Assembly (NCBI GenBank): GCA_021780615.1
Contig: JAJXYJ010000021.1
Span: 3,819-67,818, forward strand
Length of the DNA: 64,000 nt
Reading direction: 5' to 3'
Source of the DNA: a bacterium
Lineage (GTDB): Bacteria > Patescibacteriota > Minisyncoccia > UBA6257 > JAGOQP01
The notes beneath the pieces were generated by a model that did no database searches, was not told where the DNA came from, and saw only the letters and a list, made by a program, of their open reading frames with translations. A program made the translations under genes and the position numbers. Positions 1-64,000 of this stretch are shown here, one piece after another; the stretch's first letter is position 1, and the number at the start of each line of letters is the position of its first letter.

Positions 1-1
1 T

Positions 2-772
2 ATTTTCCGCACGCGCGAATTTGAGCAGATGGAAATAGAATACTTTATCAAGAAGGATAACTGGCAGGAGCAGTTTGAAGGGTGGCTTTCGGAAATGAAA
101 AAATGGATGGCTTTCATCGGACTTCCCGAAGACCGGATTCATTATCTTGAAGTTCCCGACGGCGAGCGTGCGCATTATTCCCAAAGAACGGTGGATATTG
201 AATTTGATTTTCCCTTCGGTAAAAAAGAATTATACGGATTAGCGTATCGCGGCAACTTTGATCTTCAGAGTCATCAGGATGCGAGCGGGCAAAGCATGGA
301 ATACTTTGATGAGGAAACAAAAGAAAAATTCATTCCGCATGTTATAGAGCCGAGTTTGGGTGTTGAGCGGACGGTACTGGCATTATTGACGGGGGCGTAT
401 CGCGAAGATGAGCAAAACGGCGAGGTGCGTGCATATCTCGATTTAAACATGCAGGTGGCGCCCTATAAGGCGGCGGTATTTCCTTTATTGGCCAATAAGC
501 CGGATCTGGTTACCAAAGCACAGGAGGTGCGCAAGGCAATACAGGGTGCGGGTATGACATTTTTGCCGGTGGCGTTTGATAAAGGGGGTAATATCGGCAA
601 GCGGTATCGCAAGCAGGATGAAATTGGCACGCCGTATTGCTTTACCGTTGATTTTCAAACATTGGAAGATGACACGATAACGGTTCGCGAACGAAACTCC
701 GCCACACAGGAGCGAATCAAAGTATCCGAAGCAAGAAAGTTTATTGAGGAGAAGATGAGAGGAGACCTATAA
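2..772 (+). CDS. glyQS: Glycine--tRNA ligase (GlyQS-type), C-terminal part. The 5' end is truncated by the window edge.
   Basis: The frame is open from the window start and reads IFRTREFEQMEIEYF. It carries HYSQRTVDIEFDFPFG and VIEPSLGVERTVLALL, which are characteristic of class II GlyRS anticodon-binding and catalytic regions. Confidence 0.8.
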   Translation: MFRTREFEQMEIEYFIKKDNWQEQFEGWLSEMKKWMAFIGLPEDRIHYLEVPDGERAHYSQRTVDIEFDFPFGKKELYGLAYRGNFDLQSHQDASGQSMEYFDEETKEKFIPHVIEPSLGVERTVLALLTGAYREDEQNGEVRAYLDLNMQVAPYKAAVFPLLANKPDLVTKAQEVRKAIQGAGMTFLPVAFDKGGNIGKRYRKQDEIGTPYCFTVDFQTLEDDTITVRERNSATQERIKVSEARKFIEEKMRGDL

Positions 773-779
773 TTTATAA

Positions 780-930
780 TTTACGATTTACAATTTTTCC
801 GCCCAGGCGGACCCCTCCCGCTTCGCCGAAGCTTCAGCGAGGCGAGTCGGAGCAATCAATTTTCCAATTACTTAATTTCAAAATTCAGAAATTTATTGAT
901 CATTGGAAATTGATAATTAAAATTTTTATA
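780..930. repeat. AT-rich aaattg/caattt-type intergenic repeat with a GC-rich hairpin core (about 797..860). It is the reverse-orientation copy of the motif seen at 34760..34827 and inside the 23S intron.
   Basis: The reverse complement reads aaaattgattgc...gggaggggtccgcctgggcggaaaaattgtaaatt. This parallels gattgcccggagggtccgccctgttcgacagggcggaaaaattgtaaattgaaaatt at 34768. Confidence 0.5.
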
Positions 931-932
931 CC

Positions 933-2210
933 ATGCATCACGTCCATCAAAAAGAATATAAAAACGGATTGCGAGTATTGGTTATTCCGCTTCCTGATGC
1001 GCTTTCAGTGACCACTGCGGTGTTCGTTGAAGCGGGAACGGCCTACGAGCAAAAACATAATAACGGCATCTCTCATTTTTTGGAGCATATGTGTTTTAAG
1101 GGGACTCCGCGTCGTCCACTTCCCATTGATGTTACTGCCGCATTAGAAGGTATGGGAGCTTCATATAATGCGTTTACGAGTCGAGACATGACCGGATACC
1201 ATGTAAAAGTTGCTCCGAAATATGCGGCAAGGGCATTTGATATTATTGCGGATATCTATCTGCATGCAATGGTGCCAGAGCAAGAAATTGAAAAGGAAAA
1301 AGGGGTTATTATTGAAGAAATACGAATGTATGAAGACGAACCTCGCGCTAAGGTAAGTGAAACGCTTGAGTCATTGTTGTATGGCGATCAACCTGCCGGA
1401 TGGCACATTGCAGGAACTCCTGATACGGTGAGGGCCACCACCCGCGAAGCATTTATAAAGTATCGAGATACGCATTATGTCGCCTCAAAAACTATTGTCG
1501 TGATTGCCGGTGCCGTTGACGTGCGGACTGCTCAGCAATGGATAGAAAAATATTTTACAAATCTTTCCCGAGGAAAACGTCAAAAAAATGAGGTAGGAAG
1601 CTATAAACACACCAAACCTTCTGCGCGAGCAATTCATCGTGCATTGGATCAGACACATTTTGCTCTGGGCTTCCATACCGTTCCTTTAGCTGACAAGAGG
1701 CGATTTGCGCTTTCGCTTTTGGCAAAGGTGTTAGGATCTGGTATGAGTTCGCGATTATTTCAGAAGGTGCGGGAAGAAATGGGTGCTGCATACTACATTG
1801 GAGCGGCAAACAATTTTTTTAAGACGCATGGATATCTTGAAGTGTATGGGGGATTGAATCATGAAAAGGTGCCCGTGGTGCTCAGGGCGGTGGCCAATGA
1901 GTTACGGCGTATGAAAGAAACGTTGGTGCCGGACAATGAATTAAAACGGGTAAAGGACTATACTGCCGGAAAGTTTTTACTTTCATTGGAAACATCCGAT
2001 GATTTAGCTTTTTCATATGGCCAAGATCTTATTGAAACAGGAAAAGTGGAAACCCCCGCACAAGCCATTGCTCGTATGCGCGCGGTAACCGCGACAGACA
2101 TTCGTCGCGTGGCGCAAGAATTTTTAACTCCCCAGCGAATGAATCTCACCTTCATCGGTCCCTATCAGAAAACCGATGAGGAGAAGTTTTTAAAGATGCT
2201 TACTATCTAA
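933..2210 (+). CDS. M16 family zinc peptidase (insulinase-like)
   Basis: The inverted zinc-binding motif HFLEHM is near the N-terminus. The 425-aa length and overall pattern fit PqqL/M16 peptidases. Confidence 0.8.
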   Translation: MHHVHQKEYKNGLRVLVIPLPDALSVTTAVFVEAGTAYEQKHNNGISHFLEHMCFKGTPRRPLPIDVTAALEGMGASYNAFTSRDMTGYHVKVAPKYAARAFDIIADIYLHAMVPEQEIEKEKGVIIEEIRMYEDEPRAKVSETLESLLYGDQPAGWHIAGTPDTVRATTREAFIKYRDTHYVASKTIVVIAGAVDVRTAQQWIEKYFTNLSRGKRQKNEVGSYKHTKPSARAIHRALDQTHFALGFHTVPLADKRRFALSLLAKVLGSGMSSRLFQKVREEMGAAYYIGAANNFFKTHGYLEVYGGLNHEKVPVVLRAVANELRRMKETLVPDNELKRVKDYTAGKFLLSLETSDDLAFSYGQDLIETGKVETPAQAIARMRAVTATDIRRVAQEFLTPQRMNLTFIGPYQKTDEEKFLKMLTI

Positions 2211-2237
2211 TTGTTGATGATGAGTTGATGCAATAAC

Positions 2238-2265
2238 AAACCCCGCAAAAAATGCGGGGTTTTAA
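2238..2265 (+). terminator. Rho-independent terminator
   Basis: aaaccccgcaaaaaatgcggggtttt forms a GC stem followed by a T-run, immediately after the peptidase gene. Confidence 0.7.
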
Positions 2266-2545
2266 TATTATTTTCTCCTTTGATATGAAACGGGAGCTTT
2301 CATTTTAGGAAACAAAGGAGGTGGAAGAAGTGCAAGGGGGGCAACCCATAAGACGGCGATGATTATCCCGGCAGCGATTTTTGTTGATGTGGTGTACATG
2401 GCGAACCTTTCTGTTGTTGATAAAAAAGTTCTTTCTACTAGCATGCGTCATATAATGGATATTTGCAAGGTTAATTCTTTAAGAATTCCCATAATCTATA
2501 CAAGGACCATTTGTTGTAGTATGATATTCATATACGAAGAAACGT

Positions 2546-3565
2546 ATGGAAAGAATTGTGCATGACATATCATGGGGGTCCCTATGGAAAATAGTGGCAA
2601 TCGGCATATTGGTGGCGGCGCTTTTTTATGCTCGAGACGTTATCGTGATCACCTTCATTGCCGTCATTGTTTCGTCGGCACTCTATCGGCCTGTGGCTTA
2701 TTTGGAAAAAAAGAAAATTCCTCGTATTTTAAGTGTGCTGGTTATTTTTATTCTTGCGGCGGCGGCAGTGGGTGTTATTTTATATATCTTGGTTCCGGTG
2801 GTGCTCATTCAAATGAAGTATTTTCTCTCTAATATCAACAGCTTCAAGATTCCTTTCCTTGATTCTTTGGGGGCGTCCAATATTATTGCATCACTTAATA
2901 CGAGCGTCAGTGATTGGGTGGGACAGTTGTTTTATGGCGGATCAAATTTTTTGAACGTAGTGGGTGCTTTTTTGGGAAATATTGTGCTTGCCTTCGTGAC
3001 CGTCGTCCTTTCTTTTTATTTGGCTATCAGCAAGGGCGCGATTGAACGTTTTATCCGCTCCATCATGCCTAAAAGTAAGGAAGAGTACGTTATTAATTTA
3101 TACATTCGCACGCGACATCGTCTTGGGAAGTGGTTTACCAGCCAGCTCATTTTGAGTTTTTTTGTGGGAGCGCTTACCTTTATCGGATTGCTCATTGTGG
3201 GAACGGACTACGCGCTCGTGCTGGGTATTTTGGCGGCAGTGTTGGAAATTATTCCATACGTCGGTCCTATTGCTATTGGTGTCATTAGTTTTATCATTAT
3301 TTTGCCGCAATCGGCATCAGCGGCGTTGTTGGCCGTTATTATATTCTTTATCATTCAACAATTAGAAAATCATGTCTTAGTGCCTCTTATTGTGGGAAAA
3401 ACAGTGGGCATTGATCCAGTATTAGTGGTTATTGCCATCTTAGCCGGATCATCGCTTGATGGGCTGGTAGGCGCCCTCATTGCGGTACCTGTCGCCATTG
3501 TTCTTGAAGAGGTGATTGACGATTGGTCTGTTAAAAAGAATACTCTGCAAGAAGTTATTGATTAG
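2546..3565 (+). CDS. AI-2E family transporter (PerM/UPF0118-like membrane protein)
   Basis: It is a multi-TM protein. Its N-terminal region FIAVIVSSALYRPVAYLEKKKIPRILSVL and conserved C-terminal P-Y-G-P-I block (IPYVGPIAIG) are typical of the AI-2E family. Confidence 0.7.
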   Translation: MERIVHDISWGSLWKIVAIGILVAALFYARDVIVITFIAVIVSSALYRPVAYLEKKKIPRILSVLVIFILAAAAVGVILYILVPVVLIQMKYFLSNINSFKIPFLDSLGASNIIASLNTSVSDWVGQLFYGGSNFLNVVGAFLGNIVLAFVTVVLSFYLAISKGAIERFIRSIMPKSKEEYVINLYIRTRHRLGKWFTSQLILSFFVGALTFIGLLIVGTDYALVLGILAAVLEIIPYVGPIAIGVISFIIILPQSASAALLAVIIFFIIQQLENHVLVPLIVGKTVGIDPVLVVIAILAGSSLDGLVGALIAVPVAIVLEEVIDDWSVKKNTLQEVID

Positions 3566-3568
3566 TAT

Positions 3569-5041
3569 ATGAAAGAAAAATTCTATATCACAACCGCCAT
3601 TGATTATGTGAATGGCGATCCGCACATCGGCCACATGCTTGAAAAGATTCAGGCAGACGTCTTTGCTCGCTATGCCCGCATGACGGGCAAGGCTGTATTT
3701 TTTTTAACGGGAACCGATGAGCATGGCACGAAGATAGAAAAGAAAGCTCAAGAACAAGGCGTGACTCCTAAAAAACTTACCCAACAGCACAGTGCCGCAT
3801 TTAAAAATTTAAAAAAGATCCTTAATTTATCTTGGGATGAATTTATCCGCACGACTGATCAAAAAAAACATTGGCCGGGCGTGATAAAATTATGGAAAGA
3901 GTTGCAGAAGTCGGGGGATATATACAAGCAGACATATCGAGGGCTGTACTGCGTTGGCTGTGAGGCTTTTTTGACTGATAAGGATATGGATCATGGGGTA
4001 TGTATTATCCATCATCGTGAGCCGGAATTGATTGAGGAAGAAAATTATTTTTTTAGACTTTCGGCGTATGCAAAGCAAATCAAAAAAAAGATAGAAACAG
4101 GAGAATTTGCAATTGTGCCGCAATCTCGTGAGCGGGAAATTCTTTCTCTTATTGACCAAGGCCTTTCTGATGTCAGTTTTTCTCGTGCGTCGCATAAACT
4201 TTCGTGGGGTATTCGGGTGCCGGGAGATGAAACACAGACGATGTATGTATGGGCTGATGCGCTTACCAACTATATTTCCGCCATCGGGTATGGCCGCGAT
4301 AGCGCTATGTTTAAAAAATGGTGGCCTGCCGATATGCAGGTGATTGGTAAAGATATTTTGCGGTTTCATGCCGCTATTTGGCCGGCGATGCTTTTGTCTG
4401 CAAAGCTACCCCTTCCCAAAAAATTATTCGTGCATGGGTTTATAACAGTCAATGGACAAAAAATGTCAAAATCAGTGGGAAATGTTATTGCGCCCGCTGA
4501 CCTTGTTGCAACATTTGGCACCGATCCGGTGCGGTACTATTTTTTGCGCGAAGTGTCTCCTTTTGAGGATGGTGACTACAGCGAGGAAAAATTTAAAGAG
4601 CGGTATAATGCGGACCTTGCCAATGGGTTGGGGAACTTTGTTGCGCGAGTAATAGGTCTGGTGCGACGTCTTCCTGCTCCTCTTAAAACAAACCTTGCTA
4701 TGGTGGACTTATTAGTGGAGCAAAAGATAAAAGTGATACAGAAGCAGATACATGAACATATGGCGCAATGCATGCTCAATGATGCGTTAGGCGACGTGTG
4801 GTCACTGATTGCGTTTGGAGACTATTATATAAACGACAAGAAACCGTGGATGAAAGAAAATCCAACAATTGAAAATGAAAAAACACTTTTGAGCATGCTC
4901 ATGCTCATACAAAGTATTGCGGTCTTTTTGGAACCATTTATGCCCGGAACAGCACAAAAAATAACCGCCGCCATTTCGCTTAAAGGTAAGAACGTTATTA
5001 TTAAAGAACTTCCATCGCTATTTCCGAGACGTGATGTATAG
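3569..5041 (+). CDS. metG: Methionine--tRNA ligase
   Basis: HIGH-region DPHIGHM and the KMSKS motif are present. The CxxC-containing connective peptide is also present (CVGCEAF...). Confidence 0.9.
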   Translation: MKEKFYITTAIDYVNGDPHIGHMLEKIQADVFARYARMTGKAVFFLTGTDEHGTKIEKKAQEQGVTPKKLTQQHSAAFKNLKKILNLSWDEFIRTTDQKKHWPGVIKLWKELQKSGDIYKQTYRGLYCVGCEAFLTDKDMDHGVCIIHHREPELIEEENYFFRLSAYAKQIKKKIETGEFAIVPQSREREILSLIDQGLSDVSFSRASHKLSWGIRVPGDETQTMYVWADALTNYISAIGYGRDSAMFKKWWPADMQVIGKDILRFHAAIWPAMLLSAKLPLPKKLFVHGFITVNGQKMSKSVGNVIAPADLVATFGTDPVRYYFLREVSPFEDGDYSEEKFKERYNADLANGLGNFVARVIGLVRRLPAPLKTNLAMVDLLVEQKIKVIQKQIHEHMAQCMLNDALGDVWSLIAFGDYYINDKKPWMKENPTIENEKTLLSMLMLIQSIAVFLEPFMPGTAQKITAAISLKGKNVIIKELPSLFPRRDV

Positions 5042-5119
5042 TTATATATATCAATCCCCAAAGAGATTCTCGTCTTGGTGTGTTTGGTTCTAACACATTT
5101 ATAGTGTGTACTATAGTGT

Positions 5120-5902
5120 ATGGATATACATGTTATTGATGCTCATACTCATATACAGCTAACTGATTTTGACGCCGATCGGGAGGCGGTTATTGCTCGT
5201 GCCGCAGAAAAAGGTGTTGGGATGATTGTGGTGGGGGTGGATGGAAAAACATCACAAGGAGCCGTTTCCATTGCCCAACAGCACGAACATATGTGGGCGG
5301 CGGTGGGGTATCATCCACACGATGCCGATGATTTTTTTGACACCCGTGATGCCATCGATGCATTGGCGCACAGAAAGGAGGTGGTGGGTATCGGCGAATG
5401 CGGGCTGGATTATTTTAAATTAGATACGCATCTTCATCCCGATGAAGCGCATCAGCAAAAAGAATTATTTCGTTGGCACATTGATCTATCACATCGTGCA
5501 CGCAAGCCCTTAGTCATTCATTGTCGTGAAGCATTCGCTGACACGCTTTCAATACTTGAAGCAGAAAAAGAAAACCTTTTAAAAGAACCGGGTATCTGTC
5601 ATTTTTTTACAGGCACTATGGATGATGCACGACGATTGCTTGCACTTAACTTTTCCTTTACCTTCGGCGGATTAATGACGTTTAATCGGAGTTTTGATGA
5701 AGTAATTCGCTTTATTCCCTCCAATCACATACTGGTAGAAACCGACGCGCCATTTGTATCCCCAGTGCCTCATCGGGGAACGCGCAATGAACCGGTATAT
5801 GTGCTTGAAACAGTTTCATTTCTTGCTCGTATAAAAGAAAAACAGGAAGTGGAGATGAAAGAGACTCTTTTAAGCAATACCCAACGGGTGTTTGGCATAT
5901 AA
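5120..5902 (+). CDS. tatD: TatD family metal-dependent hydrolase/DNase
   Basis: The N-terminal DAHTH, the GIGECGLDY block and a length of about 260 aa are typical of TatD. Confidence 0.85.
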   Translation: MDIHVIDAHTHIQLTDFDADREAVIARAAEKGVGMIVVGVDGKTSQGAVSIAQQHEHMWAAVGYHPHDADDFFDTRDAIDALAHRKEVVGIGECGLDYFKLDTHLHPDEAHQQKELFRWHIDLSHRARKPLVIHCREAFADTLSILEAEKENLLKEPGICHFFTGTMDDARRLLALNFSFTFGGLMTFNRSFDEVIRFIPSNHILVETDAPFVSPVPHRGTRNEPVYVLETVSFLARIKEKQEVEMKETLLSNTQRVFGI

Positions 5903-6440
5903 AAATCCCGCGAGAAATGATTCGTGGGATATAGAAAGTTCTTATTTCATGAGTATCATTTTTTAATACTCACACGAGTGGGATATTTACTGGCCAGAGA
6001 TACATTTCTTGGTTCGTAAAGAAATCTTGTATTGTGTGAGATTGTATGGAGCGCTTTGCGCACCTTCCTACGGCTTACCACGGGGCACGAGACCCCTTCT
6101 TGGCTTGCTTGCTGGGAAATGCAAAAGTGAAGTTTTTGCATTTTACTCGCTACGCTACGCCAATAAAAAATACCCCCAATAATGAGGGGATTTTAAAAAA
6201 GGTGTGAGCTGGCAGAGAGAGCGCCAACTAAGGAGGAAGAAAATAAAAGGATGAAAAAGCGCTGCCAACCCACACAGAACTAAAGAAAAAGTACAAATAA
6301 CTAAGAGGTTACTTTTCTAGGATAAGCTTATGCACGATGTATGTCAAGTGTGCCGTTTCTAGTGTGTATGAGTAACTCATGCAAGGGACATATGATAAAA
6401 GTGGGTTGTATGAATGCTTTCAGTACGATAGTATACGCAT

Positions 6441-7658
6441 ATGGCACAAAAGAAGGTATCTATGCACATATTGTGCGCTCAAGAGGAAAAGCGTCAAGAA
6501 ATGACGCTTGATTTCATTGCGTCGGAAAATTATATACCTGCTTCCGTGCGACGATTGATGGGGTCTGTATTGGCGCATAAATACGCCGAGGGGTATCCGG
6601 GTAGGCGATATTATCCGGGCTGTGGCATTGTTGATGAAGTGGAGCAAGAAACGCAACGACGAGCACTGGATCTTTTTTTACTATCAGCGCGTGTGTGGGG
6701 GGTTAATGTTCAGCCATATTCTGGGTCCATCGCAAATCTTGCGGTCTATGCGGCACTGCTCAAACCGGGAGACACCGTGCTTGCGCCGGCACTCGCCGCA
6801 GGCGGACATCTTTCTCATGGTTCTAAGGCAAGTTTTTCTTCAAAAATTTTTTCATTTATATCGTATGGCATTGATGATGCGTATCGCATTGATTATCATG
6901 CTCTGCGCCGTCTTGTGCTGGAACATCGTCCGCGTTTAATTATATCAGGTGCGTCCGCGTACCCATTCCGTATTGATTTTAAAAAGATAAGCGCTCTGGC
7001 AAAAGAAGTGGGGGCCATTCATTTAGCTGATATATCTCATTATGCGGGACTCATTAGTGCCAAACAGTATCCATCTCCTTTTGTATATGCGGATGTGGTC
7101 ATGAGCACCACACATAAATCATTATTCGGGCCACGAGGGGCCATGCTCTTTTTCCGTAAACAATATGAGGCGGCTATACAAAAAGCAGTTTTTCCTGGTT
7201 TGCAGGGAGGGCCGCATATGCATACCATTGCGGCAATTGGTGAGGGGCTTTTGTATGCCAAAAAACACAGATCATATTATAAGCAGGTTATGCGCAATGC
7301 TACGCGGATGGCACAACAACTTTCCCAAAAAGGCATACCTATTATCGGCGGTGGAACGCAGAGCCATCAGGTACTCGTTCATACGGCGGCGGTTGGTATG
7401 CGTGGTGATGAGGCGCAAGAATTGCTTGAGCAAATGGGCATTTTGGCAAACAGAAATATGATTGCTTCGGATATGTCACCACAGAACCCCTCTGCCATTC
7501 GTTTAGGCACCTATGCGGTTACCGCTCGTGGTATGAAAGAAAGAGAAATGGATCGCATTGCCGAAAGTATCGCTACCAGTATCCGCACAGGGGTAGTATC
7601 TGCAGGGAACATAAAAACGGTGGCGACGTTGTGTAAAAAATTTCCCATACATAAGTAA
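6441..7658 (+). CDS. glyA: Serine hydroxymethyltransferase
   Basis: LDFIASENY, YPGRRYYPGC and the PLP-lysine motif TTHKSLFGPRGA are present. Confidence 0.9.
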   Translation: MAQKKVSMHILCAQEEKRQEMTLDFIASENYIPASVRRLMGSVLAHKYAEGYPGRRYYPGCGIVDEVEQETQRRALDLFLLSARVWGVNVQPYSGSIANLAVYAALLKPGDTVLAPALAAGGHLSHGSKASFSSKIFSFISYGIDDAYRIDYHALRRLVLEHRPRLIISGASAYPFRIDFKKISALAKEVGAIHLADISHYAGLISAKQYPSPFVYADVVMSTTHKSLFGPRGAMLFFRKQYEAAIQKAVFPGLQGGPHMHTIAAIGEGLLYAKKHRSYYKQVMRNATRMAQQLSQKGIPIIGGGTQSHQVLVHTAAVGMRGDEAQELLEQMGILANRNMIASDMSPQNPSAIRLGTYAVTARGMKEREMDRIAESIATSIRTGVVSAGNIKTVATLCKKFPIHK

Positions 7659-7663
7659 CGAAT

Positions 7664-8497
7664 ATGCATACCATTATTGTTGATGGAAAAAAAATTGCTG
7701 AGGCAATCATACAAGAATTACAAAAACATCATGCATCCAAAAAATTCTTGGCGGTGTTTGTGGCAGGATCTGATCCGGCAACGGCAAGTTTTATTGCCCA
7801 AAAAAAGAAAATAGCCGCTCTGCTACATATTGATTTTAGAATATATGCCATTACTGCCGGATCGACTAATGATATGGTGCGAGAACAGGTGCGCGCCATC
7901 GCGCAAAAAAAACGGTGTGGTGGAGTGATTATTCAGTTACCACTTCCCCTGAATTTAAATCCTTGGTACATCGCCAATGCCATTCCTCCCCAAAAAGATG
8001 TAGATCTCCTTTCCGCGCGTACCATCGGAGGATTTTTTAATGGATCTAATGGTGTACTGCCACCGGCGGTCGGCGTCGTAAAACATCTTTTTGAAACCTA
8101 TCATCGAGAAGTAACCTCCTTTCATAAGGCGGTTATTGTGGGGCATGGTGCTTTGGTGGGAAGACCGCTTGCTGCGTGGCTTGCGGGAAAAGTATCCACG
8201 GTAGTAGTTATTGATAAAGGGGGTGATATGCAACACGTACATGATGCCGATTTAATCATTGCTGGTACGGGACAGGCGGGATTAATTCTTCCTGCGCAGT
8301 GCGCACCGGAATCATGGGTTATTGATTTTGGATATGGAACTGATGAAATAACGGGGAAAGTATCAGGAGATGTGTTATGGGACGAATCCGCACTTTCGCA
8401 TGTGGGACTCGTTACGCCAACGCCGGGAGGCACGGGGCCATTGCTGGTGGCAACATTATTTGAAAACTTTTTTATGCTCACGGAGAGCACACATTAA
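7664..8497 (+). CDS. folD: Bifunctional methylenetetrahydrofolate dehydrogenase/cyclohydrolase
   Basis: The FolD pattern is present: VIIQLPLP..., DVDLLS, AVIVGHGALVGRPLA and PTPGGTGPLLVATL. Confidence 0.9.
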   Translation: MHTIIVDGKKIAEAIIQELQKHHASKKFLAVFVAGSDPATASFIAQKKKIAALLHIDFRIYAITAGSTNDMVREQVRAIAQKKRCGGVIIQLPLPLNLNPWYIANAIPPQKDVDLLSARTIGGFFNGSNGVLPPAVGVVKHLFETYHREVTSFHKAVIVGHGALVGRPLAAWLAGKVSTVVVIDKGGDMQHVHDADLIIAGTGQAGLILPAQCAPESWVIDFGYGTDEITGKVSGDVLWDESALSHVGLVTPTPGGTGPLLVATLFENFFMLTESTH

Positions 8498-8500
8498 GGT

Positions 8501-9466
8501 ATGAAGCGTCTACATTATTTTGCATACGGTATCCCCGCAGTCATTCTTGGTGTTATTATTCTTGCGGCGGCAACTGGCCAACTACCGGCACGAAGTATTT
8601 CCTGGACGTATACTTCGGCAACGTCATCGGTCATAGGAAATATTGGTTCATTTTTTAAAAACGTGGTGACGCCACAAGATGTAACGGTTATAGTGTTTGG
8701 TAAACCGGGTGACGCGTATAACGGGGGAGACCTTACCGATACGCTTATGGTGGTCCATTTCAATCCAAGCACGCATATGGTACACCTCATTTCCATTCCG
8801 CGTGATTTATGGGTAGCAGATGCTCATAACCAACAGTTTAAAATCAATGAGGCGTACGAGCGCAACGAGGTGCCATTGGTGGAAGATCGAGTTCAAAAAA
8901 TGACCGGATTATCAGTGAATGGTTATGTGGTTGTTGATTTGGCGTTGATAAAAAATATAGTTGACTACCTGGGTGGTGTTGATGTGGTGTTGAGTGCGCC
9001 GGCAGTTGATTGGGTGAGTGGGTATACTATGTCGGCGGGTCCCCAGCATCTTTCTGGGGATGACGCGATATGGCTTATTCGTAATCGCTATAGCCCCGAA
9101 GGAGATTTTTTTAGGGAAGAAAATCAGCAACAGATTGTCTCGGATATCTTTAAAAAATTCAAAGCATTATCAGCAGAACAAAAAATAGATTTTGTTCGTA
9201 CGTTTGTGTTCAGTAATGGACTTCTTGCTCATGCAAATTTGAATATAACACAATTGGCGCCCTACGTATTTGAAACAAAGCTATCAGCCATTGCGCTTAA
9301 AAATATTGTGCTCAATTTTGACACAAAATTAGTAACTACCGCACAAATTCCTCTGCAAGGACCGACGAGTACCATATATGAATCTGCGCTTATCCCATCG
9401 GCAGGATTTGAAAAATATGATGCCATTAAAGCATATGTGCAAAAGGAGATAGGGAATAGCCAATAA
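8501..9466 (+). CDS. LytR-CpsA-Psr (LCP) family cell-envelope-associated protein
   Basis: It has an N-terminal TM anchor. The LCP core reads LISIPRDLWV...NGYVVVDLALIKNIVDYLGGVDVVL. Confidence 0.75.
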   Translation: MKRLHYFAYGIPAVILGVIILAAATGQLPARSISWTYTSATSSVIGNIGSFFKNVVTPQDVTVIVFGKPGDAYNGGDLTDTLMVVHFNPSTHMVHLISIPRDLWVADAHNQQFKINEAYERNEVPLVEDRVQKMTGLSVNGYVVVDLALIKNIVDYLGGVDVVLSAPAVDWVSGYTMSAGPQHLSGDDAIWLIRNRYSPEGDFFREENQQQIVSDIFKKFKALSAEQKIDFVRTFVFSNGLLAHANLNITQLAPYVFETKLSAIALKNIVLNFDTKLVTTAQIPLQGPTSTIYESALIPSAGFEKYDAIKAYVQKEIGNSQ

Positions 9467-9587
9467 ATAAGTAGTAATCGGTAGGGTGTAAATAGTAACC
9501 AGTAATTGCATGCCCTCCGAAGTTTTAACGAAGGAGGGGTAATCAGTAATCGGTAAACAGGGGGAAATTTAAAAAGAAGGCTTTAAA

Positions 9588-9610
9588 AGCGGCAAAAATA
9601 GCCGCTTTTA
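9588..9610 (+). terminator. Rho-independent terminator after the LCP gene
   Basis: agcggcaaaaatagccgct is followed by ttta. Confidence 0.5.
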
Positions 9611-9627
9611 TGAATATAAGGAATACA

Positions 9628-9656
9628 TTGACATATACACTATAAAAGTATATAAT
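9628..9656 (+). promoter_or_regulatory. Consensus sigma70-type promoter (TTGACA-17 nt-TATAAT)
   Basis: TTGACA is at 9628..9633, followed by a 17-nt spacer and TATAAT at 9651..9656. It lies about 60 nt upstream of the 9719 gene, which has a strong AGGAGG ribosome-binding site. Confidence 0.55.
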
Positions 9657-9718
9657 AAAAACCTAGACATAGAACATTTATAATTTTTTATTCATTATTA
9701 ATATAAAGGAGGTGCTTC

Positions 9719-10477
9719 TTGAAAGCATACGTATTTAATTTCTTTGGATTCGTTATTTTTGGGTTTACAACAATTGCATTAATCTTTTTTCCTGTATGGG
9801 GTATAGGATTTGATGTTTTTCATTCGATTGCCCTTATACTCTGTGTCTTTCTATTTTTTCTTTTCTGGTGGGCGAGCATTATACCAGTTAACCGTTTCAA
9901 CATATCGACTCTTCCGTCTGATTTTATGGAGGAAGAAAACGTGGGAGGTATGTTGAGAGTTGGAGGTCAATCTCCCATAGACGTGGTTATCTTATTTGCC
10001 TACGGCAAAGGGGAAAAGATGAATGCTATATTGGGAGGATGGGCTAATAATATTGTTGATACATTCGGATCGCCAAATAGAAGGAGAATAAATTTGTATA
10101 CACAATTGGATATGACTCCTTTTGTTGAAACGATACAGATTTCATTTGCTCACGAAGGAAAGAAATACTTATCTACCTACGGTATTGTAAAACAATTTTC
10201 TGAAGCCGTTAAAGATCGTGGGTATCACAGGGTTGCGGTAATTGCCGCTCCCCAGCATATTAAACGGTGTGTGAGAGACCTGTACGCAGAAGGGTTTAGC
10301 TGTTATGTCGACACTGGTAAATTCTTTCTTCCCAAGGGAGCATCGTTGGAAGATGAGTCGTTTTGGTACAATCCAGACGATCCGCAGGATCAGGTGCGCT
10401 CTCATAAAAATTGGTGGAGACGCGAGAGAATATTGCGTATATTGCCGTTTGTTCTTTATAAAATTCTTGCCCGCTAA
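9719..10477 (+). CDS. Membrane protein, possibly DUF218/SanA-like, with a TTG start
   Basis: A TTG start lies 7 nt after AGGAGG. Two N-terminal TM helices are followed by a domain with AVIAAPQHIKRCVRDLYAEGF. The family assignment is tentative. Confidence 0.45.
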   Translation: MKAYVFNFFGFVIFGFTTIALIFFPVWGIGFDVFHSIALILCVFLFFLFWWASIIPVNRFNISTLPSDFMEEENVGGMLRVGGQSPIDVVILFAYGKGEKMNAILGGWANNIVDTFGSPNRRRINLYTQLDMTPFVETIQISFAHEGKKYLSTYGIVKQFSEAVKDRGYHRVAVIAAPQHIKRCVRDLYAEGFSCYVDTGKFFLPKGASLEDESFWYNPDDPQDQVRSHKNWWRRERILRILPFVLYKILAR

Positions 10478-10499
10478 CGCGGGGGTGCTATGGCTTATG

Positions 10500-10991
10500 C
10501 TATAGCACTTTTTTTATTTCAAATGCCGCAATGCCGAATGCCACTGATACATTGAGGGATTCTTTGGTGCCATACATGGGAATGTCTAGAATCGTATCCG
10601 ATACAGCGAGGATTTCTTTGGGAATGCCGTCCACTTCGTTGCCCACCATGAAAGCGACGGGCTTTTGTGCGGGGTGATATGATGTGTAGGGGATTGAGTT
10701 TGTATCCTGTTCTACGGCTACGATTTCATGGCCGTCTTTTTTAAGCCGTTGCATGAGAGCGAGGGTTTTTTCTTGTGCGTCGTGTATGGTACTCCCCACC
10801 TTTTCCCATGGCACGGAATCTTCGGCTCCAAGCGACGCTTTAATAAAATCTTTTCGCTTTTGCTTGAAGCGGTCCAAGGGGGTTGGAGTAATGCCACAGA
10901 GGTAGAGTTTTTTAATGCCAGCCGCATCAGCGGTGCGGAATATGGAACCTACGTTATGCACGCTACGGATATTATAGAGAATAGCAATCAT
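10500..10991 (-). CDS. SpoU/TrmH family RNA 2'-O-methyltransferase
   Basis: The protein reads MIAILYNIRSVHNVGSIFRTADAAG...VAFMVGNEVDGIPKEI...NVSVAFGIAAFE. The longer ORF-track start at 11120 reads through the upstream terminator, so the internal ATG at 10991 is used. Confidence 0.75.
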   Translation of the reverse strand: MIAILYNIRSVHNVGSIFRTADAAGIKKLYLCGITPTPLDRFKQKRKDFIKASLGAEDSVPWEKVGSTIHDAQEKTLALMQRLKKDGHEIVAVEQDTNSIPYTSYHPAQKPVAFMVGNEVDGIPKEILAVSDTILDIPMYGTKESLNVSVAFGIAAFEIKKVL

Positions 10992-11012
10992 TGTTCCATC
11001 ATAGCTATTTTT

Positions 11013-11042
11013 ATATAAAAAAGAAGCCCCGCGTACGCGGGG
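11013..11042 (-). terminator. Terminator with a T-run on the minus strand
   Basis: The stem ccccgcgtacgcgggg is flanked by aaaaaag on the plus strand, which is a T-run on the minus strand, downstream of the small minus-strand gene. Confidence 0.6.
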
Positions 11043-11055
11043 CAAATCAAAAATC

Positions 11056-11262
11056 TTATATTTTTTCTTTTGCGTCTTCTTCCATAACTTTTTTTGTATG
11101 GATAGAAAGCATCTTATCAATCGCTTCTTTCTCGGTCATGGACGCGAGTTCTTCGGGAGAAAAAAAGTTTTCAAGTTTTAATTCTTCTCCGCCAAGCTCA
11201 TTTTTTATTGCTTCTCCTACTTCGTCCTTAGGAGCTTCTTTTGATTTTGAAAAATTAAACAT
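11056..11262 (-). CDS. Hypothetical small acidic protein (68 aa)
   Basis: The ORF begins MFNFSKSKEAPKDE and is preceded by aaagga. It sits between recA and the terminator. Confidence 0.35.
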   Translation of the reverse strand: MFNFSKSKEAPKDEVGEAIKNELGGEELKLENFFSPEELASMTEKEAIDKMLSIHTKKVMEEDAKEKI

Positions 11263-11341
11263 AGGTATTCCTTTTATATTAATAAATAAAATTTCTTTCT
11301 TTCTTATACTACAGATACAATCATATGGCAAACGAATCGTT

Positions 11342-12355
11342 TTACAAAGTTTTGGCAAGATCCTTCACCTTTTTTTCTACGGCACTCATAATCTTTTTAT
11401 CTTCTTCAAGTTTCTGGCGTGTGGCATCCATGCCGACGCCCAGTTTCTCACCCTCAAATGAAAAAGTATTGCCGGACTTGGTGACGACTCCTAGACGAAG
11501 GGCAACGTTAATAATGTCCTGTGCATAGGAAATACCTTGTCCATAGAGAATATCAAACTCTGTCACTTTAAAAGGTGGAGCAACTTTGTTTTTAACGATC
11601 TTCACCTTTGTACGATTGCCGATAACTTCTTCCCCCTTTTTAATTTGCGCAATGCGGCGGATATCAATGCGGACTGAGGCGTAGAATTTGAGTGCGCGCC
11701 CTCCTGAGGTTGTCTCCGGATTGCCCCAGGTCATACCACCGATTTGTGACCGAATTTGGTTGATGAAAATAATAATGGAGTTTGTTTTGGAGGCAATGGA
11801 GGTGACTTTTCTAAGTGCTTGGGACATAAGACGTGCCTGCAGGCCAATTTGCTGGTCGCCAATCTCACCTTCAATTTCGGCCCGCGGCGTGAGTGCGGCT
11901 ACGGAATCAACGACAACAATGGAGATGAGTCCTGAGCGAATGAGGTTTTCCAAAATCTGCAATGCTTCTTCGCCACTGTCAGGCTGGGAAATGAGCAGTT
12001 CGGAAATATTAACGCCGATGCGTTTTGCGTATTCGGGATCCAACGCGTGTTCCGCGTCAATAAACGCGCATCTGCCACCTCGCTTTTGAGATTGCGCGAT
12101 GACCGAGAGAGCAAGTGTTGTTTTTCCTGACATTTCGGGGCCAAATATTTCAATAATTCTTCCTTTGGGAAGACCGCCGACGCCCAATGCTACATCAAGG
12201 GAAAATGATCCGGTGGGGATGGTTTCCACCTGCATAGCTTTCCGATCGCCGAGTTTCATGATAGACCCTTCGCCAAATTTACTTTGGAGGGCCTCGATGA
12301 GGTTATCCAAATCTCCTTGGGTGTTTTTTTCTGCTGATGCTGGTGTTTTTTTCAT
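11342..12355 (-). CDS. recA: Recombinase RecA
   Basis: The Walker A motif GPEMSGKTT is present, as are loops L1/L2 and a near-complete match to the RecA pattern along 337 aa. Confidence 0.95.
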
Positions 12356-12449
12356 AGTGAAGGATGTTTAGTGGATTCATTGTACTATGTTTGATGGTCA
12401 AAAAACAGACCTCCATGGTCTGTAGGGGCATAACTCCATCCACGACGAT

Positions 12450-13196
12450 TTAATGAGAGGGAGTGCTTGAGCTTGTAACTGAGGAGGTTGCAGGGGACTG
12501 AGTTGCGCCATGAGAGGAGCTTGTTGCGTGTGGTTGTGTATCGGGGACAGTCGCCGATGAAGTGGCGTTGAAAAAGATAGTCCTATCCATTTGCGAAGTG
12601 CCTCCCAAAAAGCGTTTGGCGGTAATGGCAAAACTATTTGCCCCCGGATCAAGTACTTGCTGAGTTTGGAAGTGGCCATCGGCAGTGACTGGTAATTCGG
12701 TGCCGTTAATAAATACTCGATCGTTGGGATTTTCTAATTTTCCTTGGATGGTGTACTCCGATGAGGCCACGATAGTTGTGTTTTGAGAGGGCTGAATAAT
12801 ATCAAGTGTTGGTTTGCCAAAAAAGTTGGTAATAACGGGAACCAAGATAATAAGCACAATGACACCGGCAAGAATCCAAAGGGTCAGTGCTTTGCGAATG
12901 GGGCGAGCGGCAAAACGGTTTCCCGGCAATTCATCTCTGTCACCGGATCGCTTCATGTCAGTTTCTTTAGCGTAGTAGCGCCACAGTACGGTAAAATCAA
13001 TTCCCAATACTTCTGCTATTTTTTCCAAATAACCCCGCACATAAGGAGCGGCGGGAAGTTGGTCAAGGTTACTATCAACGAGCGCCTGTACATACATAGG
13101 GGCAATGCCGGTCGCCTCGGCAATTTTGGCAACCGTCATGTTTTTTGAGCGCATTTCTTCCTTGAGTATTTCTTTGAGGGATTTCAGTTCGGGCAT
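12450..13196 (-). CDS. RodZ-like cytoskeleton protein (XRE-type HTH, a TM helix and a Ser/Thr-rich C-terminus)
   Basis: An N-terminal HTH (MTVAKIAEATGIAPMYVQAL) is followed by a TM segment and a low-complexity S/T tail. Confidence 0.6.
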   Translation of the reverse strand: MPELKSLKEILKEEMRSKNMTVAKIAEATGIAPMYVQALVDSNLDQLPAAPYVRGYLEKIAEVLGIDFTVLWRYYAKETDMKRSGDRDELPGNRFAARPIRKALTLWILAGVIVLIILVPVITNFFGKPTLDIIQPSQNTTIVASSEYTIQGKLENPNDRVFINGTELPVTADGHFQTQQVLDPGANSFAITAKRFLGGTSQMDRTIFFNATSSATVPDTQPHATSSSHGATQSPATSSVTSSSTPSH

Positions 13197-13333
13197 AAAT
13201 TACACGGACAGTATAGCGGTAAAATAAGGGTTTTTCAATGGAAAGGAAGGTTTCCGATTCCCGACATCGTAAGAACACAAATAAGTAATATAGTAAATAT
13301 TTTTTAATATACTATATCAAAAAAGGTATTACA

Positions 13334-15541
13334 TTATTCGCTATCCTTTGCTATATACACTTCTCTGGGCTTGGCGCCATCACCAGGGCCGATAAGGCCT
13401 TTGTTTTCCATGAGGTCCAGTAACCGCGCGGCACGAGCATAGCCAACTTTGAGACGGCGCTGGAGTAATGAGGCTGATGCCTTTTGAGCTTCTTTAATGA
13501 CAACAATCGCCTCATCGAGCATATCATCTTCATCTTCGGTGTCTTCAAAGGTGTCAAAGGGGTTTTTACCTCGTTCACTTTCGCGATTAACTTCTTCGTG
13601 TTCTTCTCCGTGTTCAAACGACACACCATCATCGGTATCAATGGATAGGTCCTGATTATTTTCTTTGATGTAGTCGGTCACTGCTTTTATTTCTTCTTCG
13701 GAAATAAAACATCCTTGAATACGTTTTGGTTTAGAAAGTTGCGCGGAGACGTAGAGTAAATCGCCACCGCCTAATAACTTTTCTGCTCCAGCGGTATCTA
13801 GTATAGTGCGGGAATCTATTTGGCTTGCTACCTGCAGAGCGACGCGGGAAGTGATGTTTGCCTTAATGAGTCCGGTAATAACTTCCACTGATGGTCGCTG
13901 CGTAGAAAGGATGAGGTGGATACCCGTGGCACGAGCCATCTGCGCCAAACGCACGATTGCATTTTCAATGTCGCGTCCATAGGCCGCCATTAAATCTGCC
14001 ATTTCATCAACAACAATGACGATATAGGGCATCAGTTCGTCAGTGTGTTTTTTATTGTAGCTTTGAATATCGCGAGCGCCAGCCTTAAGAAGCGTTTCAT
14101 AACGCTGATCCATTTCATTAATTGCCCAACGGAATACGCCCAGTGCCTTTTTACCCTGGGTGACCACGGGGGCAATGAGGTGGGGGAGGCCGTTGTATGA
14201 AGAAAGTTCAACGCGCTTAGGGTCGATGAGAATAAAGCGTAATGTTTCGGGAGAATTTTTATAGAGCAGTGAAATAAGTACTGAGTGGAGCGTGATGGAT
14301 TTTCCCGAACCAGTAGCTCCCGCAATGAGCATATGCGGCATTTTTTCAATGTTGGTAAAAATCGGTTCACCGGTCACATCGCGTCCCAAACAGAATCCCA
14401 ATTGTCCTGAGGCGACAAAGTCGGGGTAGGAAATAAGATTGCCCAGACGGACAATGGCGGCTGTTTTATTGGGAACTTCAATACCGACATAGGGCTTTCC
14501 CGGAATAGGAGCTTCGATGCGGATAGGATGTGCCGAAAGCGCCAGCGCAAGGTCCGGGTTTAGAGCGGTAATGCGGGACAGCTTGATTCCTTCGGCGGGA
14601 CGAAGAGTAAAGCGCGTTACTTTAGGGCCAATACTTATTTCTCCCATTTCAACAGGAATACCAAATCCTTCCAGAGTGCGTTTGATAATGTTGGCATTGG
14701 CGTGCAGATCGCCTGCGGAAGGTTTCTCAAGAGCAGTTTTTAAAAGATTGAGTGGGGGAGCTTTGTAGTCGGTGAATTTTTTGACGGGTAATGCTGATTT
14801 TTTTAATGATAGAGAAAACCCTTTTGATGTTTCTTGTATTTTTTCATCAATGTCTTCATCCGCTTTTGTATTTGTTTCGTCTTTCTCTTTATTTTTTTCC
14901 TGATGATCTGCGTCTGCGGTGACATTGGTGTACTGCTCTACGGTGGGAGAGGTGGTGAGTGCAAGATCTGCATTGTCGGTATCCTTTGGGCGGCGCTTGA
15001 TACGGATAGGGTGATCAAAGACGACGATGATGCCGATTGCAGCGGCGACTGCAAGGAGTATGCCGGCTGCCAATGGACCAATCCAGTTTTCTATATAGCC
15101 AATACTGCTTCCCAACATGCCTCCGGCATGGTTAGAAAGTACGTCAATCATACCAAGGCCCGCAAAAAAGAAGAGGAGTGATCCCCATAGGAGGGGCGCG
15201 TAGAGGGTGCGGTCTTCTTTGTGGACGAGGAAGTTATATCCTACTGCAAAGAAGGTGAGGGGAAGTAAGATGTACCCCAATCCGAACAATTGCCAAAGAG
15301 CTGAAAAAATATTTTCACCAACAATACCTGCTTGGTGTAGACCAGCAAGAATCAGTAAGATGCCACACACAAATGAGAGGAGTCCCCAGATGCTGTGAAT
15401 GGTTTCTTGTCCTAATTTCTTTGGTGTGATAAATGACGAATCCTTTGGTGCCACCGATTCTTTTTTCTTCGCGGTGCGCTGTTGGGTAGTGCGTGTACGA
15501 GACATATGCCTTATTAAACACGAAATACGCCAAAAATTCAA
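13334..15541 (-). CDS. ftsK: DNA translocase FtsK/SpoIIIE
   Basis: It has N-terminal TM helices, the Walker A motif AGATGSGKS and a gamma-domain winged helix (LLQRRLKVGYARAARLLDLME). An alternative start at 15505 (MSRTRTT) is possible. Confidence 0.9.
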   Translation of the reverse strand: MNFWRISCLIRHMSRTRTTQQRTAKKKESVAPKDSSFITPKKLGQETIHSIWGLLSFVCGILLILAGLHQAGIVGENIFSALWQLFGLGYILLPLTFFAVGYNFLVHKEDRTLYAPLLWGSLLFFFAGLGMIDVLSNHAGGMLGSSIGYIENWIGPLAAGILLAVAAAIGIIVVFDHPIRIKRRPKDTDNADLALTTSPTVEQYTNVTADADHQEKNKEKDETNTKADEDIDEKIQETSKGFSLSLKKSALPVKKFTDYKAPPLNLLKTALEKPSAGDLHANANIIKRTLEGFGIPVEMGEISIGPKVTRFTLRPAEGIKLSRITALNPDLALALSAHPIRIEAPIPGKPYVGIEVPNKTAAIVRLGNLISYPDFVASGQLGFCLGRDVTGEPIFTNIEKMPHMLIAGATGSGKSITLHSVLISLLYKNSPETLRFILIDPKRVELSSYNGLPHLIAPVVTQGKKALGVFRWAINEMDQRYETLLKAGARDIQSYNKKHTDELMPYIVIVVDEMADLMAAYGRDIENAIVRLAQMARATGIHLILSTQRPSVEVITGLIKANITSRVALQVASQIDSRTILDTAGAEKLLGGGDLLYVSAQLSKPKRIQGCFISEEEIKAVTDYIKENNQDLSIDTDDGVSFEHGEEHEEVNRESERGKNPFDTFEDTEDEDDMLDEAIVVIKEAQKASASLLQRRLKVGYARAARLLDLMENKGLIGPGDGAKPREVYIAKDSE

Positions 15542-15580
15542 TACAATTCAACACAAAATACGTGTTTATGATGTGCGCCC

Positions 15581-16120
15581 ATGATTTATTTTGACACGTG
15601 TTGGTACGAGTGGTATCGTGTGGATACCATGATGCATGATGTAGAAAATTATTTTCATACGGGTGCCGGTGCGCGTATCAATTCGGCTGATGTTATTCAT
15701 ACGATACGAACCTTTATGCATGAGCGGCCTGAATCACCATATAAAATTATTATCGGTACTGATTCGTTGGGCGTCAATGATTCGTATACGGATTTTGTAA
15801 CGGCAATCGTGGTACAGCGTGTTGGCAATGGGGGAAAATATTTTTGGAAGCGTTTGGCGCGTCAAAATGTGTATGGTCTGCGCGACCGCATTATTAAGGA
15901 GGTGATGCTGACTTTGGAAACAGCAACGGACGTACTGGAACTTTTAAAAGCGCATCCGGAATTGACGTTTGATTTTGAGGTTCATGTAGATGTGGGGATG
16001 CAGGGTAAAACAAGTGCGCTCATTTCGGAAGTTACCGGTATGATTCGCGGATACAATTTTCCATTCAAGACAAAACCGGAAAGCTATGCGGCCAGTAACA
16101 TTGCGGATAAGCATGTGTAG
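15581..16120 (+). CDS. RNase H-like domain protein (DUF458/YkuK-like)
   Basis: IIIGTDSLG is an acidic-residue cluster consistent with an RNase H fold. The family assignment is from memory. Confidence 0.45.
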   Translation: MIYFDTCWYEWYRVDTMMHDVENYFHTGAGARINSADVIHTIRTFMHERPESPYKIIIGTDSLGVNDSYTDFVTAIVVQRVGNGGKYFWKRLARQNVYGLRDRIIKEVMLTLETATDVLELLKAHPELTFDFEVHVDVGMQGKTSALISEVTGMIRGYNFPFKTKPESYAASNIADKHV

Positions 16121-16288
16121 CACCAGGCGCAATTTTCAATTTACAATTTTCAATTTACAATCAATTTTTAATTATTTAATTTTTTTAGAATTAATCGAAA
16201 GAGGAAGGTGTGTGCCAAAGGGTGAGGAACTAAAAAACAAAAATTATTCTTCCTTACTACATACTACCAGCCCCTTACTACTGCTGTC

Positions 16289-16852
16289 ATGAAGGACACT
16301 ATTGTTATAGACATAGAAACAAAAAATACATTTGCTGATGTGGGGCGGGATAACTTTGCTGGCCTGCAGATTTCGCTGGTGGGGACGTATTCATATAATA
16401 AGAATGAATACATTGCATACGACGAACATGAACTTGATGCATTGGGCGAGGTACTAAAAAATACAGATTTACTCATCGGATTTTCCATTACCCGTTTCGA
16501 TTTGCCGGTTATGGCAAAGCACTACAATTTCGATCTCTTTACTATCCCGCGCATTGATCTCCTCGATGAGATAGAGTTAATGATCGGCAAACGCATTAGT
16601 TTGGACTTGTTGGCAAAACAAAATTTGGGATACGGAAAAAACGGTGAAGGAAGCGAAGCTCCTAATTTGTATGAGGAAGGAAGAATGGAAGAGCTTAAAA
16701 AGTATTGCTTAAACGACGTGAAGGTAACCAAAGAACTCTACGATTTGGCAAAAAAACAGGGTCATTTGATGGTGCCACAGCGCAATAGTCCTCAACCTAT
16801 CCGCGCTGAGTTTGATTGGACAGAACGATTATTGTATCAGCGATTGTTCTAG
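16289..16852 (+). CDS. DEDDy-type 3'-5' exonuclease (DnaQ-like/RNase H superfamily)
   Basis: ExoI is IDIET, ExoII is GFSITRFDLPV and ExoIII is YCLNDVKVTKELYD (Y-x3-D). Confidence 0.65.
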   Translation: MKDTIVIDIETKNTFADVGRDNFAGLQISLVGTYSYNKNEYIAYDEHELDALGEVLKNTDLLIGFSITRFDLPVMAKHYNFDLFTIPRIDLLDEIELMIGKRISLDLLAKQNLGYGKNGEGSEAPNLYEEGRMEELKKYCLNDVKVTKELYDLAKKQGHLMVPQRNSPQPIRAEFDWTERLLYQRLF

Positions 16853-16945
16853 GAGTGCTCATATTTTTTTATCACAACAACACAACGACATCTTTCAAGG
16901 ATGTTGTTGTGTTATATATGCGAATAGTATATGATTTGAAAAAAT

Positions 16946-18607
16946 ATGGCATTGCGACATACCCTAGAAGTTGTAAAAAATGAGGCCCTCAAGCAGGCCA
17001 AAGAAAAAAAGAAAGAGGAAGAAGAGGAGGGTCTTAAGGCAACGAATGAAAATCTCTTAAAGGCGCGCAACAAAAAAGAAGCGGTATCTGGGATTTTGGC
17101 TGACATGGAGGAAAAGTATGATGCCGCCCAAAAGTCGCTTGAGGCATACAAAAAAAGTAAGCAGGACATTCAAAAAATATTTGAAGAATATGGTGATACC
17201 CTCAAGGATTTGGGAATAACCGCTCCGGAAGGATTGCTTACTCATAAAGAATTGCAAAACGAAGAAGATGTCATTGCATATGCCACGGCGCGCCAAAGTT
17301 TGAAAGAAAAAATAACCGAGTTGCACGGGGCAAAGCAATCGGTTCGTACGGTGGTGCCTGATGCTCATTTTGGCGGGCGTAAGGAAAAAGATGCACGGGT
17401 TTCCAAAAGGGAAAAAACAAAAACTGCATTAAAAGAAAAGATAAAAGAGGCGGATGCGCAAGAGCAGGAACTATACAAGCAAACACCAGAAGGGAAAACG
17501 GCAGAGGAGCAGCGCGCGCGTGAAGCTATCGCTGATCTTGTAGAAAAAGCCGGGTATCGTCGGGAAGTAAAAAATACCGAAGATATAAAAGATATTTCAA
17601 AATTCATTTTTGATACAGAAAAAGGATCCCAGGTATGCAAAGAATTTGGAAAAGATTTCGCGCTACAGACACTCAATGCGTATCTGCATGAAAAAATTGA
17701 TAGTACCATCCACTCACGAATGGAGGCTGAATATTTGAATGATAACCTACTCAAGTCCATAGAGGTGATACGCAATGCCGATTCATACTATGATGAGGTG
17801 CAAAAAAAGTTAGGAAAGCTTCAAAAAGATAAGCAATTATTGGAACAAGAACTCAAGGAGTATCTTGCGGCACATGGGGCGGATTTGAATGAACTTAACG
17901 GCGGTGGGTGGACGAGCATACCTTCTATCGTGTACTCATTATATGGCTATAAAAAATGGGATGAGGAATTATCTTCAAGATTATTTGAATCTCAGAAAAC
18001 GCTAAAACAAATTAAAGAAGGTTCGTATAAATATAGGGGCACCATCACGTACGATGAACAAGAAGAATGTATCGCAGAAATTGAGATGGTGGAAAGAGTG
18101 CATGAAGGCGTACGGCAATTGCTCCATGAAGGAGTGTTGGCAAAAACACTAACACAGAAAGAATTGCGGAAAAAGTTTTGGGGCGATCTAGACATTGCAT
18201 CGTTTTCCCACGTCTCTTACGGTGTCATACCGGAAGTTTTAAAAGACAGCTTTGAATCTCGTGCCGCACGTATTGAAAAGAGGGTGCGTGAATATGATAT
18301 GCAAGAGGGCCGTTTGCATGATTTTGCCGACAAAACAATGCATGTTAAAGCCGTAGAGCAGAAGGGTGATGTTATGCGCAAAGATCTTGGCTTGAAATCA
18401 TATTCCTTGGAAGGCTATGTAGAGGGAAAAGAAAGAGATAAAACTTCTATTGAAGAAATGATACATGATATGCAAGTAGAGGGAGCAGATATACGCATGC
18501 ATATGCCCTCCACTATTGATATGCATGAGATAAAAATAGAACCAGGGGGGATCTGTGGATATGGGTATATACGAAAAGAACCGTATGGAGTCTCAAAAAG
18601 AAGGTGA
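16946..18607 (+). CDS. Large K/E-rich coiled-coil protein of unknown function, N-terminal part
   Basis: It has a long charged heptad-like sequence with no recognisable catalytic motif. It ends 53 nt after the downstream ORF begins, in another frame. Confidence 0.5.
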   Translation: MALRHTLEVVKNEALKQAKEKKKEEEEEGLKATNENLLKARNKKEAVSGILADMEEKYDAAQKSLEAYKKSKQDIQKIFEEYGDTLKDLGITAPEGLLTHKELQNEEDVIAYATARQSLKEKITELHGAKQSVRTVVPDAHFGGRKEKDARVSKREKTKTALKEKIKEADAQEQELYKQTPEGKTAEEQRAREAIADLVEKAGYRREVKNTEDIKDISKFIFDTEKGSQVCKEFGKDFALQTLNAYLHEKIDSTIHSRMEAEYLNDNLLKSIEVIRNADSYYDEVQKKLGKLQKDKQLLEQELKEYLAAHGADLNELNGGGWTSIPSIVYSLYGYKKWDEELSSRLFESQKTLKQIKEGSYKYRGTITYDEQEECIAEIEMVERVHEGVRQLLHEGVLAKTLTQKELRKKFWGDLDIASFSHVSYGVIPEVLKDSFESRAARIEKRVREYDMQEGRLHDFADKTMHVKAVEQKGDVMRKDLGLKSYSLEGYVEGKERDKTSIEEMIHDMQVEGADIRMHMPSTIDMHEIKIEPGGICGYGYIRKEPYGVSKRR

Positions 18608-19064
18608 TCAGATCAGAAGACAACTTGAAAAATTAGAGCAAGACCTTGCACACGAAGAGCAACACAAGCCCGGATTCATTTCTTTAAGAAAGAAAGAGCA
18701 TGAGCAGCGTGTAGAGCATATAAAAGAAGAAATTGCCTTGTTGCAAAAAAAGAAGGAAGAGACGCACAATACATGGCGTGAATATAATCAAATCACCGAT
18801 GAAATTTGGAAGCGCACACGGAATATTTCGCGTCTTGTTTCTTTGGCAAAAGATTATGCAAAGTTGGAAGAGAAAAAGTCATTACATGAATTTATAGCGG
18901 ACCTTTCTGCCGCCTTAGAGAAGGCAATGGCATCTGTTCCGGTAGAAGTACAGCAATTAGTAAATGATATAAAATCAGCGCACAAGGATATGGATGCCGC
19001 AGAGCGTGGTTGTGCTATGGGAGAAAAGGTCTTGGAAAAAGAAAAACTTGATTTTATGCGCTAA
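18555..19064 (+). CDS. Coiled-coil protein, probable continuation of 16946..18607 after a frameshift at a G6 tract
   Basis: The K/E-rich composition is the same. The frame opens just upstream, after a stop at 18537, so that a one-base shift in GGGGGG at 18545..18550 would fuse the two ORFs. Confidence 0.45.
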   Translation: MDMGIYEKNRMESQKEGDQIRRQLEKLEQDLAHEEQHKPGFISLRKKEHEQRVEHIKEEIALLQKKKEETHNTWREYNQITDEIWKRTRNISRLVSLAKDYAKLEEKKSLHEFIADLSAALEKAMASVPVEVQQLVNDIKSAHKDMDAAERGCAMGEKVLEKEKLDFMR

Positions 19065-19135
19065 TTTTAACTGGATCGAATAATTGTTATATTGGTTATT
19101 GTTTTAAGAGTATGAGTGAGTTTACATAGACCATC

Positions 19136-19165
19136 AAAAATCCTCGGTATATCCGAGGATTTTTG
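19136..19165 (+). terminator. Rho-independent terminator
   Basis: aaaaatcctcggtatatccgaggattttt forms a symmetric hairpin with a T-run. Confidence 0.65.
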
Positions 19166-19290
19166 ATATCATTTTTTTGTTCGTTATTATGCCTCCCTTT
19201 ACTCCTTAATACTTAATACTATATACAAATATATAAAAATATGTTCTTATGATTTCGTAAATCGTAAGGGGATCTTATATACTTATTTTT

Positions 19291-20466
19291 ATGAACCACA
19301 TCTATCTTGATTACGCATCAACGACACCCATTGATCCGCGAGTGATACGAGCGATGGAGCCGTATTACGGCATGCAAAAAAATCTATTTGGCAATCCGAA
19401 TGCTATTCATTTTTTTGGACAGCAAGCGCAGACCGCGCTTGATACTGCCCGTCAAAGTATTGCGCACTACATTGGTGGGACGGCAGATGGGGTGGTATGT
19501 ACCGCATCGGCGACTGAGGCAAATAATTTAGTGTTACGTGGTGCGGTAAAAAAATTTAAGGCGACATCTGGTGGCACGGTACTGCCTCATATCATACTGT
19601 CCGCTATAGAGCATGATTCAATATATGAAACGGCGCGTGATATGGAACGCGAGGGTCTTGTGCGGATATCGCTCATTCCCGTAACATCGGATGGCGTTGT
19701 TGATGTGACTGCTTTGGAAAAAATGGTAGATGCTGCAACGGTGATAGTATCGGTATTATGGGCAAATAATGAAACGGGAGCACTGCAACCACTGGAAGCC
19801 ATAGGCAGACTCGTCCGTGCACAGCAGGAAAAAAACGGGACTATGTTTCCATTTTTTCACACCGATGCGGCACAAGCATTTGGATATATGCCAGTAGACA
19901 CGATGAATGGATTGATTCACGCGATAACTCTTTCAAGTCATAAAATATATGGACCAAAAGGAGTCGGCGTATTGTATGTGCAACATCTTCGTGAGAGGAT
20001 TGCTCCCATACTGACCGGCGGAGGACAGGAATATGGTGTGCGATCGGGGACACAGAATGTAGCCGCTATCATGGGTGCTGTGCGCGCCTGTGAATTAGCG
20101 ATTAGTGTGCGAAATAAAGAAAGTATACGCATCACTGCTTTAAGCAAACAACTAGAAGACGGTATTCGCGCCATAGTACCAGAGGCGCGCGTATGGGCAG
20201 CGGATGCATTGCGGGTGCCCCACATTATTAACGTATGTCTTCCTCATTATCCGGGGATGGATGTGGCGCTGGATATGCGTGGCGTGGCGGTATCTTCGGG
20301 GGCGGCCTGCGCGGCGCGACACATTAAACCGTCTCGTGTTCTTGAGGTAATGGGAGCGTCGCCAGAAGAAATTGCTTGCAGTATTCGTATGAGCATCGGA
20401 ATGTATACGCGTAAAAAAGATATCAGCCAAGCTCTTGAATGCATGGCTACATTAGTGCATGCATAA
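19291..20466 (+). CDS. Cysteine desulfurase (class V aminotransferase, IscS/NifS-like)
   Basis: The N-terminus reads IYLDYASTTP. The PLP lysine lies in SSHKIYGPKG, and the active-site cysteine is near the C-terminus. Confidence 0.85.
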   Translation: MNHIYLDYASTTPIDPRVIRAMEPYYGMQKNLFGNPNAIHFFGQQAQTALDTARQSIAHYIGGTADGVVCTASATEANNLVLRGAVKKFKATSGGTVLPHIILSAIEHDSIYETARDMEREGLVRISLIPVTSDGVVDVTALEKMVDAATVIVSVLWANNETGALQPLEAIGRLVRAQQEKNGTMFPFFHTDAAQAFGYMPVDTMNGLIHAITLSSHKIYGPKGVGVLYVQHLRERIAPILTGGGQEYGVRSGTQNVAAIMGAVRACELAISVRNKESIRITALSKQLEDGIRAIVPEARVWAADALRVPHIINVCLPHYPGMDVALDMRGVAVSSGAACAARHIKPSRVLEVMGASPEEIACSIRMSIGMYTRKKDISQALECMATLVHA

Positions 20467-20562
20467 AACGTATAGTATACGGAGCGGAATATGGCGCCAT
20501 TTTTGGTGTAGTAGGGAATACATACCCGCCTTATGCGGGAATATAATAACTGATATACAACC

Positions 20563-21906
20563 ATGTGGTATAAAAAAACATCGCATCTGCAGTCATTGAT
20601 ACAGCACTATAAAAAAACTATTCTTGCTGTGTGTGGTGCGTTAGTCGTCGGTATTTTTGTTGGTCCGATATTTTTTTCCGGATCAGTGGCATACGCGACG
20701 CCGCCATCATCATGGACCGAAGGTATTATAAGAGCGATATTCCCCGAATTTTCTCATAACAGCACATTGTCAGCAGGAAATTCATTCACCTCAAACTCCA
20801 CGACACAACATGAGCCATCCCCTCTGCATATTACCGATAATCATGATCAAGCGGTAATACAGGCGGTCAAAGATGCATCTCCTGCCGTTGTCTCAATTAT
20901 TATCAGTAAAGATCTTCCGGTGATTGAGCAGTGCCCAGGCCAAAATCCTTTTTCAAATCTTCCTCCCGAATTTCAACAGTTTTTTAATGTCGGCGGGGGA
21001 AGTGGTTCATCACAGTTTATGGTGCCGTGCCAGAAGGGAACGAAGTTGCAGGAAGTGGGGGGTGGTTCAGGTTTTATTGTTTCAGCGGATGGATATATCG
21101 TGACTAATAAACATGTGGTAAGTGACACGAAAGCGGAGTATACCGTACTGACTAACGATGGGAAAAAATATCCGGCAAAAGTAATAGCTATTCATCCGAC
21201 CATGGACTTTGCAATTATAAAAATTGAAGGAAGCAATCTTCCAACGGTGCCGTTAGGTGATTCATCGGCAATACAACTCGGACAAACCGCTATTGCCATC
21301 GGTAATGCGCTGGGAGAGTTTCGTAATACGGTGTCAGTGGGAGTAGTGTCGGGATTGGCTCGTACGGTCACCGCTTCATCGGACACCGGTCAATCGGAAA
21401 CGATTGATAATGTGATTCAGACGGATGCGGCGATTAATCCGGGTAATTCTGGTGGGCCGTTATTGGACATTAGTGGTAATGTCATTGGTATTAATACTGC
21501 CATGGTATCAGGGGCGCAAAGCATCGGATTTGCCATTCCCATTAATGTGGTTAAAAATCAAATTGCTGAAGTGCGTCAAACCGGCAAGATTCAGGTGGCA
21601 TATTTGGGGGTGCGGTATGTTATGCTCACTCCAGAGAATGCCGCGACATTTAATCTTACGGCAACATCGGGAGCACTCATTAAAGGCGATGGACAGAATT
21701 TTGCGGTGCAGCAGGGATCCCCGGCAGATAAAGCGGGTCTCAAAGAGGGAGATATTATTACGGCAATTGATGGACAAACACTTGACCTTAACCACTCTCT
21801 TGGGTATGTTATCTCGCAGAAAAATCCCGGAGACGTTATTCATCTCACTATCATCAGAGAAGGAAAACAAATGCAGTTAACAATCACCCTAGGGAAGAAA
21901 TCATAA
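20563..21906 (+). CDS. HtrA/DegP family serine protease with a PDZ domain
   Basis: The catalytic triad context is present, with GNSGGPL around the serine. It has an N-terminal TM anchor and a C-terminal PDZ-like region. Confidence 0.85.
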   Translation: MWYKKTSHLQSLIQHYKKTILAVCGALVVGIFVGPIFFSGSVAYATPPSSWTEGIIRAIFPEFSHNSTLSAGNSFTSNSTTQHEPSPLHITDNHDQAVIQAVKDASPAVVSIIISKDLPVIEQCPGQNPFSNLPPEFQQFFNVGGGSGSSQFMVPCQKGTKLQEVGGGSGFIVSADGYIVTNKHVVSDTKAEYTVLTNDGKKYPAKVIAIHPTMDFAIIKIEGSNLPTVPLGDSSAIQLGQTAIAIGNALGEFRNTVSVGVVSGLARTVTASSDTGQSETIDNVIQTDAAINPGNSGGPLLDISGNVIGINTAMVSGAQSIGFAIPINVVKNQIAEVRQTGKIQVAYLGVRYVMLTPENAATFNLTATSGALIKGDGQNFAVQQGSPADKAGLKEGDIITAIDGQTLDLNHSLGYVISQKNPGDVIHLTIIREGKQMQLTITLGKKS

Positions 21907-22000
21907 TGTCTGCGACACAGTACTGCCTCCATACAGAGAGGCTATCTGTGCTATACTACTATACACGTCCTAAGCCATACCACCGTGGTATGGCACTATA

Positions 22001-24667
22001 ATGTCTATGAATAATTTCAATCGATTTACCATAAAAGCGCAGGAAGCGCTTCAAAGTGCACAAGAACTTGCCGGAGAAAAGAATCATGGCGAATTAAAAG
22101 CGGTCCACTTGCTTGCCGCACTGGTGGGGGACACACAATCACTCGTACAACCCATGCTTATGAAGGCAGGTGTTGCGTTAGACGAACTGCAAAAAGAAAT
22201 AGATAAGGATGTTGCGCGCCAGCCAAAATTATTTTCATCACAGCCAACCAACTTGGGACAACTGTACTTATCTCAAGAGTTGTTGCAGGTATTGGATCGG
22301 GCAAACAAAGTGGCACTATCACACAAGGACGAATTTATTTCCTGTGAACATTTATTGGTGGCGCTTACCGATGTGCCGTCATCTGCATCGGGCATATTGG
22401 AACGATTTGGATTTTATAAAGAAACCGCCTTGCGGGTGCTGGACGATTTGCGAGGCGCGTCACGGGTAACCGACGAGATGCCGGAGAATAAATTTCAAGT
22501 GTTGGAAAAATATTCCATAAACCTTACCAAAAAAGCTCGCGAAGGAAAGTTGGATCCGGTTATCGGGCGTGACGAAGAATTGCGTCGCGTCATTCAGGTA
22601 CTTTCCCGCCGTACCAAAAATAATCCCGTACTCATCGGTGAACCAGGTGTCGGAAAGACGGCAATTGTGGAAGGACTTGCGCAACGCATTATTTCCGGCG
22701 AAATTCCCGAGAGTCTTAAGGACAAGGAAATTATTATGCTTGACTTAGGCTCGCTCATTGCGGGCACCAAGTTTCGAGGCGACTTTGAAGATCGGCTCAA
22801 GGCTTTTATGAAAGAAATTCAAGGTTCAGCCGGCAAACTCATTTTATTTATTGATGAAATTCATATGATTGTGGGCGCGGGAGCCGCGGAAGGTGCCATT
22901 GATGCATCTAATTTATTAAAGCCGGCATTGGCACGTGGCGAACTGCGAGCTATTGGTGCCACCACCATCAAAGAGTATCAGCGGTATATTGAAAAAGACG
23001 CGGCTCTTGAACGTCGCTTCCAGCCGATTATGGTGGATGAACCATCCATACCGGACAGTATTGCCATTCTGCGCGGCTTAAAAGAAAAGTATGAATTGCA
23101 CCATGGCATTCGGATTTCTGACGAGGCGATTGTATCGGCAGTAAATTTGTCGGCACGTTATTTGAGTGACCGATTTTTGCCTGATAAGGCAATTGATTTA
23201 GTTGATGAGGCGGCCGCATCGCGAAAACTCGAATCCGACAGTCTCCCCACCGACATTGAAAAAGTTCGTCGCGAAATTACACGACTTGAAATAGAAAAAT
23301 CAGCGCTTGCCAATGAACAGGGGGCAAAAAATAAGGCGCGGCTTGTTGATATTGAAAAGAAATTGACTGTTATGAAGAAGGATACTGATGCGCGCTACAA
23401 CGTATGGAAGACAGAAAAAGAATCATTTGGAAAAATAGGAGAGGTGCGAAGAAATATCGAAGAATTGCGCCGTGAGGCAGAGAGTCAGGAGCGTGATGGA
23501 AACCTGGATCGGGTGGCAAAAATTTTATATGGAGAAATTCCGGCACTGGAAAAAGAACTCGCATCTTTGGAGCGAAAACAGAATGCAAAAGGAAAACAGC
23601 GCAAAGGAGCAATGGGGCAGTCATTTATCAAAGAGGCGGTTGATGAAGAGGATATTGCTCATGTTGTCGCTCGTTGGACAGGCATTCCCGTTTCCAAAAT
23701 GCTTGCATCGGAAAATGAAAAGTTGCTTAAAATTGAAGAGACACTCAAAGAACGGGTCATCGGGCAAGATCACGCCGTCCAAGAGGTTGCGCGCGCACTG
23801 CGACGGGCACGAGCAGGACTTTCGGATGATCAAAAACCGTTAGGATCATTTATGTTTTTAGGGCCAACCGGCGTAGGAAAAACGGAACTTGCACGCGCAC
23901 TCTCCGAATTTATGTTTAACGATGATAAGGCGCTCATTCGTGTTGATATGTCTGAGTTTATGGAAAAGCACGCGGTCTCCAAACTTATCGGTTCTCCTCC
24001 TGGCTACATTGGCTATGAAGAAGGTGGCTATCTTACTGAGCTTATTCGCCACCGGCCCTACAGCCTCATTTTGTTTGATGAAATAGAGAAAGCACATCCC
24101 GAGGTGTTCAATATTTTGTTGCAGGTATTGGATAATGGGAGATTGACGGATGCCAAAGGTAAAACTGCAAACTTTAAAAATAGCATCATCATTCTTACCT
24201 CCAACATCGGCAGTGAATTTTTTGGACAATCAGCATCGCCCATTGGTTTTAAGAGTGCAACCTCAGAAGAAAAGCAGAAAGAAGAGCGCGTTGAGGTGGT
24301 GCGTGAAAGAATTTTAGAAGATCTGAAAGATAATTTCCGGCCGGAATTTCTTAATCGACTTGATGAAATTGTCATTTTTAATCAGTTGACCCACAAAGAC
24401 ATTGAGCGGATTGTGGAAATACAGATTAAAAGTCTTGTTCTTAATAAAATGGAAGATAAGGGGTATCGAGTTGATATTGACGCGGGCGTCAAAAAATTTA
24501 TTGCTCAAGAAGGATTTGATCCCGCATTTGGCGCGCGCCCCATCAAGCGTCTCATCCAAAAACAAATATTGGATAAACTTGCTGATAAAATTATTAAAAA
24601 AGAAATCAATGACCGTAAGAAAGTTCACATCATCTTTAAAACTCCCGACACTATCTCTGTTGCTTAG
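22001..24667 (+). CDS. clpB: Chaperone ClpB (AAA+ disaggregase)
   Basis: It is 888 aa with a Clp N domain, two Walker A motifs (GEPGVGKT and GPTGVGKT), a long middle coiled-coil and a C-terminal sensor. Confidence 0.95.
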
Positions 24668-25349
24668 CACGCTTATTTTTGCGCTCACGTTGGATATTCT
24701 TCGTGGTGGCGCAAGTGTGTGGAGCATCCTTTTGATTGTTGCTTACGCGGTGTATGTATATGTTACACGGATGAACAGTAGCATCCATGTTCCTGCTCTC
24801 TACGGCGCATTAATTGCATCGGCGATTATTGGCGTTGCCGCAGTGCCGTGGGGTATTGGAGCGGGCGTTGTTATTGCATTTTTCTCTACGCTCTTCTTTT
24901 TGGTGGTAGGTGTTGCATCGTTGCAATTTATTCATCCAAAAATGGCGCTGAGTGTTTTTTTCTATCTTGTATTATTTGCGATATGCGTATATGCCAGTTC
25001 ATATAGTATTCCTGTTGCATCGATTCTTACGCCGTTCGTATTGTATGTAGTGCTGTATGCACTGACAAAAGAATATGTGCGTTTTATGCAGGGAGCATGG
25101 AATGCGCGCTTGCGGGTATTTTCCGTGGGGCTTTCGTTGTTGACGGCGGAAGTATTGTGGGCTGGCTCGTTGATTTCCATTGGATTCTTAAACGTCGCCG
25201 CATTAACATTGGTATTTTTTATCACGTTTTTGGATACGATGATGCAGGTGTATGACGGATCACTGACCAAACAGGTGGTGTATAAGAATGCGGCGTTATT
25301 CGGTGTATGTGCCTGTGCGCTGGTGGTAGTTCCCGTACTCATGGGGTAG
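24660..25349 (+). CDS. Multi-pass membrane protein of unknown function, start uncertain
   Basis: It is hydrophobic throughout. The ORF overlaps the clpB 3' end, and the first plausible start is a TTG at about 24660 or an ATG at 24771. Confidence 0.4.
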   Translation: MLSTLIFALTLDILRGGASVWSILLIVAYAVYVYVTRMNSSIHVPALYGALIASAIIGVAAVPWGIGAGVVIAFFSTLFFLVVGVASLQFIHPKMALSVFFYLVLFAICVYASSYSIPVASILTPFVLYVVLYALTKEYVRFMQGAWNARLRVFSVGLSLLTAEVLWAGSLISIGFLNVAALTLVFFITFLDTMMQVYDGSLTKQVVYKNAALFGVCACALVVVPVLMG

Positions 25350-25475
25350 ACATAGTTGAGAGTTATGCAGTTTGTAAGGTTGCAAGGAATGAGTGTGATT
25401 ATTGATAATCGTCTAATATTTTTCAGTTCCCAAAATTTCCAGTGATTTTATATATCAGAAGAGATATTCTTTATT

Positions 25476-25964
25476 ATGAAAAAAGAGTCTATAAAAATAA
25501 TAAGCTCTTCAGCTCTTATGACGCAAAAAATGGCGCAAGAGATTGCGGATCAGATTGCAAAAAGTTCTTTACCTCGCACGATTTTATTGCAGGGCGATTT
25601 GGGGGCGGGCAAGACCACCTTTAGTAAAGGATTTTTGAAATATTTTGGCATAAAGCCATCTGCGGCGAGCCCCACGTTTGTTATCATGAAGCGGTACACT
25701 ACCCGCCTTCGCCAAGGCTCTGGTGGGCAAGTGAAGAATAAAGCGAAGGTACAAAACATATATCACATAGACGCGTATCGCTTGAAATCAAAAGAGGATT
25801 TAGCGCTCATTGGATTTGCCGACGCGCAAAAAGACACGCACGGCATCACGATCATTGAATGGCCCGAAAAAATAACAGGGGCGCGCTTTGTGCGGCCCCT
25901 ATCCATACGGTTTGCGTATGGGGAAAAAGAAAGTGAACGGATCTTGGAGATTTGTTCGTCATAA
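25476..25964 (+). CDS. tsaE: tRNA threonylcarbamoyladenosine biosynthesis protein TsaE
   Basis: GDLGAGKTTF and SPTF are present, and the length is about 160 aa. Confidence 0.8.
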   Translation: MKKESIKIISSSALMTQKMAQEIADQIAKSSLPRTILLQGDLGAGKTTFSKGFLKYFGIKPSAASPTFVIMKRYTTRLRQGSGGQVKNKAKVQNIYHIDAYRLKSKEDLALIGFADAQKDTHGITIIEWPEKITGARFVRPLSIRFAYGEKESERILEICSS

Positions 25965-26093
25965 TCGATGTATAATATATTTTCAATCAACTTATTATTG
26001 TCATTCCGATCTCGATCATATCGGGAGAGGAATCTCATTATGCGCGCCGCAGATTCTTCGGCTCACGCCTCAGAATGACATGATAAAAATAAG

Positions 26094-26118
26094 AACCCCT
26101 GCAAAAGCAGGGGTTTTG
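26094..26118. terminator. Bidirectional rho-independent terminator
   Basis: aacccctgcaaaagcaggggtttt has T-runs on both strands. Confidence 0.65.
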
Positions 26119-26133
26119 TGTGCAACGCAAAAA

Positions 26134-26547
26134 TTATTTTTTAGAAACCTTTTTCCATTCTCCGCCGAATTCTATGGAAAATATTTTCGGACTGGGGAAG
26201 GATTCATATCTGAATGGGATGCTGGGATGCTCGACACCTGCGGAAGAAAGTAGATCGGCGAAATCGTACAGAAGTATTGCTCCCGATGTGATGTGCCAGC
26301 TGCCGCAAATCGACAGTATTTGGAATTGGATGGATGACCCACTTCCCCATCCCACAGGATGTATGGTTGCCTGATACCCTTCCGATTTTTCGTCTAACTC
26401 AATGTCGATTCCTTTGCCATTTGATAGGATGGGAAATATTTTTCCCCATATCTCCCAGTCTCCTTTTTCTTCTAATTCTACCTCAAGAATCATTAAAAAG
26501 GCGATTATAGCAAGATCGATTGCATGAAGTTCTCTTTTTGTCTTCAC
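26134..26547 (-). CDS. Hypothetical protein, with the start revised to a GTG after GGGAGG
   Basis: The ORF-track start runs into a terminator hairpin. A GTG lies 6 nt after GGGAGG. No recognisable domain was found. Confidence 0.35.
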   Translation of the reverse strand: MKTKRELHAIDLAIIAFLMILEVELEEKGDWEIWGKIFPILSNGKGIDIELDEKSEGYQATIHPVGWGSGSSIQFQILSICGSWHITSGAILLYDFADLLSSAGVEHPSIPFRYESFPSPKIFSIEFGGEWKKVSKK

Positions 26548-26645
26548 GACAAACCTCCCGGGCTTCGCGCCCAATATTGTTTTTGAATATATTTTAATTA
26601 TCAAGGAACAACTGTTCCTCTTTTGAAGACACAACGTGGTTATAT

Positions 26646-26691
26646 CCTCAAAAAGGGAAGGTTGCGGCAATCTTTAAAAATCACCGCAACC
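26646..26691 (-). terminator. Terminator for the 26699..27109 gene
   Basis: The stem ggttgcgg...ccgcaacc has a T-run on the minus strand. Confidence 0.55.
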
Positions 26692-26698
26692 TAAAAAC

Positions 26699-27109
26699 TT
26701 ACATCATGAATCTCGCGTTCAACTCCTCCGTGTTCAGATTGAAGTAGAAGAACGTGTTTTTATCGATAATCCATGTCTCAGTACGGGTGTACTGCGTATA
26801 GAAATAGAAATCTCTATACGTCGCCTTCCCATCGCTCTCGCGGATGAGGGTGATATTGGTGTTTAAGTTCGCTCCCCAATTGGAGTACCCACCAAACACC
26901 GACAATGTGTACCTTCCGTAGGGGGGGATGACTGCCTTTTTGCACCCATTGGCGTACATGTCTATTGTTTCATTAGTTTCGTTTACCAGGAATAATTTAC
27001 TGGTGTAGAAACCAACGCCATTTGTTGTGGTAAGTGTGAAACACCCTTCGACAGAAATCATAATCGCAACTACTGCCAAAACAACAAACAAACCTTTTAA
27101 ACTCTTCAT
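26699..27109 (-). CDS. Secreted protein or lipoprotein of unknown function
   Basis: It has a signal peptide, MKSLKGLFVVLAVVAIMISVEGC, with a lipobox-like cysteine. Confidence 0.5.
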   Translation of the reverse strand: MKSLKGLFVVLAVVAIMISVEGCFTLTTTNGVGFYTSKLFLVNETNETIDMYANGCKKAVIPPYGRYTLSVFGGYSNWGANLNTNITLIRESDGKATYRDFYFYTQYTRTETWIIDKNTFFYFNLNTEELNARFMM

Positions 27110-27262
27110 TTCTAACTCCTATATATTTTTTTTGAGAGAACTATTGATTTACTTTTTTAACACTCTAATTATACCATAATTCAATACTAGTGTCAATTAT
27201 CAGTCGGTAAGCATTCATGCGGTATTTCTTTGTTTTTATGACTGCGGTATACTATAACCATT

Positions 27263-28948
27263 ATGCCCGTAGGATCTTCTCAACAACAGGATTTACATGA
27301 TCAACTCGTCAAAATGAAGCGCGATGCCGAAGAACGCGATGCGCAGCGGCGGGCGCAAGGGCATGGGCACGTGTATCTGCCTCCCGAAAAGGTGTCGGTG
27401 AGCCTTGATGCATTAGGCTTGCTTGATGAGCACACAGCTCGGGAAGGGCATTGTGCATTGATTGCCATTAAAGATAAAAAGGTGGCGCTCGTTGCCTACG
27501 ATGAACAATATTCAAAAACAAAAGAAGTTATCGCACACCTGGAAAAAGATGGGTACACATTGGTTATCTATATTGTCTCGTTGAGTTCTTTGGAGTATGC
27601 ATTAGGATTTTATCGGTTTGTTGCCGCAAGCCGGACCGCTATCAGTGGATCGGTACGAGTGGGGATGGAAGATCATGATGTGACTACCGTTGAACATCTT
27701 GACTCACTTCCCAAGGTGTCTGATGCCATACGAGCAAACAGTGATGCGGGAAAAATTTCCCAATTGATGGAAACTATTCTTATGGGAGCGATTGCCAACC
27801 GCGCCTCAGATATTCACATTGAACCAACGCAAAAAGGAGCAAAAGTTCGCTATCGCATTGATGGACTTTTAAATGATGCCTATAACGGTTTGTCGTTGGC
27901 ATTATATCGTCCGGTTATTTCACGCATCAAACTCCTTTCTAACCTCAAAATTAATATTCGCGACGAAGCACAAGATGGCAGATTTACCATCAATCTTTTA
28001 AAAAAGAATATTGAAGTTCGTGTCGCCATTGCGCCATCCGAATATGGCGAAGTAGCAGTGATGCGTATTCTGGACCCCGATGCTATTTCTTTGCAACTTT
28101 CTGATTTGGGTATTCGCGCCGATGATTTGGTTATTATTCAAGATCAACTCAAGCGCCCCAATGGCATGGCGCTCAATACCGGACCTACTGGATCGGGAAA
28201 GACCACGACACTCTATGCATTCCTCAAACATCGACTCACCTCTGATGTGAAAATCATCACCATTGAAGATCCAATTGAATACCACCTCGACGGTATTGAG
28301 CAGACGCAGGTAGATAACGCCGCAAACTATACATTTGCGTTGGGCCTGCGTTCACTGATGCGGCAAGATCCTGATATTATTTTAGTGGGAGAAATTCGCG
28401 ACAAAGAAACGGCAGAAATCGCCGTGCAGGCGGCACTGACCGGGCACTTGGTATTTTCCACCGTGCATGCTAACGAAGCGGCAGGAGGTATTGCACGCTT
28501 GCTGGATTTGGGGGTAAAAGCAAACAGTCTTGCACCGGCACTCAATCTGCTTATTGCACAGCGGCTCGTGCGACGATTATGTCCGCATTGTAAGGTGGCA
28601 CACGATGATCCTGATACAAATAAAAAATTGCAGGATTTTATTGAGCGTTTGCCTAACCGCGTTGATAAAAAAGCATACGCAGAACATATAACAGTCTTTG
28701 AGCCGAAAGGGTGTGAACAGTGCAACGGCACTGGCTATCGAGGCCGCGTGGGAGTCTATGAGCTTTTAGTGGTTACCCCCACCATTCAAGAATTAATATC
28801 TAAAAATGCAGGACAGATAGAAATTTTAGCTGAGGTGGAAAAAGGAGATTTTGTCTCCATGCAGGATGACGGTATATTAAAAATCGCATCGGGTATGACA
28901 ACGTTTGAGGAAGTGGAGGAAACGACGGGGAAAATTATGTGGAGATGA
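27263..28948 (+). CDS. pilB: Type IV pilus/type II secretion assembly ATPase (PilB/GspE family)
   Basis: The Walker A motif GPTGSGKTTT is present, with a tetracysteine motif (CPHC...CEQC) and an N-terminal GSPII-like domain. Confidence 0.85.
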   Translation: MPVGSSQQQDLHDQLVKMKRDAEERDAQRRAQGHGHVYLPPEKVSVSLDALGLLDEHTAREGHCALIAIKDKKVALVAYDEQYSKTKEVIAHLEKDGYTLVIYIVSLSSLEYALGFYRFVAASRTAISGSVRVGMEDHDVTTVEHLDSLPKVSDAIRANSDAGKISQLMETILMGAIANRASDIHIEPTQKGAKVRYRIDGLLNDAYNGLSLALYRPVISRIKLLSNLKINIRDEAQDGRFTINLLKKNIEVRVAIAPSEYGEVAVMRILDPDAISLQLSDLGIRADDLVIIQDQLKRPNGMALNTGPTGSGKTTTLYAFLKHRLTSDVKIITIEDPIEYHLDGIEQTQVDNAANYTFALGLRSLMRQDPDIILVGEIRDKETAEIAVQAALTGHLVFSTVHANEAAGGIARLLDLGVKANSLAPALNLLIAQRLVRRLCPHCKVAHDDPDTNKKLQDFIERLPNRVDKKAYAEHITVFEPKGCEQCNGTGYRGRVGVYELLVVTPTIQELISKNAGQIEILAEVEKGDFVSMQDDGILKIASGMTTFEEVEETTGKIMWR

Positions 28949-29027
28949 TTTTACTAATGATCAATTTTCAGTTTTCAATTGATTAATTTTAAAATTTTAA
29001 ATTAAGATTTGATTTCAAATTTTCACC

Positions 29028-30071
29028 ATGTCCGAGTCTTTTCTCAAACACCAAGATAGTCTTATCGCCACAGGCAAGGAGCTTGCTTATGGGGAAATCT
29101 CGCCGCAGGAGGCGCAGGAGATTGAAGTACTGCAGATGTATAAGGCGCAGATCATGGACGAATTGCATGATGATTTAGCCGCCATTGATGCGGGTGAGGG
29201 TACTATCCGTGGGCAAGGGCGCATCAATCGCGATGCGATATACGACGCCAAGCATGATTCTTTTTTTGTTGATTGCGAGGGGAAGTTGGGAATGGCGACA
29301 CTGGGGGACCTTATCGCCGATGTGGCGCTGGGATGTGAGTACTCCCTGTCTCTTCATGCGGTTCCTCGCGAAAAGGCGAAGTTGTATGCCGTTGAGCGAT
29401 CTAAAACGCATTTGAATCAACTGCTGAATCGCCAATTAGCGTTGCAGGAATATGATGTGGCGATGCAAGAAGAACATGAAACGCGAGCAAAACATTTTGC
29501 TCAGGCACAGGAGGAATTGAACGCAAAAGAAAAAGGCACAGAAGCGCACGTGGGGAAATTATTTGAACAGGACATCATTCATCTGCTCAAAGAGGTGCAG
29601 TATGATCTTTCCCATATGGGCATCTCGGTGCAGGAGGCAAATATTGTGCAAGACATGGATGAAAAAATTGATTTTGTGGTGCAGGTTGAAGACAGACATC
29701 GCGGAGTAGGAGTGCGGGAAACTACCGCTGAACCAAAAACGCAATCTCTTTTTGGTATACAGTTTACGATCAATGCACAGGAAGATGTACGGCAGAAAAA
29801 GGAACGGCAAATTAAGCAAAGCAAAGAACATGGCCTTAAAAGCAAAGTGGATGATATTCTTTTGGTGACAGTGCCGATTGGCTGTGGAGAAATAAAGGCG
29901 GCACATGCCCAGTGGTACGCGCAGGGATGTCCTCCTGGTGGTCCCAGTAAACTCTATGCCGCGCAGGTGAAAGTGGGTCTTCTTGAAAAAATTATGGAAA
30001 AAATGGGAGCGAAGGGTACCATGGAAGAAAAGAAGGGGAAGATGGAGGAATGCTTCAACGCGAAACACTAA
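29028..30071 (+). CDS. Hypothetical protein, 347 aa
   Basis: No recognisable motif was found. It follows pilB after an aattttcaatt-type repeat. Confidence 0.5.
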   Translation: MSESFLKHQDSLIATGKELAYGEISPQEAQEIEVLQMYKAQIMDELHDDLAAIDAGEGTIRGQGRINRDAIYDAKHDSFFVDCEGKLGMATLGDLIADVALGCEYSLSLHAVPREKAKLYAVERSKTHLNQLLNRQLALQEYDVAMQEEHETRAKHFAQAQEELNAKEKGTEAHVGKLFEQDIIHLLKEVQYDLSHMGISVQEANIVQDMDEKIDFVVQVEDRHRGVGVRETTAEPKTQSLFGIQFTINAQEDVRQKKERQIKQSKEHGLKSKVDDILLVTVPIGCGEIKAAHAQWYAQGCPPGGPSKLYAAQVKVGLLEKIMEKMGAKGTMEEKKGKMEECFNAKH

Positions 30072-30120
30072 AGTATTTTACAGTTTACATTTTACAATCC
30101 ATCTTGGTTGGAAATAAAAA

Positions 30121-30158
30121 AGCCGCATGTCCACCAGGCATGCGGTTAATCTTTTTAT
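30121..30158 (+). terminator. Rho-independent terminator
   Basis: gccgcatgtccaccaggcatgcggttaatcttttt forms a hairpin with a T-run. Confidence 0.6.
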
Positions 30159-30241
30159 ATGCGCCGCGTAAAGGCGAAAGATTATAAAACCTTATCGCGG
30201 CAAGAGTATGAATTTCAACACGAATCACTCCTGTATTGTTT

Positions 30242-30514
30242 CTAAGTAGAAAAAAATTTGTGCCATCTGATGCCCAGAGTTATACAAAAACCGGAAATCA
30301 CAAACAGCATGATATCTAAGGGTATGATGGTAATGGGAGAATAGCGGCGAGTAGCAGCGATTAGTAAGAATATCAGTATAAAGAGTACTGCCGTTGCGCT
30401 GTATCTGACCAGCTCATATTTTTCCTTAATGAGCGTAGCGATACCTGATCCGAGAAGAATATACATCAATCCTATTATCGCCAGTATTGCTATTTCGATT
30501 TGGTTTGTAAACAC
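30242..30514 (-). CDS. Small membrane protein (3 TM)
   Basis: It is hydrophobic and 90 aa long. Confidence 0.4.
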   Translation of the reverse strand: MFTNQIEIAILAIIGLMYILLGSGIATLIKEKYELVRYSATAVLFILIFLLIAATRRYSPITIIPLDIMLFVISGFCITLGIRWHKFFST

Positions 30515-30552
30515 GAATCCTCCTCAATTTATTTTGAAATATTATTTATTTA

Positions 30553-30699
30553 ATCGTCCGGTACTGTGGACAACTGTGTGGATGTAGCCCCTGATAACTA
30601 TCAAAAGCATGTAGAATATTTCAGAGGAACGTTCGAGCCGGAACCAAAACGCCCTGAGCATAGAAAAATTCCGAAAGTTTGTCCACAGAACTGGACGAT
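30553..30699. repeat. 147-nt element bounded by a 21-bp near-perfect inverted repeat. It is a candidate structured ncRNA or MITE.
   Basis: atcgtccggtactgtggacaa at 30553..30573 matches the reverse complement of ttgtccacagaactggacgat at 30679..30699, with 2 mismatches. Confidence 0.4.
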
Positions 30700-30935
30700 C
30701 ACGTGTTATAAAAGGACAGCTATCATGTAAATACTATAGCATACTATACTAAATAAGTCAAGGTCTTTACGGGTTAGGGTGAATATCGCTTGGTTTTTTA
30801 AAAAAACGCCATAATAATACCCCTTCCTTGCCATGCGGGGTATCGCCCGAGTATCACTTGTATGTGCACTTTACGACATCTTTTCGTAAAGGCTTTTTTG
30901 TGATACAGTACACCATACTACTACACCGCGATTAT

Positions 30936-31961
30936 ATGTCAAGTGGAAAAAAAGAGCCCGAAAAAACATCATTTTTCACCCCTTCCAAAGAAGACGTGTC
31001 GCTGGATACGCTCTTGCGGCCAACAACATTTAATGAGTATGTGGGGCAGGAAAAGATAAAACGCAATTTGCAGACTATTATTGAGGCGGCCCACGGTCGC
31101 CATGAAGTTATTGATCATCTCCTGCTGTATGGGCAAGCGGGATTGGGTAAGACAACTTTAGCAACACTGATTGCCCGCGAGATGCATGCGACCATCAGAA
31201 CAACAACGGGGCCGGCGATTGAAAAGGCGGCGGACTTGGCAACAATTTTATCGGGTCTTGAAGAAGGGGATATACTTTTTATAGATGAAATTCATCGTCT
31301 CAATCGGATGATTGAAGAAATGTTATATCCTGCAATGGAATCGCGTTCATTGCACGTGGTTATCGGCAAAGGACCTGCGGCGCGGATGATTTCCATTGAT
31401 TTGCCGCCCTTCACGCTCATTGCGGCAACAACGCGCATTGGACTTCTTTCGTCTCCACTTCGTTCTCGGTTTGGCGCAACATTTCGGATTGATTACTACG
31501 CTCCTCAGGATATGCGCAACATCATTGAACGTTCGGCGCGTATTTTAGGAATGGCCATGGATCAAGAGGCAGTTGCCATTATTGCTCAAGCAGCTCGTTC
31601 AACGCCTCGTACAGCTAATCGCTTATTGCGTCGCGTGCGCGATGTGGCACAGGTATCCAAAGTTGCGCGCATTGACGCGGCGCTGGCAGGTCATGCGCTT
31701 GCGATGTTTGACATCGATGCCATTGGCCTCGAAGAACATGATCGGCGTCTGCTTTCCATTATTATAGAAAAATTTAAAGGAGGTCCTGTAGGGCTTTCCA
31801 CGCTTGCCGCGGCATTGGGGGAGGATAAGGGAACCATTGAAGATGTCTATGAACCGTATTTAATGAAGGCGGGACTTTTAATGCGTACCAGTGGTGGCCG
31901 CGTGGCAACCGATGCGGCATACACACACCTTGGTTTAAAAAATATGAGTGTAAAAAAATGA
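30936..31961 (+). CDS. ruvB: Holliday junction branch-migration helicase RuvB
   Basis: The Walker A motif GQAGLGKTT, the Walker B motif FIDEIHRL and sensor motifs are present. The internal ATG at 30936 is used rather than the extended ORF. Confidence 0.9.
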   Translation: MSSGKKEPEKTSFFTPSKEDVSLDTLLRPTTFNEYVGQEKIKRNLQTIIEAAHGRHEVIDHLLLYGQAGLGKTTLATLIAREMHATIRTTTGPAIEKAADLATILSGLEEGDILFIDEIHRLNRMIEEMLYPAMESRSLHVVIGKGPAARMISIDLPPFTLIAATTRIGLLSSPLRSRFGATFRIDYYAPQDMRNIIERSARILGMAMDQEAVAIIAQAARSTPRTANRLLRRVRDVAQVSKVARIDAALAGHALAMFDIDAIGLEEHDRRLLSIIIEKFKGGPVGLSTLAAALGEDKGTIEDVYEPYLMKAGLLMRTSGGRVATDAAYTHLGLKNMSVKK

Positions 31962-32008
31962 GCCGTCCCAAGGAGGAAAACGGCTCTTGTGCACAGGCTC
32001 GGAAAAAT

Positions 32009-32227
32009 TTAGGAGTATTCATGGTTATGGTATGCTATAAACAGCATACCTCTGATAATGTGACGTGGAGAGGATAATACCTCTCTCTTTTTTTTAAGAT
32101 GAGATACAGCGAAGGATAATTCCTTCAATAAACCTATGTACTCATGAATGTTGATACGCTCGTTGACAGCCCATGTGTCAAGTCTTGTGAGCACCGCCTG
32201 CACTGATTCAAATGGTATCATATCCAC
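32009..32227 (-). CDS. Hypothetical small protein (72 aa)
   Basis: GAGAGGTGG lies upstream of the ATG. A bidirectional terminator hairpin (31962..31986) lies downstream. Confidence 0.35.
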   Translation of the reverse strand: MDMIPFESVQAVLTRLDTWAVNERINIHEYIGLLKELSFAVSHLKKKREVLSSPRHIIRGMLFIAYHNHEYS

Positions 32228-32389
32228 CTCTCTTTAATTAATAAAGAAATTTTAAATGTATATCCCTATTCTACCTATATTAACTTGTAAGGGTGCTACA
32301 TGAATAGTATACACCAGTTATGATTTTATATCATAGACTACAAAAAATGAGGTATAACGAGTATACTATGCACTATATCAGATACATAT

Positions 32390-34675
32390 TTGTCTATGGC
32401 ATACATTGGTTTAACATCATCAGAGGCACGTGATCGTCTCATGCAATATGGCCCCAATACTATAGAAGAGAAAAAAACTCTTTTTATTGTAAAACTATTC
32501 CGTTGGATTGTTTCACCCATATCGCTCATGCTTATCGCCGCTGCGATACTATCGTATGTGGCGGGAAAATATTTTGACGTGTGGTTTATTGTGGGACTGA
32601 TGATGCTTAATCTTGGTGTTACCTTTTGGCAGGAACATAAAGCTGACGCAGCCATTGAAAAACTCAAAGAACATTTAACAACGCAGGTGCGCGTACTTCG
32701 CGATGGAGTATGGACGGCGATGCCTTCCAGCAACATAGTTCCCGGTGACGTTATAAAATTATTCGGAGGTAATATTGTTTCTGCGGATGTGCAGTTACAG
32801 GATATCGTACATCTTTCTATTAATGATGCGGCGGTAACTGGCGAGTCATTGCCACAGGAAAAGAAGGTAGGAGACACGCTCTATGCCGGATCATTTGTGG
32901 TCAGTGGGCAGGCAGTGGCGACGGTAACGGCAACGGGATCGCATACGTATTTCGGTAAAACACTTCTTTCTGTCCAAAAGACATCGCGTCGCAGTATTTT
33001 GGAGCAAGATATTTTGCGTATATCAAAGTTTCTTTCATTGGCAAGCGTAGTTGTGGTGGTGCTGTTGACCGGTCTTTTTTTGTGGTATCGCATTGCATTG
33101 GTAAATATTCTAACCCTAGATTTAAGTTTGGTCATCGCGGGTATTCCTATATCGCTTCCCACAGTCATGACGCTTATTATCAGTTTGGGAGTGTTAGAGC
33201 TTTCTAAAAAAAATGTCATCGTCAAACGTCTTTCATCATTGGAGGACTTGGCAAACGTGCAGGTGCTTTTTAGCGACAAGACCGGCACCCTGACTAAAAA
33301 TGAAATTCACGTGACCAACATCATTGCCTATGGCACATCGGAAGAGAGCATCATCCGCGCCGCCGCACTCGCTTCAATAAAAGATGATGAGTCATCAATT
33401 AATAAGGCTATTTTGGATAAGGCGCGGGATATGCGCATTGCTGTCAATGAAAAAGATGTTATTTCTTTTATTCCGGCCGATAGCGAACGGAAAAGAAGTT
33501 TTGCGGTTGTCATGAGCGAGGGGGTCAATGAAGCCATTAGTGTTGGTGCGCCACAAATCATTGCTTCATTATGTGCGATGCATGCGGATACGTTTGATAC
33601 GGATGTCGAACATGCGGCCAAGCAGGGATATCGCTCTTTGGCAGTAGCAGTAAAGGAGGGAAGTAGTCAGGAGCAGGGCATGCGCATGATTGGTATACTG
33701 CTTATTTCAGATATTTTGCGTGACGATGCAAAAAACGTGGTGGAATTTCTGCGCGCCAATGGCGTGGATGTGCGCATGGTGACTGGTGATCATCGGGCAA
33801 TCGGCGAACGCATTGCTCAAGATGTCGGTATTGCCCCCGATAAGGTGTATGCGGAAATACTTCCTGCTGATAAATTAAAATTAGTTGAGGCAGAAAAAAA
33901 GCAGGCGGTTGTTGCGGCAACGGGGGATGGTATCAATGATTTGCCCGCCATAAAGACGGCTGACGTGGGTATTGCGGTGAGCAATGCCGTGGACGCATTA
34001 AAAAGTGGAGCAGACATCGTACTGCTTTCATCAGGTATTGGGGTTATCAAAGACGCCATCATTGAAGCGAGAAAAATTTTTGCACGGCTCTATACCTATT
34101 CTATCTACCGTATGTCTGAGAGTTTTCGACTCATTGTGACGATTGCGGTGTTGGGAATTATATATCATACCTACCCGCTTGAACCGCTTCAGCTTATTTT
34201 GTTGGCGTTCCTCAATGATGTGCCTATTATTTCGCTGGCAGTGGATCGGGTAACCGTTGTCTCAAAGCCGTCGACCATTCGGGTTGCCGATAGATTCATC
34301 CTCAGCGCCTTGTATGGTCTCACCGGCATTGCCAATAGCCTCGTACTCTTTTTTATTATCAAAGACATTGTGCATCTTCCTTGGAATATCATTGAAACAA
34401 TATTCTTCCTCAAGCTCGCGATATCAGGGCATATGTTGGTGTATGTAGCACACACCAAAGAACGATGGTGGAGGTTTTTGCCCAGCAAGGCGGTTATTCT
34501 GGCTACCGCGGGAACACAGGTGGTGGCGACTCTATTTGCGCTGGTGGGCATTTTTATGCCGGCAATTCCCGTCATATGGATTGTGGTGGTGTGGGTGTGG
34601 GCGTTTGGATGGATGCAAATTTCAGAACTCGCTAAAATGTTTCATAAGAAATACATCCGTCCGAGACTGGGATAG
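32390..34675 (+). CDS. Cation-transporting P-type ATPase, subfamily unresolved
   Basis: The phosphorylation motif DKTGTLT, the TGD and GDGINDLPA motifs, and 8-10 TM helices are present. A TTG at 32390 or an ATG at 32396 is the start. Confidence 0.85.
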   Translation: MSMAYIGLTSSEARDRLMQYGPNTIEEKKTLFIVKLFRWIVSPISLMLIAAAILSYVAGKYFDVWFIVGLMMLNLGVTFWQEHKADAAIEKLKEHLTTQVRVLRDGVWTAMPSSNIVPGDVIKLFGGNIVSADVQLQDIVHLSINDAAVTGESLPQEKKVGDTLYAGSFVVSGQAVATVTATGSHTYFGKTLLSVQKTSRRSILEQDILRISKFLSLASVVVVVLLTGLFLWYRIALVNILTLDLSLVIAGIPISLPTVMTLIISLGVLELSKKNVIVKRLSSLEDLANVQVLFSDKTGTLTKNEIHVTNIIAYGTSEESIIRAAALASIKDDESSINKAILDKARDMRIAVNEKDVISFIPADSERKRSFAVVMSEGVNEAISVGAPQIIASLCAMHADTFDTDVEHAAKQGYRSLAVAVKEGSSQEQGMRMIGILLISDILRDDAKNVVEFLRANGVDVRMVTGDHRAIGERIAQDVGIAPDKVYAEILPADKLKLVEAEKKQAVVAATGDGINDLPAIKTADVGIAVSNAVDALKSGADIVLLSSGIGVIKDAIIEARKIFARLYTYSIYRMSESFRLIVTIAVLGIIYHTYPLEPLQLILLAFLNDVPIISLAVDRVTVVSKPSTIRVADRFILSALYGLTGIANSLVLFFIIKDIVHLPWNIIETIFFLKLAISGHMLVYVAHTKERWWRFLPSKAVILATAGTQVVATLFALVGIFMPAIPVIWIVVVWVWAFGWMQISELAKMFHKKYIRPRLG

Positions 34676-34827
34676 ACCCGAAGCGGGAATTTTCATTTTT
34701 CAGTTTTCAATGATCAATGAATTTTTAAATTTTAAAATTGATTAATTGTAAAATTGATTGCCCGGAGGGTCCGCCCTGTTCGACAGGGCGGAAAAATTGT
34801 AAATTGAAAATTGATAATTACATTCAT

Positions 34828-35433
34828 ATGTCTTTATTCATCTCCGAACTTCTTCCTAATCCTACCGGCAAAGATACGGCGGGGGAATGGATTGAGCTAT
34901 GCAATACCGATACTGCGCCAGCGTCTCTTGTTGGAAAAAAGTTGTCCGATGCATCGGGAAAGACGTATGCATTTGGCGACGAATCTTTGGCGCCCCATGC
35001 TTGTACTGCATATCCTTATACTCAAACGAAAATAACGTTAAATAATAGCGGTGATACTATTGTGCTTGCCGATGCGCAGGGTGCTCCTATTGATACGATG
35101 CAGTATGCCGAATCGATGGGCGACGATATTGCCGTGGCGCGAGATCAGGCAATGCATACGGTACTTACCAGCAACCCAACGCCGGGAAAAGAAAATATTA
35201 TTGTTGCTCCTGTGCCCAATACCAGAAACACCACAGGGGGTTGGGATGTCGGATATAACACACAGACAACGTACGAAACTGCGACAACAAGCGATGATGC
35301 GGCCAATGATCAGTCGACACTATCAGATACATCCATTGCTGATGTTATGGGTGCCGGAGCGCTCATTGCATTGTGCGCGACAATATCTTTCTGGTATTTT
35401 TTTAAGAAATTAAAGAATACACCTTCCTCATAA
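34828..35433 (+). CDS. Lamin tail domain (LTD) protein with a C-terminal TM anchor
   Basis: ISELLPNPTGKDTAGEWIELCN is followed by a ...GDTIVLADAQGAPIDTMQY pattern and a C-terminal hydrophobic segment. An ATG at 34828 is used. Confidence 0.7.
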   Translation: MSLFISELLPNPTGKDTAGEWIELCNTDTAPASLVGKKLSDASGKTYAFGDESLAPHACTAYPYTQTKITLNNSGDTIVLADAQGAPIDTMQYAESMGDDIAVARDQAMHTVLTSNPTPGKENIIVAPVPNTRNTTGGWDVGYNTQTTYETATTSDDAANDQSTLSDTSIADVMGAGALIALCATISFWYFFKKLKNTPSS

Positions 35434-35434
35434 T

Positions 35435-37102
35435 ATGACCTCCCGTCGCCTATACACCATTCTCATTATTGCCGTTTTGACGACGGTATTTTTATATGGA
35501 CTACACAGCATCGCTGATTTTGATACGGGATATCATCTGCAAACCGGGCACTACATTGTCACCCATGGTACGGTACCATTGTATGATATTTTTTCTTTAC
35601 AGGGAGTGGGGATGCGATGGATTGCGCATTACTGGCTTTCGGATGTTTTCTTTTTTCTCGTCTATGCGCTGAGCGGCTATGGAGGGCTCATTGTCTTGGT
35701 GGGAGCAATGGCGGCACTGACATGGTGGATGGTCATGCGTACTGCATACCAATACACGGGAAAAAGTTTTCTGGTGCCACTGTTGCTTTTACTCTACACC
35801 TATCTCACATACGAATTGTGGGTAGTTCGTCCGCAGATATTTACCTATGCCGCGACTGCGCTGGTGATATATCTTTTGGAGCGATGGCGGCGAACTGAAA
35901 ACAAAAAAATTCTTGTCGGCGTTATTGCGCTTATGGTGGTGTGGGCAAATCTTCATGCGGGAGTCATTCTCGGTATCGCTATTGTGGGATTGTACGGTAT
36001 CGCGTATGCGTATCATCGTCGTGCGCAGATACGGGACGCTATTATGCCGCTTGGGTTATTTGTTGCCGCCATTGCAGTGACACTCCTTAATCCGAATGGG
36101 TATGCGACGCTATGGTATGGACAGATCATAGAAAATTCCATTCAAACGGTGGGAACATTGGAGTGGAAATCACTTTTGTATTTTCTTCCCGATACCATTG
36201 AATCCAAAATATTTTTGGCCCTTATGGTTGTCGTCGCGGCGCATGTGGGGTGGGTTGTTTTCGGGCGCATCCGCCGTACGCGAGCTGTTTCTCAGGAGGA
36301 TATTGTGTCGTTGGGGTTGTTGGCGGGAGCATGCGCATTGCCGCTTATGTCTATTCGGCATGTGGGGCTGTTTCTTATTATGACATTTCCTCTTTTTGTC
36401 ATGAGTGTGCAAACACTGTATGCGCATCGCGTATCATTACACGTACGAAAAACTTTTTTGTTGGGGGCCATGGGGCTAGTGGGAATTTTTTGCATTGGGG
36501 GACTGGTGCATGTACTGGGATTGCAGGAAATAAATGATCACATGCTTCCGGTGGGTGCCGTGCAGTTTATACAGGATCACCACATTGCCGGTCCGACGTT
36601 TAATAATATGGAAATGGGAGGGTATTTGATTTGGACATTGTGGCCTCAACAGAAAGTATTGTTTGACGGCAGAAGCGAGATATATGCCGGTGCGGCGAAT
36701 GACAACTATGTTTCAATATTTTTAGGATCAGCCGGATGGCAGAAAGCATGGGATGCATATCATCCGAATAATGTATTGTTGGCATATCGGGATACCAATG
36801 GTGTTCCTGCGCCGATTGTGGGCAATCTTATCGCGCGCTTGCAGAGCATGGGATATGACCTGGTGTACTGGGACGATGCAGCAGTTCTATTGCTCAAAGA
36901 CACGCCGGAAAATAAATCTATTATTGATGCATACATGTATCACGACATTGGTCCTTTTATTAATCCCGCTTCTATTCCGGCAGGGGAGGTAAAAAATGCG
37001 ATGACAGAAGTACACCGCGCCCTTGATGCGGCATCCGATTCCATAGAGGTACAAAACTTTGCGACACTGCTGTTGCAACGCATAAAAAATAATTATCAAT
37101 GA
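35435..37102 (+). CDS. Large polytopic membrane protein, possibly a GT-C-type glycosyltransferase
   Basis: It has about 12 TM helices followed by a soluble C-terminal domain. Its start is 2 nt after the LTD gene stop. Function is inferred only from topology. Confidence 0.45.
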   Translation: MTSRRLYTILIIAVLTTVFLYGLHSIADFDTGYHLQTGHYIVTHGTVPLYDIFSLQGVGMRWIAHYWLSDVFFFLVYALSGYGGLIVLVGAMAALTWWMVMRTAYQYTGKSFLVPLLLLLYTYLTYELWVVRPQIFTYAATALVIYLLERWRRTENKKILVGVIALMVVWANLHAGVILGIAIVGLYGIAYAYHRRAQIRDAIMPLGLFVAAIAVTLLNPNGYATLWYGQIIENSIQTVGTLEWKSLLYFLPDTIESKIFLALMVVVAAHVGWVVFGRIRRTRAVSQEDIVSLGLLAGACALPLMSIRHVGLFLIMTFPLFVMSVQTLYAHRVSLHVRKTFLLGAMGLVGIFCIGGLVHVLGLQEINDHMLPVGAVQFIQDHHIAGPTFNNMEMGGYLIWTLWPQQKVLFDGRSEIYAGAANDNYVSIFLGSAGWQKAWDAYHPNNVLLAYRDTNGVPAPIVGNLIARLQSMGYDLVYWDDAAVLLLKDTPENKSIIDAYMYHDIGPFINPASIPAGEVKNAMTEVHRALDAASDSIEVQNFATLLLQRIKNNYQ

Positions 37103-37240
37103 CCAATTTCCAATGATCAATAAATTATTCAGTTTAATAATTTTATAATTTAAAAATTGATTGAAAATTGTAAATTGAAAACTGAAAATTTGCGGTTGCC
37201 GCGTTATCCCCACCTTATACCCAAACACGCCTTGTGAAGC

Positions 37241-37269
37241 TTGACAAGATATAGTCACTCAATTATACT
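37241..37269 (+). promoter_or_regulatory. Candidate rRNA promoter
   Basis: TTGACA, a 17-nt spacer and TATACT lie about 290 nt upstream of the 23S 5' end. Confidence 0.4.
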
Positions 37270-37848
37270 CACCCCCATGGTGCTTTATATACAAAAGATA
37301 CGCGGGTGAAACGGTGCCGGCTTTATGTTGTCACACCTCATCCGCCGCGCGCGGATTTTTTATGCCACGACAGTCTTTTGAGAAAGTGCTCGTCCTTCAA
37401 AAACATAGGGGATTTAAGAAAGCGTCGCTGACTGATCCCATATCAGAACAATTGAGCAATGTAAACTCAATGTAGGTATGCTTTTTGCAGGACATAACAC
37501 TTCTGTAAAAAGTAGAGAAATGCATTTTCATCCTGCGTATGAACAATACAAAAGGATATGATCAAAAAATGAGCGTTTACTCAAGGGCGTATGGTGGATG
37601 CCTTGACACTGCATGGCGATGAAGGACGTAGCGTAGCTGCGAAAAGTCTCGGGGAGGTGCGTAGCAACCTGTGATCCGGGAATATCCGAATGGGGCAACC
37701 CAGTTGCGTAAACCGCAACTATCTCAACACATAAGATGTTGAGGAGCGAACCCGCTGAAGTGAAACATCCCAGTAAGCGGAGGAAAATAGAACGAATGTT
37801 ATTCCCCTAGTAGCGGCGAGCGAAAAGGGAATGAGCCCAAACCTAGAC

Positions 37849-37995
37849 GCATCTCACCAAGGTAAGATGCTTGGGAATTATCAATTTCCAATTTCCAATT
37901 TTCAATCAATTTTCTAATTTTAAAATTTCTAAATTTATTGATCATTGATAATTGATCATTGAACATTTTCTAAGCACCTCGCTTTCGTGAGGTGC
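37849..37995 (+). other. 23S intervening sequence 1. Its ends are complementary and its body is AT-rich.
   Basis: It begins gcatctcaccaagg.agatgcttggg, has an aatttccaatt-repeat body and ends gtgaggtgc. The ends pair as gcatctcac with gtgaggtgc. Confidence 0.55.
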
Positions 37996-38258
37996 GACTG
38001 GGGGTTGTAAGATATGTGCGCTTCTTTATATTTCGCCAAGTACTTGGCATCTCAAGTATTGGGCGATGTATGAAGTTAAGGAAGAGTTACAAATTATTTT
38101 GCTAGCAGAACCTTGTGGAACCGAGGACCGTAGAGGGCGAACGTCCCGTATGCGAAAGCAAAATAACTCTTTAGCATGTAATCTTGAGTACCTCGAAAAA
38201 TGAATGTTTCGAGGGAATCATCCCGCACTATCGGGAAAGGCTAAATACGTGCAGTGAT

Positions 38259-38295
<37 letters not shown>

Positions 38296-39693
38296 CAGGC
38301 CGGCGAGGCCGATGAAATAGAACCTGAAACCATATGCCTACAAGGAACGGGAGCTCTAACTCCGATTTATCGGAGGGAGTGACCGTGTGCCTATTGAAGA
38401 ATGAGCCAACGAGTTTTTGTGTATCGCTGTCTAAGTTCCACGGAACGGAGGCAAAGCGAAAGCGAGTCTTAAAAGGGCGAAATAAAAAGCGGTACGCATA
38501 AGACCCGAAGCCAGGTGAGCTTGCCATGAGCAGGGTGAAGTCTCGAGAAATCGAGATGGAGGCCCGAACCGGTTGGTTGTGCAAAACCTTCGGATGACTT
38601 GTGGTAGGGAGTGAAAAGCTAATCGAACCTGGTAATAGCTGGTTCTCTCCGAAATAGTTTTAGGACTAGCGTCCCGGAAAAACGCTACAGGGGTAGAGCG
38701 ACTGGTAGAGAAGTAAAGGGGGAAACCTCGCCTTCTCTGTCAAACTCCGAATACTGTAGTGAACGCCGGGGCAGTCAGAATGTGGGGGCTAAGCTCCATG
38801 TTCGCGAGGGGAAGAGCCCAGACCGTCAATTAAGGTCCCTAAATCTATGCTCAGTGTAAAAAGTAGTGATTTGCCTCAGACAGGTAGGAGGTTGGCTTAG
38901 AGGTAGCCATCCTTTAAAGAGTGTGTAACAACCCACTACTAGATGGCAGGTTGCGCTGAAAATTTACCGGGGCTAAGCATAGTACCGAAATTACGGATTT
39001 CCTTTATTATTTATAATAAAGGGAGTGGTAGGAGAGCATTCCGTATGCGCTGAAGCCGGACCCGTGAGGGCCTGTGGAGCGTACGGAAGGGAGAATGTTG
39101 GTATGAGTAACCGCAATCCCGATGAGAATTCGGGACCCCGAAAATCCAAGGTTTCCTCCGCAATGGAAGTCAGCGGAGGGTTAGGCGGTCCTAAGGCAAT
39201 GGCGAAAGCCGCAGCTGATGGACAGCAGGTTAATATTCCTGCCCGCCTGTACGGTCCGATGGAGGGACGATGTGTAGTATATAGAGTGTCTCAGTGGTTT
39301 GGCATCCTTAACTGAGGATCTCCGGTAGGCAAATCCGCCGGGGTGCTTTTAATGGCAAATCTAAGGAAAGAGGTGATGTCCGCCTTTGGCGGGTAAAGTT
39401 TATAAAGCACACATCCAAGAAAATCTTCTAAGGATAACCGTATAGGCTCCGTACCGTAAACCGACACTGGTGGGTGAGGCGAGAAGCCTCAGGGGAACGA
39501 GTGAGTCATCCTCAAGGAACTCGGCAAAAAAGCGACTGTAACTTAGGAATAAAGTCTGCCCTGAGCAATCAGGGCCGCAGCGAAAGTATCTCTGGCGACT
39601 GTTTACTAAAAACACAGCTCCCTGCAAACTCGTAAGAGGAAGTATAGGGGGTGACACCTGACCGATGCGAGAAGGTTAACGGTGGAGGTGTAT

Positions 39694-39867
39694 GCATCTC
39701 ACCAAGGCGAGATGCTTGGGAAATTTTTAATTTCCAATTTTGTAATTTTTAAATAAATCTTAATTTTTAATGTTTTAAACATTATGATTTTGAATTTATT
39801 TACAAAATTCAAAAATTAAAAATTATAAAATTATCTTGAGCACCCAGCTTTTGTGAGGTGTATATGC
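39694..39867 (+). other. 23S intervening sequence 2, of the same family as IVS 1
   Basis: It has the same 25-nt 5' module, catctcaccaaggcgagatgcttggg, an AT-rich body, and 3' gtgaggtgtatatgc pairing with the 5' end. Confidence 0.55.
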
Positions 39868-40611
39868 TTACTGCCCGAAGCCCTCGTCAATGTCAGCGGT
39901 AACTATAACCGTTCTAAGGTAGCGCATTTCCTTTCCGGGTAAGTTCCGGAGCGCACGAATGGTGTAACGACTGGAGAACTGTCTCGAGGATGAGCTCGGT
40001 GAAAATGCGATTCCCGTGAAGACGCGGGGTACCTGCAGCGGGACGAAAAGACCCCAGGAGCTTTACTGCAGCTTGATATTGGTAGTAGAGTTTGTATGCG
40101 TAGCATAGTGAGGAGGCTTTGAAGTTTGTCTTTCGGGGCAGATGGAGCCGACAGTGAAATACTCATCTTGCGAATTTTACTCTCTAACCTTGCGGGCAAA
40201 AACCGTAGGGGACAGTGTCTGGTGGGCAGTTTTAATGGGGCGTTATCCTCCTAAAAAGTAACGGAGGAGTTTAAAGGTCAACTTAGTCCGGATGGAAATC
40301 GGACTGAAAGTGTAAAGGCAGAAGTTGGCTTAACGGCAAGACGTACGTGTCGCGCCGATGCGAAAGCAGAACTTAGTGACCCGACGGTAATGTTAAACAC
40401 TTTTTTTAAAAGAGTTTGACTCTTCATAGGAAGGCCGGAGACAACGGATAAAAGCTACCCTGGGGATAACAGGCTGGTGAGGTCCAAGAGTCCATATCGA
40501 CGACCTCGCTCGGCACCTCGATGTCGGCTCACCCTAGCGCGGGGCTGGAGAAGGTCCCAAGCGTTTGGCTGTTCGCCAATTAAAAGGGTACGCGAGCTGG
40601 GTTTAGACCGT

Positions 40612-41117
40612 TCAGATGCCAAATATATAGTTTGGCAGATGGACAGTCTAAATCCCATGAGGCGTTATTCTAAATTATTTCAAATTTCAAATCTTTTCGT
40701 TTCAAACTAGATTAAATATAACCAATAGATCACGGCGGTCATACGTAGAAATATGTATGTATCAAGATAGCTTATTTCGGAGAATTCCCACCCGCAGATG
40801 CGGAGGAGGACCCCGAGGGAAACCTGACTATGCAGTGCATGGAATTTTTAATTTTAAATTTTGTAATTTTTATTGAATTTTTAATGTTTTAATTTTAAAT
40901 TTTAAAATTGATTCATTTATAAGTTGATTGCCCTATAGGGGTCCGCTCATAGCGGAAAAATTGGAAATTGTAAATTGAAAATTATCACTTTTGAAAGTGA
41001 TAAAGGTGCCCGTAGAGACTACACGCTATCCATCCGATTCAATAAGCAGGAGTGTATCCTGATCTTGTCGAAGGATGATGTTATAGTCCAATGCGCATCG
41101 TAATATGCGGAATCATG
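40612..41117 (+). mobile_element. ORF-less group I intron in the 23S rRNA at the I-CreI-type site (E. coli about 2593)
   Basis: The exon context is GGGTTTAGACCGT^...^CGTGAGACAGGTTGGTC. The 5' exon ends in U and the intron ends in G. P7-like GACTAC...TAGTCC elements are present. The intron contains an embedded copy of the dispersed repeat. Confidence 0.6.
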
Positions 41118-41529
41118 CGTGAGACAGGTTGGTCTCTATCTGCTGCAGGCGTTGACACTTGAGGGAAGTTGGCCCTAGTACGAGAGGACCGGGCTGAACG
41201 AACCTCTGGTCTACCAGCTTTGGTACCAACTGAAGCGCTGGGTAGCTATGTTCGGAAGGGATAAGCGCTGAAAGCATCTAAGCACGAAGCCCCTCCCAAG
41301 ATAAGGTGTCTTAGGACCCTGGAAGATGACCAGGTTGATAGGCTCTCGGTGTACGCACAGTAATGTGTTTAGCCAAGGAGTACTAATAGTCCATTTGAAC
41401 GCTCTTTTTTGAGCAGGTATCATGTGTTTCTCTACTTTTTAAAGAAGTGTTATTGAGTGTATACAGTGTGCTTAATTGTTTTGATATTATATAGTGTACG
41501 AAGCAAACGAAAGATAAAAAAATACTTTC

Positions 41530-41644
41530 ATTTGCCGGTGTTTTACCCAAACGTGTCCCACCTCTTCCCATTCCGAACAGAGCAGTGAAAGCGTTTGGGC
41601 CTGATGATACTCCCTCGGGGGGAAAGTAAGGTATGCCGGTAATT
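41530..41644 (+). rRNA. rrf: 5S ribosomal RNA
   Basis: CCCACCTCTTCCCATTCCGAACAGAGCAGTGAAAGCG, and helix I pairing of ttgccgg with ccggtaa. Confidence 0.8.
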
Positions 41645-41741
41645 GAAAGTATTTTTTTATTGAGCTTCCACAAAAGAAATTTTTGTTTGAAGGAGAATTA
41701 TAAAAAAGCCCCACAATTTTTGTGGGGTGTTGAAAGAAAGT

Positions 41742-42053
41742 TTATTGTTCACGGATATCACTGATTTTTTGCTCTCCGTATGTTTCCAAGAGTTTCAAAT
41801 GGATGTTTTCCCACTCCTTAAACGCCTTAGAAATAGACATATCCCGAGAACAGAAAGTGAAAATACAGAGTAACTCTCCACTGGTTGAATATCCATCAAT
41901 AGTAATCCATTTAACTGCAAAATTGAAGCTATCACTGATAATAACTCTGCTGATTCCTGGAGTTTTTGTAAACTCATTGATAGAATTTGTGTGCGGGGTC
42001 CTAAAGTGTCTATGTAAAGTACTCTTTAGGATAGAAAATCTTTCCTTTCCCAT
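41742..42053 (-). CDS. Hypothetical protein (103 aa)
   Basis: It is an ORF only. A terminator hairpin, ccccacaatttttgtgggg, lies downstream. Confidence 0.3.
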   Translation of the reverse strand: MGKERFSILKSTLHRHFRTPHTNSINEFTKTPGISRVIISDSFNFAVKWITIDGYSTSGELLCIFTFCSRDMSISKAFKEWENIHLKLLETYGEQKISDIREQ

Positions 42054-42265
42054 TCTATTAACCTCATTGTTTATTTACTCATTTTAATATTCAATATTTA
42101 TTGATATTAGTCAATTACTTATATATCTTCACAATTTCTTTTCCAAAAGGGATTTTTTTTGTATAATGAGGCATACTAATTATCAATTTACGATTTACAA
42201 TTTTCAGCAGATTCCTTTGCTAGGAATATAATCGAATTGTAAAATGTAAAATGTAAATTATTCTT

Positions 42266-43297
42266 ATGCGATTAGCAAAGCAGATAGTATATGGAACAGT
42301 GTTCCTCATCATTCTCGCGCTCATTGGCTACGGGTTGGTGAGGCTGTTGTATAATCCCGCGCCGTCGTGTTTTGACAATGTCCAAAATCAGGGCGAAACG
42401 GGCGTGGATTGCGGTGGGCCGTGTATCCCGTGCGCCATTAAAAGTCTTCAGCCAATCCAGGTGCAATCTCAAAAAGCATTTAAGGCGTCCGATGGCACTG
42501 GTGTTGCTGTAGAAATTTATAACCCTAATCCTGATTGGGGAGCGCAGTCATTTGATTATACCATCACCCTTAAGGATCAATTTGGTCATGCGTTGCAAAC
42601 AGAATCAGGAAAGTCCTTTATATACCCGGGGGAACTCAAATATATTATTGAGCCATATATTAAACAGGACGTTAGTACGGTCACCTCAGTTGCAACGCAA
42701 ATCACCAACCCTCAGTGGATCTCGGGGACTGTCTTTTCAAAACCAAATATTGATGCACAAGGTATTCGTACCGACAAGGATACGCAAGTCTATGTGAGTG
42801 GAAATGTGGTCAATCAATCAGAGTTTCCTTTTGCCTCCGTTGTTGTTGATGCGTTAGTATATAATCGTGATGGAGTATTAATAGCGGCGTCAAAAACAAC
42901 CATTGATGCTATTAAACAATTTAATTCGTCGCCATTTAAAATATCATTTGCACCGGAACTTTCTATATACCAGCCGCAAATCGCACCCAGTATTACCTTT
43001 AGCCGTACGTTTCAATTTGGTGACACGGGTAGTGATGTGAGTAGTTTGCAGGGTATCTTACGGGAATATGGGCTCATGACTACCGATCCGACTGGCTATT
43101 TTGATGATGCGACACGCCAGGCGCTCACACAGTTCCAACAACAGCATGGCATTGCGGCCTCCGGAGCATTTGATACATCCACGATGCAATACGTGCAAAA
43201 TCTTATCACCTCACAAACCCCTCAGCAGAATCAGCAAACAAAGGACACTAGTGTAGATCCTGTCCGCACGCGGGTATTTGTGGAAGCAGAGCACTAA
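42266..43297 (+). CDS. Membrane-anchored protein with a C-terminal peptidoglycan-binding domain
   Basis: It has an N-terminal TM anchor. The C-terminal FGDTGSDVSSLQGILREYGL...DDATRQALTQFQQQHGI matches the PG_binding_1 pattern. Confidence 0.6.
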   Translation: MRLAKQIVYGTVFLIILALIGYGLVRLLYNPAPSCFDNVQNQGETGVDCGGPCIPCAIKSLQPIQVQSQKAFKASDGTGVAVEIYNPNPDWGAQSFDYTITLKDQFGHALQTESGKSFIYPGELKYIIEPYIKQDVSTVTSVATQITNPQWISGTVFSKPNIDAQGIRTDKDTQVYVSGNVVNQSEFPFASVVVDALVYNRDGVLIAASKTTIDAIKQFNSSPFKISFAPELSIYQPQIAPSITFSRTFQFGDTGSDVSSLQGILREYGLMTTDPTGYFDDATRQALTQFQQQHGIAASGAFDTSTMQYVQNLITSQTPQQNQQTKDTSVDPVRTRVFVEAEH

Positions 43298-43366
43298 ACT
43301 CATTTTCGATTCCCGACATCGAAATTCGCGAGTGGTATGAAAAAAAGAGATGGTAGAATTCTCCGC

Positions 43367-43404
43367 CCCTTTCTTAAAGAAATTTGAGAAAGGGGCTTTT
43401 TTAT
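43367..43404 (+). terminator. Rho-independent terminator
   Basis: cccctttcttaaagaaatttgagaaaggggctttttt forms a hairpin with a T-run. Confidence 0.6.
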
Positions 43405-43425
43405 TGTACAATTGTCATATAGTTC

Positions 43426-43460
43426 GTTACTTGATTACTGATTACTGATTACTGATTACT
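43426..43460. repeat. Tandem heptamer (ttactga) x about 4.5
   Basis: The tract reads ttgattactgattactgattactgattact. A related agtaatc motif occurs at 9470..9560. Confidence 0.4.
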
Positions 43461-43478
43461 ATCTTTCGACTAACTATT

Positions 43479-45779
43479 ATGCATTCCGACTTCCTCAAAC
43501 CATACGACCATCTGCAAGAAAAAGACGTATACTCTTCCTGGGAAAAATCGGGCTATTTTTCACCAGAAAAGTTACAGACCTTAAAATCTAAATCCCCAAA
43601 GAAACCTTCTTCCATTGGAAATTGGAAATTGGAAATTGATAATTTTTGTATAGTCATGCCTCCCGCAAACGCCAATGGTTCCCTGCATGTGGGGCATGCG
43701 GTGATGGTGGCAGTAGAAGACCTTATGGTCCGTTACTGGCGGATGAGAGGTAAAAAAACATTGTGGCTGCCGGGTGCCGACCATGCCGGTTTTGAAACAC
43801 AGGTAGTTTTTGAAAAGAAATTAGAAAAAGAAGGCACCAGCCGTTTTGAAATACTCCAAAAGGAACATGGCCGGCAGGAACTCTATAAGCGTATTTGGGA
43901 TTTTACGCAAGAAAATAAATCGCACATGGAGCATCAGGTACGGCAGTTGGGGGCGTCGTGTGATTGGACGCGCGAAACATTTACGCTTGATCCGGCGGTG
44001 GTGAGCACGGTGTATGACACATTCAAAAAACTGTATGATGATGGGTTGGTGTACCGCGCCACGCGCATCGTCAATTGGTGTACCAAACACCAAACATCGC
44101 TTTCCGATTTGGAGGTTGCCTGGGAACAGCGCACCGACAAGTTGTATCTGGTGCAATACAAGCGTGCTGATGGACACGGACATATCACGGTGGCAACCAC
44201 GCGCCCCGAAACAATTCCGGGCGACGTGGCAATTGCCGTGCATCCGGACGATAAGCGATTTGCATCGTGGGTAGGAATGCAGGTTATAAATCCGATTACA
44301 GGCAATGCAATGCCGGTTATTGCCGATAAGGCGGTTGATAAGGATTTTGGCACCGGGGCCTTAAAAATTACACCTGCCCATGACCCGGTTGATTTTGAAG
44401 TGGGACAGCGGCACAAGCTGGAAGCTATAAAAACGATTGATTTTAACGGCAGATTCAACATGCTTGCCGGTCCATTCGCGGGCATGAAAGTTGCTGAAGC
44501 ACGGGAGGAGGCGGTAAAAATACTTGAAAAGAATGGCGCGCTTGAGCGCATGGAAGAGTATACGCACCAGGTGGGGGTTTGTTACAAATGCAAAAACACC
44601 ATTGAGCCCATGATTTTACCGCAATGGTTTATTGACCTAACCAGTCCCGCAGCAAAGAAAAAAATAGTACAGCCGGCAATCAATGCGGTAAAGAAAGGAA
44701 CGATAAAAATATTTCCCGCATTTCAGGAAAAGATATTTTTTCATTGGATGAATAATATCCGCGATTGGAATATTTCCCGGCAAATCGTGTGGGGGATACC
44801 AATTCCGGCTTGGTTTCGGAAAACCAAAGCCGGAATAATTTCCAATGATCAGTTTCCAATTTCCAATAAAGATGCAAAAGAAGAGGTTTATATTGGAAAA
44901 GAAAAGCCCAAAGGAGATGGGTGGATTCAGGAGACTGATGTGTTTGATACGTGGTTTTCATCGGGGCAGTGGCCATTTGCCACACTATTAGCTCAAGATG
45001 CCGCTCATTCAAAATTCGAAACTCAAAATTCGAAATTAAAGAGAAGCGATTTTAAGGAATTTTATCCGACAAGCGTTATGGAAACGGGATATGATATACT
45101 CTTTTTCTGGGTGGCGCGCATGATCATGCTGGGGCTGTATCGCACCGGCACGGTACCATTTAAAACCGTATATCTGCACGGCTTGGTGCGGGACAAGGAT
45201 AAGCAGAAGATGTCCAAATCGAAGGGCAATGTCGTCGATCCGCTGGGCGTAGTGGAGCAATACGGCGCCGATGCGCTGCGCATGGCGCTCATTGTGGGTA
45301 ATTCCGCAGGACAGGACGTGGCATACGACGAAGACAAAGTTCGCGGGTATCGGAATTTTTCAAACAAGCTGTGGAACATCGCCCGGTTTGTCATATCGCA
45401 TGCCGAGAAAGAGAGGGATGTAGAAAAAGTGACACTCACGCCCGAAGACAAAAAACTGCTCCTGCAATGTGCAGTAGTTAAAAAGAAAGTGGCCGTGAAT
45501 ATAGAAAAGTACCGATTTTCTCAGGCTGCCGAAGAGGCATATCATTACGTATGGCACACTTTTGCTGATAAAATTATTGAAAGCAAAAAAGAAATTTTAA
45601 ATAAAGAAGCTCCATCCATCACCGACGTTAAAAAACAGGTATCAGCCCGCCGAGCGCTCTATGAATTGCTTGTGCAATCAATTAGTATGTTGCACCCGTT
45701 TATGCCGTTTGTGACGGAGGGCATTTACCAGCGGCTTCCGGCAAAAGACAAAGATTTTTTGATGATTGAAGAGTGGTAG
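43479..45779 (+). CDS. valS: Valine--tRNA ligase, a short form lacking the C-terminal coiled-coil
   Basis: The HIGH region reads PPANANGSLHVGHA and the KMSKS motif reads KMSKSKGNVVDP. PGADHAGFETQ is typical of ValRS. Confidence 0.9.
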   Translation: MHSDFLKPYDHLQEKDVYSSWEKSGYFSPEKLQTLKSKSPKKPSSIGNWKLEIDNFCIVMPPANANGSLHVGHAVMVAVEDLMVRYWRMRGKKTLWLPGADHAGFETQVVFEKKLEKEGTSRFEILQKEHGRQELYKRIWDFTQENKSHMEHQVRQLGASCDWTRETFTLDPAVVSTVYDTFKKLYDDGLVYRATRIVNWCTKHQTSLSDLEVAWEQRTDKLYLVQYKRADGHGHITVATTRPETIPGDVAIAVHPDDKRFASWVGMQVINPITGNAMPVIADKAVDKDFGTGALKITPAHDPVDFEVGQRHKLEAIKTIDFNGRFNMLAGPFAGMKVAEAREEAVKILEKNGALERMEEYTHQVGVCYKCKNTIEPMILPQWFIDLTSPAAKKKIVQPAINAVKKGTIKIFPAFQEKIFFHWMNNIRDWNISRQIVWGIPIPAWFRKTKAGIISNDQFPISNKDAKEEVYIGKEKPKGDGWIQETDVFDTWFSSGQWPFATLLAQDAAHSKFETQNSKLKRSDFKEFYPTSVMETGYDILFFWVARMIMLGLYRTGTVPFKTVYLHGLVRDKDKQKMSKSKGNVVDPLGVVEQYGADALRMALIVGNSAGQDVAYDEDKVRGYRNFSNKLWNIARFVISHAEKERDVEKVTLTPEDKKLLLQCAVVKKKVAVNIEKYRFSQAAEEAYHYVWHTFADKIIESKKEILNKEAPSITDVKKQVSARRALYELLVQSISMLHPFMPFVTEGIYQRLPAKDKDFLMIEEW

Positions 45780-45793
45780 CAGTATTACCCTAT

Positions 45794-45821
45794 AACCACC
45801 GAATAGGTGGTTGTGTTTTTT
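45794..45821 (+). terminator. Rho-independent terminator
   Basis: aaccaccgaataggtggttgtgtttttt forms a hairpin with a T-run. Confidence 0.65.
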
Positions 45822-45895
45822 AAGTGAAAGGAATATGGTAAATGTCTGAATTGCTCTCACTATAATTACATATACATAATATATAGGAGGTTTTT

Positions 45896-46114
45896 ATGTT
45901 AGATGATTTATTTGAGGAAGTTTTTGGATATCAGGGGAATGATTTGTCTGACGACAAAAAGTTTAATGTTCTTGAAAAAAGAGCATATGAACTAGGGGAT
46001 GGTGAGTTGATCCACCGCTTGAGCGATATAAAGAACTCAGATCGTATTTCTCTGTCTTTGAAGACAGGCGTGGACTTTGAGGATTCCATGTTTTTTTCAC
46101 GCTCTTTTATATGA
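45896..46114 (+). CDS. Hypothetical small acidic protein (72 aa)
   Basis: A strong ribosome-binding site, TAGGAGGT, lies 7 nt upstream of the ATG. Its own terminator follows. Confidence 0.45.
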   Translation: MLDDLFEEVFGYQGNDLSDDKKFNVLEKRAYELGDGELIHRLSDIKNSDRISLSLKTGVDFEDSMFFSRSFI

Positions 46115-46121
46115 ACGTTTT

Positions 46122-46145
46122 GCCGGCTACAAGCCGGCATTTTTA
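46122..46145 (+). terminator. Rho-independent terminator
   Basis: gccggctacaagccggcattttt forms a hairpin with a T-run. Confidence 0.65.
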
Positions 46146-46202
46146 TGCATTGCCTCGCATATATGGCTGTGATATGATGTATGTACTGATATAAGATTCT
46201 AT

Positions 46203-46817
46203 ATGAAATCAAATTCTTTTGAAAAACAGAAAGGGGAAGATGGACAAGGGGAAGAAAAAAACAATGCTCAAAAAAGCGTTGAATTAAGCGGTCTTGAGGT
46301 TACGCCACAAGGCAGAATTCAGAACGTTGACCATTTTTTCCTTCATTATGTTCATGAGGACGAGAAAGCTATTAGAGAAAGCAAGGAATGGAAAGAGGCA
46401 GTACAAGATCTTTTGGATAGAAAACTTAGCGATGTGAATATTGAGATGGATGAAGGGGTTCGTGCGGCAATCATGGATCCGGAAGGGTATAAGAGAGAAT
46501 TCGCGAATTATTGGGATGGTAAAAAAGCGGAAGAAGTTTTGGATATCACGGAGGGAGAAAGGAGCCGCTACGAGGCGGTGTATGCATCTCTTTCAACCGC
46601 GCAGGAGGGGATTGAAAGAGAGTTATTAAATGAGACAAAAACAAACGATGGTGCCGCCGATAAAATAATTGAAGCGGAATTTGTAAAGGCATTGCGGCTT
46701 GTACAAATGGCTAAAAAAAATATTCTTGAAATAGAGGAGTTTTTGGATAATAAAAAAAATGAAATTCTTTTTAGCGGTACATTTGGAACAGGGGAATTAG
46801 AACATGAAGGCAATTAA
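46203..46817 (+). CDS. Hypothetical acidic protein (204 aa)
   Basis: It is an ORF only. It overlaps the murD start by 14 nt. Confidence 0.45.
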   Translation: MKSNSFEKQKGEDGQGEEKNNAQKSVELSGLEVTPQGRIQNVDHFFLHYVHEDEKAIRESKEWKEAVQDLLDRKLSDVNIEMDEGVRAAIMDPEGYKREFANYWDGKKAEEVLDITEGERSRYEAVYASLSTAQEGIERELLNETKTNDGAADKIIEAEFVKALRLVQMAKKNILEIEEFLDNKKNEILFSGTFGTGELEHEGN

Positions 46818-48273
46818 AAGGCTTGGGGCGCTTACGGGCAAAAAAATATTACTTGTCGGTTTGGGGCGATTGGGAGGGGGTGTGGCAGCCGCCCGTTTTT
46901 TTGCCAGTCGTGGCGCCCAGTTGACCGTTACTGATCAGCTTTCTGTTGATAATCTTGCTGTATCACTGCGCACATTGAAAAAATATCGCATCATCTACAC
47001 ATTAGGCAGGCATGATAAAAAAGATTTTGTAGGCAAGGATATGATTGTGTTTAACCAAGCGGTGTCCGCCACAAGCCCATGGGTTTCCTACGCCCGCAGG
47101 CATTGCAAGGAAGTGTATAACGATCTCACGTTCTTTCTTTCATGGCTATCGAATTATCCCGGCGTAGCATATGTTGGTGTGACGGGAACGCGTGGTAAAA
47201 CCACGGTAACCACATGGATTGGGCATTTATTAAAGCCATCCATTGTTGGAGGGAACATGCCTCATAATGGACTCTATACCATTATAGAAAAAATCGAAAA
47301 AAATAACTTATTCTCACGTTCTCAAGAACATAAGAATAAGAAAAAGTGCGTTCAAAAACCTATTGTTTTGGAACTGTCGTCATTTCAGCTTGAGTATGTA
47401 TTGGGTGCAGCTAAAGCTCCACACGTAGCGGTAATCACTAACCTTTCGCAAGATCATTTAAACAGGCATGGAACCATGGAAGAGTATGCTCGCGTTAAAG
47501 GCCTCATATTTAAAAATCAAAAATCATCCGATGTTTTAGTGCTTAATGCCGATACTGCGTACGTGAAAAACTTTCTTGCTATGAAACCGCGGGGAAAAGT
47601 TATTTTCTTTTCGCTCAAACAACTTCCCGCATCATCCGATGGGTTGTATGCACACAAAGGACGTATATATAACAAGGAAGGGAATGTTAAAACATTCATT
47701 GCTCCCATGCCATACATCGCGGAACATGATCAACGGAATTTTCTTGCTACAATCGCCGCGGTACATGCATATGGTGCACCATGGGATGCTGTGTTGCGTC
47801 GCGCACGTACCCTGCCCACCATTCCATTTCGGCAACAAGTAGTATATCAAGATAAAAAGGTGACTATTATCAATGATTCTGCCGCAACGAGTCCCGAGGG
47901 GGCTATTGCCGCCCTGCGGGCGTTGGCATCACATGCCCGTAGTCTTGCATTCATATGCGGGGGGACCGATAAACAGCTGGATATGATGCCGCTTGCTTAT
48001 GAACTCAAAAAAATACTCCCTATTAAAAACCTATTTCTTTTGGAGGGAAGTGCAACCAAAAAACTTTTTGTTGATATGAAGCGTGTGGGCTATGGCAAAA
48101 AGACTCAGCCTGCAATATATGACAATCTTGAGGATATTATTACCGCCATCAAAAAACATAAAAAATTTACGCATATAATACTTTCTCCGGGAGCCGCAAG
48201 CTTTGAAAAATTTAAAAATGAATTTGATCGGGGTAGAAAGTTTAATGCCTTCATAAAGGCTCAGTGGGGATAG
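46804..48273 (+). CDS. murD: UDP-N-acetylmuramoylalanine--D-glutamate ligase (Mur ligase family)
   Basis: It has an N-terminal Rossmann motif (GLGRLGG), the ATP-binding motif GVTGTRGKTT and a Mur ligase central and C-terminal layout. Confidence 0.75.
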   Translation: MKAIKRLGALTGKKILLVGLGRLGGGVAAARFFASRGAQLTVTDQLSVDNLAVSLRTLKKYRIIYTLGRHDKKDFVGKDMIVFNQAVSATSPWVSYARRHCKEVYNDLTFFLSWLSNYPGVAYVGVTGTRGKTTVTTWIGHLLKPSIVGGNMPHNGLYTIIEKIEKNNLFSRSQEHKNKKKCVQKPIVLELSSFQLEYVLGAAKAPHVAVITNLSQDHLNRHGTMEEYARVKGLIFKNQKSSDVLVLNADTAYVKNFLAMKPRGKVIFFSLKQLPASSDGLYAHKGRIYNKEGNVKTFIAPMPYIAEHDQRNFLATIAAVHAYGAPWDAVLRRARTLPTIPFRQQVVYQDKKVTIINDSAATSPEGAIAALRALASHARSLAFICGGTDKQLDMMPLAYELKKILPIKNLFLLEGSATKKLFVDMKRVGYGKKTQPAIYDNLEDIITAIKKHKKFTHIILSPGAASFEKFKNEFDRGRKFNAFIKAQWG

Positions 48274-48332
48274 ATAAATAAATAGTGGATCGGTGTACGG
48301 GGATGCATTGTCAGCCGTGAATATGATAGTAT

Positions 48333-49076
48333 GTGCATATGAGTTGGATATTTGCGGTCGTCCTGGGCTTTATTCCGGGGCTCATATGGCTCTTTTTCTT
48401 TCTTCGGGAGGATATTCACCCAGAGCCAAGAAAAATGCTTGGATTAGCATTTTTATTTGGTGGTATTTCGTCTATTGCGGCACTTATTATTGAGGCGGCG
48501 GCTGCGCCGATGCTCAATAACACGCTCATTACACTACCTCATATTATCAATAGTAATATCAGTGAATATCTTGGGTTTGCCATCGTAGAAGAGGTGGTAA
48601 AATTTTTCTTTATCTATCTTCTGGTTCGCAAGAGTCCTTATTTTGACGAACCGATTGATGCGATGATTTATTTAATCACGGGCGCTCTTGGATTTGCTAC
48701 CGTGGAAAATGTACTCATTGCACTTTCGGGCGGCGGCACACAGATTTTTGGCACTCTATTGAGTCGTTTTATCGGTGCAACACTTCTCCATGCGCTCACT
48801 GCCGGACTTATCGGACACTTTTGGGCGCGGGGAATTAAATTCAAAATGGAAGGCCGTTTTGTGTTTGGGGGATTAGTTATGGCGTCGCTATTTCATGCAA
48901 CGTTCAATATTCTCGTGGTCCAATTTAGTGATATTCTCATTTACCCCACGGTCTTTTTAGGACTTATCGGATTTTTTGTTTTGTATGATTTTCAAGACTT
49001 ACGAAAAATAGAAGAAATAGAAGAAAAGGCAAAAGAACAACAAACGACTCCCTACGTTAGAGAGGATGTGGTATGA
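48333..49076 (+). CDS. PrsW-like intramembrane metalloprotease family protein
   Basis: It is a polytopic membrane protein with an EEVVKF glutamate pair and a C-terminal FHATFN histidine motif. The family call is from pattern memory. Confidence 0.55.
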   Translation: MHMSWIFAVVLGFIPGLIWLFFFLREDIHPEPRKMLGLAFLFGGISSIAALIIEAAAAPMLNNTLITLPHIINSNISEYLGFAIVEEVVKFFFIYLLVRKSPYFDEPIDAMIYLITGALGFATVENVLIALSGGGTQIFGTLLSRFIGATLLHALTAGLIGHFWARGIKFKMEGRFVFGGLVMASLFHATFNILVVQFSDILIYPTVFLGLIGFFVLYDFQDLRKIEEIEEKAKEQQTTPYVREDVV

Positions 49077-49141
49077 GGTCTTTTTGCCTTGCTTTTTATT
49101 TTTTTTAAAAAGAGGTATACTAATAAAAATAACAAACACGT

Positions 49142-49660
49142 ATGAACGGAGATAATAAAGATTTTTTTGAACAACTTGCAGGAATACGTTCGGACTCCAT
49201 GGGGGGTGAATCAGCTCCTCTTGAAGCTGATTTAGTTCGTGCAAACAAAGTCGCCCCAGTCGATGAAGACGAGGAAGAGGCGCTCGTTGAAACTAATAAA
49301 GGAGCGGGTGATACGGAGTTTGACGATGCCGAAGGTCATTTGACTGTTGATGTGTATCAAACGGCAGAAAATATTGTTATTGAATCAACGATTGCTGGCG
49401 TCGGACCTGACGACATTGATGTGGCAATCACCGCAGAATCGGTTATTATCAAGGGCAAGCGAGAGCGCAAAGAGCGTGTACGTAAGAGTGATTTTTTGCA
49501 TGAAGAATGCTTTTGGGGCAAGTTCTCCCGCTCCATTATTTTGCCGCAAGAAATTGATCCCGATAATGCTCAGGCATCACTTAAAAACGGTGTATTAAAA
49601 ATTGTACTCCCTAAAATTCATCGCAGTCAGGGCAAAAAGATTAAGGTGAAATTAGACTAA
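49142..49660 (+). CDS. Hsp20/alpha-crystallin family small heat-shock protein
   Basis: The alpha-crystallin domain pattern is present: LTVDVYQT...GKFSRSIILPQEIDPDNAQASLKNGVLKIVLPK. Confidence 0.85.
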   Translation: MNGDNKDFFEQLAGIRSDSMGGESAPLEADLVRANKVAPVDEDEEEALVETNKGAGDTEFDDAEGHLTVDVYQTAENIVIESTIAGVGPDDIDVAITAESVIIKGKRERKERVRKSDFLHEECFWGKFSRSIILPQEIDPDNAQASLKNGVLKIVLPKIHRSQGKKIKVKLD

Positions 49661-49692
49661 TACAGTTATAAAGTTGAAAGTTATAAAGAAAA

Positions 49693-49718
49693 AACGGCTT
49701 GAAATAAGGCCGTTTTTG
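49693..49718 (+). terminator. Rho-independent terminator
   Basis: aacggcttgaaataaggccgttttt forms a hairpin with a T-run. Confidence 0.65.
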
Positions 49719-49809
49719 TATTGACATATATTTCTATTCATGATATAATACATCAACATAGTCAAGGTGATTATGGAGTACATAATAATTTAATATTTGG
49801 AGGTATGCG

Positions 49810-50463
49810 ATGAAAAATCGTAAGCTATCAGTGCATGTAGAACATGAGCTTTTATTAAAGCTTGAATCTGCTGGTTTAAATGATGACTTGGCACAAAGAA
49901 TCATTGAGTCGAAAGGAAACAAAATTGCAAAGCAGATGATTGGAATTATCTTACCAGAATCGGCCACAGATGAACGCTTTGAATTTGTAAAAGAGTTCAA
50001 ATTCACTGTTCCGACTGATTATGACCATGCGACACAGCTGGCAACATTTGCCAAAGCACATAAAAAAGGATTTTATTACTACAACGACGATATTACCGAT
50101 ACCAATTTTGCCAAAGCGACCAATAAACTGGTTCCCGGCAAAACATATACGGTAAAAATCTTCGGCATTAAACAAACATTTCAGTCACAGGACGGCTTGG
50201 ATCTCATTGCTTCACAGAAAGGGATCCTTGCCGGTGCACAGGGTGCAAGCTTAGTATATCAACTTGCAAAAGACGAACTCCCCAAAGGCAAATGGTATAT
50301 ATCATTTGATGAAAAGAATGCCCTTTGGGTCGACTCCGATGGCTTCCACCGCGTTCCGTACGTGGGTCGCAGCTCGGACGGCGGTTTCGGGTTCTACCTC
50401 GGCTACTTCGGGAATGAGTGGGGTTCTGATGACTGTGTCTTGTGTTTCTGCGACTCTGAGTAG
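49810..50463 (+). CDS. DGR target protein, with the variable region at the C-terminus and no signal peptide
   Basis: The last 41 codons correspond to the variable repeat (VR). Confidence 0.75.
   Translation: MKNRKLSVHVEHELLLKLESAGLNDDLAQRIIESKGNKIAKQMIGIILPESATDERFEFVKEFKFTVPTDYDHATQLATFAKAHKKGFYYYNDDITDTNFAKATNKLVPGKTYTVKIFGIKQTFQSQDGLDLIASQKGILAGAQGASLVYQLAKDELPKGKWYISFDEKNALWVDSDGFHRVPYVGRSSDGGFGFYLGYFGNEWGSDDCVLCFCDSE
50334..50456 (+). repeat. DGR variable repeat (VR)
   Basis: It is 123 nt, homologous to the template repeat at 50828..50950, with 18 differences. Sixteen of those fall at positions where the template repeat has A, changed to T or G in the VR. Confidence 0.8.
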
Positions 50464-50514
50464 TACTTTGGATCTTTGGTTCTTAACGATTGCGCTAAGA
50501 CCCTTAGATCCTTT

Positions 50515-50537
50515 TAGCCCTTGCAAAGCAAGGGCTA
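50515..50537 (+). promoter_or_regulatory. GC-rich hairpin downstream of the VR, in the position of the DGR homing hairpin
   Basis: tagcccttgcaaagcaagggcta has a 10-bp stem and a 3-nt loop, about 55 nt after the end of the VR. Confidence 0.5.
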
Positions 50538-50827
50538 AATTTTATATAGTGACTATGGATAGTAGATGAGATCATGCGGCTACTTCCTGCCTGCCGGCAG
50601 GCAGGGCTTCATGACGTCGAATTCTCGTAAAAGATTCTTGTCAGTAGTTCGTCGGATTGTTCGCTTGTAGCGGGTATATCTTACGGGCGTGCACATCCTT
50701 TATACGAAAAAATCACAGAGTCGGTGCGATATATGAGGGAGTACATAAAACTCCGCAAACTATTCAAGAAGTGACCGGCGTTACTTCTGGTGTCAGGGAA
50801 CATACATCGTACGCTAATGGCACGGCA

Positions 50828-50950
50828 CTCCGATGGCAACCACCGCGTTCCGAACGTGAATCACAACTCGGACGGCGACTTCAAGTTCAACCTCGGCAAC
50901 TTCGAGAATGAGTGGAATTCTGATAACTGTGTCTTGTGTTTCTGCTACTC
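50828..50950 (+). repeat. DGR template repeat (TR)
   Basis: In the target frame it carries 8 AAC (Asn) codons plus AAT, AAG and GAG at the positions that vary in the VR. A hairpin with a T-run follows at 50960..50990. Confidence 0.8.
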
Positions 50951-50966
50951 GTCTGATTTCTCCCGT

Positions 50967-51350
50967 TTATTGAGCGGGAGTTTTATTTTCTATCTGTCGC
51001 TTCCATCCTCCTAACATACGTCCTACTTCATCAAGTGATAACATGAGCACGCCGTAATGTTTGTTGTCTAAAATTTCATGTTCCCATGCGATTTGCAAAA
51101 GAAATTTCAATAAATCGCTGTTGGCGATAGACGAGGAGACAAAAGATAGTTTTTCAAGCTTATTTGAAGCGAAACTTGTACGAAATAGGTGTTCAAGAAA
51201 TACTAAAAACACATCATCAATTCGTATCCCTATGGTGTATCGATCAATTCGCTTTACATGTATAAGTATCTCATGCCACACTTTGTAGGTGTTTTTTGCC
51301 TTCATAAGCACAAGCGGTGCTTGTGCGGGGGGGGGGAGTAAAATTTTCAT
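50967..51350 (-). CDS. avd: Avd-like accessory protein (four-helix bundle), start uncertain
   Basis: The C-terminus, SLDEVGRMLGGWKRQIENK, resembles the Avd / 23S rRNA IVS protein family. Possible starts are at 51350 (abutting the reverse transcriptase ATG) or at 51305. Confidence 0.5.
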   Translation of the reverse strand: MKILLPPPAQAPLVLMKAKNTYKVWHEILIHVKRIDRYTIGIRIDDVFLVFLEHLFRTSFASNKLEKLSFVSSSIANSDLLKFLLQIAWEHEILDNKHYGVLMLSLDEVGRMLGGWKRQIENKTPAQ

Positions 51351-52321
51351 ATGTTTAATCAAAAGTATATAAACACTATAACCATAGAAAATATTCTTGC
51401 AACATGGAAGCAGTTTTTGCGCGGGAAAAAACAAAGAAAAGATGTGATGTTATTTCAAAGTAGATTGACTGAAAATATATCAGAGTTATTTTTTGAACTA
51501 CGCAATCAAACGTATGTGCATGGTTCGTATGTGGCGTTTAATGTTTCAGATCCGAAACCGCGCATAATTCATAAAGCTTTGGTGCGAGATAGAGTTATTC
51601 ATCATCTCATATACAAGACGTTGTATTCCTATTTTGACGAACGCTTCATTCACGATTCATATTCATGCAGAAAAGAAAAAGGCACACATCGTGCGCTTGA
51701 TCGGTTTAACACATTCGCTCGTAAAGTGTCTCAAAATTACACACGCACGTGTTATGTACTTAAATGTGATATACGAAAGTTTTTTGCGAACATAGACCAC
51801 GGGGTACTTATACAAATTTTGCAAAGACACATTGCGGACGAGGATATGCTTTGGCTGGTTGGGCGAGTAATACAGAGTTTTTATTCTGGCGCAGAAGGGT
51901 GGGTCTGCCACTTGGTAACCTTACCTCACAATTGCTTGTCAATGTATATATGCATGAATTCGATATGTATATAAAGCAAGGACTGCGAGCAAAATATTAT
52001 ATCCGTTATGCAGATGATTTTGTAATACTTTCTGATAGCAAGACACATCTTGAGGATCTGCTTATAAAAATAGATCTATTTCTTAATCAAGAACTTCATC
52101 TTTCTTTACACAAAGATAAAACATATATTAAAACATATGCGTCCGGTATTGATTTTCTCGGATGGATACATTTTCCTCGGTATAGGCAACTACGCACCAG
52201 TACCAAGCGACGGATTATAGAAAACATGAGATGGTATCCAAAACCGGAAACAATAAATTCATATAGTGGACTTTTGGGGCATGGAAATACATATAAAGTG
52301 CGAAAACAAATAGGACTATGA
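51351..52321 (+). CDS. DGR reverse transcriptase, split into two ORFs by a -1 frameshift near 51890
   Basis: The N-terminal ORF reads ...YVHGSYVAFNVSDPKPRIIHKALVRDRVIHHLIY...FIHDSYSCRKEKGTHRALDR. The second frame reads GLPLGNLTSQLLVNVYMHEFD and YIRYADDFVIL (YxDD). These are the hallmark DGR reverse transcriptase blocks. The frames switch at agaagggtgggtctgcc. Confidence 0.85.
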
Positions 52322-52416
52322 TGTATGTGTGGTAAGATTTATATTACTTTCTACTCTCTTTTATATAAAGCTTGGGAATAGTGTAATGGTATGTAGGAAT
52401 ATGGTGCAGTGATATC

Positions 52417-55065
52417 TTACTCTAAATGTATTCTTTCTCGAAATAACTTCACGTAGGCGGCTAAATACGGATATTCCGAAAGCGTCGGATTGGTGGCGAT
52501 GAGTTTAAACGCTTCATCGCGGGCCGATTGGACAAAGAGGGGATTCTGCATTGCCTGCATAGCAAGGTCGGGAAGCCCCGTCTGCTCGCTTCCCAAAAAT
52601 TGCCCCGGGCCACGGAATTTTAAATCCTTTTCTGCTAATTCAAATCCGTTTTTAGCCGTGATGAGTGCTTTAAGGCGCGCTTGGGTAGTTGCCGCCCGGC
52701 TGTCGGTCAAAAGGAAACAATATGATTGGTGCTCGCCCCGGCCCACACGACCACGGAATTGGTACAGCTGTGCCAAGCCGAATTTTTCGGCACCTTCGAT
52801 CATCATAATCGTTGCATTGGGCACATCCACACCCACTTCAATAACAGACGTGGACACCAGTATATCAATGTCGCCATCTTTGAATTTTTTCATGATGGCG
52901 TTCTTTTCCTGTGCTTTCAGTTGCCCGTGCAACATGCCAACGCGCAGGTCAGGAAATATTTTTTTGGAAAGTTTGTCATATTCGGTCTCCACATTCTTTG
53001 CATCAAGCCATAACGCGGACTTACGCTGACTTGACCCTCCTCCGCGTAAAGCTCCGGAAGGGTATGACGCGGAACCACGCAGACCGGAGTCGGCGTATGT
53101 CGGCGTGCTGTCTGCGTCTGTCTGCGCATCCGATGGTTCTATGCGCGGGCACACCACATAAATCTGCCTGCCTTCCTGGACGTGTTGGCGGATGAATGCG
53201 TATGCATCGGGGCGTTGGGCGGGGGGTACGATTTTAGTCACGATAGGCTTTCTATCCTTGGGAAGCTCATTGATAAGCGAAAGTTCCAAATCGCCAAAAA
53301 CGGTGAGTGCCAACGTGCGGGGTATGGGGGTGGCGCTCATGCTCAGAAAATGAGGACTTAACGCGGACGTACGCTGACTTGACGCAGACATTTGCTGACG
53401 GGCAGTATCATATACAATTCGTTTTATTTCTGCAGTGGTATTTGAAAAGTTAATGAGTAGAGCAAGTTTATAAGGAGATCCTTTTAGATATGTCCATATT
53501 TGTCTTTCTTCTGTTTTACCTACATAAGGGAGAGCTTTCAGCTCCACAATAATCTTATTTTCAACAATGAAGTCGGGCCTGTATATTCCTATTTTTTTAG
53601 TTCCATATATCACATCTATAGCCTTTTCTTTTTGGAAAGAAATATTTTTATTTTTAAACTCTTCTTCCAATGCTTTTTGATATAGCAGTTCCTTATGCCC
53701 TAGCCCAAGGTTTTTTCTTACGGCAAAAGCTGCTTCTCGTATTGTGTATGTAATATCTTCATAAAGAAGCTTGTTATTTTCTGCGTCAGTCTGCGTCTCA
53801 GTCTGCGATTGTCCGCGTTCAGAGAGCAGGGCTCTCTGATGGACCCCAAAGCGATGCTGTTCATCAATGACTACCAATCCCACATCCTTGAACGCGATGC
53901 TTTTTTGTATGACGGCGTGAGTGCCGATAATGATGTGTACCTTGCCGGCAGCAATGTATTCGGCAAGTTCTTTCTTTTGTATGTCGCTTTCCAGCCCATC
54001 ACCAAAAAATATGGCGGTATGTGATGCGGTCAACAACGCCACGCCATCTGAAAAATTTTTAAAGAATTGTTTGAATGTGCGGTAATGTTGGAGCGCGAGT
54101 ACTTCGGTGGGAGCCATGAATACCGCTTGTTTTTTGTGTGAGGCAACAACAAGTCCTGCGATCGCGGCAACAATGGTTTTTCCTGATCCGACATCTCCCT
54201 GCAGGAGTCGGTTGGTGGCATGATTTTTTGCCAGATCTTCTAAAATTTCATAGAGCGCTTTTTTTTGCGCGAGAGTAAGGTCAAATGGCAGGCAGGAGAA
54301 ATACTCCTTAATTTGTTGGGGGGTGTATGTGCATGCGGAGGCGGGTTGATGGGCGAATTGGTCCTTTTCGCGCGCGTTGATAAGCTGTAGCAAAAACAGG
54401 TCTTGGAATGCGAACCGGTCCCGAGCGTGCGCCGCCTCTGCAAGCGTTTCGGGGTAGTGGATCATGCGGAATGCGTCGGCGATGAGGGGGAAGTTATGGC
54501 TTTCAATGATGTTGGCTGGAAGGAATTCTTCTATGTCCGCGGCATAATCCATGACTTTATCAAGGACAAATCGAATGCCTTTGGAGGTAATGCCTTTGGT
54601 TTCGGGATATATGGGCACGATGCGGGCGGTATGTTTGGGGGCGTAGTGCTCGTGGGAAATGATTTCAAATTCGGGGTTGGAAAGATATAGTTTTTTGCCG
54701 TTGTGGGATACTTTGCCGGCGAGGTTGACGCCCATACCTTCCTTGAAGGTGTTTAATAAATAGCGTTGATTGAACCAGGTTGCCTGTATTTTTCCCGTTT
54801 CATCGGTGATGGTAATGGTAATGACCAGCAGATGCCGGCGGAATGTTTTGGATACCGATATCTTTTCGATGAGCCCATACACCGTTGCCACCTCGCCTTC
54901 CTCGACATCGGCGATGTTTTTAATCTGCGAAAAATCCTGGTAGCGGAATGGCAGGTGGTACAAAATATCTTTGACTGTCACAATGTTGAGCTTGGCGAGT
55001 TTTTCGGTAAATCGGGGTCCGATACCCTTGATATCCGAGAGTGGTGTTGCCAGAGAAAGTTGCAT
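52417..55065 (-). CDS. recG: ATP-dependent DNA helicase RecG, with a large in-frame domain insertion
   Basis: It has an N-terminal wedge domain and helicase motifs GDVGSGKT, DEQHRFGV, SATPIPRTL and QFRGRVGRG. Extra segments lie at about 53353..53811 and about 52984..53136. Confidence 0.9.
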   Translation of the reverse strand: MQLSLATPLSDIKGIGPRFTEKLAKLNIVTVKDILYHLPFRYQDFSQIKNIADVEEGEVATVYGLIEKISVSKTFRRHLLVITITITDETGKIQATWFNQRYLLNTFKEGMGVNLAGKVSHNGKKLYLSNPEFEIISHEHYAPKHTARIVPIYPETKGITSKGIRFVLDKVMDYAADIEEFLPANIIESHNFPLIADAFRMIHYPETLAEAAHARDRFAFQDLFLLQLINAREKDQFAHQPASACTYTPQQIKEYFSCLPFDLTLAQKKALYEILEDLAKNHATNRLLQGDVGSGKTIVAAIAGLVVASHKKQAVFMAPTEVLALQHYRTFKQFFKNFSDGVALLTASHTAIFFGDGLESDIQKKELAEYIAAGKVHIIIGTHAVIQKSIAFKDVGLVVIDEQHRFGVHQRALLSERGQSQTETQTDAENNKLLYEDITYTIREAAFAVRKNLGLGHKELLYQKALEEEFKNKNISFQKEKAIDVIYGTKKIGIYRPDFIVENKIIVELKALPYVGKTEERQIWTYLKGSPYKLALLINFSNTTAEIKRIVYDTARQQMSASSQRTSALSPHFLSMSATPIPRTLALTVFGDLELSLINELPKDRKPIVTKIVPPAQRPDAYAFIRQHVQEGRQIYVVCPRIEPSDAQTDADSTPTYADSGLRGSASYPSGALRGGGSSQRKSALWLDAKNVETEYDKLSKKIFPDLRVGMLHGQLKAQEKNAIMKKFKDGDIDILVSTSVIEVGVDVPNATIMMIEGAEKFGLAQLYQFRGRVGRGEHQSYCFLLTDSRAATTQARLKALITAKNGFELAEKDLKFRGPGQFLGSEQTGLPDLAMQAMQNPLFVQSARDEAFKLIATNPTLSEYPYLAAYVKLFRERIHLE

Positions 55066-55177
55066 AAAGATACATCAGTATATCATGTACAAAAATTGAC
55101 ACGAAACGCCATCTACGGTAGCCTCTATATAGAAAATTCAAATAACTATTTATAAACTCTTTGAGTAGGAGGTACTC

Positions 55178-55423
55178 ATGAAACAGCAAGACGTGGAGAA
55201 AACTAACAATGATCCATTGAAGAAGAATTCTTTTGTCGGGTTAGACAAGGATCAGCTTTCTGCAGCTGATTCTCGAAAGGGCAAAGAACTAGTGGGACCT
55301 GGAGACAATGATCATTGTCGCAAGCTCGATGATGGCGGAGAGTTTTACATTGGCAAGACTCCGCCTATACAATTTTTCCAAGACCAGCATGGAACTGGTC
55401 CGTCGGGAGTTTTTAGTAAATGA
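55178..55423 (+). CDS. Hypothetical small protein (81 aa)
   Basis: AGGAGG lies 6 nt upstream of the ATG. A terminator lies directly downstream. Confidence 0.45.
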   Translation: MKQQDVEKTNNDPLKKNSFVGLDKDQLSAADSRKGKELVGPGDNDHCRKLDDGGEFYIGKTPPIQFFQDQHGTGPSGVFSK

Positions 55424-55431
55424 TTTTTTCT

Positions 55432-55457
55432 GAGCCGCGTTAGCGGCTCTTTTCTTT
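55432..55457 (+). terminator. Rho-independent terminator
   Basis: gagccgcgttagcggctcttttcttt forms a hairpin with a T-run. Confidence 0.65.
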
Positions 55458-55545
55458 ACTTAATAACTGTTTTGTGGTAGAAGAAAGGCAGAATAACATT
55501 GAAAAATAAATATAAAATATATAAAAAAGAAAGGAATGGTGCTGT

Positions 55546-56478
55546 ATGGAACAGTATCTTGATGCGTTGGTGGATGTTCTAGACACAGGATGGGACAGGA
55601 TGACGCGAGCGACGCTTGATGGGGAATATGTTCCCGCCCGGACAAAGTTCGGAAGAGAAATGCGGTTTGATTTGAGTAATGGAAAATTTCCCATTGTTAC
55701 CACAAAAGCCGTTTCATTTCGTATGATTGCGCTTGAACTTGCCGGTTTTATTGCGGCAACACGGGATGTGCATGATTTTGATGATGTGCACGTTCCTATA
55801 TGGGATGCGAACGTATCGGCCCCTTGGTGGGAAAAATTCAAAAAATTTGAAGGGGATACAGGAAGGATTTATGGCGTTGAGTGGAGAAATTTTCCATCCC
55901 CATGGTCAAAGTCGGGAGAAGTGGATCAGCTTGCATGGATTCTGCGCATGCTTAAGGAAAATCCGAATGAGCGGCGCATGGTTATGACCGCTTGGAATCC
56001 TGCAAGTGTGCAGGAAAGCAAGGTATGCTTGCCACCGTGTCATGTCCTCGTTCATTTTGATATTATTGATGGCAAACTTTGTTTGTTTATGTACCAGCGG
56101 AGTGCTGATATGCTTTTGGGGGTGCCGTATAACATCAGCAGTTATGCACTTTTGGCGGCATTAGTTGCTCATCTGCTTGGATATCCGTTGGGCGAGTTTA
56201 TCCATTATCTGGGAGACTATCACATTTATCATAATCATTTTGAGAGTGTGAGAGAGCAGCTTAAGCGCAAACCAATGGAACTACCAACGCTTTGGATTAA
56301 TCCGGCAATCAAAAATATAGACGATTTTCGTCTGGATAAAATGATTGTGCGTATTAAAACCGAAGACGATTTTTTGAGCGGCAAACGAAAGCCACAGGAA
56401 GTTATTGATGATTACGTGAAGCTTATTGATTACAAACATCACCCCAAGCTTCCCGGCGATCAGCGTATGGCAGTTTAA
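55546..56478 (+). CDS. thyA: Thymidylate synthase (ThyA type)
   Basis: The active-site motif LPPCHVLVHF and the blocks MTAWNP and SADMLLGVPYNI are present. Confidence 0.9.
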   Translation: MEQYLDALVDVLDTGWDRMTRATLDGEYVPARTKFGREMRFDLSNGKFPIVTTKAVSFRMIALELAGFIAATRDVHDFDDVHVPIWDANVSAPWWEKFKKFEGDTGRIYGVEWRNFPSPWSKSGEVDQLAWILRMLKENPNERRMVMTAWNPASVQESKVCLPPCHVLVHFDIIDGKLCLFMYQRSADMLLGVPYNISSYALLAALVAHLLGYPLGEFIHYLGDYHIYHNHFESVREQLKRKPMELPTLWINPAIKNIDDFRLDKMIVRIKTEDDFLSGKRKPQEVIDDYVKLIDYKHHPKLPGDQRMAV

Positions 56479-56550
56479 TTATGACAAAGCAGAGGTTTCT
56501 GCTTTGGACCCCCGTTTACGGGGGTTTTTTAATGCGCTATGCTATGACAT

Positions 56551-56997
56551 ATGGCCGTCCCATCAAAAAAATTCGTCAATCCGCGGTTTGCCCGAAAGGG
56601 GGAATATGAGCGGGTGATACGGGAAATCATCGCCCAAGGGCATTGCCCGTTTTGCCCCGAAAATTTCATATACCACAAATATCCGATACTTAAGAAAAAA
56701 GGTGGGTGGGTTATTACTCGTTCCAGCTGGCCATATAAAAATGCCCAACATCATTTTTTAATCATTGGAAAAAAACATAAGGAAAACTTCAAAGATCTTA
56801 CCGCGCAGGATTTCAATGAGGTGAAAGATTTGGTCCGTTGGGCAACGCATGAGTTTTCTCTGAAAGGGGGAGCGTTGACGCTTCGTTTTGGTGATACAGA
56901 TTATACCGGTTCTACCGTTGCGCATCTGCACTTTCATCTTATCGTGCCTATTCTTAAAAAAGGAAAATCTTTGCCAGTGATGTTTCCTATAGGGTAG
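56551..56997 (+). CDS. HIT-superfamily protein (histidine triad)
   Basis: It carries the HxHxH motif AHLHFHLI and an N-terminal CPFC. Confidence 0.55.
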   Translation: MAVPSKKFVNPRFARKGEYERVIREIIAQGHCPFCPENFIYHKYPILKKKGGWVITRSSWPYKNAQHHFLIIGKKHKENFKDLTAQDFNEVKDLVRWATHEFSLKGGALTLRFGDTDYTGSTVAHLHFHLIVPILKKGKSLPVMFPIG

Positions 56998-57025
56998 TTT
57001 ATATTTTTATAAGGAATAAAAAATT

Positions 57026-57050
57026 CCCCTGCACCAGAATGATGCAGGGG
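57026..57050. terminator. Bidirectional terminator between convergent genes
   Basis: cccctgcaccagaatgatgcagggg has flanking A/T runs. Confidence 0.55.
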
Positions 57051-57054
57051 ATGT

Positions 57055-57906
57055 TTATTGTACGAGAATAATTTCTATGCCCGCACTCTTGAGGACGGTT
57101 TCGCCGTCCAAAGAGGCATGCCCCGTGGCATAGAAAAGTTTTTTGATGCCGCTTGCCGCGATGAGCTTGGCGCACACTGGGCAGGGGAAGGTAGTCACAT
57201 ACAGAGATAATCCTTCCAGCGACATGCCGTGGCGTGCGGCGGCGGCAATAATTGCTTGTTCTGCGTGAATTGCGGATGTAAGATATCCGTCCTTTCCAGC
57301 CTCGATAAAGTCACGCGGATCCCCATTCATATAAGGGATATATTCATGGGGGACGTGGGTGTTGTGTGTTTTAAGGAATGTTGTTTCCTTTGGAAAGGAG
57401 GGATTGATAACTATTGCTCCAACTCTTCTCCACCAGTCGGATGATTTATGAGCTTCGTGTGTGGCGGTATCCATCATCATCTGATCATAAGAATCTATCG
57501 ATATGCGGTCATAGTGTACATCTGATTGACTATACACTAATGAACTATCCCACTGAAGAAAATCGGAGTCAAAGGTGACGCTCTGTGCCGCCCTAAGATA
57601 TTGTGCCGCAAATGCAGAGCACACTTCGTTCGAAAGAGTGATAACATCCTTTCCGGCAAATGTTTGAGGATTGCTCTCCCCGCTGAATATCTCAATGGAA
57701 GAGAATGGGGGAATGGTGACGGTATGGTTTAAAAAATCCCATACCGTAGAAGCGTGTATACACCGAATTTCTTTATAGGGAGATATTTTTGCAACAATGT
57801 CGTCTCCGATGAGATATATTGCATCAACGGTACTCCTGTATTTCTCCAATAGATCAATATATCCTTTATGGATAACGGGTACATACAGAACAAGTATGGG
57901 TTTCAT
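57055..57906 (-). CDS. Deoxycytidylate (dCMP)/cytidine deaminase-family protein with an N-terminal extension of unknown function, about 150 aa
   Basis: The C-terminal zinc motifs HAEQAI and PCPVCAKLI are present. The N-terminal half has no recognisable motif. Confidence 0.7.
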   Translation of the reverse strand: MKPILVLYVPVIHKGYIDLLEKYRSTVDAIYLIGDDIVAKISPYKEIRCIHASTVWDFLNHTVTIPPFSSIEIFSGESNPQTFAGKDVITLSNEVCSAFAAQYLRAAQSVTFDSDFLQWDSSLVYSQSDVHYDRISIDSYDQMMMDTATHEAHKSSDWWRRVGAIVINPSFPKETTFLKTHNTHVPHEYIPYMNGDPRDFIEAGKDGYLTSAIHAEQAIIAAAARHGMSLEGLSLYVTTFPCPVCAKLIAASGIKKLFYATGHASLDGETVLKSAGIEIILVQ

Positions 57907-58499
57907 CGCTTACCTCCTTTTGATATTTTGTTGGCAAGATCAGTGATTTTTTTACCGAAGTCGGAAATTTCACTGATAATGGGAAATAGTTCTCCCTTGA
58001 GCATTCCCTGCACAATGTCTGAAGATGATGTGCTTTCCGCTTGGCGGGGGAGTACCTTTATTTCCGAACAGAACTCTCTAATATGTTCAAGTTGCTCTTC
58101 GGGATAACTGTCTTCAACAGCGATAAACATGTCGGGACGGAGCAGTTTTATGAGTTTGTACTGCCACTGCCCCTGGGCATTCAGATCTTCTACAAGCGTT
58201 ATGTAGTCGACGAACCCCAAGTACGTGAGCATTTCCATGCGTTCTTCCTGCGGAACGATGGGGCGGTACTGCCCTTTGTAGAGCTTTATTGCCGCGTCGC
58301 TATCAACGCCGACAATAAGGATGTCGCCGTGCTTGCTGGCCTCTAATAGGTATCGGGTATGCCCTATGTGGAGCAAGTCCCAACTGCCTATAGTTACCAC
58401 AATTTTATGCCCCAATGTCCGCTGGGCATCGATGACTTTGTTAAGGATAGCATAGTCCTTAACAATCTTTTTTTCGAGGTTTTTTCTGTCATTATTCAT
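57903..58499 (-). CDS. Cytidylyltransferase-family nucleotidyltransferase (TagD/RfaE domain II-like)
   Basis: The HxGH motif GSWDLLHIGHTRYL is present. There is a 4-nt overlap with the downstream deaminase gene. Confidence 0.65.
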   Translation of the reverse strand: MNNDRKNLEKKIVKDYAILNKVIDAQRTLGHKIVVTIGSWDLLHIGHTRYLLEASKHGDILIVGVDSDAAIKLYKGQYRPIVPQEERMEMLTYLGFVDYITLVEDLNAQGQWQYKLIKLLRPDMFIAVEDSYPEEQLEHIREFCSEIKVLPRQAESTSSSDIVQGMLKGELFPIISEISDFGKKITDLANKISKGGKR

Positions 58500-58719
58500 G
58501 GCAGCCCTCCTTTCCTTTTATTGTTTTTATTATTTATTTATTTTCTATTTCAATTATCTTCCTATACATAAGCACGAAATGTATGTTTGGTCAATGATGT
58601 TAGCGTGATTGCTTTTGGGGGGCTTTTTTGATATGGTGTCTGCTGTCTAGCGGTTATGTGATTATTTTTATTATCGAGTGGATAATACATAACATGTACT
58701 GGTGGTGTGCAACGTATAT

Positions 58720-58791
58720 GCGCTCGTCGTTCAACGGATAGGACACAAGATTGCGGATCTTGTAATAGGGGTTCGATTCCCTTCGAGCGCA
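58720..58791 (+). tRNA. tRNA-Arg, anticodon GCG
   Basis: It folds into a cloverleaf. The acceptor stem is gcgctcg/cgagcgc, the anticodon stem is caaga/tcttg with loop ttGCGga, the T-loop is TTCGATT, and no CCA is encoded. Confidence 0.7.
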
Positions 58792-58805
58792 CTTGTAGAA
58801 AAAAC

Positions 58806-58877
58806 TGTCTCCGTAGTTTAACGGATAGAATATCTCCCTCCGAAGGAGACGGTACAGGTTCAATTCCTGTCGGGGAC
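58806..58877 (+). tRNA. tRNA-Arg, anticodon CCG
   Basis: The acceptor stem is gtctccg/cggggac, the anticodon stem is tctcc/ggaga with loop ctCCGaa, and the T-arm is acagg-ttcaatt-cctgt. Confidence 0.7.
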
Positions 58878-58914
58878 ACAAAAACAAGAATTCCTGTTGG
58901 AGCTATATAATAAA

Positions 58915-58941
58915 AATCACCCGCAAAGGAGTGATTTTTTT
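58915..58941 (+). terminator. Rho-independent terminator after the tRNA pair
   Basis: atcacccgcaaaggagtgattttttt forms a hairpin with a T-run. Confidence 0.6.
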
Positions 58942-58960
58942 GTGTCATAAAAAAAGCATC

Positions 58961-59596
58961 TTAGATGCCAATCATTTTTGAAAGGACATCAATCAATGAT
59001 GGTTCCATTTTTTTCTGCACAATCTTTTTTTCAATAAGAATGCTTTGTATTTTTGAGCGATCGGCGCGATGGATGCGAATTCGTAGAATAGGGCGTAGTT
59101 TTTCTCGGAAAAGAAGAAAAAGTTCTATGTCATCAGGGGCAAATTCATACAAATCAAATGCGGCAAAATGAGAGTATTCGTACACTGATTCGTAATCACC
59201 AAAAATAATTTTTTCATCAGTGAGTGTGAAAGTGTATACATGTGCTTGCTGTGAAGATAAAAATAAAACAGTACCTGTGGCGAGGATAACAAAGACACCA
59301 AAGAGAAAATCTTTTTGCCATATGGCAAAAAGTAACAGGAAAACCATACTCACAAAGAGTGTGGTATAAAAGACTCCTGTGCGTTCTCGTTCGGTGTGTC
59401 GAGAGATGTTCCAGGTAAGAAGAACGCGATCAGTATCGTGTTCCGGTAGTGCCGGTGATGATGAGTTAAGTGCTGGCTGATCCATAGAATGGTAGTATAC
59501 CGCGTCAGCGTGACGAAAGCTATATTTGATCAAGAGGTGTTGTTCCCAAGAGTTCCAATCCCGTGGCCAGTACGTGTGCCGCTTTTCTGAGTACAT
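58961..59596 (-). CDS. Hypothetical membrane protein, start uncertain
   Basis: It has 2-3 TM helices. The annotated ORF overlaps the argS 3' end. An alternative start lies at 59485. Confidence 0.4.
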   Translation of the reverse strand: MYSEKRHTYWPRDWNSWEQHLLIKYSFRHADAVYYHSMDQPALNSSSPALPEHDTDRVLLTWNISRHTERERTGVFYTTLFVSMVFLLLFAIWQKDFLFGVFVILATGTVLFLSSQQAHVYTFTLTDEKIIFGDYESVYEYSHFAAFDLYEFAPDDIELFLLFREKLRPILRIRIHRADRSKIQSILIEKKIVQKKMEPSLIDVLSKMIGI

Positions 59597-61256
59597 AGAG
59601 GCGCGCCGCTTTTCGTCCGGCATTATCATCGCTTAACACGGGAGTTACTTCATAAAAGGCATTTATTTTATTGGCAAGCAAGAAGAGATAGTCAGTGAGT
59701 TGATGCGCCGATGAGGTGTCCATGCATACCGTGAGCGCATCATCAAATTGCAAGATGATTTTTATCATATCCCAATCGCGTTCATCAAGACTGTTGGGCC
59801 GTCCTCGTACGATTCGGGTTGTTTTTTTAAGAATACGCGCAAGACGAGCGTAGGTATACTGCACGTAAGAAAAACTATTACCTCCCAAGGATAACATTCG
59901 CTGGGGATCAAAAATGATATCGGATGTGCGATTATCTTTGAGGAGATTGTATTTGAGTGATCCAATACCCACCGTGGTGGCGATGCGTTCTTTTTTCTGG
60001 GCGGCGATGTGTTGTTGTTTTTCACTAACAACAGCTCGAGCGGCGGCGATAACTTGGTCAATGAGATCTTGCGCTGATACAATGCGTCCTTCGCGAGTCG
60101 CAAATTTTTTTCCCGTGGTGTCCAAAACAGCGCCAAAGCCGACGTGTTCCAGGGGGATGTCGGTAATGTGGAGGAGGGTATTGAGAGCAAAAAGTTGTTT
60201 AAAATGGAGTTGTTGTTCGTTGCCGACTACATAGAGTATTTTTATGGGATGCTCTTTTTTAATGCGGTAGGACAAACTGACTATGTCACGTGTCATGTAG
60301 AGGGTGGCGCCGTCAGATTTGGCGATGAGCGCTGGGGGAAGTCCCTCCTGTTGGAGGGGGATAATCCATGCCCCTTCGCTTTGTTGCGCAATGCCTTCGG
60401 CTTGGAGTTTTTCCAGAAATGGAGCCAGGAGTGGTTCGTAAAAACTTTCACCAACTATGTGGGTAAATGAAATATTAAGAAGTGCGTATGTTTTTTTAAA
60501 TTCATCAAGTGATACCGTTACAATCCATTTCCATAATGCTCTGTTTTGAACATCTCCCATTTCTAATTTTTTAAACTCTTCTCGAGCGGCATCTTCAAGA
60601 GAGGGGTCTTCTTTTACTTTATCATGAAAAAGAATATACAGCGTGAGGAGTTCGGCAATCGGATTTTTTTCAACTATGTCCTTGTGGCCCCATCGTTTGT
60701 AGGCGACGAGTAATTTTCCAAATTGCGTTCCCCAATCTCCCAAATGATTCCATGCAATAACCGTGTAGCCTTGGTGAGTATAGAGACGCGAAAGAAAATC
60801 GCCCAAGATAGTGGCACGCAAATGTCCCACATGCATTGGTTTGGCTACGTTAGGGGATGAGAATTCGATAATAACTCGTTTGGATTTAATGGGTCGCTGG
60901 GCCACTATTTGCATACGGGAGAGTGTGGTGTAGAGGAATGAGGGGGTAAGAAAAAAATTTAAAAACCCGCCACCGGCAATCTCAACCCGTTCCAGTGCCG
61001 GATCATTTTTTTCTCGAATAGTTTGGGCCAGGAGTTGGGCGAGTTCGGAAGGATGTTCTTTGACAATACGGGCGAGAGCAAATGCCGCATTTGATGAGTA
61101 ATCTCCAAATGAGGCAATTTGTTTAGCCTCTACTTCAAAAGAAAGTGAGTCACTGTCAGTAATATATTGAGGAAAGCGTGCAATACACAGTGTGTGCATG
61201 GCGTCGTGCATGATTGTATACAAATAGGATTTTGGAGAGACGTACGTATGTTTCAT
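59520..61256 (-). CDS. argS: Arginine--tRNA ligase
   Basis: The HIGH-like motif PNVAKPMHVGHLR, an anticodon-binding C-terminal domain ending in ...M, and a length of 578 aa fit ArgRS. Confidence 0.9.
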   Translation of the reverse strand: MKHTYVSPKSYLYTIMHDAMHTLCIARFPQYITDSDSLSFEVEAKQIASFGDYSSNAAFALARIVKEHPSELAQLLAQTIREKNDPALERVEIAGGGFLNFFLTPSFLYTTLSRMQIVAQRPIKSKRVIIEFSSPNVAKPMHVGHLRATILGDFLSRLYTHQGYTVIAWNHLGDWGTQFGKLLVAYKRWGHKDIVEKNPIAELLTLYILFHDKVKEDPSLEDAAREEFKKLEMGDVQNRALWKWIVTVSLDEFKKTYALLNISFTHIVGESFYEPLLAPFLEKLQAEGIAQQSEGAWIIPLQQEGLPPALIAKSDGATLYMTRDIVSLSYRIKKEHPIKILYVVGNEQQLHFKQLFALNTLLHITDIPLEHVGFGAVLDTTGKKFATREGRIVSAQDLIDQVIAAARAVVSEKQQHIAAQKKERIATTVGIGSLKYNLLKDNRTSDIIFDPQRMLSLGGNSFSYVQYTYARLARILKKTTRIVRGRPNSLDERDWDMIKIILQFDDALTVCMDTSSAHQLTDYLFLLANKINAFYEVTPVLSDDNAGRKAARLYVLRKAAHVLATGLELLGTTPLDQI

Positions 61257-61403
61257 GGGAGGTAATATACGTACGATAACGCATTTTTAAACCATACGCA
61301 ATGCGGTTTTTGCTATGCACAGGTGAGTGTAAGAAGTATGGTATACTTACATATTATAGAAGATTAAAGGTCGAATTCCCTAAGTAGTAGACATATATAT
61401 ACT

Positions 61404-61631
61404 ATGAATAAATTAAGCGGGTTCGATTGGACAGCATTTGTCCTTGTTATTATTGGAGGATTAAACTGGGGCTTAGTGGGTATCTTTAACTTCAATCTTG
61501 TGGGAGCACTATTTGGCGATATGTCCATTATCTCGAGCATTATTTATATCCTTGTAGGACTTTCTGCATTGTATTTGATTTTTGTTGCTGGCAGTTTAGG
61601 TAAGCAATCAGGAGGAAAGTCAGCAGCATAG
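61404..61631 (+). CDS. DUF378-family small membrane protein
   Basis: It contains GGLNWGLVG and has two TM helices. Confidence 0.55.
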   Translation: MNKLSGFDWTAFVLVIIGGLNWGLVGIFNFNLVGALFGDMSIISSIIYILVGLSALYLIFVAGSLGKQSGGKSAA

Positions 61632-61706
61632 TAATTTGGGCGAAAGGTGAGGATAATTATTGTGTATGATCCTCTCTTAAGAATTTTTTACAGTCGCGCC
61701 AAGAAA

Positions 61707-61740
61707 CCCCTCTTTCACGTTTTGTGAAAGAGGGGTTTTA
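61707..61740 (+). terminator. Rho-independent terminator
   Basis: cccctctttcacgttttgtgaaagaggggtttta forms a hairpin with a T-run. Confidence 0.6.
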
Positions 61741-61796
61741 TGTGTGCGTGCAGCACACATACACATATGTACACATAAGAGAGATTGAAGATTTCC

Positions 61797-61838
61797 CTGC
61801 TCCCCTTTCCGTCCCGATCGGGACGGAAAGGGGAGCAG
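61797..61838. repeat. Perfect 19-bp-stem hairpin palindrome
   Basis: The sequence is ctgctcccctttccgtcccGATcgggacggaaaggggagcag. It is preceded by an acaca/tgtgt low-complexity tract. Confidence 0.5.
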
Positions 61839-61857
61839 GTATGATATACTTATTTTT

Positions 61858-62706
61858 ATGAATGCTACTGCCTTAAGTGTTACTAGGCTCAATACTACTG
61901 TATTTCGCCGCATGGTATATGGCTATTTTAAAAAGCACGGCAGAGATTTGCCGTGGCGGTATCAGGTAACGCCGTATCGGGTATTGGTATCAGAAATTAT
62001 GTTGCAACAGACACAGGTGGATCGAGTCATTCCTGCATTCAAACGATTTATAAAAACATTTCCCACTATCCGCTCGCTTGCCGATGCTTCTTTGCGCGAC
62101 GTGCTTGCCGCATGGCAGGGGTTAGGATACAACCGCCGCGCGCGATTTTTACACGAAACGGCGCAGCGCATGGTAAAAGAATATCACGGTCGCGTGCCGG
62201 CAGATCCCATAGTATTAGAAACGTTTCCCGGCATCGGCAAAAATACAGCCGCTTCCATTTGTGCGTTTGCCTTTGATGCACCGGTGATATTTATTGAAAC
62301 TAATATTAGAAGTGTCTACATTAAATATTTTTTTTCGGGTATGGCATCAGTTCGTGATGAGGATATTTTAAATATCGTGGCGCACACGATGGATCGGAAA
62401 CATCCGCGCCAGTGGTACAGCGCACTCATGGATTTTGGGTCCGACCTCAAAAAGCGTGAGTCAAACCCGAGTAGAAAAAGTGCTCATTATGTACGTCAAA
62501 AGCCATTCAAGGGATCTGTGCGCGAAACACGGGGAGCAATCATGCGCGCATTACTCGCACATCCGCAGGGTATGACGGCAAAGGCTTTATTGGGGCAGGA
62601 GCATGTTTCTGGGGCGCACCTCAAGGATGTTCTTGTTGCCCTGAATAAGGAGGGGGTTATTACCAATAAAAAAACCTCCGCCGGGAAAAAATTCTTTATT
62701 GCGTGA
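61858..62706 (+). CDS. HhH-GPD family base-excision DNA glycosylase (MutY/Nth-like), with no evident Fe-S cysteine cluster
   Basis: It contains LPWR..TPYRVLVSEIMLQQTQV, WQGLGYNRRARFL and PGIGKNTAASI (helix-hairpin-helix with the catalytic Asp region). Confidence 0.75.
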   Translation: MNATALSVTRLNTTVFRRMVYGYFKKHGRDLPWRYQVTPYRVLVSEIMLQQTQVDRVIPAFKRFIKTFPTIRSLADASLRDVLAAWQGLGYNRRARFLHETAQRMVKEYHGRVPADPIVLETFPGIGKNTAASICAFAFDAPVIFIETNIRSVYIKYFFSGMASVRDEDILNIVAHTMDRKHPRQWYSALMDFGSDLKKRESNPSRKSAHYVRQKPFKGSVRETRGAIMRALLAHPQGMTAKALLGQEHVSGAHLKDVLVALNKEGVITNKKTSAGKKFFIA

Positions 62707-62782
62707 GTGCCTGATGTGCATGCTATGAAAGTTATGCACCTTCAGAATATCGTGGCATGATACAATAAAACTACATTACGTT

Positions 62783-64000
62783 ATGGTTACGCAACAACTC
62801 GTTGAGTATATACAAAATCAATTGCGGTCGGGACAAAATCCGGAATCTATTAAACAAATTTTACGTGGGCATGGATGGGGCGAAGATGATATTGGCGAAG
62901 CATTCTTCCAGGCATCAGGAGCATCAAGTCAGTCTCCCATAGCCAGTCCGGGCAATCAGCCCGTACGGCAGGATTTTGCGTTTGATGCGCAGGCACATGT
63001 GGCGGTATCGGGCACGGGTGATTGGTTTTCAGGAAAAAAGAAATTAATAAGCATTATAGCCAGTGTCGTGGTCCTTTTGGGCGGGGGAGGATATGCCGCT
63101 TATTCATATGTTACCTCATCTCCCCAAGCACTGTTACAAAAAATGTTTGAAACATTGCCCACGGTGCAGACGGTGCAGGGAACTGCATCTATCAGTGCCG
63201 CGTGGAAAGATGCATCCGCTCCGCTTTCTTTAACATCTCTTATGGCGCCCTCCGGCCAGCGGCAGGCTGTTGCTCATGAGGCGACTAACACGCTTGAGCT
63301 TGATGTGACATCTTTTATAAATCTTATACAGACACAAACAAATCAATTTGTGTTTTCTGCGTCAACGACGTATGCCGGCGGGTATACCAACGGAACGCCG
63401 GTACATGTGGGGATTGATCTGGGCGGATCTGAAAATTTATTTTATGCAAAATTAAGCGGCCTAAGAGAAACGTTGACAGCATTAATTCCGGTTCCCCTTG
63501 ATGTCAGTTTTTTGGACAATCAGTGGATCAAGGTGGACACAACGCAAGCGGCGGCGCAGGCAAAAGACATGGGGCTCACCAATGCCACATCATCAGGGCC
63601 CACATTTTTTCAAAAACTTTCAACGCCAGACGTGCGGGCAAAAGTCATCGCCATTCTTAAAAATTCAAAAGCGATACAGAGCATGACTAAGGTGGGGGAT
63701 GAGTCCATTGATGGTGTCCCCACCGCGCATATTGCCTTAGTTATAAACGGTCCCGAGTTTCTTAAAACGGTCCAGGACTTAGCCGTTCTTGCTGGTGTTT
63801 CAACATCCACCCCAGTTGATCCTAATGGTCCCTTGCAAGCGCTTGATATTTGGATCGGCACCAGCGATTATTTGCCCCACAAGGTGGTGGCCACGCTGAA
63901 TGCGAATGCCATTATGCATACCAACGCAAATGGTACATCTGCGACACAGTTTTCTTTCCTGACTGTCGGCCTTTCGCGCCTTTCGTATAACGTGCCGTTT
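62783..64000 (+). CDS. Hypothetical membrane-anchored protein, 3' end truncated by the window edge. It is not in the ORF track because no stop codon falls in the window.
   Basis: The frame is open from the ATG at 62783 to the window end (406 codons, read manually). A TM helix, LISIIASVVVLLGGGGYAAYSYV, follows an N-terminal soluble segment. Confidence 0.45.
   Translation, partial: MVTQQLVEYIQNQLRSGQNPESIKQILRGHGWGEDDIGEAFFQASGASSQSPIASPGNQPVRQDFAFDAQAHVAVSGTGDWFSGKKKLISIIASVVVLLGGGGYAAYSYVTSSPQALLQKMFETLPTVQTVQGTASISAAWKDASAPLSLTSLMAPSGQRQAVAHEATNTLELDVTSFINLIQTQTNQFVFSASTTYAGGYTNGTPVHVGIDLGGSENLFYAKLSGLRETLTALIPVPLDVSFLDNQWIKVDTTQAAAQAKDMGLTNATSSGPTFFQKLSTPDVRAKVIAILKNSKAIQSMTKVGDESIDGVPTAHIALVINGPEFLKTVQDLAVLAGVSTSTPVDPNGPLQALDIWIGTSDYLPHKVVATLNANAIMHTNANGTSATQFSFLTVGLSRLSYNVPF

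Follow-up and report, generated by a model that had tools for sequence, protein, structure and literature searches.

The valS gene, which encodes valine--tRNA ligase (ValRS), carries three in-frame arrays of tandem heptanucleotides in the Patescibacteria genome studied here, each about 31-35 nt long (about 4-4.6 units). The arrays are real and non-random, and two of them (sites 1 and 2) are related to a palindromic element that is dispersed through the window, a term used here for the whole 64,000-nt stretch of DNA that was analysed. Although patescibacterial genomes are tiny and have few genes to spare, the essential enzymes (ValRS, LeuRS, AlaRS, ArgRS, and topoisomerase I) and 23S rRNA of these bacteria repeatedly host heptamer DNA. 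Such arrays account for many odd low-complexity peptides in CPR proteins (ISNFQFPISN, KLEIGNWKLEI, SKIKNQ, NSKFEIRNSK) and for length variation in CPR protein alignments, and the segments that they encode mislead alignment and phylogeny. Their positions provide a natural map of insertion-tolerant loops. They also pose a mechanistic question: how a non-triplet repeat enters genes as an in-frame block and stays perfect.

Heptamer arrays in valS

The window contains 15 period-7 tandem tracts versus 0.0 in Markov-1 shuffles; tracts of other periods number 0-3, and period 14 is represented by six. Across 80 Patescibacteria loci (928 kb) there are 83 period-7 tracts versus 5-20 for other periods. 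The density of arrays per 100 kb is 21 outside ORFs, 11.2 in valS, and 5.5 in other ORFs. At the protein level, stretches of seven or more amino acids that a perfect heptamer array can encode exactly occur in 20 of 120 ValRS cluster representatives and in none of 120 shuffled proteins. A dictionary of heptamer-encodable 7-mers was used for this count because a scan for amino-acid 7-periodicity was too insensitive for arrays shorter than 11 aa.

All three tracts that the original prediction placed inside valS are present and in frame (Table 1), with the start of site 1 off by one base. Their supposed common flavour extends to sites 1 and 2, which match arms of the dispersed element; site 3 belongs to a separate heptamer family and has no significant similarity to the element profile (E 9.8 with an nhmmer model built without valS). 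Against the same model, site 1 scores E 8.8e-6 and site 2 scores E 7.5e-5. The core of site 1, 3.6 units of ATTGGAA at 43614-43638 with 100% matches in TRF, reaches 43644 with an ATAATT end. Site 1 encodes SIGNWKLEIDNF, and its peptide IGNWKLEIDN lies directly ahead of strand beta1 and HIGH. Over 31 nt, site 1 is complementary (97%) to one arm (37876-37906) of a 23S intervening sequence (IVS), and its terminal motif AAATTGATAATT is also found exactly in four element ends. Site 2 encodes ISNDQFPISNK and contains a genome-specific variant unit, CAATGATCA, which occurs nine times versus 1.26 expected, mostly within elements. Site 3 encodes SKFETQNSKLK. In the window, sites 1 and 2 are complementary to each other (34 nt, 79%); long-range pairing was rejected as a conserved feature because the units of two relatives, L001 (the closest, with 90% amino acid identity) and L005, are non-complementary at these sites.

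The window ValRS matches the Thermus thermophilus enzyme (1GAX) at E 2.8e-166, and its ValRS homologues number in the thousands, with one protein, P0001, identical to it. In the AlphaFold model, pLDDT falls below 50 only at residues 34-53, 450-466, and 507-518 and in the KMSKS loop; the first three segments are array sites 1, 2, and 3, respectively. The same sites are hypervariable indel sites in an alignment of 30 ValRS orthologues. The array loops are thus disordered in the model and hypervariable across the orthologues. Most likely the array peptides (IGNWKLEI, ISNxQFPISN, and SKFETQNSKL) are passive flexible linkers, with neutrality assumed. Compared with T. thermophilus ValRS, site 3 alone lengthens the protein (+13 aa). 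The other two leave its length unchanged: site 1 stands in for a same-length linker, and site 2 takes the place of a same-length CxxC...CxxC zinc-knuckle segment. The suspicion that the three segments are lineage-specific insertions is thus supported as to lineage variability at all three sites and as to insertion at site 3 alone. Tolerated repeat invasion of surface loops, as originally suggested, agrees with the lineage-variable, predicted-disordered loops and the intact ValRS; a recent or private event does not, since relatives share the arrays.

Table 1. Positions of valS, its arrays, and copies of the palindromic element in the window
Feature	Positions	Strand	Description
valS (valine--tRNA ligase)	43479..45779	+	766 aa; ORF and translation; HIGH (HVGH) and KMSKS motifs intact
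(TTACTGA)4.7 array, presumed valS 5' leader	43427..43460	+	TRF 96%; 18 nt upstream of ATG
Site 1, (ATTGGAA)3.6 with terminal motif AAATTGATAATT	43614..43644	+	Right-arm copy of palindromic element
Site 2, degenerate (CAATTTC)4.4 / AATTTCC-type	44836..44870	+	Left-arm copy of palindromic element
Site 3, (ATTCRAA)4.4 or 14-mer TCAAAATTCGAAAC x1.9	45007..45037	+	Different heptamer family
Full element with nested GC hairpin (797-850)	765..935	-	Intergenic; 79 nt 81% complementary to 34688-34766; nhmmer; fold z -4.4
Partial element (one arm and centre)	16125..16200	-	Intergenic; nhmmer E 3.1e-10
Partial/degenerate element	28945..29030	-	Fills 80-nt spacer between two genes; nhmmer E 4.1e-9
Full element with nested GC hairpin (34760-34790)	34676..34830	+	Between P-type ATPase gene and next gene; nhmmer E 3.7e-16; RNA fold z -4.8
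Element without GC hairpin	37080..37200	+	Upstream of 23S rRNA; nhmmer E 3.3e-18
Element as stem of first 23S rRNA intervening sequence	37870..37975		nhmmer E 3.6e-20; one long hairpin, z -4.7
Element with nested GC hairpin (40930-40954)	40838..40995	+	In third 23S insertion; nhmmer E 3.2e-7
Element with different central hairpin	42170..42265	-	Directly upstream of gene at 42266; nhmmer E 6.6e-13; fold z -4.3

The dispersed element and arrays in other genomes

The element is a palindrome of about 100 nt composed of (CAATTTN)n, an AT-rich centre, and (NAAATTG)n, and at least eight copies lie in the 64 kb. The copies occupy intergenic DNA and 23S rRNA insertions, in which they make up the stems, can be aligned with one another (inverted matches of 79-84 nt at 74-81%), and fold as hairpins (z about -4.3 to -4.8); those outside valS reach nhmmer E values of 1e-7 to 1e-20. 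Each intergenic place at which aaattg/caattt units had been listed holds a copy of this single alignable element. The three-copy module with a GC hairpin is likewise real: the hairpins (34760, 797-850, and 40930) always lie at one point, between TTGATTG and AAAATTG, and 37152-37190 is the empty version. A terminator reading of these hairpins was dropped because their T-runs are on the wrong side. The third 23S insertion, previously called an intron, matches the group I intron model weakly (25 bits, below the gathering score).

Both in the window and in a distant genome that also contains the element (L032), copies follow a fixed layout of stop codon, left arm, centre, right arm, and start codon. 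Five ATGs (933, 29028, 34828, 42266, and 43479) follow the end of a right arm or array by 7-25 nt. The whole palindrome is found in no coding sequence, and valS carries solo arms of about 33 nt. On inspection, no target-site duplications were seen as direct repeats beside the valS tracts or the full window copies, where very short ones could escape among the AT-rich fuzzy ends. A Pfam scan of about 50 window ORFs found no transposase or RAYT, only housekeeping genes and a DGR reverse transcriptase that nothing ties to the arrays. Because valS carries solo arms only, no target-site duplications were seen, and these ORFs include neither a transposase nor a RAYT, the predicted MITE/REP-type membership is not established; what stands is the existence of a dispersed palindromic family.

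Relatives with ValRS identities down to about 64-68% carry arrays of other heptamers in register at these sites, often perfect ones. Site 1 arrays are in register in four species. At site 3, L001 has a near-perfect (ATTCGAA)4.4 array and L006 has (AAAATCA)n, both in register, and in L019 the array at roughly this position (valS nt 1506-1536) is (AAATCCG/AAATTCG)n. Site 2 is orthologous to perfect 32-nt arrays of L002 and L003, whose valS genes are only 75% identical in nucleotide sequence, yet the array is the same in both (P about 1e-4). In L002, an ATTGGAA array at site 1 stands opposite CAATTTC arrays at site 2. The site 2 array is absent from two closer relatives, L207 and L208. Array pairs fall within one mismatch of each other in 33% of cases within a locus versus 9% between loci, which, like the array common to L002 and L003, speaks for homogenisation. 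The arrays lie at orthologous sites, and the pattern is general across genes and genomes. The valS arrays are old and represent a Patescibacteria-wide feature of many essential genes rather than a recent private invasion.

In metagenomes, the perfect 32-mer (CAATTTC)4CAAT is found in at least 120 stretches. Among 98 arrays with enough context, 61 are internal to long ORFs, and the host genes include TopA, AlaRS, LeuRS, ArgRS, P-type ATPase, AsnB, UvrD, and a methionyl-tRNA-formyltransferase-like gene. Coding arms are about 33 nt long and occur in every reading frame and in either orientation. Within coding sequence the array length is near-fixed (32-35 nt in 84%, versus 35% of non-coding arrays), a mode partly imposed by the 32-nt query; three of only 13 unselected arrays are exactly 32 nt. 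Non-coding metagenome arrays vary from 32 to 80 nt in roughly unit steps. The left boundary is sharp, with an exact CAATTTC start in 62 of 73 arrays. A perfect hairpin abuts one end of about 1 in 5-6 arrays, and its sequence is locus-specific. In two GT2 homologues, a compensatory and synonymous double change keeps such a hairpin, a hint that structure may be under selection, i.e., that it may have some function. Spread by phages was also considered and is unlikely because (CAATTTC)4 is present in just 4 viral contigs out of 2.9 million.

Origin of the arrays

Selfish or neutral repeat DNA probably enters genes as blocks of about 33 nt and persists only in tolerant loops. The blocks would arrive through an insertion-type event, or through ectopic conversion with other copies as donors, and not through unit-by-unit slippage in place. 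A block would persist only if its total length preserves the reading frame, if its unit lacks a stop codon in the reading strand, if the peptide falls in a disordered, length-tolerant surface loop, and if the length of that loop stays about native. The same ValRS sites would be occupied repeatedly across Patescibacteria because ValRS has only a handful of tolerant loops. Each lineage would display its own current unit, with perfection due to continuing homogenisation or re-insertion. We infer both the block transfer and the homogenising process; the in-register site 1 arrays of four species could equally have been inherited vertically under concerted evolution, and the entry would then be a single old event.

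Ordinary long simple-sequence repeats, in which a 7-nt unit slips locally and loci resemble each other through AT-rich composition and mutational bias without any transfer, are an unlikely source. Heptanucleotides are the most over-represented long class of such repeats in many bacteria (Mrazek 2007, as cited in PMC4679880 and PMC4692102), units vary between lineages at one valS site, and the unit-step lengths of non-coding arrays are as slippage would have them. In essential genes, however, single-unit steps are frameshifts, and 7-nt steps could build an array of 4.6 units, the usual size inside coding sequence, only by throwing such a gene out of frame. Slippage also leaves aside the non-periodic, element-specific motifs AAATTGATAATT and CAATGATCA that valS tracts share with distant copies (the latter being partial evidence for copying between loci of one genome), the profile matches of sites 1 and 2, the identical 32-nt arrays at hundreds of unrelated loci and genes, and the sharp left boundary. 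Rather improbable, too, is a MITE- or REPIN-type non-autonomous transposon moved in trans (e.g., by a RAYT or an IS200/IS605-like HUH enzyme), with the valS tracts as truncated remnants. About 50 window ORFs include no transposase or RAYT, neither target-site duplications nor a full element in coding sequence were seen, and array-adjacent hairpins are locus-specific, unlike REP hairpins. Larger insertions that were truncated time and again would also be hard to square with arrays that stand in register at orthologous valS positions. A transposon would nevertheless fit the palindromic hairpin doublets dispersed in extragenic space and rRNA, the layout that defines REPINs (PMC3116915), the sharing of the element with L032, and the perfect hairpin at one end of some arrays.

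There is a slim chance that the arrays are functional cis-elements selected in valS, whether for binding of a heptad-reading protein, as an RNA structure or processing signal, or as an internal promoter. Right arms give sigma-70-like matches, including one inside valS at 43615-43643, and site 1 reads as TTGGAA-N17-GATAAT with the in-frame ATG of Met60 12 nt later. Promoter-like matches are common in AT-rich repeats, however (41 found versus 24 expected), and this ATG is no evidence of a start because Met60 lies in the MPPPN strand, which is universally conserved. The complementarity of sites 1 and 2, paralleled by the units of L002, is offset by the non-complementary units of L001, by the missing site 2 array of L207 and L208, and by units that vary freely between lineages. 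Selection would agree with the fixed stop-to-start codon layout of the arms, with arrays that remain perfect while their flanks diverge, with the compensatory change that maintains an abutting hairpin, and with the post-transcriptional regulation that MacGregor proposed where TAACTGA arrays precede start codons (PMC4679880). Chance, by which native ValRS peptides would be encoded by DNA that looks repetitive through AT-rich codon usage, was refuted by the tests and is scarcely credible. The region is indeed rich in AT, and conserved sequence does contain short chance matches, one example being ACCAAACACCAAACA (44082-44096). Composition alone, which the original prediction had raised against itself, nevertheless gives none of the 15 period-7 tracts and none of the 20 proteins with heptamer-encodable 7-mers when sequences are shuffled, and the profile matches have E values of 1e-5 to 1e-4. 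Orthologues with the same peptides, which were expected to have no repeat-like DNA if the sequence were native, show the opposite: their repeat DNA is even more perfect.

Less likely than the favoured entry of selfish or neutral blocks, and still speculative, is an active array-writing process in Patescibacteria that would lay down, at a break, about 33 nt of whichever heptamer is current in the lineage. Candidate processes are hairpin- or fold-back-primed templated synthesis and HUH-type single-strand transposition, and the 6-11 nt beside the block would often end up duplicated in inverted orientation. Recurrent hits at a few tolerant sites would produce perfect arrays in diverged genes, patchy presence in close relatives, different units at one site, a sharp boundary, and a near-fixed coding length. 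They would also produce locus-specific hairpins beside arrays and heptamer-built 23S rRNA insertions. If true, array-writing would systematically supply the essential proteins of reduced genomes with new disordered loops, and if an enzyme is behind the arrays, it would have a new kind of genome-editing activity.

Relation to known repeat systems

A literature search found no description of such arrays in Patescibacteria/CPR. The valS arrays fit, as a variant, among heptanucleotide repeats and coding insertions like the RPEs of Rickettsia. As summarised in a review, RPEs are whole elements of about 100-150 bp that encode a conserved peptide (Ogata et al. 2000, reviewed in PMC10969869), and their peptide segments are judged there to be compatible with the fold and function of the host protein. 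Both systems place dispersed palindromic repeat DNA in frame inside unrelated, often essential, genes and inside RNA genes, and here repeat-family DNA stands in frame at permissive sites of valS, TopA, AlaRS, LeuRS, ArgRS, and others. The likeness is one of layout, with no sequence relationship expected, and the phylum is another. In contrast to the whole RPE with its family peptide, coding copies here are single heptamer arms (about 33 nt) that occur in any of the three frames and in either orientation, and they often replace a native variable segment rather than add to the protein.

The intragenic tandem repeats of Borgs are also perfect, encode disordered segments, and evolve fast; they expand in place, adding disordered peptides, and their unit is always divisible by three (Schoelmerich et al. 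2023, PMC9879509). The unit here is 7 nt, which is not divisible by three, so only a whole block keeps the frame. REPs are imperfect palindromes of about 20 nt linked to a RAYT gene (Bertels & Rainey 2011, PMC3116915), and REPINs are inverted doublets of a short repeat that form hairpins in extragenic DNA in many copies (PMC3116915). The window element shares this inverted, hairpin-forming, extragenic arrangement and differs in its arms of tandem heptamers and in having copies in coding sequence; no RAYT was seen among about 50 window ORFs. Terminal inverted repeats and a small, AT-rich, multicopy, non-coding make-up, as in MITEs, are found in the intergenic and rRNA copies only. The small dispersed repeats (SDR) of Nostoc (Elhai et al. 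in 2008) are reportedly 21-27 nt, apparently mobile, and nested in tandem heptamer repeats and other elements. The GC hairpins at one exact point in three window elements resemble them by analogy only; the sequences and the phylum differ.

Long simple-sequence repeats with a 7-nt unit and the cyanobacterial STRR heptamers (Mrazek 2007 and Mazel 1990, as cited in PMC4679880 and PMC4692102) are few-unit tandem arrays, dispersed and lineage-specific like those described here. The head-to-tail unit falls within the 5-11 nt of long simple-sequence repeats and extends beyond chance length, as seen from TRF and from the 15 versus 0 tracts. Published cases, among them the TAACTGA arrays of Beggiatoaceae, Cyanobacteria, and Bacteroidetes, are overwhelmingly intergenic or at ORF termini, and the arrays cluster just upstream of start codons or after stop codons and occasionally lie within ORFs (PMC4679880; Rehm 2015, PMC4692102); intragenic TAACTGA copies are mainly at protein ends (MacGregor 2015, PMC4679880). 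The arrays described here differ: they lie within loops internal to essential enzymes, and within rRNA; they pair as inverted arms of a larger element; and in coding sequence their length is nearly constant at about 33 nt. Their units (CAATTTN, ATTCRAA, and TTACTGA) are not those of STRRs (CCCCAGT, TTGGTCA, and CAACAGT) or TAACTGA. Placement before start codons is shared, as in the five cases noted above. One of these is the presumed valS leader array, whose TTACTGA unit is one base off TAACTGA. This array is missing from the upstream sequence of L001, and in the window it is preceded by a terminator-like site (43365-43396) and a promoter-like site (43384-43412).

Heptamer tracts of valS and their place in the enzyme

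The window comes from a Paceibacteria-like member of the Patescibacteria, and its valS product is identical to the protein P0001; named homologues are labelled Paceibacterota, Patescibacteria or Parcubacteria. TRF places period-7 arrays throughout the AT-rich spacers and at three sites within valS (see table). In a periodicity scan, 15 period-7 tracts were observed in the window versus 0.0 in Markov-1 shuffles; other periods across 3-13 gave 0-3 tracts each, and period 14 gave 6. The three in-frame tracts of the original prediction are confirmed, and their peptides are correct on translation, with the start of the first tract displaced by one base.

Coordinates of features in the window
Feature	Position	Strand	Description
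23S gene	37571-41406		upstream of valS; ~900 nt of insertions; followed by 5S gene
valS	43479-45779	+	766 aa; HVGH and KMSKS motifs intact
valS site 1	43614-43638	+	ATTGGAA x3.6, 100% matches (TRF)
valS site 2	44837-44867	+	AATTTCC-type (TRF)
valS site 3	45007-45037	+	ATTCAAA-type, alternatively 14-mer TCAAAATTCGAAAC x1.9 (TRF)
Element profile match, site 1	43611-43646		right arm
Element profile match, site 2	44834-44870	-	right arm (= plus-strand left arm)
Nested GC-rich hairpins	34760-34790, 797-850, 40930-40954		common GGGGTCCGC...GCGG; length and loop differ
Unfilled element	37152-37190		no GC hairpin at TTGATTG/AAAATTG
46-nt modules, first two 23S insertions	37849-37894, 39694-39739		78% identical
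Promoter-like site	43384-43412		upstream of leader array
Presumed valS leader array	43427-43460		(TTACTGA)4.7, 18 nt before ATG
Sigma-70-like region, valS site 1	43615-43658		TTGGAA-N17-GATAAT; in-frame Met60 ATG 12 nt downstream
DGR	49810-52320		diversity-generating retroelement
DGR variable repeat	50333-50456		3' end of 217-aa ORF
DGR template repeat	50827-50950
DGR RT ORFs	51351-51971, 51851-52318		overlapping; RT split between them
recG	52417-55065	-	helicase gene; in-frame PD-(D/E)XK domain; regions of note in the gene 53355-53807 and 53002-53126

When 30 orthologues are aligned, the main indel hot spots include all three tracts. Four segments of the enzyme drop below pLDDT 50 in an AlphaFold2 model that averages pLDDT 82: the three tracts (residues 34-53, 450-466 and 507-518) and the KMSKS loop. 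Compared with Thermus thermophilus ValRS (1GAX, match E 2.8e-166), sites 1 and 2 are as long as what they replace, the linker before strand beta1 in the first case and, in the second, the CxxC...CxxC segment, whose cysteines are lost; site 3 is 13 residues of extra sequence. The idea of surface-loop insertion therefore holds in spirit, with the tracts in variable, low-pLDDT loops, but sites 1 and 2 are length-neutral replacements.

At the same hot spots, some relatives (ValRS orthologues P0005, P0006, P0026, P0037 and P0002; alignment A1) have peptides such as RINADKDARIDTD, TQINTDETQINTD and RGLDAD, apparently encoded by GC-rich ACGCGGA(T/C)-type repeats, as in the recG gene of the window, rather than by AT-rich heptamers. 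The presumed leader array of valS is absent from L001, the closest relative. Sigma-70-like matches of the kind seen at site 1 also occur in other right arms, and the promoter-like reading of this site is probably incidental.

A palindromic element in spacers and rRNA

The intergenic copies can be aligned as a single palindromic element, about 100 nt long (alignment A5), in which a left arm, (CAATTTN)3-4, is followed by a centre, AAATTTTAAAATT, and a right arm, (NAAATTG)3-4, with the end TTGATAATT. Copies match pairwise at 74-81% across 79-84 nt, a profile from nine of them recovers copies at E 1e-7 to 1e-20, and full copies are predicted to fold into long hairpins (fold z about -4.3 to -4.8). 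Around copies, a stop codon precedes the left arm and a start codon follows the right arm. L032, a genome whose ValRS is only 49% identical, has this element too, arranged alike. In the 23S gene, the stem of the first intervening sequence (IVS) consists of one element copy, and the other two insertions are filled with array-rich DNA; the third has a weak match to a group I intron.

The proposed dispersed repeat family is thus borne out as one alignable element, not loose AT-rich similarity. The larger three-copy module also stands: a GC-rich hairpin of 25-54 nt lies at exactly the same point, TTGATTG/AAAATTG, in three copies. Very small elements nested in heptamer repeats are reportedly found in cyanobacteria, and the nested hairpins of the window may be similar. 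The first two 23S insertions share a 46-nt opening module in which heptamer arrays come after a small hairpin (GCATCTCACCAAGG..AGATGCTTGGG); this suggests one element and two insertions into the rRNA gene.

An element profile built without valS sequence matches site 1 (E 8.8e-6) and site 2 (E 7.5e-5) and has no significant match at site 3 (E 9.8), so that membership of the valS tracts in the repeat family is upheld for the first two only. Site 1 is 97% complementary to the IVS arm across 31 nt. At its end stands the terminal motif AAATTGATAATT without mismatch; the window has five such exact copies, one in valS and the other four at element ends. Within site 2 is the variant unit CAATGATCA, found 9 times versus 1.26 expected, mostly in elements. 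Based on the profile matches, the terminal motif and the variant unit, sites 1 and 2 are solo element arms, and site 3 is a separate heptamer family.

Arrays in relatives and in other genes

Orthologue DNA was compared at eight loci (L001-L006, L207 and L208, the last two at sites 1 and 2 only). The tracts have counterparts: six of the eight (L001-L006) carry valS heptamer arrays at the same hot spots. Perfect or nearly perfect examples are (CAATTTC)4.6 in L002, L003 and L004, (ATTCGAA)4.4 in L001, (AAAATCA)n in L006 and (AGGAGAA)n in L003. Four species can be aligned at site 1 without loss of register, each with four units, and the units differ (ATTGGAA, ACTCAAA, ATTTAAA); site 3 likewise has in-register arrays with differing units. 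Units are more alike within a lineage than between orthologous sites, and array pairs with at most one mismatch make up 33% within a locus versus 9% between loci. L002 and L003 valS share 75% nucleotide identity (61% at synonymous third positions), yet their site 2 arrays are identical and perfect over 32 nt (P about 1e-4), and L207 and L208 are empty there though nearer to L002 than the window is. These comparisons indicate that arrays were either homogenised to stay perfect or inserted repeatedly. Runs of 7 or more residues that a perfect heptamer array could encode exactly occur in 20 of 120 ValRS cluster representatives (0 of 120 shuffled), grouped at five sites.

Across 80 Patescibacteria valS loci with named hosts (928 kb), period-7 tracts number 83 versus 5-20 for other periods in 4-12, with densities per 100 kb of 21 outside ORFs, 11.2 in valS and 5.5 in other ORFs. 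At least 120 metagenome stretches contain the exact 32-mer (CAATTTC)4CAAT; only 4 of 2.9 million viral contigs carry (CAATTTC)4. Among the metagenome matches listed, 98 arrays have sufficient context, and 61 of these lie inside long ORFs. The peptides encoded in long open frames, where both orientations occur, are ISNFQFPISN, QFPISNFQFPI or NFQFPISNFQ on the one hand and KLEIGNWKLEI with its phases on the other. Hosts among these matches include topoisomerase I, AlaRS, ArgRS, a P-type ATPase, asparagine synthase, UvrD, a formyltransferase, GT2 glycosyltransferases and two LeuRS with the array at an identical position. Another Patescibacteria locus, L047, has four (TTTGACA)3.9 arrays at 9696-10004, spaced exactly 94 nt apart, which may be a higher-order repeat.

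Origin of the arrays and known systems

Among the matches listed, 84% of coding-internal arrays measure 32-35 nt, a mode partly imposed by the 32-nt query, and non-coding arrays range in length between 32 and 80 nt. On the CAATTTC side the boundary is well defined: it is the exact start of 62 of 73 listed arrays, and the preceding base is G in 49%. On this side about 18% of listed arrays (1 in 5-6; L087-L206) have a perfect locus-specific hairpin of 6-11 bp, versus 3% on the opposite side and 4% at random positions; 14 of 20 directly abut the array (e.g., L104, TopA). Folding energies of -8 kcal/mol or lower occur in 22% of listed left flanks versus 6% of random segments. In the GT2 homologues L183 (5880-6010) and L151 (1560-1690), an identical array accompanies a stem with two compensatory double changes, all synonymous. 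In the valS genes of the window, L002, L003 and L004, TGGTTT-loop-AAACCA lies just upstream of site 2.

Growth in 7-nt steps to 4.6 units would pass through lethal frameshifts in an essential gene; we therefore infer that arrays enter genes as blocks, by insertion or conversion, and local slippage alone is rather unlikely. A genuine MITE or REPIN whose transposase has escaped notice is improbable. REPINs are defined by hairpin-forming inverted doublets (PMC3116915). No transposase or RAYT is encoded among the ~50 ORFs scanned in the window. Neither a whole element nor target-site duplications were found at the valS tracts, duplications being judged by inspection. A functional cis-element is quite unlikely, and chance resemblance has a negligible probability. 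We consider it reasonably probable that the arrays are selfish or neutral, transferred as blocks, with frame, stop codons and loop tolerance acting as filters. Such arrays would move between loci as blocks, and survival in genes would need a kept frame, no stop codons and a tolerant loop. The observation behind the original prediction is confirmed and its interpretation supported in part.

Arrays of heptanucleotides form a class that is known but poorly understood and includes LSSRs, cyanobacterial STRRs, and TAACTGA and GGGAATC arrays (PMC4679880, PMC4692102). In Rickettsia, palindromic repeats occur in frame within genes (PMC10969869). Borg tandem repeats produce disordered regions from triplet-compatible units (PMC9879509), whereas the heptamer here is non-triplet. 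Literature searches turned up no account of such arrays in the genes of Patescibacteria; given these precedents, the finding is a variation on known repeat kinds. What is new is a non-triplet repeat recurring as a ~33-nt block in internal loops of essential enzymes and in rRNA, phylum-wide. In Beggiatoaceae and cyanobacteria, TAACTGA arrays are described ahead of start codons (PMC4679880), and the TTACTGA unit of the valS leader differs by one base.

The extra recG domain is PF13366 (GxxExxY-like; residues 437-550, between DEAD and Helicase_C), flanked by inverted GC-rich repeats of 10-11 nt of ACGCAGAC type, with a second repeat-coded stretch further on; recG is another repeat-associated in-frame insertion into a housekeeping gene. 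In the diversity-generating retroelement, nearly all mismatches between the repeats fall at template adenines.

Follow-up and report, generated by a model that had tools for sequence, protein, structure and literature searches.

The region 49721-52321 of the window (the whole 64,000-nt stretch of DNA that was analysed) is a self-contained diversity-generating retroelement (DGR) cassette of the type dominant in CPR/Patescibacteria (architecture B3, DGR clade 2), most likely inactivated recently and with its variable repeat (VR) frozen, whose close relatives are still diversifying. Along the window the cassette comprises a promoter-like site, a target gene with the VR at its C-terminal end, a putative terminator, a structured RNA leader, the template repeat (TR), a conserved hairpin with a U-run, avd on the opposite strand, a hairpin with a poly-G tract, and the gene for the reverse transcriptase (RT). 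The adenine pattern of the VR/TR mismatches, the best match of the RT to what we take to be the DGR RT of a Bordetella phage, the matches to Avd models, and the C-type-lectin model of the target identify it as a DGR in which TR sequence was transferred to the VR by mutagenic homing specific for adenines. A preliminary description of this DNA had reached the same core interpretation, now upheld by independent comparative evidence, but it was wrong to call the cassette complete: three assemblies show an RT broken into two frames, and within the lineage the VR does not vary.

Variable and template repeats

The VR (50333..50456, forward strand, at the 3' end of ORF 49810-50463) and the TR (50827..50950, forward strand, 400 nt upstream of the RT) form an ungapped direct repeat of 124 nt, the sole such pair in the 64-kb window, in which no second VR was found. 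They differ at 18 of the 124 positions, and at 16 of these 18 the TR has an adenine (11 A>G, 5 A>T, no A>C); 16 of the 30 TR adenines were changed compared with 2 of the 94 other TR bases (Fisher p = 3.2e-10). Each of the 16 adenine mismatches concerns the first or second base of a codon, for the most part AAY. Re-alignment and tabulation by TR base thus bore out the repeat and the mismatch count of the preliminary description, with a length of 124 nt and starts at 50333 and 50827, and the TR and VR peptides quoted there are correct.

The TR is near-invariant among sister loci whose VRs differ. Three non-A differences between the TR of the window and that of the sisters (positions 29, 75 and 93) are copied in the VRs of each lineage, the one departure being position 29 of a single sister VR, and this mirroring shows a flow of information from TR to VR. 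One of the two non-adenine exceptions, TR position 120 (T in the TR, G in the VR), is fixed in both the window and the sister lineages, and a TR difference at position 124, past this point, was not passed to the VR; with respect to the IMH/IMH* directionality element of DGRs, the fixed T/G pair appears to mark the 3' boundary of transfer in both lineages.

The reverse transcriptase and the activity of the element

The RT gene (51351..52321, forward strand) lacks one base at 51897-51899 and is thereby broken into two ORFs (51351-51974 and 51851-52321), the first of which contains FIHDSYSCRKEKGTHRALDR and the second, in the -1 frame, GLPLGNLTSQ and YIRYADDFVIL. At this site relatives read GAG GGT GTT GGG CTT (E G V G L) and the window reads GAA GGG -TG GGT CTG. 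The preliminary description was right about the DGR blocks and the family of the protein, but it assumed one intact gene and missed the deletion that leaves the blocks in two ORFs. The repaired RT is 88% identical to an intact RT of 324 aa from a relative; it reads ...GVGLPLGNLTSQ... and YADD, and its LGNLTSQ corresponds to the (I/L)GxxxSQ block (motif 4), and its YADD to the YxDD block, typical of DGRs. Its best PDB match is 8ub7_A (listed as "Reverse transcriptase", E = 1e-35, compared with 4e-17 for group II intron RTs), which we take to be the bRT of Bordetella phage BPP-1, and its match to phrog_1423 has an E-value of 1e-99. Together with the motifs, these matches would place the RT in the DGR clade. 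No extra domain, e.g., maturase X or endonuclease, was found by profile searches in the repaired protein of 323 aa.

Three separate assemblies carry the frameshift: a MAG from NCBI, one assembly from ENA and one from Logan. In the lineage of the window the VR is identical in 6 of 6 assemblies and the target protein is a single sequence across 9 contigs (the frameshift assemblies may stem from one study, possibly from one population, and identity would likewise be expected from a clonal bloom or from a systematic error common to them), whereas in sister genomes, whose RT is intact and 88% identical, at least 8 distinct VRs occur, with variation confined almost entirely to template adenines. Among four sister VRs, 23 of the 25 variable positions are TR adenines, and in a sister protein cluster of nine members with eight distinct VRs, 19 of the 21 variable columns lie in residues 178-210. 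At the level of assemblies, VR polymorphism beside a near-invariant TR was found in the sister lineage and not in the lineage of the window. One contig (L091) leaves the sequence of the window within the TR and runs on into unrelated DNA, and the base at the junction is of the sister type; the contig was treated as an assembly chimera and excluded. Close relatives with an intact RT therefore appear to be still diversifying, and the element in the window genome was probably switched off by the one-base deletion. A frozen VR is not proven by these data, since consensus assemblies hide minority VR variants, and the inactivation can be recent at most, because the cassette has no decay besides the frameshift.

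We consider it unlikely, though not negligibly so, that the DGR is instead fully active and that the frameshift is a sequencing or assembly error, is overcome by -1 ribosomal frameshifting at GAA-GGG-U, or is compensated by an RT supplied from elsewhere in the genome. The remaining cassette is intact (85-97% identity per 100 nt to active sisters over most of its length), both RT halves are stop-free in their own frames, and the three frameshift assemblies could have upstream data or methods in common; but a run of three or four G is not a typical site of short-read error and the three separate assemblies agree. Programmed -1 frameshifting is improbable, as the site has no slippery heptamer and the frameshift occurs in none of the homologs listed, all of whose RTs are single ORFs (most of ~324 aa). 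A second RT or Avd is absent from the 64-kb window, although an RT outside it could act in trans, and the single VR in six assemblies of the lineage stands against the at least 8 VRs of the sisters, which likewise speaks against an active element.

Target gene, avd and RNA elements around the template repeat

A promoter-like site (49721..49749, forward strand; TTGACA-17-TATAAT with an extended -10 TG, 12/12 consensus match) precedes the target gene, and it is here that homology with the sister cassette starts. The target gene (49810..50463, forward strand) encodes 217 aa, modelled as a helical N-terminal part of low confidence followed by a C-type-lectin-like domain; the VR constitutes the last ~44-45 residues. 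The C-terminal fold, for which the preliminary description gave no prediction, was thus predicted to be that of a C-type lectin. Sequence profiles detected no recognisable domain in the target, and it has neither a TM segment nor a signal peptide. The absence of the latter two had been noted correctly, but it had been called unusual, while according to published work (PMC8144416) most DGR targets of CPR (clade 2) share it as a typical trait. The neighbouring Hsp20 gene, listed among the unusual features as well, is incidental, because the sister cassette sits between thrS and dnaE.

The target gene is followed by a hairpin (50513..50539, forward strand; 12 pairs, loop AAA, then TTTTATAT), and a weak promoter-like site (50521-50550) overlaps it. 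Many relatives have similar hairpins with T-runs 20-85 nt after the VR. The preliminary description had compared this hairpin to the homing hairpin of the Bordetella phage DGR; the hairpin exists, but it looks like a terminator of the target gene, because it lies ~60 nt beyond the VR (4-34 bp in phages), its loop is AAA and not GRNA, and a T-run comes next. There is perhaps a small chance that it acts as a Bordetella-type homing hairpin or cruciform, instead of or besides terminating transcription, given that many DGRs have a GC-containing inverted repeat downstream of the VR and that the authors of the phage DGR hairpin work described the hairpin-VR distance as "quite flexible". However, its GC stem begins ~60 nt past the end of the TR/VR homology, the 4-nt GRNA loop is replaced by AAA with a T-run after the stem as in intrinsic terminators, the hairpins of relatives are located at variable distances with perfect stems detected in only part of the loci, and high-confidence repeats are found in only 34% of DGRs, all of which speaks against a homing role.

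Comparison of related loci revealed a structured RNA of ~250 nt, supported by covariation, 5' of the TR. It includes stem-loop A (50571..50615, forward strand; RNAalifold, 53 loci), the stem of which covaries and has a G.U pair in 51 of the 53 loci; the loop of the window version contains an additional, inserted GC palindrome. Stem-loop B (50662..50689, forward strand) has the same motif. An A-rich run (50704-50723) then precedes a three-way junction (50724..50812, forward strand; P1 50724-50735/50801-50812, P2 50737-50754, P3 50767-50788) with conserved junction strands. In its 21 pairs, 93.6% of the cells are paired (33-51% in slid controls) and 393 cells show double changes (112 in shuffles, the observed value being reached in 0 of 500), and the junction was recovered by single-sequence folding.

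On the other side of the TR, 9 nt after its end, a conserved hairpin (CUCCCG...CGGGAG, 50960-50980) is followed by a U-run (together 50960..50990, forward strand) and overlaps the last avd codons of the other strand. It occurs in 61 of 62 loci, with conserved outer pairs and covarying inner pairs, and TTTT comes next in 56. This hairpin, pointed out as terminator-like in the preliminary description, is therefore real and conserved, but the production of TR RNA by read-through from the target gene, also suggested there, is not favoured, because a terminator-like hairpin and the conserved leader lie between the target gene and the TR. In 207 of 278 DGRs that contain Avd, an "Avd-binding stem-loop just downstream of TR" has been proposed (bioRxiv 10.1101/2023.10.23.563531), to which the hairpin of the window is comparable.

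No Rfam 15 family matched the leader, the CUCC/GGAG hairpin with its U-run, or the poly-G tract, and an E-value scan of 50300-51450 produced only one match, of chance level, to anti-hemB (E = 0.22), located at the hairpin 3' of the TR. The three elements are unmentioned in the DGR literature examined, a set that does not contain the primary CPR-DGR paper (Paul et al. 2017, Nat Microbiol 2:17045). Among candidate long-range duplexes between the leader and the 3' end of the TR or the region after it (an analogue of Bordetella priming or of the "cPRT stop"), only A-run/U-run complementarity passed the filter; an AGTYG/CRACT pairing noticed by eye as a leader-TR duplex fails across loci.

The avd gene (50967..51305, reverse strand, 112 aa) lies 45 nt from the RT start. 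Avd is common in DGRs but not universal. The product matched the Avd models against which the preliminary description had proposed to compare it, i.e., NF033474 DivGenRetAVD (E = 4.6e-14, just under the curated cut-off), PF22296 bAvd (38 bits, cut-off 40) and phrog_3206 "Avd protein of DGR" (E = 7e-11). Its position on the minus strand had been recognised but regarded as unusual, while avd occupies an equivalent place and orientation in every related locus with enough flank. An inverted repeat, GCACAAGC-GGT-GCTTGTGC, followed by G10 at 51327-51336 (together 51308..51336, forward strand), lies in the gap between the starts of the divergent genes avd and RT. A G-run of at least 7 is present in this gap in 51 of 62 loci, compared with 5 G/C runs of at least 7 in the other 440 kb. 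The poly-G length is 10 or 9 in the window lineage and 10 or 11 among the sisters; across the clade the repeat is a poly-G of 7-14, or (GT)n in one locus.

Relation to known systems and proposed mechanism

The order and strands of VR-TR-(avd)-RT are the same in all of the ~80 related loci with enough flank (mostly named Patescibacteria or Paceibacterota MAGs), and an A-biased TR/VR pair was found in 56 of 62 analysed loci. The 23S rRNA gene in the window has ~900 nt of insertions; insertions of such size are typical of CPR genomes. In CPR, 90% of the DGRs have architecture B3, TR-(avd)-RT (Wu et al. 2018, PMC5758913). The cassette resembles these CPR-type DGRs (B3; DGR clade 2, Roux et al. 2021, PMC8144416) in the order and strands of target/VR, TR, reversed avd and RT, in its Patescibacteria host, small RT (~324 aa), chromosomal location and few non-A substitutions, and in a target without recognisable domain, TM segment or signal peptide; it differs from them in the frameshifted RT of the window genome. 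The three features flagged as odd in the preliminary description are the norm in this clade. As a DGR, the element is nothing new in kind, and thousands of CPR DGRs with exactly the same layout are known.

With the prototype, the DGR of Bordetella phage BPP-1 (mtd-avd-TR-brt), it shares adenine-specific TR-to-VR transfer, AAY codons, an Avd partner, a VR at the 3' end of the gene for a C-type-lectin-fold protein, a homologous RT, and a stem-loop just 3' of the TR. Unlike in BPP-1, avd is inverted and situated between TR and RT, which leaves no space 3' of the TR for a free spacer (Sp) of ~140 nt; instead, a conserved structured RNA precedes the TR and the 3' hairpin has a U-run behind it, the hairpin next to the VR is farther off and terminator-like, and the target is no phage tail protein and has no phage context. 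The target is also similar to the AvpA-type variable proteins of nanoarchaea and CPR, which are small, cytoplasm-like and without signal peptide, and whose VR-bearing C-terminal CLec-like fold is missed by sequence profiles (the divergent C-type-lectin fold of the AvpA type has been cited as a novel CLec subtype; PMC5758913).

The chance is negligible that this is no DGR and that VR and TR are an ordinary duplication or gene-conversion tract beside an unrelated group II intron- or retron-type RT: the top NCBIfam match of each RT half is a sub-threshold group II intron RT/maturase model (uninformative, because NCBIfam has no DGR-RT model) and the database names of homologs include "retron-type" and "group II intron" RT, but the finding that 16 of 18 mismatches are at template adenines and in the first or second codon position (p = 3e-10), the recurrence of this pattern in the 56 of 62 loci, and the match to 8ub7_A (taken as the Bordetella DGR RT) ~60 bits above group II RTs effectively refute it already, and Avd is present. 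Group II intron and retron RTs are marked by intron RNA domains or msr/msd, by a maturase (X) or endonuclease domain and by the lack of a TR/VR pair; the RT here, of only ~324 aa, stands beside such a pair and has neither of the two domains, and Rfam detected no RNA of an intron or retron in 50300-51450 or elsewhere in the window.

For the DGR we propose a mechanism by analogy with that of the Bordetella phage, in which transcript ends, priming site and the role of the leader are derived from conservation only. The TR RNA, ~430 nt long, would probably be transcribed from its own promoter near 50550 and end at the hairpin and U-run near 50990. An RT-Avd complex would copy the TR into cDNA with misincorporation opposite adenines, and the cDNA would replace the VR up to the fixed boundary near TR position 120, which would rewrite ~16 residues on the ligand-binding face of the C-type-lectin-fold target. 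The present VR probably records past rounds of homing, and the RT of this genome has since lost one base and been split into two frames.

Taken jointly, the observations allow a tentative reading, possible rather than probable, that the template RNA of this very large CPR DGR clade is built unlike the Bordetella paradigm. The ~250-nt 5' leader (a pair of stem-loops with G.U pairs, the A-rich linker and the three-way junction) would serve as a scaffold for RT/Avd binding and priming, the RNA would end in the CUCC...GGAG hairpin with its U-run 10-15 nt after the TR, and the hypermutable repeat between the divergent starts of avd and RT would stochastically switch hypermutation on or off, or adjust its dosage. 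If so, the window would be a natural RT knock-out with a frozen VR beside active sisters. The frameshifted RT and invariant VR, against sisters with intact RTs and many VRs, would give a clean natural control for calls of DGR activity in metagenomes. In a layout that leaves no room for a Bordetella-like spacer 3' of the TR, the leader 5' of the TR and the hairpin with U-run 3' of it are a testable candidate for the assembly and RT priming of B3-type DGRs. Expression of the mutator may be phase-variable, as is suggested by the poly-G tract between avd and RT, which is conserved but polymorphic in length.

Repeat pair, reverse transcriptase and Avd

Once AT-rich simple families were set aside, the repeat search in the 64-kb window left a single long direct repeat (50333-50456 and 50827-50950, plus strand; 124 nt, no gaps, 85% identity), the first copy of which, the variable repeat (VR), makes up the last 44 codons of the ORF 49810-50463, and the second copy of which is the downstream template repeat (TR). 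Realignment, with the mismatches tabulated by TR base, gave 18 mismatches, 16 of them where the TR has A (11 A to G, 5 A to T), and bore out the mismatch numbers and peptides quoted in the preliminary description. TR adenines were altered in 16 of 30 cases and other TR bases in 2 of 94 (Fisher p=3.2e-10); the 16 adenine mismatches all hit the first or second base of their codon, which is AAY in most cases. The sole mismatch neither at a TR adenine nor at the boundary (window 50385; TR C, VR T) is synonymous (GGC to GGT, after an A to G change in the same codon); either the reverse transcriptase (RT) erred on a template base other than A, or a point mutation followed homing.

The RT is split over two ORFs (51351-51974 and 51851-52321, the second in the -1 frame), which match the first and second half of the RVT_1 profile, respectively. 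Alignment with intact 324-aa relatives located the break between ...SGAEG and VGLPLGN..., where the relatives have GAG GGT GTT GGG CTT and the window has GAA GGG -TG GGT CTG, one base being lost at 51897-51899. This deletion, overlooked when the cassette was first called complete, is also present in the NCBI MAG contig DAIEGZ010000013.1 (GCA_027355965.1; essentially the same as the window), in the ENA assembly ERZ27236897 and in the Logan assembly SRR17201898. Every RT homolog among the matches listed is a single ORF, so recoding at a conserved frameshift does not account for the break. The best PDB match of the repaired RT was 8ub7_A (E=1e-35, 127 bits; a group II intron RT scored 66 bits), which is titled only "Reverse transcriptase" and which we take to be the Bordetella phage DGR (diversity-generating retroelement) RT. 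The motifs LGNLTSQ and YADD are present, and phrog_1423 matched at 1e-99. The NCBIfam match is to group II, below threshold, and is uninformative because NCBIfam lacks a DGR-RT model.

The avd gene (50967-51305, minus strand; 112 aa) matched DivGenRetAVD (4.6e-14), bAvd (38 bits; cut-off 40) and the PHROG "Avd protein of DGR" (7e-11), and no other Avd-like (rRNA intervening-sequence) protein was found elsewhere in the window. The host is a CPR bacterium: RT relatives are mostly from Patescibacteria or Paceibacterota MAGs, and the 23S rRNA gene (37571-41406; 3836 nt vs. the 2925-nt model) carries about 900 nt of insertions, of a kind typical of CPR genomes. AT-rich direct and inverted repeat families of the AATTTTCAATTT type are scattered over the window (770-936, 16130-16203, 28970-29026, 34681-34820, 37080-37197, 37849-37972, 39694-39821 and 40843-40930), and several lie within the 23S rRNA gene or next to it; one pair (37849-37894 and 39694-39739) has a GC hairpin-like start, GCATCTCACCAAGG..GAGATGC.

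Together with the VRs of sister loci, the VR/TR bias and the RT and Avd matches support the original core reading of a DGR with adenine mutagenesis. The element is a genuine DGR, belongs to the CPR type that has been well described, retains an intact adenine-mutagenesis record and, as a DGR, is ordinary.

Layout and homing record in related loci

A scan of genome collections recovered 80 loci (RT identity 53-88%), 62 of which were analysed for TR and VR. An A-biased pair was found in 56 of the 62; no more than a few tens of nt separate the TR from the avd stop, and in every locus but one the cassette's own VR precedes the TR by 256-416 nt. An avd gene that runs antisense to the RT and sits immediately 5' of it had been considered unusual but is universal in related loci with enough flank. 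This layout, TR-(avd)-RT, is architecture B3 in Wu et al. 2018, who give its share of their CPR set as 90% (PMC5758913). Nor is the absence of a signal peptide or transmembrane segment from the target exceptional, as CPR clade 2 targets are typically without a recognisable transmembrane or other domain (Roux et al. 2021; PMC8144416). In L011 (VRs at 2439-2560 and 5226-5347) and in L079 (VRs at 2514-2639 and 5229-5354), a further A-biased VR follows the RT, so a single TR serves two target genes in these two relatives.

The adjacent hsp20 gene, also remarked upon earlier, is incidental: the window cassette (49721-52321) is flanked by hsp20 and recG, that of the sister lineage (L001-L006) by thrS and dnaE. 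The two are homologous only between the target promoter and the RT stop codon, which defines a discrete module of about 2.6 kb, and the different neighbours therefore imply relocation or horizontal transfer as a unit. The RecG helicase (52417-55065, minus strand; 882 aa) has, according to Pfam matches, a PDDEXK_3 nuclease-like domain inserted between the helicase lobes, and low-complexity stretches there as well.

The six sister loci (same cassette; 88% RT identity to the repaired window sequence) have nearly identical TRs and diverse VRs, with 25 variable positions among four distinct VRs, 23 of them at TR adenines. Window and sister TRs show three non-A differences within the mutagenised part (repeat positions 29, 75 and 93), where the VR has the base of its own lineage's TR, except at position 29 in one sister VR. 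At position 120 the TR has T and the VR has G in both lineages alike, and at position 124 a TR difference between the lineages is absent from the VRs (no transfer). As judged from these sequences, the pattern is what directional transfer from TR to VR leaves behind when its 3' boundary is fixed (cf. IMH/IMH*).

In the sister target-protein cluster, the 9 members carry 8 distinct VRs and all but 2 of the 21 variable columns fall within residues 178-210 (19 columns); the window-lineage target protein was found as one sequence only, on 9 contigs. The DGR was most likely inactivated recently in the window lineage and is most likely inactive now, because the intact RT pairs with many VRs and the frameshifted RT with one, a comparison limited by VRs taken from consensus assemblies with possibly shared sampling. 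One contig (L091; ENA ERZ27236874, k141_994654) tracks the window to mid-TR (window-equivalent 50919), where a TR base of the sister type appears and unrelated sequence takes over; most probably the assembly joined two molecules at the repeat to give a chimera.

Hairpins, structured leader and poly-G tract

Both hairpins of the preliminary description were recovered (50513-50539 and 50960-50980, plus strand). The first has 12 pairs and an AAA loop followed by TTTTATAT, and its GC stem begins about 60 nt past the end of TR/VR homology, whereas in Bordetella-type homing hairpins the distance to the VR is 4-34 bp and the loop is a 4-nt GRNA (PMC3240598). Distance and loop thus argue against the Bordetella-type homing role proposed for it; we read it as a putative terminator of the target gene that may also have a second role. 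The second hairpin overlaps the last avd codons on the opposite strand and is kept in 61 of 62 loci, starting 9 nt past the TR in the window and mostly 10-14 nt past it across loci, with UUU before it and, in 56 loci, UUUU after it; its outer pairs (C-G, U-A, C-G, C-G) are kept and its inner pairs covary. It fits a proposal by Handa et al. (bioRxiv 10.1101/2023.10.23.563531), made for 207 of 278 DGRs that contain Avd and covering CPR as well, of an Avd-binding stem-loop just 3' of the TR, and it is also shaped like an intrinsic terminator.

Conservation within the cassette peaks in the approximately 260 nt preceding the TR, which are 93-97% identical to the sister locus; coding parts reach 81-94%. 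This structured leader (50571-50812, plus strand; columns 132-265 of A5, the multi-locus alignment of this region) consists of two covarying stem-loops with a shared motif (50571-50615 and 50662-50689), an A-rich linker and a three-way junction (P1 50724-50735/50801-50812, P2 50737-50754, P3 50767-50788). The junction was obtained with RNAalifold across 62 loci, and the window sequence alone also folds into it; its 21 pairs are 93.6% paired (33-51% in partner-slid controls), and it has 393 double-change cells vs. 112 in column shuffles (0 of 500 shuffles as high). G.U pairs, present in the stem-loop motif in 51 of 53 loci, make the structure plus-strand-specific. Rfam 15 gave no match for the leader, and a limited search of the DGR literature found no mention of it.

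The Bordetella DGR has a spacer 3' of its TR, whereas here antisense avd occupies that place, leaving no room for one, and the structured RNA lies 5' of the TR. For this reason we infer, by analogy, that the leader could be the functional counterpart of the Bordetella spacer, binding RT-Avd and organising priming. A search for covariation that would pair the leader with the TR 3' end gave no such duplex. Read-through from the target gene had been suggested as a possible source of the TR RNA; the terminator-like hairpin after that gene and a weak promoter-like site (50521-50550) make an independent TR transcript of about 430 nt more likely.

The gap from the avd start (51305, minus strand) to the RT start (51351) holds an 8-bp inverted repeat with G10 (51308-51336, plus strand). 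Of the 62 loci, 51 have a plus-strand run of 7-14 G in this gap, at a distance of 362-407 nt from the end of the TR, and only five G/C runs of at least 7 occur in the remaining 440 kb of the same loci. In L011, whose RT starts at 3501, (GT)n, another slippage-prone simple repeat, takes the place of the poly-G some 30-50 nt before that start. Assemblies that are otherwise nearly the same differ in tract length (10 or 9 for the window lineage, 10 or 11 for the sisters), and the tract could be a Shine-Dalgarno-like element for the RT, a slipped-strand (phase-variable) switch, or homopolymer assembly noise on a conserved element. Both the RNA leader and the poly-G tract are features of the clade as a whole that have possibly not been described before and merit expert attention.

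Follow-up and report, generated by a model that had tools for sequence, protein, structure and literature searches.

A putative homing-type nuclease cassette carried in frame within a RecG helicase of Patescibacteria

The RecG helicase encoded in the 64-kb stretch of DNA analysed here (the window) carries two in-frame inserts. The larger of these, insert 1, consists of a nuclease ORF bracketed by inverted-repeat arms and is probably a selfish, homing-type mobile cassette that resides in frame in a RecG loop and is kept in the mature protein. The host gene is an ORF of 882 aa (52417..55065, minus strand), whose product exceeds the cutoff of the NCBIfam equivalog NF008168 (774.8 bits versus 718). 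Pfam assigns it the domains RecG_wedge, DEAD, Helicase_C and RecG_dom3_C, i.e., it has the wedge domain and the two RecA-like helicase domains of a RecG helicase. Every column that is invariant among 118 RecGs is retained, including GDVGSGKT, DEQHRFG and ATPIPR, and the AF2 model of the full protein (mean pLDDT 85.2) leaves the helicase intact.

Insert 1 and its nuclease domain

By alignment to an empty allele, insert 1 is delimited as the whole cassette, comprising the 5' arm, the nuclease ORF and the 3' arm (aa 415-570; 53356..53823, minus strand). It lies in the loop between helicase motifs II and III, where BLASTP and DNA alignment show it to take the place of a 9-aa linker in the empty allele P0122/L006. 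The initial annotation had drawn attention to about 150 extra residues with a G-x-x-E-x-x-Y domain in this part of RecG and had proposed a profile search and a structure prediction. Both bear it out. The GxxExxY/PDDEXK_3 nuclease domain (aa 437-551; 53413..53757, minus strand) gives full-length profile matches with E values of about 1e-31, namely to PF13366 PDDEXK_3 (profile positions 2-117 of 117, E 6.5e-31, 107.5 bits versus a cutoff of 22) and to TIGR04256 GxxExxY (positions 1-116 of 116, E 4e-32, 111 bits versus a cutoff of 35). The motif itself reads G-H-K-E-L-L-Y. In the AF2 model the domain is discrete (pLDDT 91.6) and is held on disordered linkers.

PD-(D/E)XK enzymes are recognised by a catalytic E...D...(D/E)xK signature on an alpha-beta-beta-beta-alpha-beta core. 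In the insert 1 domain the E-D-ExK residues are intact and are provided by the E of GHKE, the D of RPDF and the E-L-K of VELK; the corresponding positions E29, D68, E78 and K80 are invariant or nearly so in 41 homologues. Foldseek neighbours of the domain model are PD-(D/E)XK folds, among them Cas4, lambda exonuclease, Hjc and the catalytic domain of I-Bth0305I, with a best TM score of 0.53. There is no close solved structure: no PDB sequence matched below E 0.3, and the Foldseek neighbours are general ones for the fold. A weak Pfam similarity to Phage_endo_I (E 0.006) was also seen. The insert 1 domain belongs to the PD-(D/E)XK nucleases, and its activity is predicted from these sequence and model features. 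It is under purifying selection: comparison with the copy in locus L008 yields pN 0.11 and pS 0.78 (pN/pS ~0.14), synonymous sites being saturated. The GC content of the cassette core (0.28-0.35, ~0.30) is well below that of the arms (0.54-0.56) and of RecG (~0.45-0.55), which points to a foreign origin of the cassette.

Inverted-repeat arms and insert 2

The ends of insert 1 are formed by GC-rich inverted repeats (53357-53379 versus 53800-53822), a pairing that the initial annotation had overlooked. The 5' arm (53780..53819, minus strand) is built from four units of the ACGC(A/G)GAC type, spaced at about 11 nt, and is translated as ERGQSQTETQTDAE; the tandem units that had been noticed at the start of the insert are indeed there, as GTCTGCG units at 53779-53795 and 53801-53817. 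The 3' arm (53359..53389, minus strand), translated as SASSQRTSAL, holds the units GTCTGCGT, GTCAGCGT and GTCCGCGT, which are complementary to the 5' arm. The two arms are predicted to pair into a stem of ~30 bp that encloses the whole insert (fold z = -5.0), the arm duplex having a dG of -62 versus -34 kcal/mol in shuffles (z -5.7). All 20 embedded copies examined have complementary and more GC-rich arms, with z values from -2.2 to -8.2. At the protein level, the arms of insert 1 coincide with poorly ordered segments of the AF2 model, with pLDDT 53-69 over aa 420-433 in the 5' arm, a disordered linker, and below 50 for aa 557-566 in the 3' arm. The idea that the arms are open in all three frames was rejected on inspection, as spacers such as ACTGAC hold an out-of-frame TGA.

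Directly 5' of the arm, both MFE and centroid folds predict a junction hairpin, tcagagag-ccctg-ctctctga (53819..53839, minus strand), which is formed by the host codons Q-R-A-L-L-S-E. Similar hairpins of 5-8 bp, differing in sequence, occur in the same place in L008, L014, L016, L017 and L020, the empty allele L006 is devoid of one, and the junction hairpins in LepA show compensatory changes. In the more tentative reading given below, this use of host codons and the compensatory changes in LepA would hint at base pairing with the flanking host sequence during integration or target choice.

Insert 2 (aa 646-685; 53011..53130, minus strand) is an ORF-less or 'solo' hairpin element with the same unit types as insert 1. 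It is 120 nt long, in frame and of low complexity, contains inverted unit arrays, and stands in place of DPEKQLTPRQLFQ of the empty allele, with a net gain of 28 aa. The initial annotation had recognised such a second low-complexity insert; the element is real, and the range given for it, 52984..53136, runs about 27 nt into host sequence. A 24-nt direct repeat had likewise been proposed to join both inserts. The repeat exists (two matches versus none in 100 shuffles), at 53012-53035 and 53360-53383 rather than at 53024-53047 and 53360-53389, and the shared terminal repeats point to a relationship between the inserts; each copy is better seen as the 3' arm of a hairpin element. Over its last 24 nt, insert 2 differs from the 3' arm of insert 1 at one position only (23 of 24 matching). 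Insert 2 is predicted to be disordered (pLDDT 28-46), and its fold is barely better than that of shuffled sequence (z = -1.76). With its terminal inverted repeats, short length, frame compatibility and absence of an enzyme ORF, it has the features of MITE-like elements and of Rickettsia palindromic elements (RPEs). Many RecG orthologues have comparable solo elements at the same site. Insert 2 is best read as an ORF-less hairpin relative of the cassette. The notion that solo elements are deletion derivatives of an ORF-bearing cassette was rejected in L068/L069: there, the solo has different arm units, of the GCGATT type, which makes it a separate element that occupies this site.

No target-site duplication was seen at either RecG site when the filled and empty alleles were aligned. 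Clean insertion boundaries were not found; the filled alleles rather resemble a replacement of the host loop.

Retention, hosts and distribution of the cassette

An intein is defined by a Hint domain, a Cys or Ser at the N-terminal junction, and His-Asn followed by Cys, Ser or Thr at the C-terminal junction. In agreement with the initial annotation, which had reported no intein motifs, no Hint or intein Pfam match was obtained at E <= 0.01, and the junctions of insert 1 (...ALLSERGQ... and ...TSALSPHF...) have the wrong residues, with no His-Asn. A group I or group II intron or another known RNA was also rejected, as no Rfam match reached the gathering threshold; when the region 52300-55200 was searched at E <= 1, nothing appeared except one chance sRNA match. 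The ORF occupies the entire interior of insert 1, and the nuclease domain lacks start and stop codons of its own, there being no in-frame start before it and no stop after it. A search at the DNA level yielded 17 informative loci, and in every one of them the frame is open and continuous with that of the host on either side of the insert. Insert 1 most probably remains part of the mature protein, as had already been supposed for both inserts: it joins the host frame at both ends, lacks its own start and stop, and is modelled as a discrete domain tethered by disordered linkers. If they are retained, peptides of the window RecG would span ERGQSQTETQTDAENNK and SASSQRTSALSPHF.

Outside RecG, neither tblastn nor a scan for unit clusters found further copies in the window. 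The arrangement is not unique to the window, however: public data contain at least 54 RecG clusters with the cassette at the same site. Of 118 close RecGs, 54 carry it there, a distribution that requires 18 or more gains or losses on the tree. The RecG of P0122 is 94% identical to the window RecG and empty at both sites, and P0216 and P0132, with ~98% protein identity, differ at site 1. Conversely, RecGs sharing only 45-69% identity have this site filled as well, and host and insert distances correlate weakly (r = 0.16). The site is thus filled or empty among close alleles and recurs in distant hosts, as is typical of homing-type elements. Two RecGs have the cassette elsewhere, in the wedge domain. 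Between L069 and L068, DNA identity is 79-87% within ~100 nt of the site and 97-100% elsewhere, a fall that looks, in the alignment, like a co-conversion tract. The comparison of the window with L006 shows no fall in identity beside the site, and identity is highest between the two inserts. A split RecG in L002 had been considered as an out-of-frame insertion and proved to be a simple 1-nt frameshift.

The cassette is not restricted to RecG. With the same type of arms, it occurs in frame in LepA, GatB, LeuRS, RtcB, DHFR, AsnB and transketolase, and further in-frame hosts are glycosyltransferases (GT2, GT4), Wzy and pilin leaders. Altogether, the hosts belong to at least a dozen unrelated protein families and include many conserved genes of Patescibacteria; one MAG has the cassette in both RecG and LepA (L017, L018). 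The clade with at least 58% identity to the insert 1 domain is embedded in host ORFs. Among 31 free-standing relatives, about 20 are flanked by complementary sequence. Some database gene calls begin or stop inside the cassette at contig ends, and some cassette-bearing RecGs have been named 'GxxExxY protein' by NCBI. Of 20 related loci, not one is in rRNA. A link to rRNA intervening sequences was considered and dropped: the 23S rRNA gene of the window is ~900 nt too long, yet has neither a GxxExxY ORF nor arm units.

Interpretation and comparison with known systems

In principle, a nuclease domain inside RecG can be explained in fundamentally different ways. RecG of this lineage might have acquired a nuclease module that cooperates with branch migration, for example by cutting remodelled junctions, and the initial annotation had indeed taken the nuclease for a module belonging to the branch-migration helicase. 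The nuclease has kept an intact active site under purifying selection, the insert is kept at exactly one site in many RecGs, and the similarities to Phage_endo_I and Hjc are a weak likeness to junction-resolving enzymes. However, at least a dozen unrelated enzymes harbour this cassette together with its arms, near-identical RecGs do without it, insert distances hardly follow those of the hosts, the base composition is foreign, inverted repeats form the ends, and two RecGs carry it at another site. An adaptive domain fusion is therefore very improbable. Removal at the level of RNA or translation would involve processing of the stem and re-ligation of the mRNA, e.g., by RtcB, or bypassing of the insert by ribosomes. 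The arm stem would close off the whole insert, junction hairpins adjoin it, and stem-flanked ORFs are known from rRNA intervening sequences, the architecture of which seems to resemble this arm-enclosed insert. Yet removal would not need the downstream frame to be kept, as it is without any stop at the 17 informative loci, and it agrees poorly with a domain that has no start or stop of its own, with the lack of a ribozyme or known RNA family match and with the absence of related loci from rRNA. We consider removal quite improbable.

An origin as a cut-and-paste transposon, the arms being terminal inverted repeats, the nuclease a transposase and the solos MITEs mobilised in trans, would ascribe the recurrence at one site to target preference. 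The inverted arms, with 8-nt units ~11 nt or about one helical turn apart, are compatible with end binding of the transposase type, and the cassette occupies many different hosts and sites. In addition, solo arms are closer to those of the ORF-bearing copy with which they share a protein than to arms in other proteins, the observed value being reached in 9 of 5000 permutations. Against this stand the missing target-site duplication, the fact that a 125-residue PD-(D/E)XK domain alone is no known transposase, the filling of the same site in such distant RecGs, and the fall in flank identity between L069 and L068, which suggests recombination with a donor allele. Such a transposon appears unlikely. 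Finally, a GxxExxY gene might have been joined chimerically into RecG during assembly or binning. Gene calls that begin or end in the cassette at contig ends are what would be expected of a repeat that breaks assemblies, but an identical 882-aa protein is present on two contigs (NCBI and ENA), and dozens of independent assemblies from four sources share this architecture and keep the frame through both junctions, so that the likelihood of an artefact is negligible.

We thus favour a selfish homing-type cassette as the probable explanation. The cassette would be transcribed and translated as part of RecG, its arms yielding short linkers that are hydrophilic and disordered. The nuclease would fold as a separate domain hanging off the helicase, and RecG would thereby stay functional without RNA or protein splicing. 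By a homing-type, recombination-dependent process, most probably started by the encoded nuclease, the cassette would pass from one RecG allele to another and enter equivalent loops in further conserved genes, with some flanking host sequence carried along. Insert 2 would be an ORF-less hairpin element of the same family that settled in a second tolerant loop. More tentatively, the cassette could represent an undescribed class of mobile elements of Patescibacteria, a 'spliceless intein', in which a PD-(D/E)XK cassette colonises surface loops and integration or target choice proceeds by base pairing. The hairpin arms might then play a dual role, as cis-acting DNA or RNA structures for mobility and as translated flexible linkers that render the insertion harmless, and ORF-less hairpins might be mobilised or templated by the resident cassette.

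No prior description of this arrangement was found in the searchable literature on GxxExxY/PF13366, on in-frame elements of the Candidate Phyla Radiation or on rRNA insertions there. Introns rely on RNA splicing and inteins on protein splicing. If our interpretation is correct, a homing-type selfish gene would have a third option for inhabiting an essential gene harmlessly: it would be tolerated as a domain in the host reading frame, on flexible linkers that the inverted repeats of the element encode. Homing endonuclease genes and Rickettsia-type palindromic repeats read in frame are usually treated apart; the cassette would connect the two and provide the repeats with a candidate autonomous partner. 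It would also account for many puzzling 'GxxExxY protein' annotations in Patescibacteria and for low-complexity loops in their proteins, and would suggest a role for the GxxExxY family, which is listed as of unknown function. In practical terms, it affects gene calling, assembly, as contigs break inside it, and phylogenies based on marker genes such as those for LepA, RecG and aminoacyl-tRNA synthetases.

Several known systems share some of these traits. RPEs and other in-frame MITEs are palindromic repeats that are translated within unrelated metabolic genes in a fold-compatible manner (PMC10969869). Insert 2 and the solo elements of other RecGs look RPE-like. RPEs are, however, ~150 bp long and have no enzyme-coding cargo and no known autonomous partner, whereas the arms of the cassette consist of short ACGCAGAC-type units, bracket a conserved nuclease ORF and reside in Patescibacteria. 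Free-standing GxxExxY proteins (TIGR04256/PF13366 PDDEXK_3) are of unknown function (PMC3424549). They have the same full-length domain and the same catalytic residues as insert 1, but possess their own start and stop, occur in short intergenic gaps and are at most 50% identical to the insert 1 domain. ORF-bearing intervening sequences of 23S rRNA, e.g., in Coxiella, are cut out of the transcript (PMC4990558). They, too, place an ORF within a long stem in a highly conserved gene; they are located in rRNA, in contrast to the RecG cassette, which lies in protein-coding sequence and keeps the frame.

I-Ssp6803I is a homing endonuclease of the PD-(D/E)XK fold encoded by a group I intron. Like the cassette, such intron endonucleases represent a small nuclease of a selfish element that targets a conserved gene. 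They reside in self-splicing introns or are free-standing, whereas there is no ribozyme here, and the likeness, with the best TM score given above, is one of general fold. Inteins with a nested homing endonuclease are also selfish, in frame and located at or beside conserved motifs of housekeeping genes such as those for helicases, aminoacyl-tRNA synthetases and GTPases; they, too, encode a nuclease, are patchily distributed in close relatives and recur at the same site in distant hosts. The cassette differs from them in that its nuclease is of the PD-(D/E)XK and not of the LAGLIDADG or HNH type, in that it has neither a Hint domain nor intein junction residues and apparently stays in the mature protein, and in that it is bracketed by DNA inverted repeats that are translated as linkers.

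Two insertions in the RecG gene

Both inserts reside in one open reading frame on the minus strand (52417..55065, 882 aa). Its product was identified as RecG by profile searches, with an NCBIfam equivalog score above the cutoff and with the wedge, both helicase domains and the C-terminal domain present. An identical protein is recorded from GCA_027355965.1, and the closest named relatives belong to Candidatus Paceibacterota and other Patescibacteria. In P0122, a 94% identical RecG from a separate assembly, nine residues take the place of window residues 415-570, and a second site is 28 residues shorter. Because P0122 is shorter at both sites, insert 1 (site 1, between helicase motifs II and III) can be delimited to 53356..53823 and insert 2 (site 2) to about 53011..53130, both on the minus strand. 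The initial annotation had recognized both; its coordinates needed slight correction for the first, while the second proved real but narrower than described. Alignment with the empty allele showed host loop residues replaced and no target-site duplication.

Residues 437-551 match PDDEXK_3 (PF13366, E 6.5e-31, profile positions 2-117 of 117) and GxxExxY (TIGR04256, E 4e-32, positions 1-116 of 116) over their full length, in agreement with the proposed nuclease nature of the insert. The catalytic residues (E of GxxE, D of PD, and E-x-K) are all present in the window copy and show no or almost no variation across 41 homologues. An AlphaFold model of the domain reached a pLDDT of 91.6, and its Foldseek matches are PD-(D/E)XK nucleases: Cas4 SSO0001, lambda exonuclease, Hjc, a splicing endonuclease and the catalytic domain of I-Bth0305I. 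Since the best of these reached only E 4e-4 and TM 0.53, no specific function can be assigned. No relative of solved structure was detectable by sequence, and a superfamily survey lists the function of PDDEXK_3 as unknown (PMC3424549). Comparison with the copy at the same RecG site in locus L008 (pN 0.11, pS 0.78) indicates long-standing purifying selection on the domain, which looks functional.

The flanks of insert 1 (53357-53379 and 53800-53822) are mutually complementary and as a single strand form an imperfect, roughly 30-bp stem enclosing the entire insert (MFE -129.7 kcal/mol versus -100.3 for shuffled sequence, z = -5.0). These arms contain units of 8 nt spaced about 11 nt apart, ACGC(A/G)GAC on the 5' side and GTC(T/C/A)GCGT on the 3' side; the tandem GTCTGCG units reported at the start of insert 1 were found again. 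The arms have a GC content of 0.54-0.56, the AT-rich core of 0.28-0.35 and RecG of about 0.45-0.55. With neither an in-frame start codon ahead nor a stop codon behind, the nuclease frame is continuous with that of the host on both sides, across the 5' arm, the domain and the 3' arm. Insert 2 contains the same types of unit without an ORF, and folds barely better than shuffled sequence (z = -1.76). Of its final 24 nt, 23 are identical to those that close insert 1. This 24-nt direct repeat (53012-53035 and 53360-53383) was not encountered in any of 100 shuffles; the repeats noted initially thus exist, but each is really the 3' arm of an inverted-repeat element.

Immediately 5' of the arm of insert 1, the host codons Q-R-A-L-L-S-E take part in an 8-bp junction hairpin (53819-53839, minus strand), which may represent the same phenomenon as hairpins at insertions in LepA. 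There, host codons pair with an inverted copy at two places, some 60 nt upstream of the domain and 50-80 nt downstream of it. At the 5' junction, a 9-bp hairpin joins the host V-R-M codons to an inverted copy read as H-(P/S/A)-(D/H/N), and host L-N-L codons are the partners of Q-V-E codons at the 3' junction. All 54 cells of the 5' hairpin are paired, with compensatory changes in three pairs, in six sequences (L003, L009, L010, L011, L023 and L025) picked after the pattern had been seen; two other LepA loci lack it. Complete pairing and compensatory changes argue that base pairing dictates the junction amino acids in LepA.

Two further peculiarities were observed in the window. A DGR-like gene pair (50967-52321) adjoins RecG; one gene encodes a bAvd-type accessory protein (PF22296), and the other, for a reverse transcriptase, is broken into two overlapping ORFs on the plus strand (51351-51974 and 51851-52321), pointing to a frameshift or sequencing error. 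The 23S rRNA gene (37571-41406) measures 3836 nt compared with a 2925-nt model and thus harbors about 900 nt of insertions, in which no GxxExxY ORF, no ORF above 120 aa and no cluster of ACGCAGAC units was found.

Probable retention in the protein and occurrence in other hosts

A scan of one genome per species, run at the DNA level and hence free of bias towards fusions, yielded 18 loci at ≥58% identity. Seventeen were informative, and in every one of them the domain lies in the host frame upstream and downstream, with recognizable host motifs on both sides. The preserved downstream frame argues against removal from the mRNA, which would impose no frame requirement. Searches of RecG against Pfam detected no intein family, as the initial annotation had held, and Rfam no intron or other RNA family. 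In an AlphaFold model of the full protein (mean pLDDT 85.2, pTM 0.73), RecG is intact, residues 436-551 form a confident separate domain, insert 2 is disordered (pLDDT 28-46), and residues 420-433 and 552-570 are low-confidence linkers. In line with the original expectation, we infer that the cassette is most probably retained in the translated protein, its arms serving as flexible linkers.

The further proposal of a functional module specific to RecG did not hold. When insert 1 with short RecG flanks was used as query, the same domain was found inside other proteins, with similar low-complexity flanks of the TQTDAD, RTNADS and INADKDAD types on the N-side and of the YDTAR...(Q/P)RxSA(L/S) type on the C-side. 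The arm peptides vary between hosts, as the frame in which the same DNA units are translated differs. An exhaustive HMMER search over 1.84 billion representative proteins returned 7258 family members, the closest 65 or so of which are mostly embedded in larger proteins. According to Pfam, full-length PDDEXK_3 interrupts DHFR, RtcB, GatB, LeuRS, AsnB, transketolase, GT4 and Wzy_C; the domain was also encountered in LepA, in GT2, in a ValRS-like protein and in leaders of pilin-like proteins. All 20 embedded copies examined at the DNA level possess complementary arms with a higher GC content than their own core (duplex z -2.2 to -8.2). Some cassette-bearing RecGs are labeled 'GxxExxY protein' by NCBI; the architecture is already in public databases, unremarked, and full-text searches of the literature found no description of in-frame embedding of GxxExxY or PF13366.

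Individual hosts deserve mention. In six type IV pilin-like proteins (P0034, P0037, P0072, P0308, P0345 and P0359), cassette and 3' arm occupy the extreme N-terminus directly before FTL(I/V)E, where prepilin peptidase would cut the cassette off, which would make this another harmless location. The LeuRS P0258 carries an embedded NUDIX domain (aa 301-419) as well as a GxxExxY cassette at its N-terminal end. One cassette-bearing LepA (L010, JAUYPG010000026.1) stems from a MAG labeled Nanoarchaeota archaeon, so that either the contig was mis-binned or the element also exists beyond Patescibacteria.

Relatives at ≤50% identity are small free-standing ORFs in intergenic gaps. Such GxxExxY genes (L026-L062) occur in Patescibacteria, Bacteroidota and others; the gaps are short, as in L043 and L046, where the gene lies between two genes for oxidoreductase subunits. 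About 20 of 31 have strongly complementary 90-nt flanks (z ≤ -3.5), and the hairpin-bracketed cassette may be a property of the whole GxxExxY family.

Presence, absence and probable transfer among RecG genes

Alignment of orthologues placed an ORF-bearing cassette at site 1 in 54 of 118 close RecGs; the others have linkers of 10-15 residues or short arm-like remnants. On a neighbor-joining tree of host columns, at least 18 presence/absence changes are needed, versus a mean of 39 for shuffled labels. Several near-identical RecG pairs are of opposite state, and host and insert distances among carriers correlate with r = 0.16 only. Two Wolfebacteria-like RecGs (P0165, P0166) carry the cassette not between motifs II and III but in the wedge domain, after the residue aligned to window aa 138, a spot with an insert of at least 15 aa in 12 of the 118 proteins. 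Site 2 is occupied in many orthologues by ORF-less hairpin elements and never by an ORF-bearing one. Arm peptides at site 2 are closer to the site-1 cassette of the same protein than to those of others (9 of 5000 permutations reach the observed value, in a test that ignores relatedness).

The genes of L069, with a cassette, and L068, with a different ORF-less hairpin element, are 97-100% identical, dropping to 79-87% within about 100 nt on each side of the site, a pattern that co-conversion during recombinational transfer would produce. The window gene and its counterpart empty at both sites (L006, 66-2189) show no such drop; their identity is mosaic: only a stretch of roughly 190 nt between the inserts (53150-53340) reaches 95-98%, compared with 76-90% in the rest of the gene, which suggests recombination within the gene. 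The RecG orthologue in L002 comprises two gene calls owing to a 1-nt frameshift after ARQH (2440-2500), which is unrelated to the element.

Probable mode of movement and known systems

We conclude that insert 1 is probably a promiscuous in-frame mobile cassette and insert 2 its ORF-less relative. A homing-type selfish cassette is most likely and the best-supported model: the nuclease would initiate recombination-dependent copying into empty alleles. Such copying fits because the same conserved site is filled in distant hosts, the state of the site differs between alleles of close relatives, insert and host show little co-divergence, and the nuclease is conserved, with diverged flanks adjacent to the site in one pair. 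The element would spare its host through tolerant loops, an in-frame position and linkers of its own, with no reliance on splicing. A transposon-like mode of movement is a live rival, since the repeated 8-nt units in the arms, either binding sites or purely structural, are unexplained, and the replacement of host loop residues and the missing target-site duplication are likewise unaccounted for.

In its behavior, the homing-type cassette resembles an intein with a homing endonuclease, yet it passes none of the tests that define an intein. Its ORF-less relatives recall Rickettsia palindromic elements, for which in-frame insertion into unrelated genes has been described (PMC10969869); unlike in those elements, the same kind of arms here encloses an enzyme gene.
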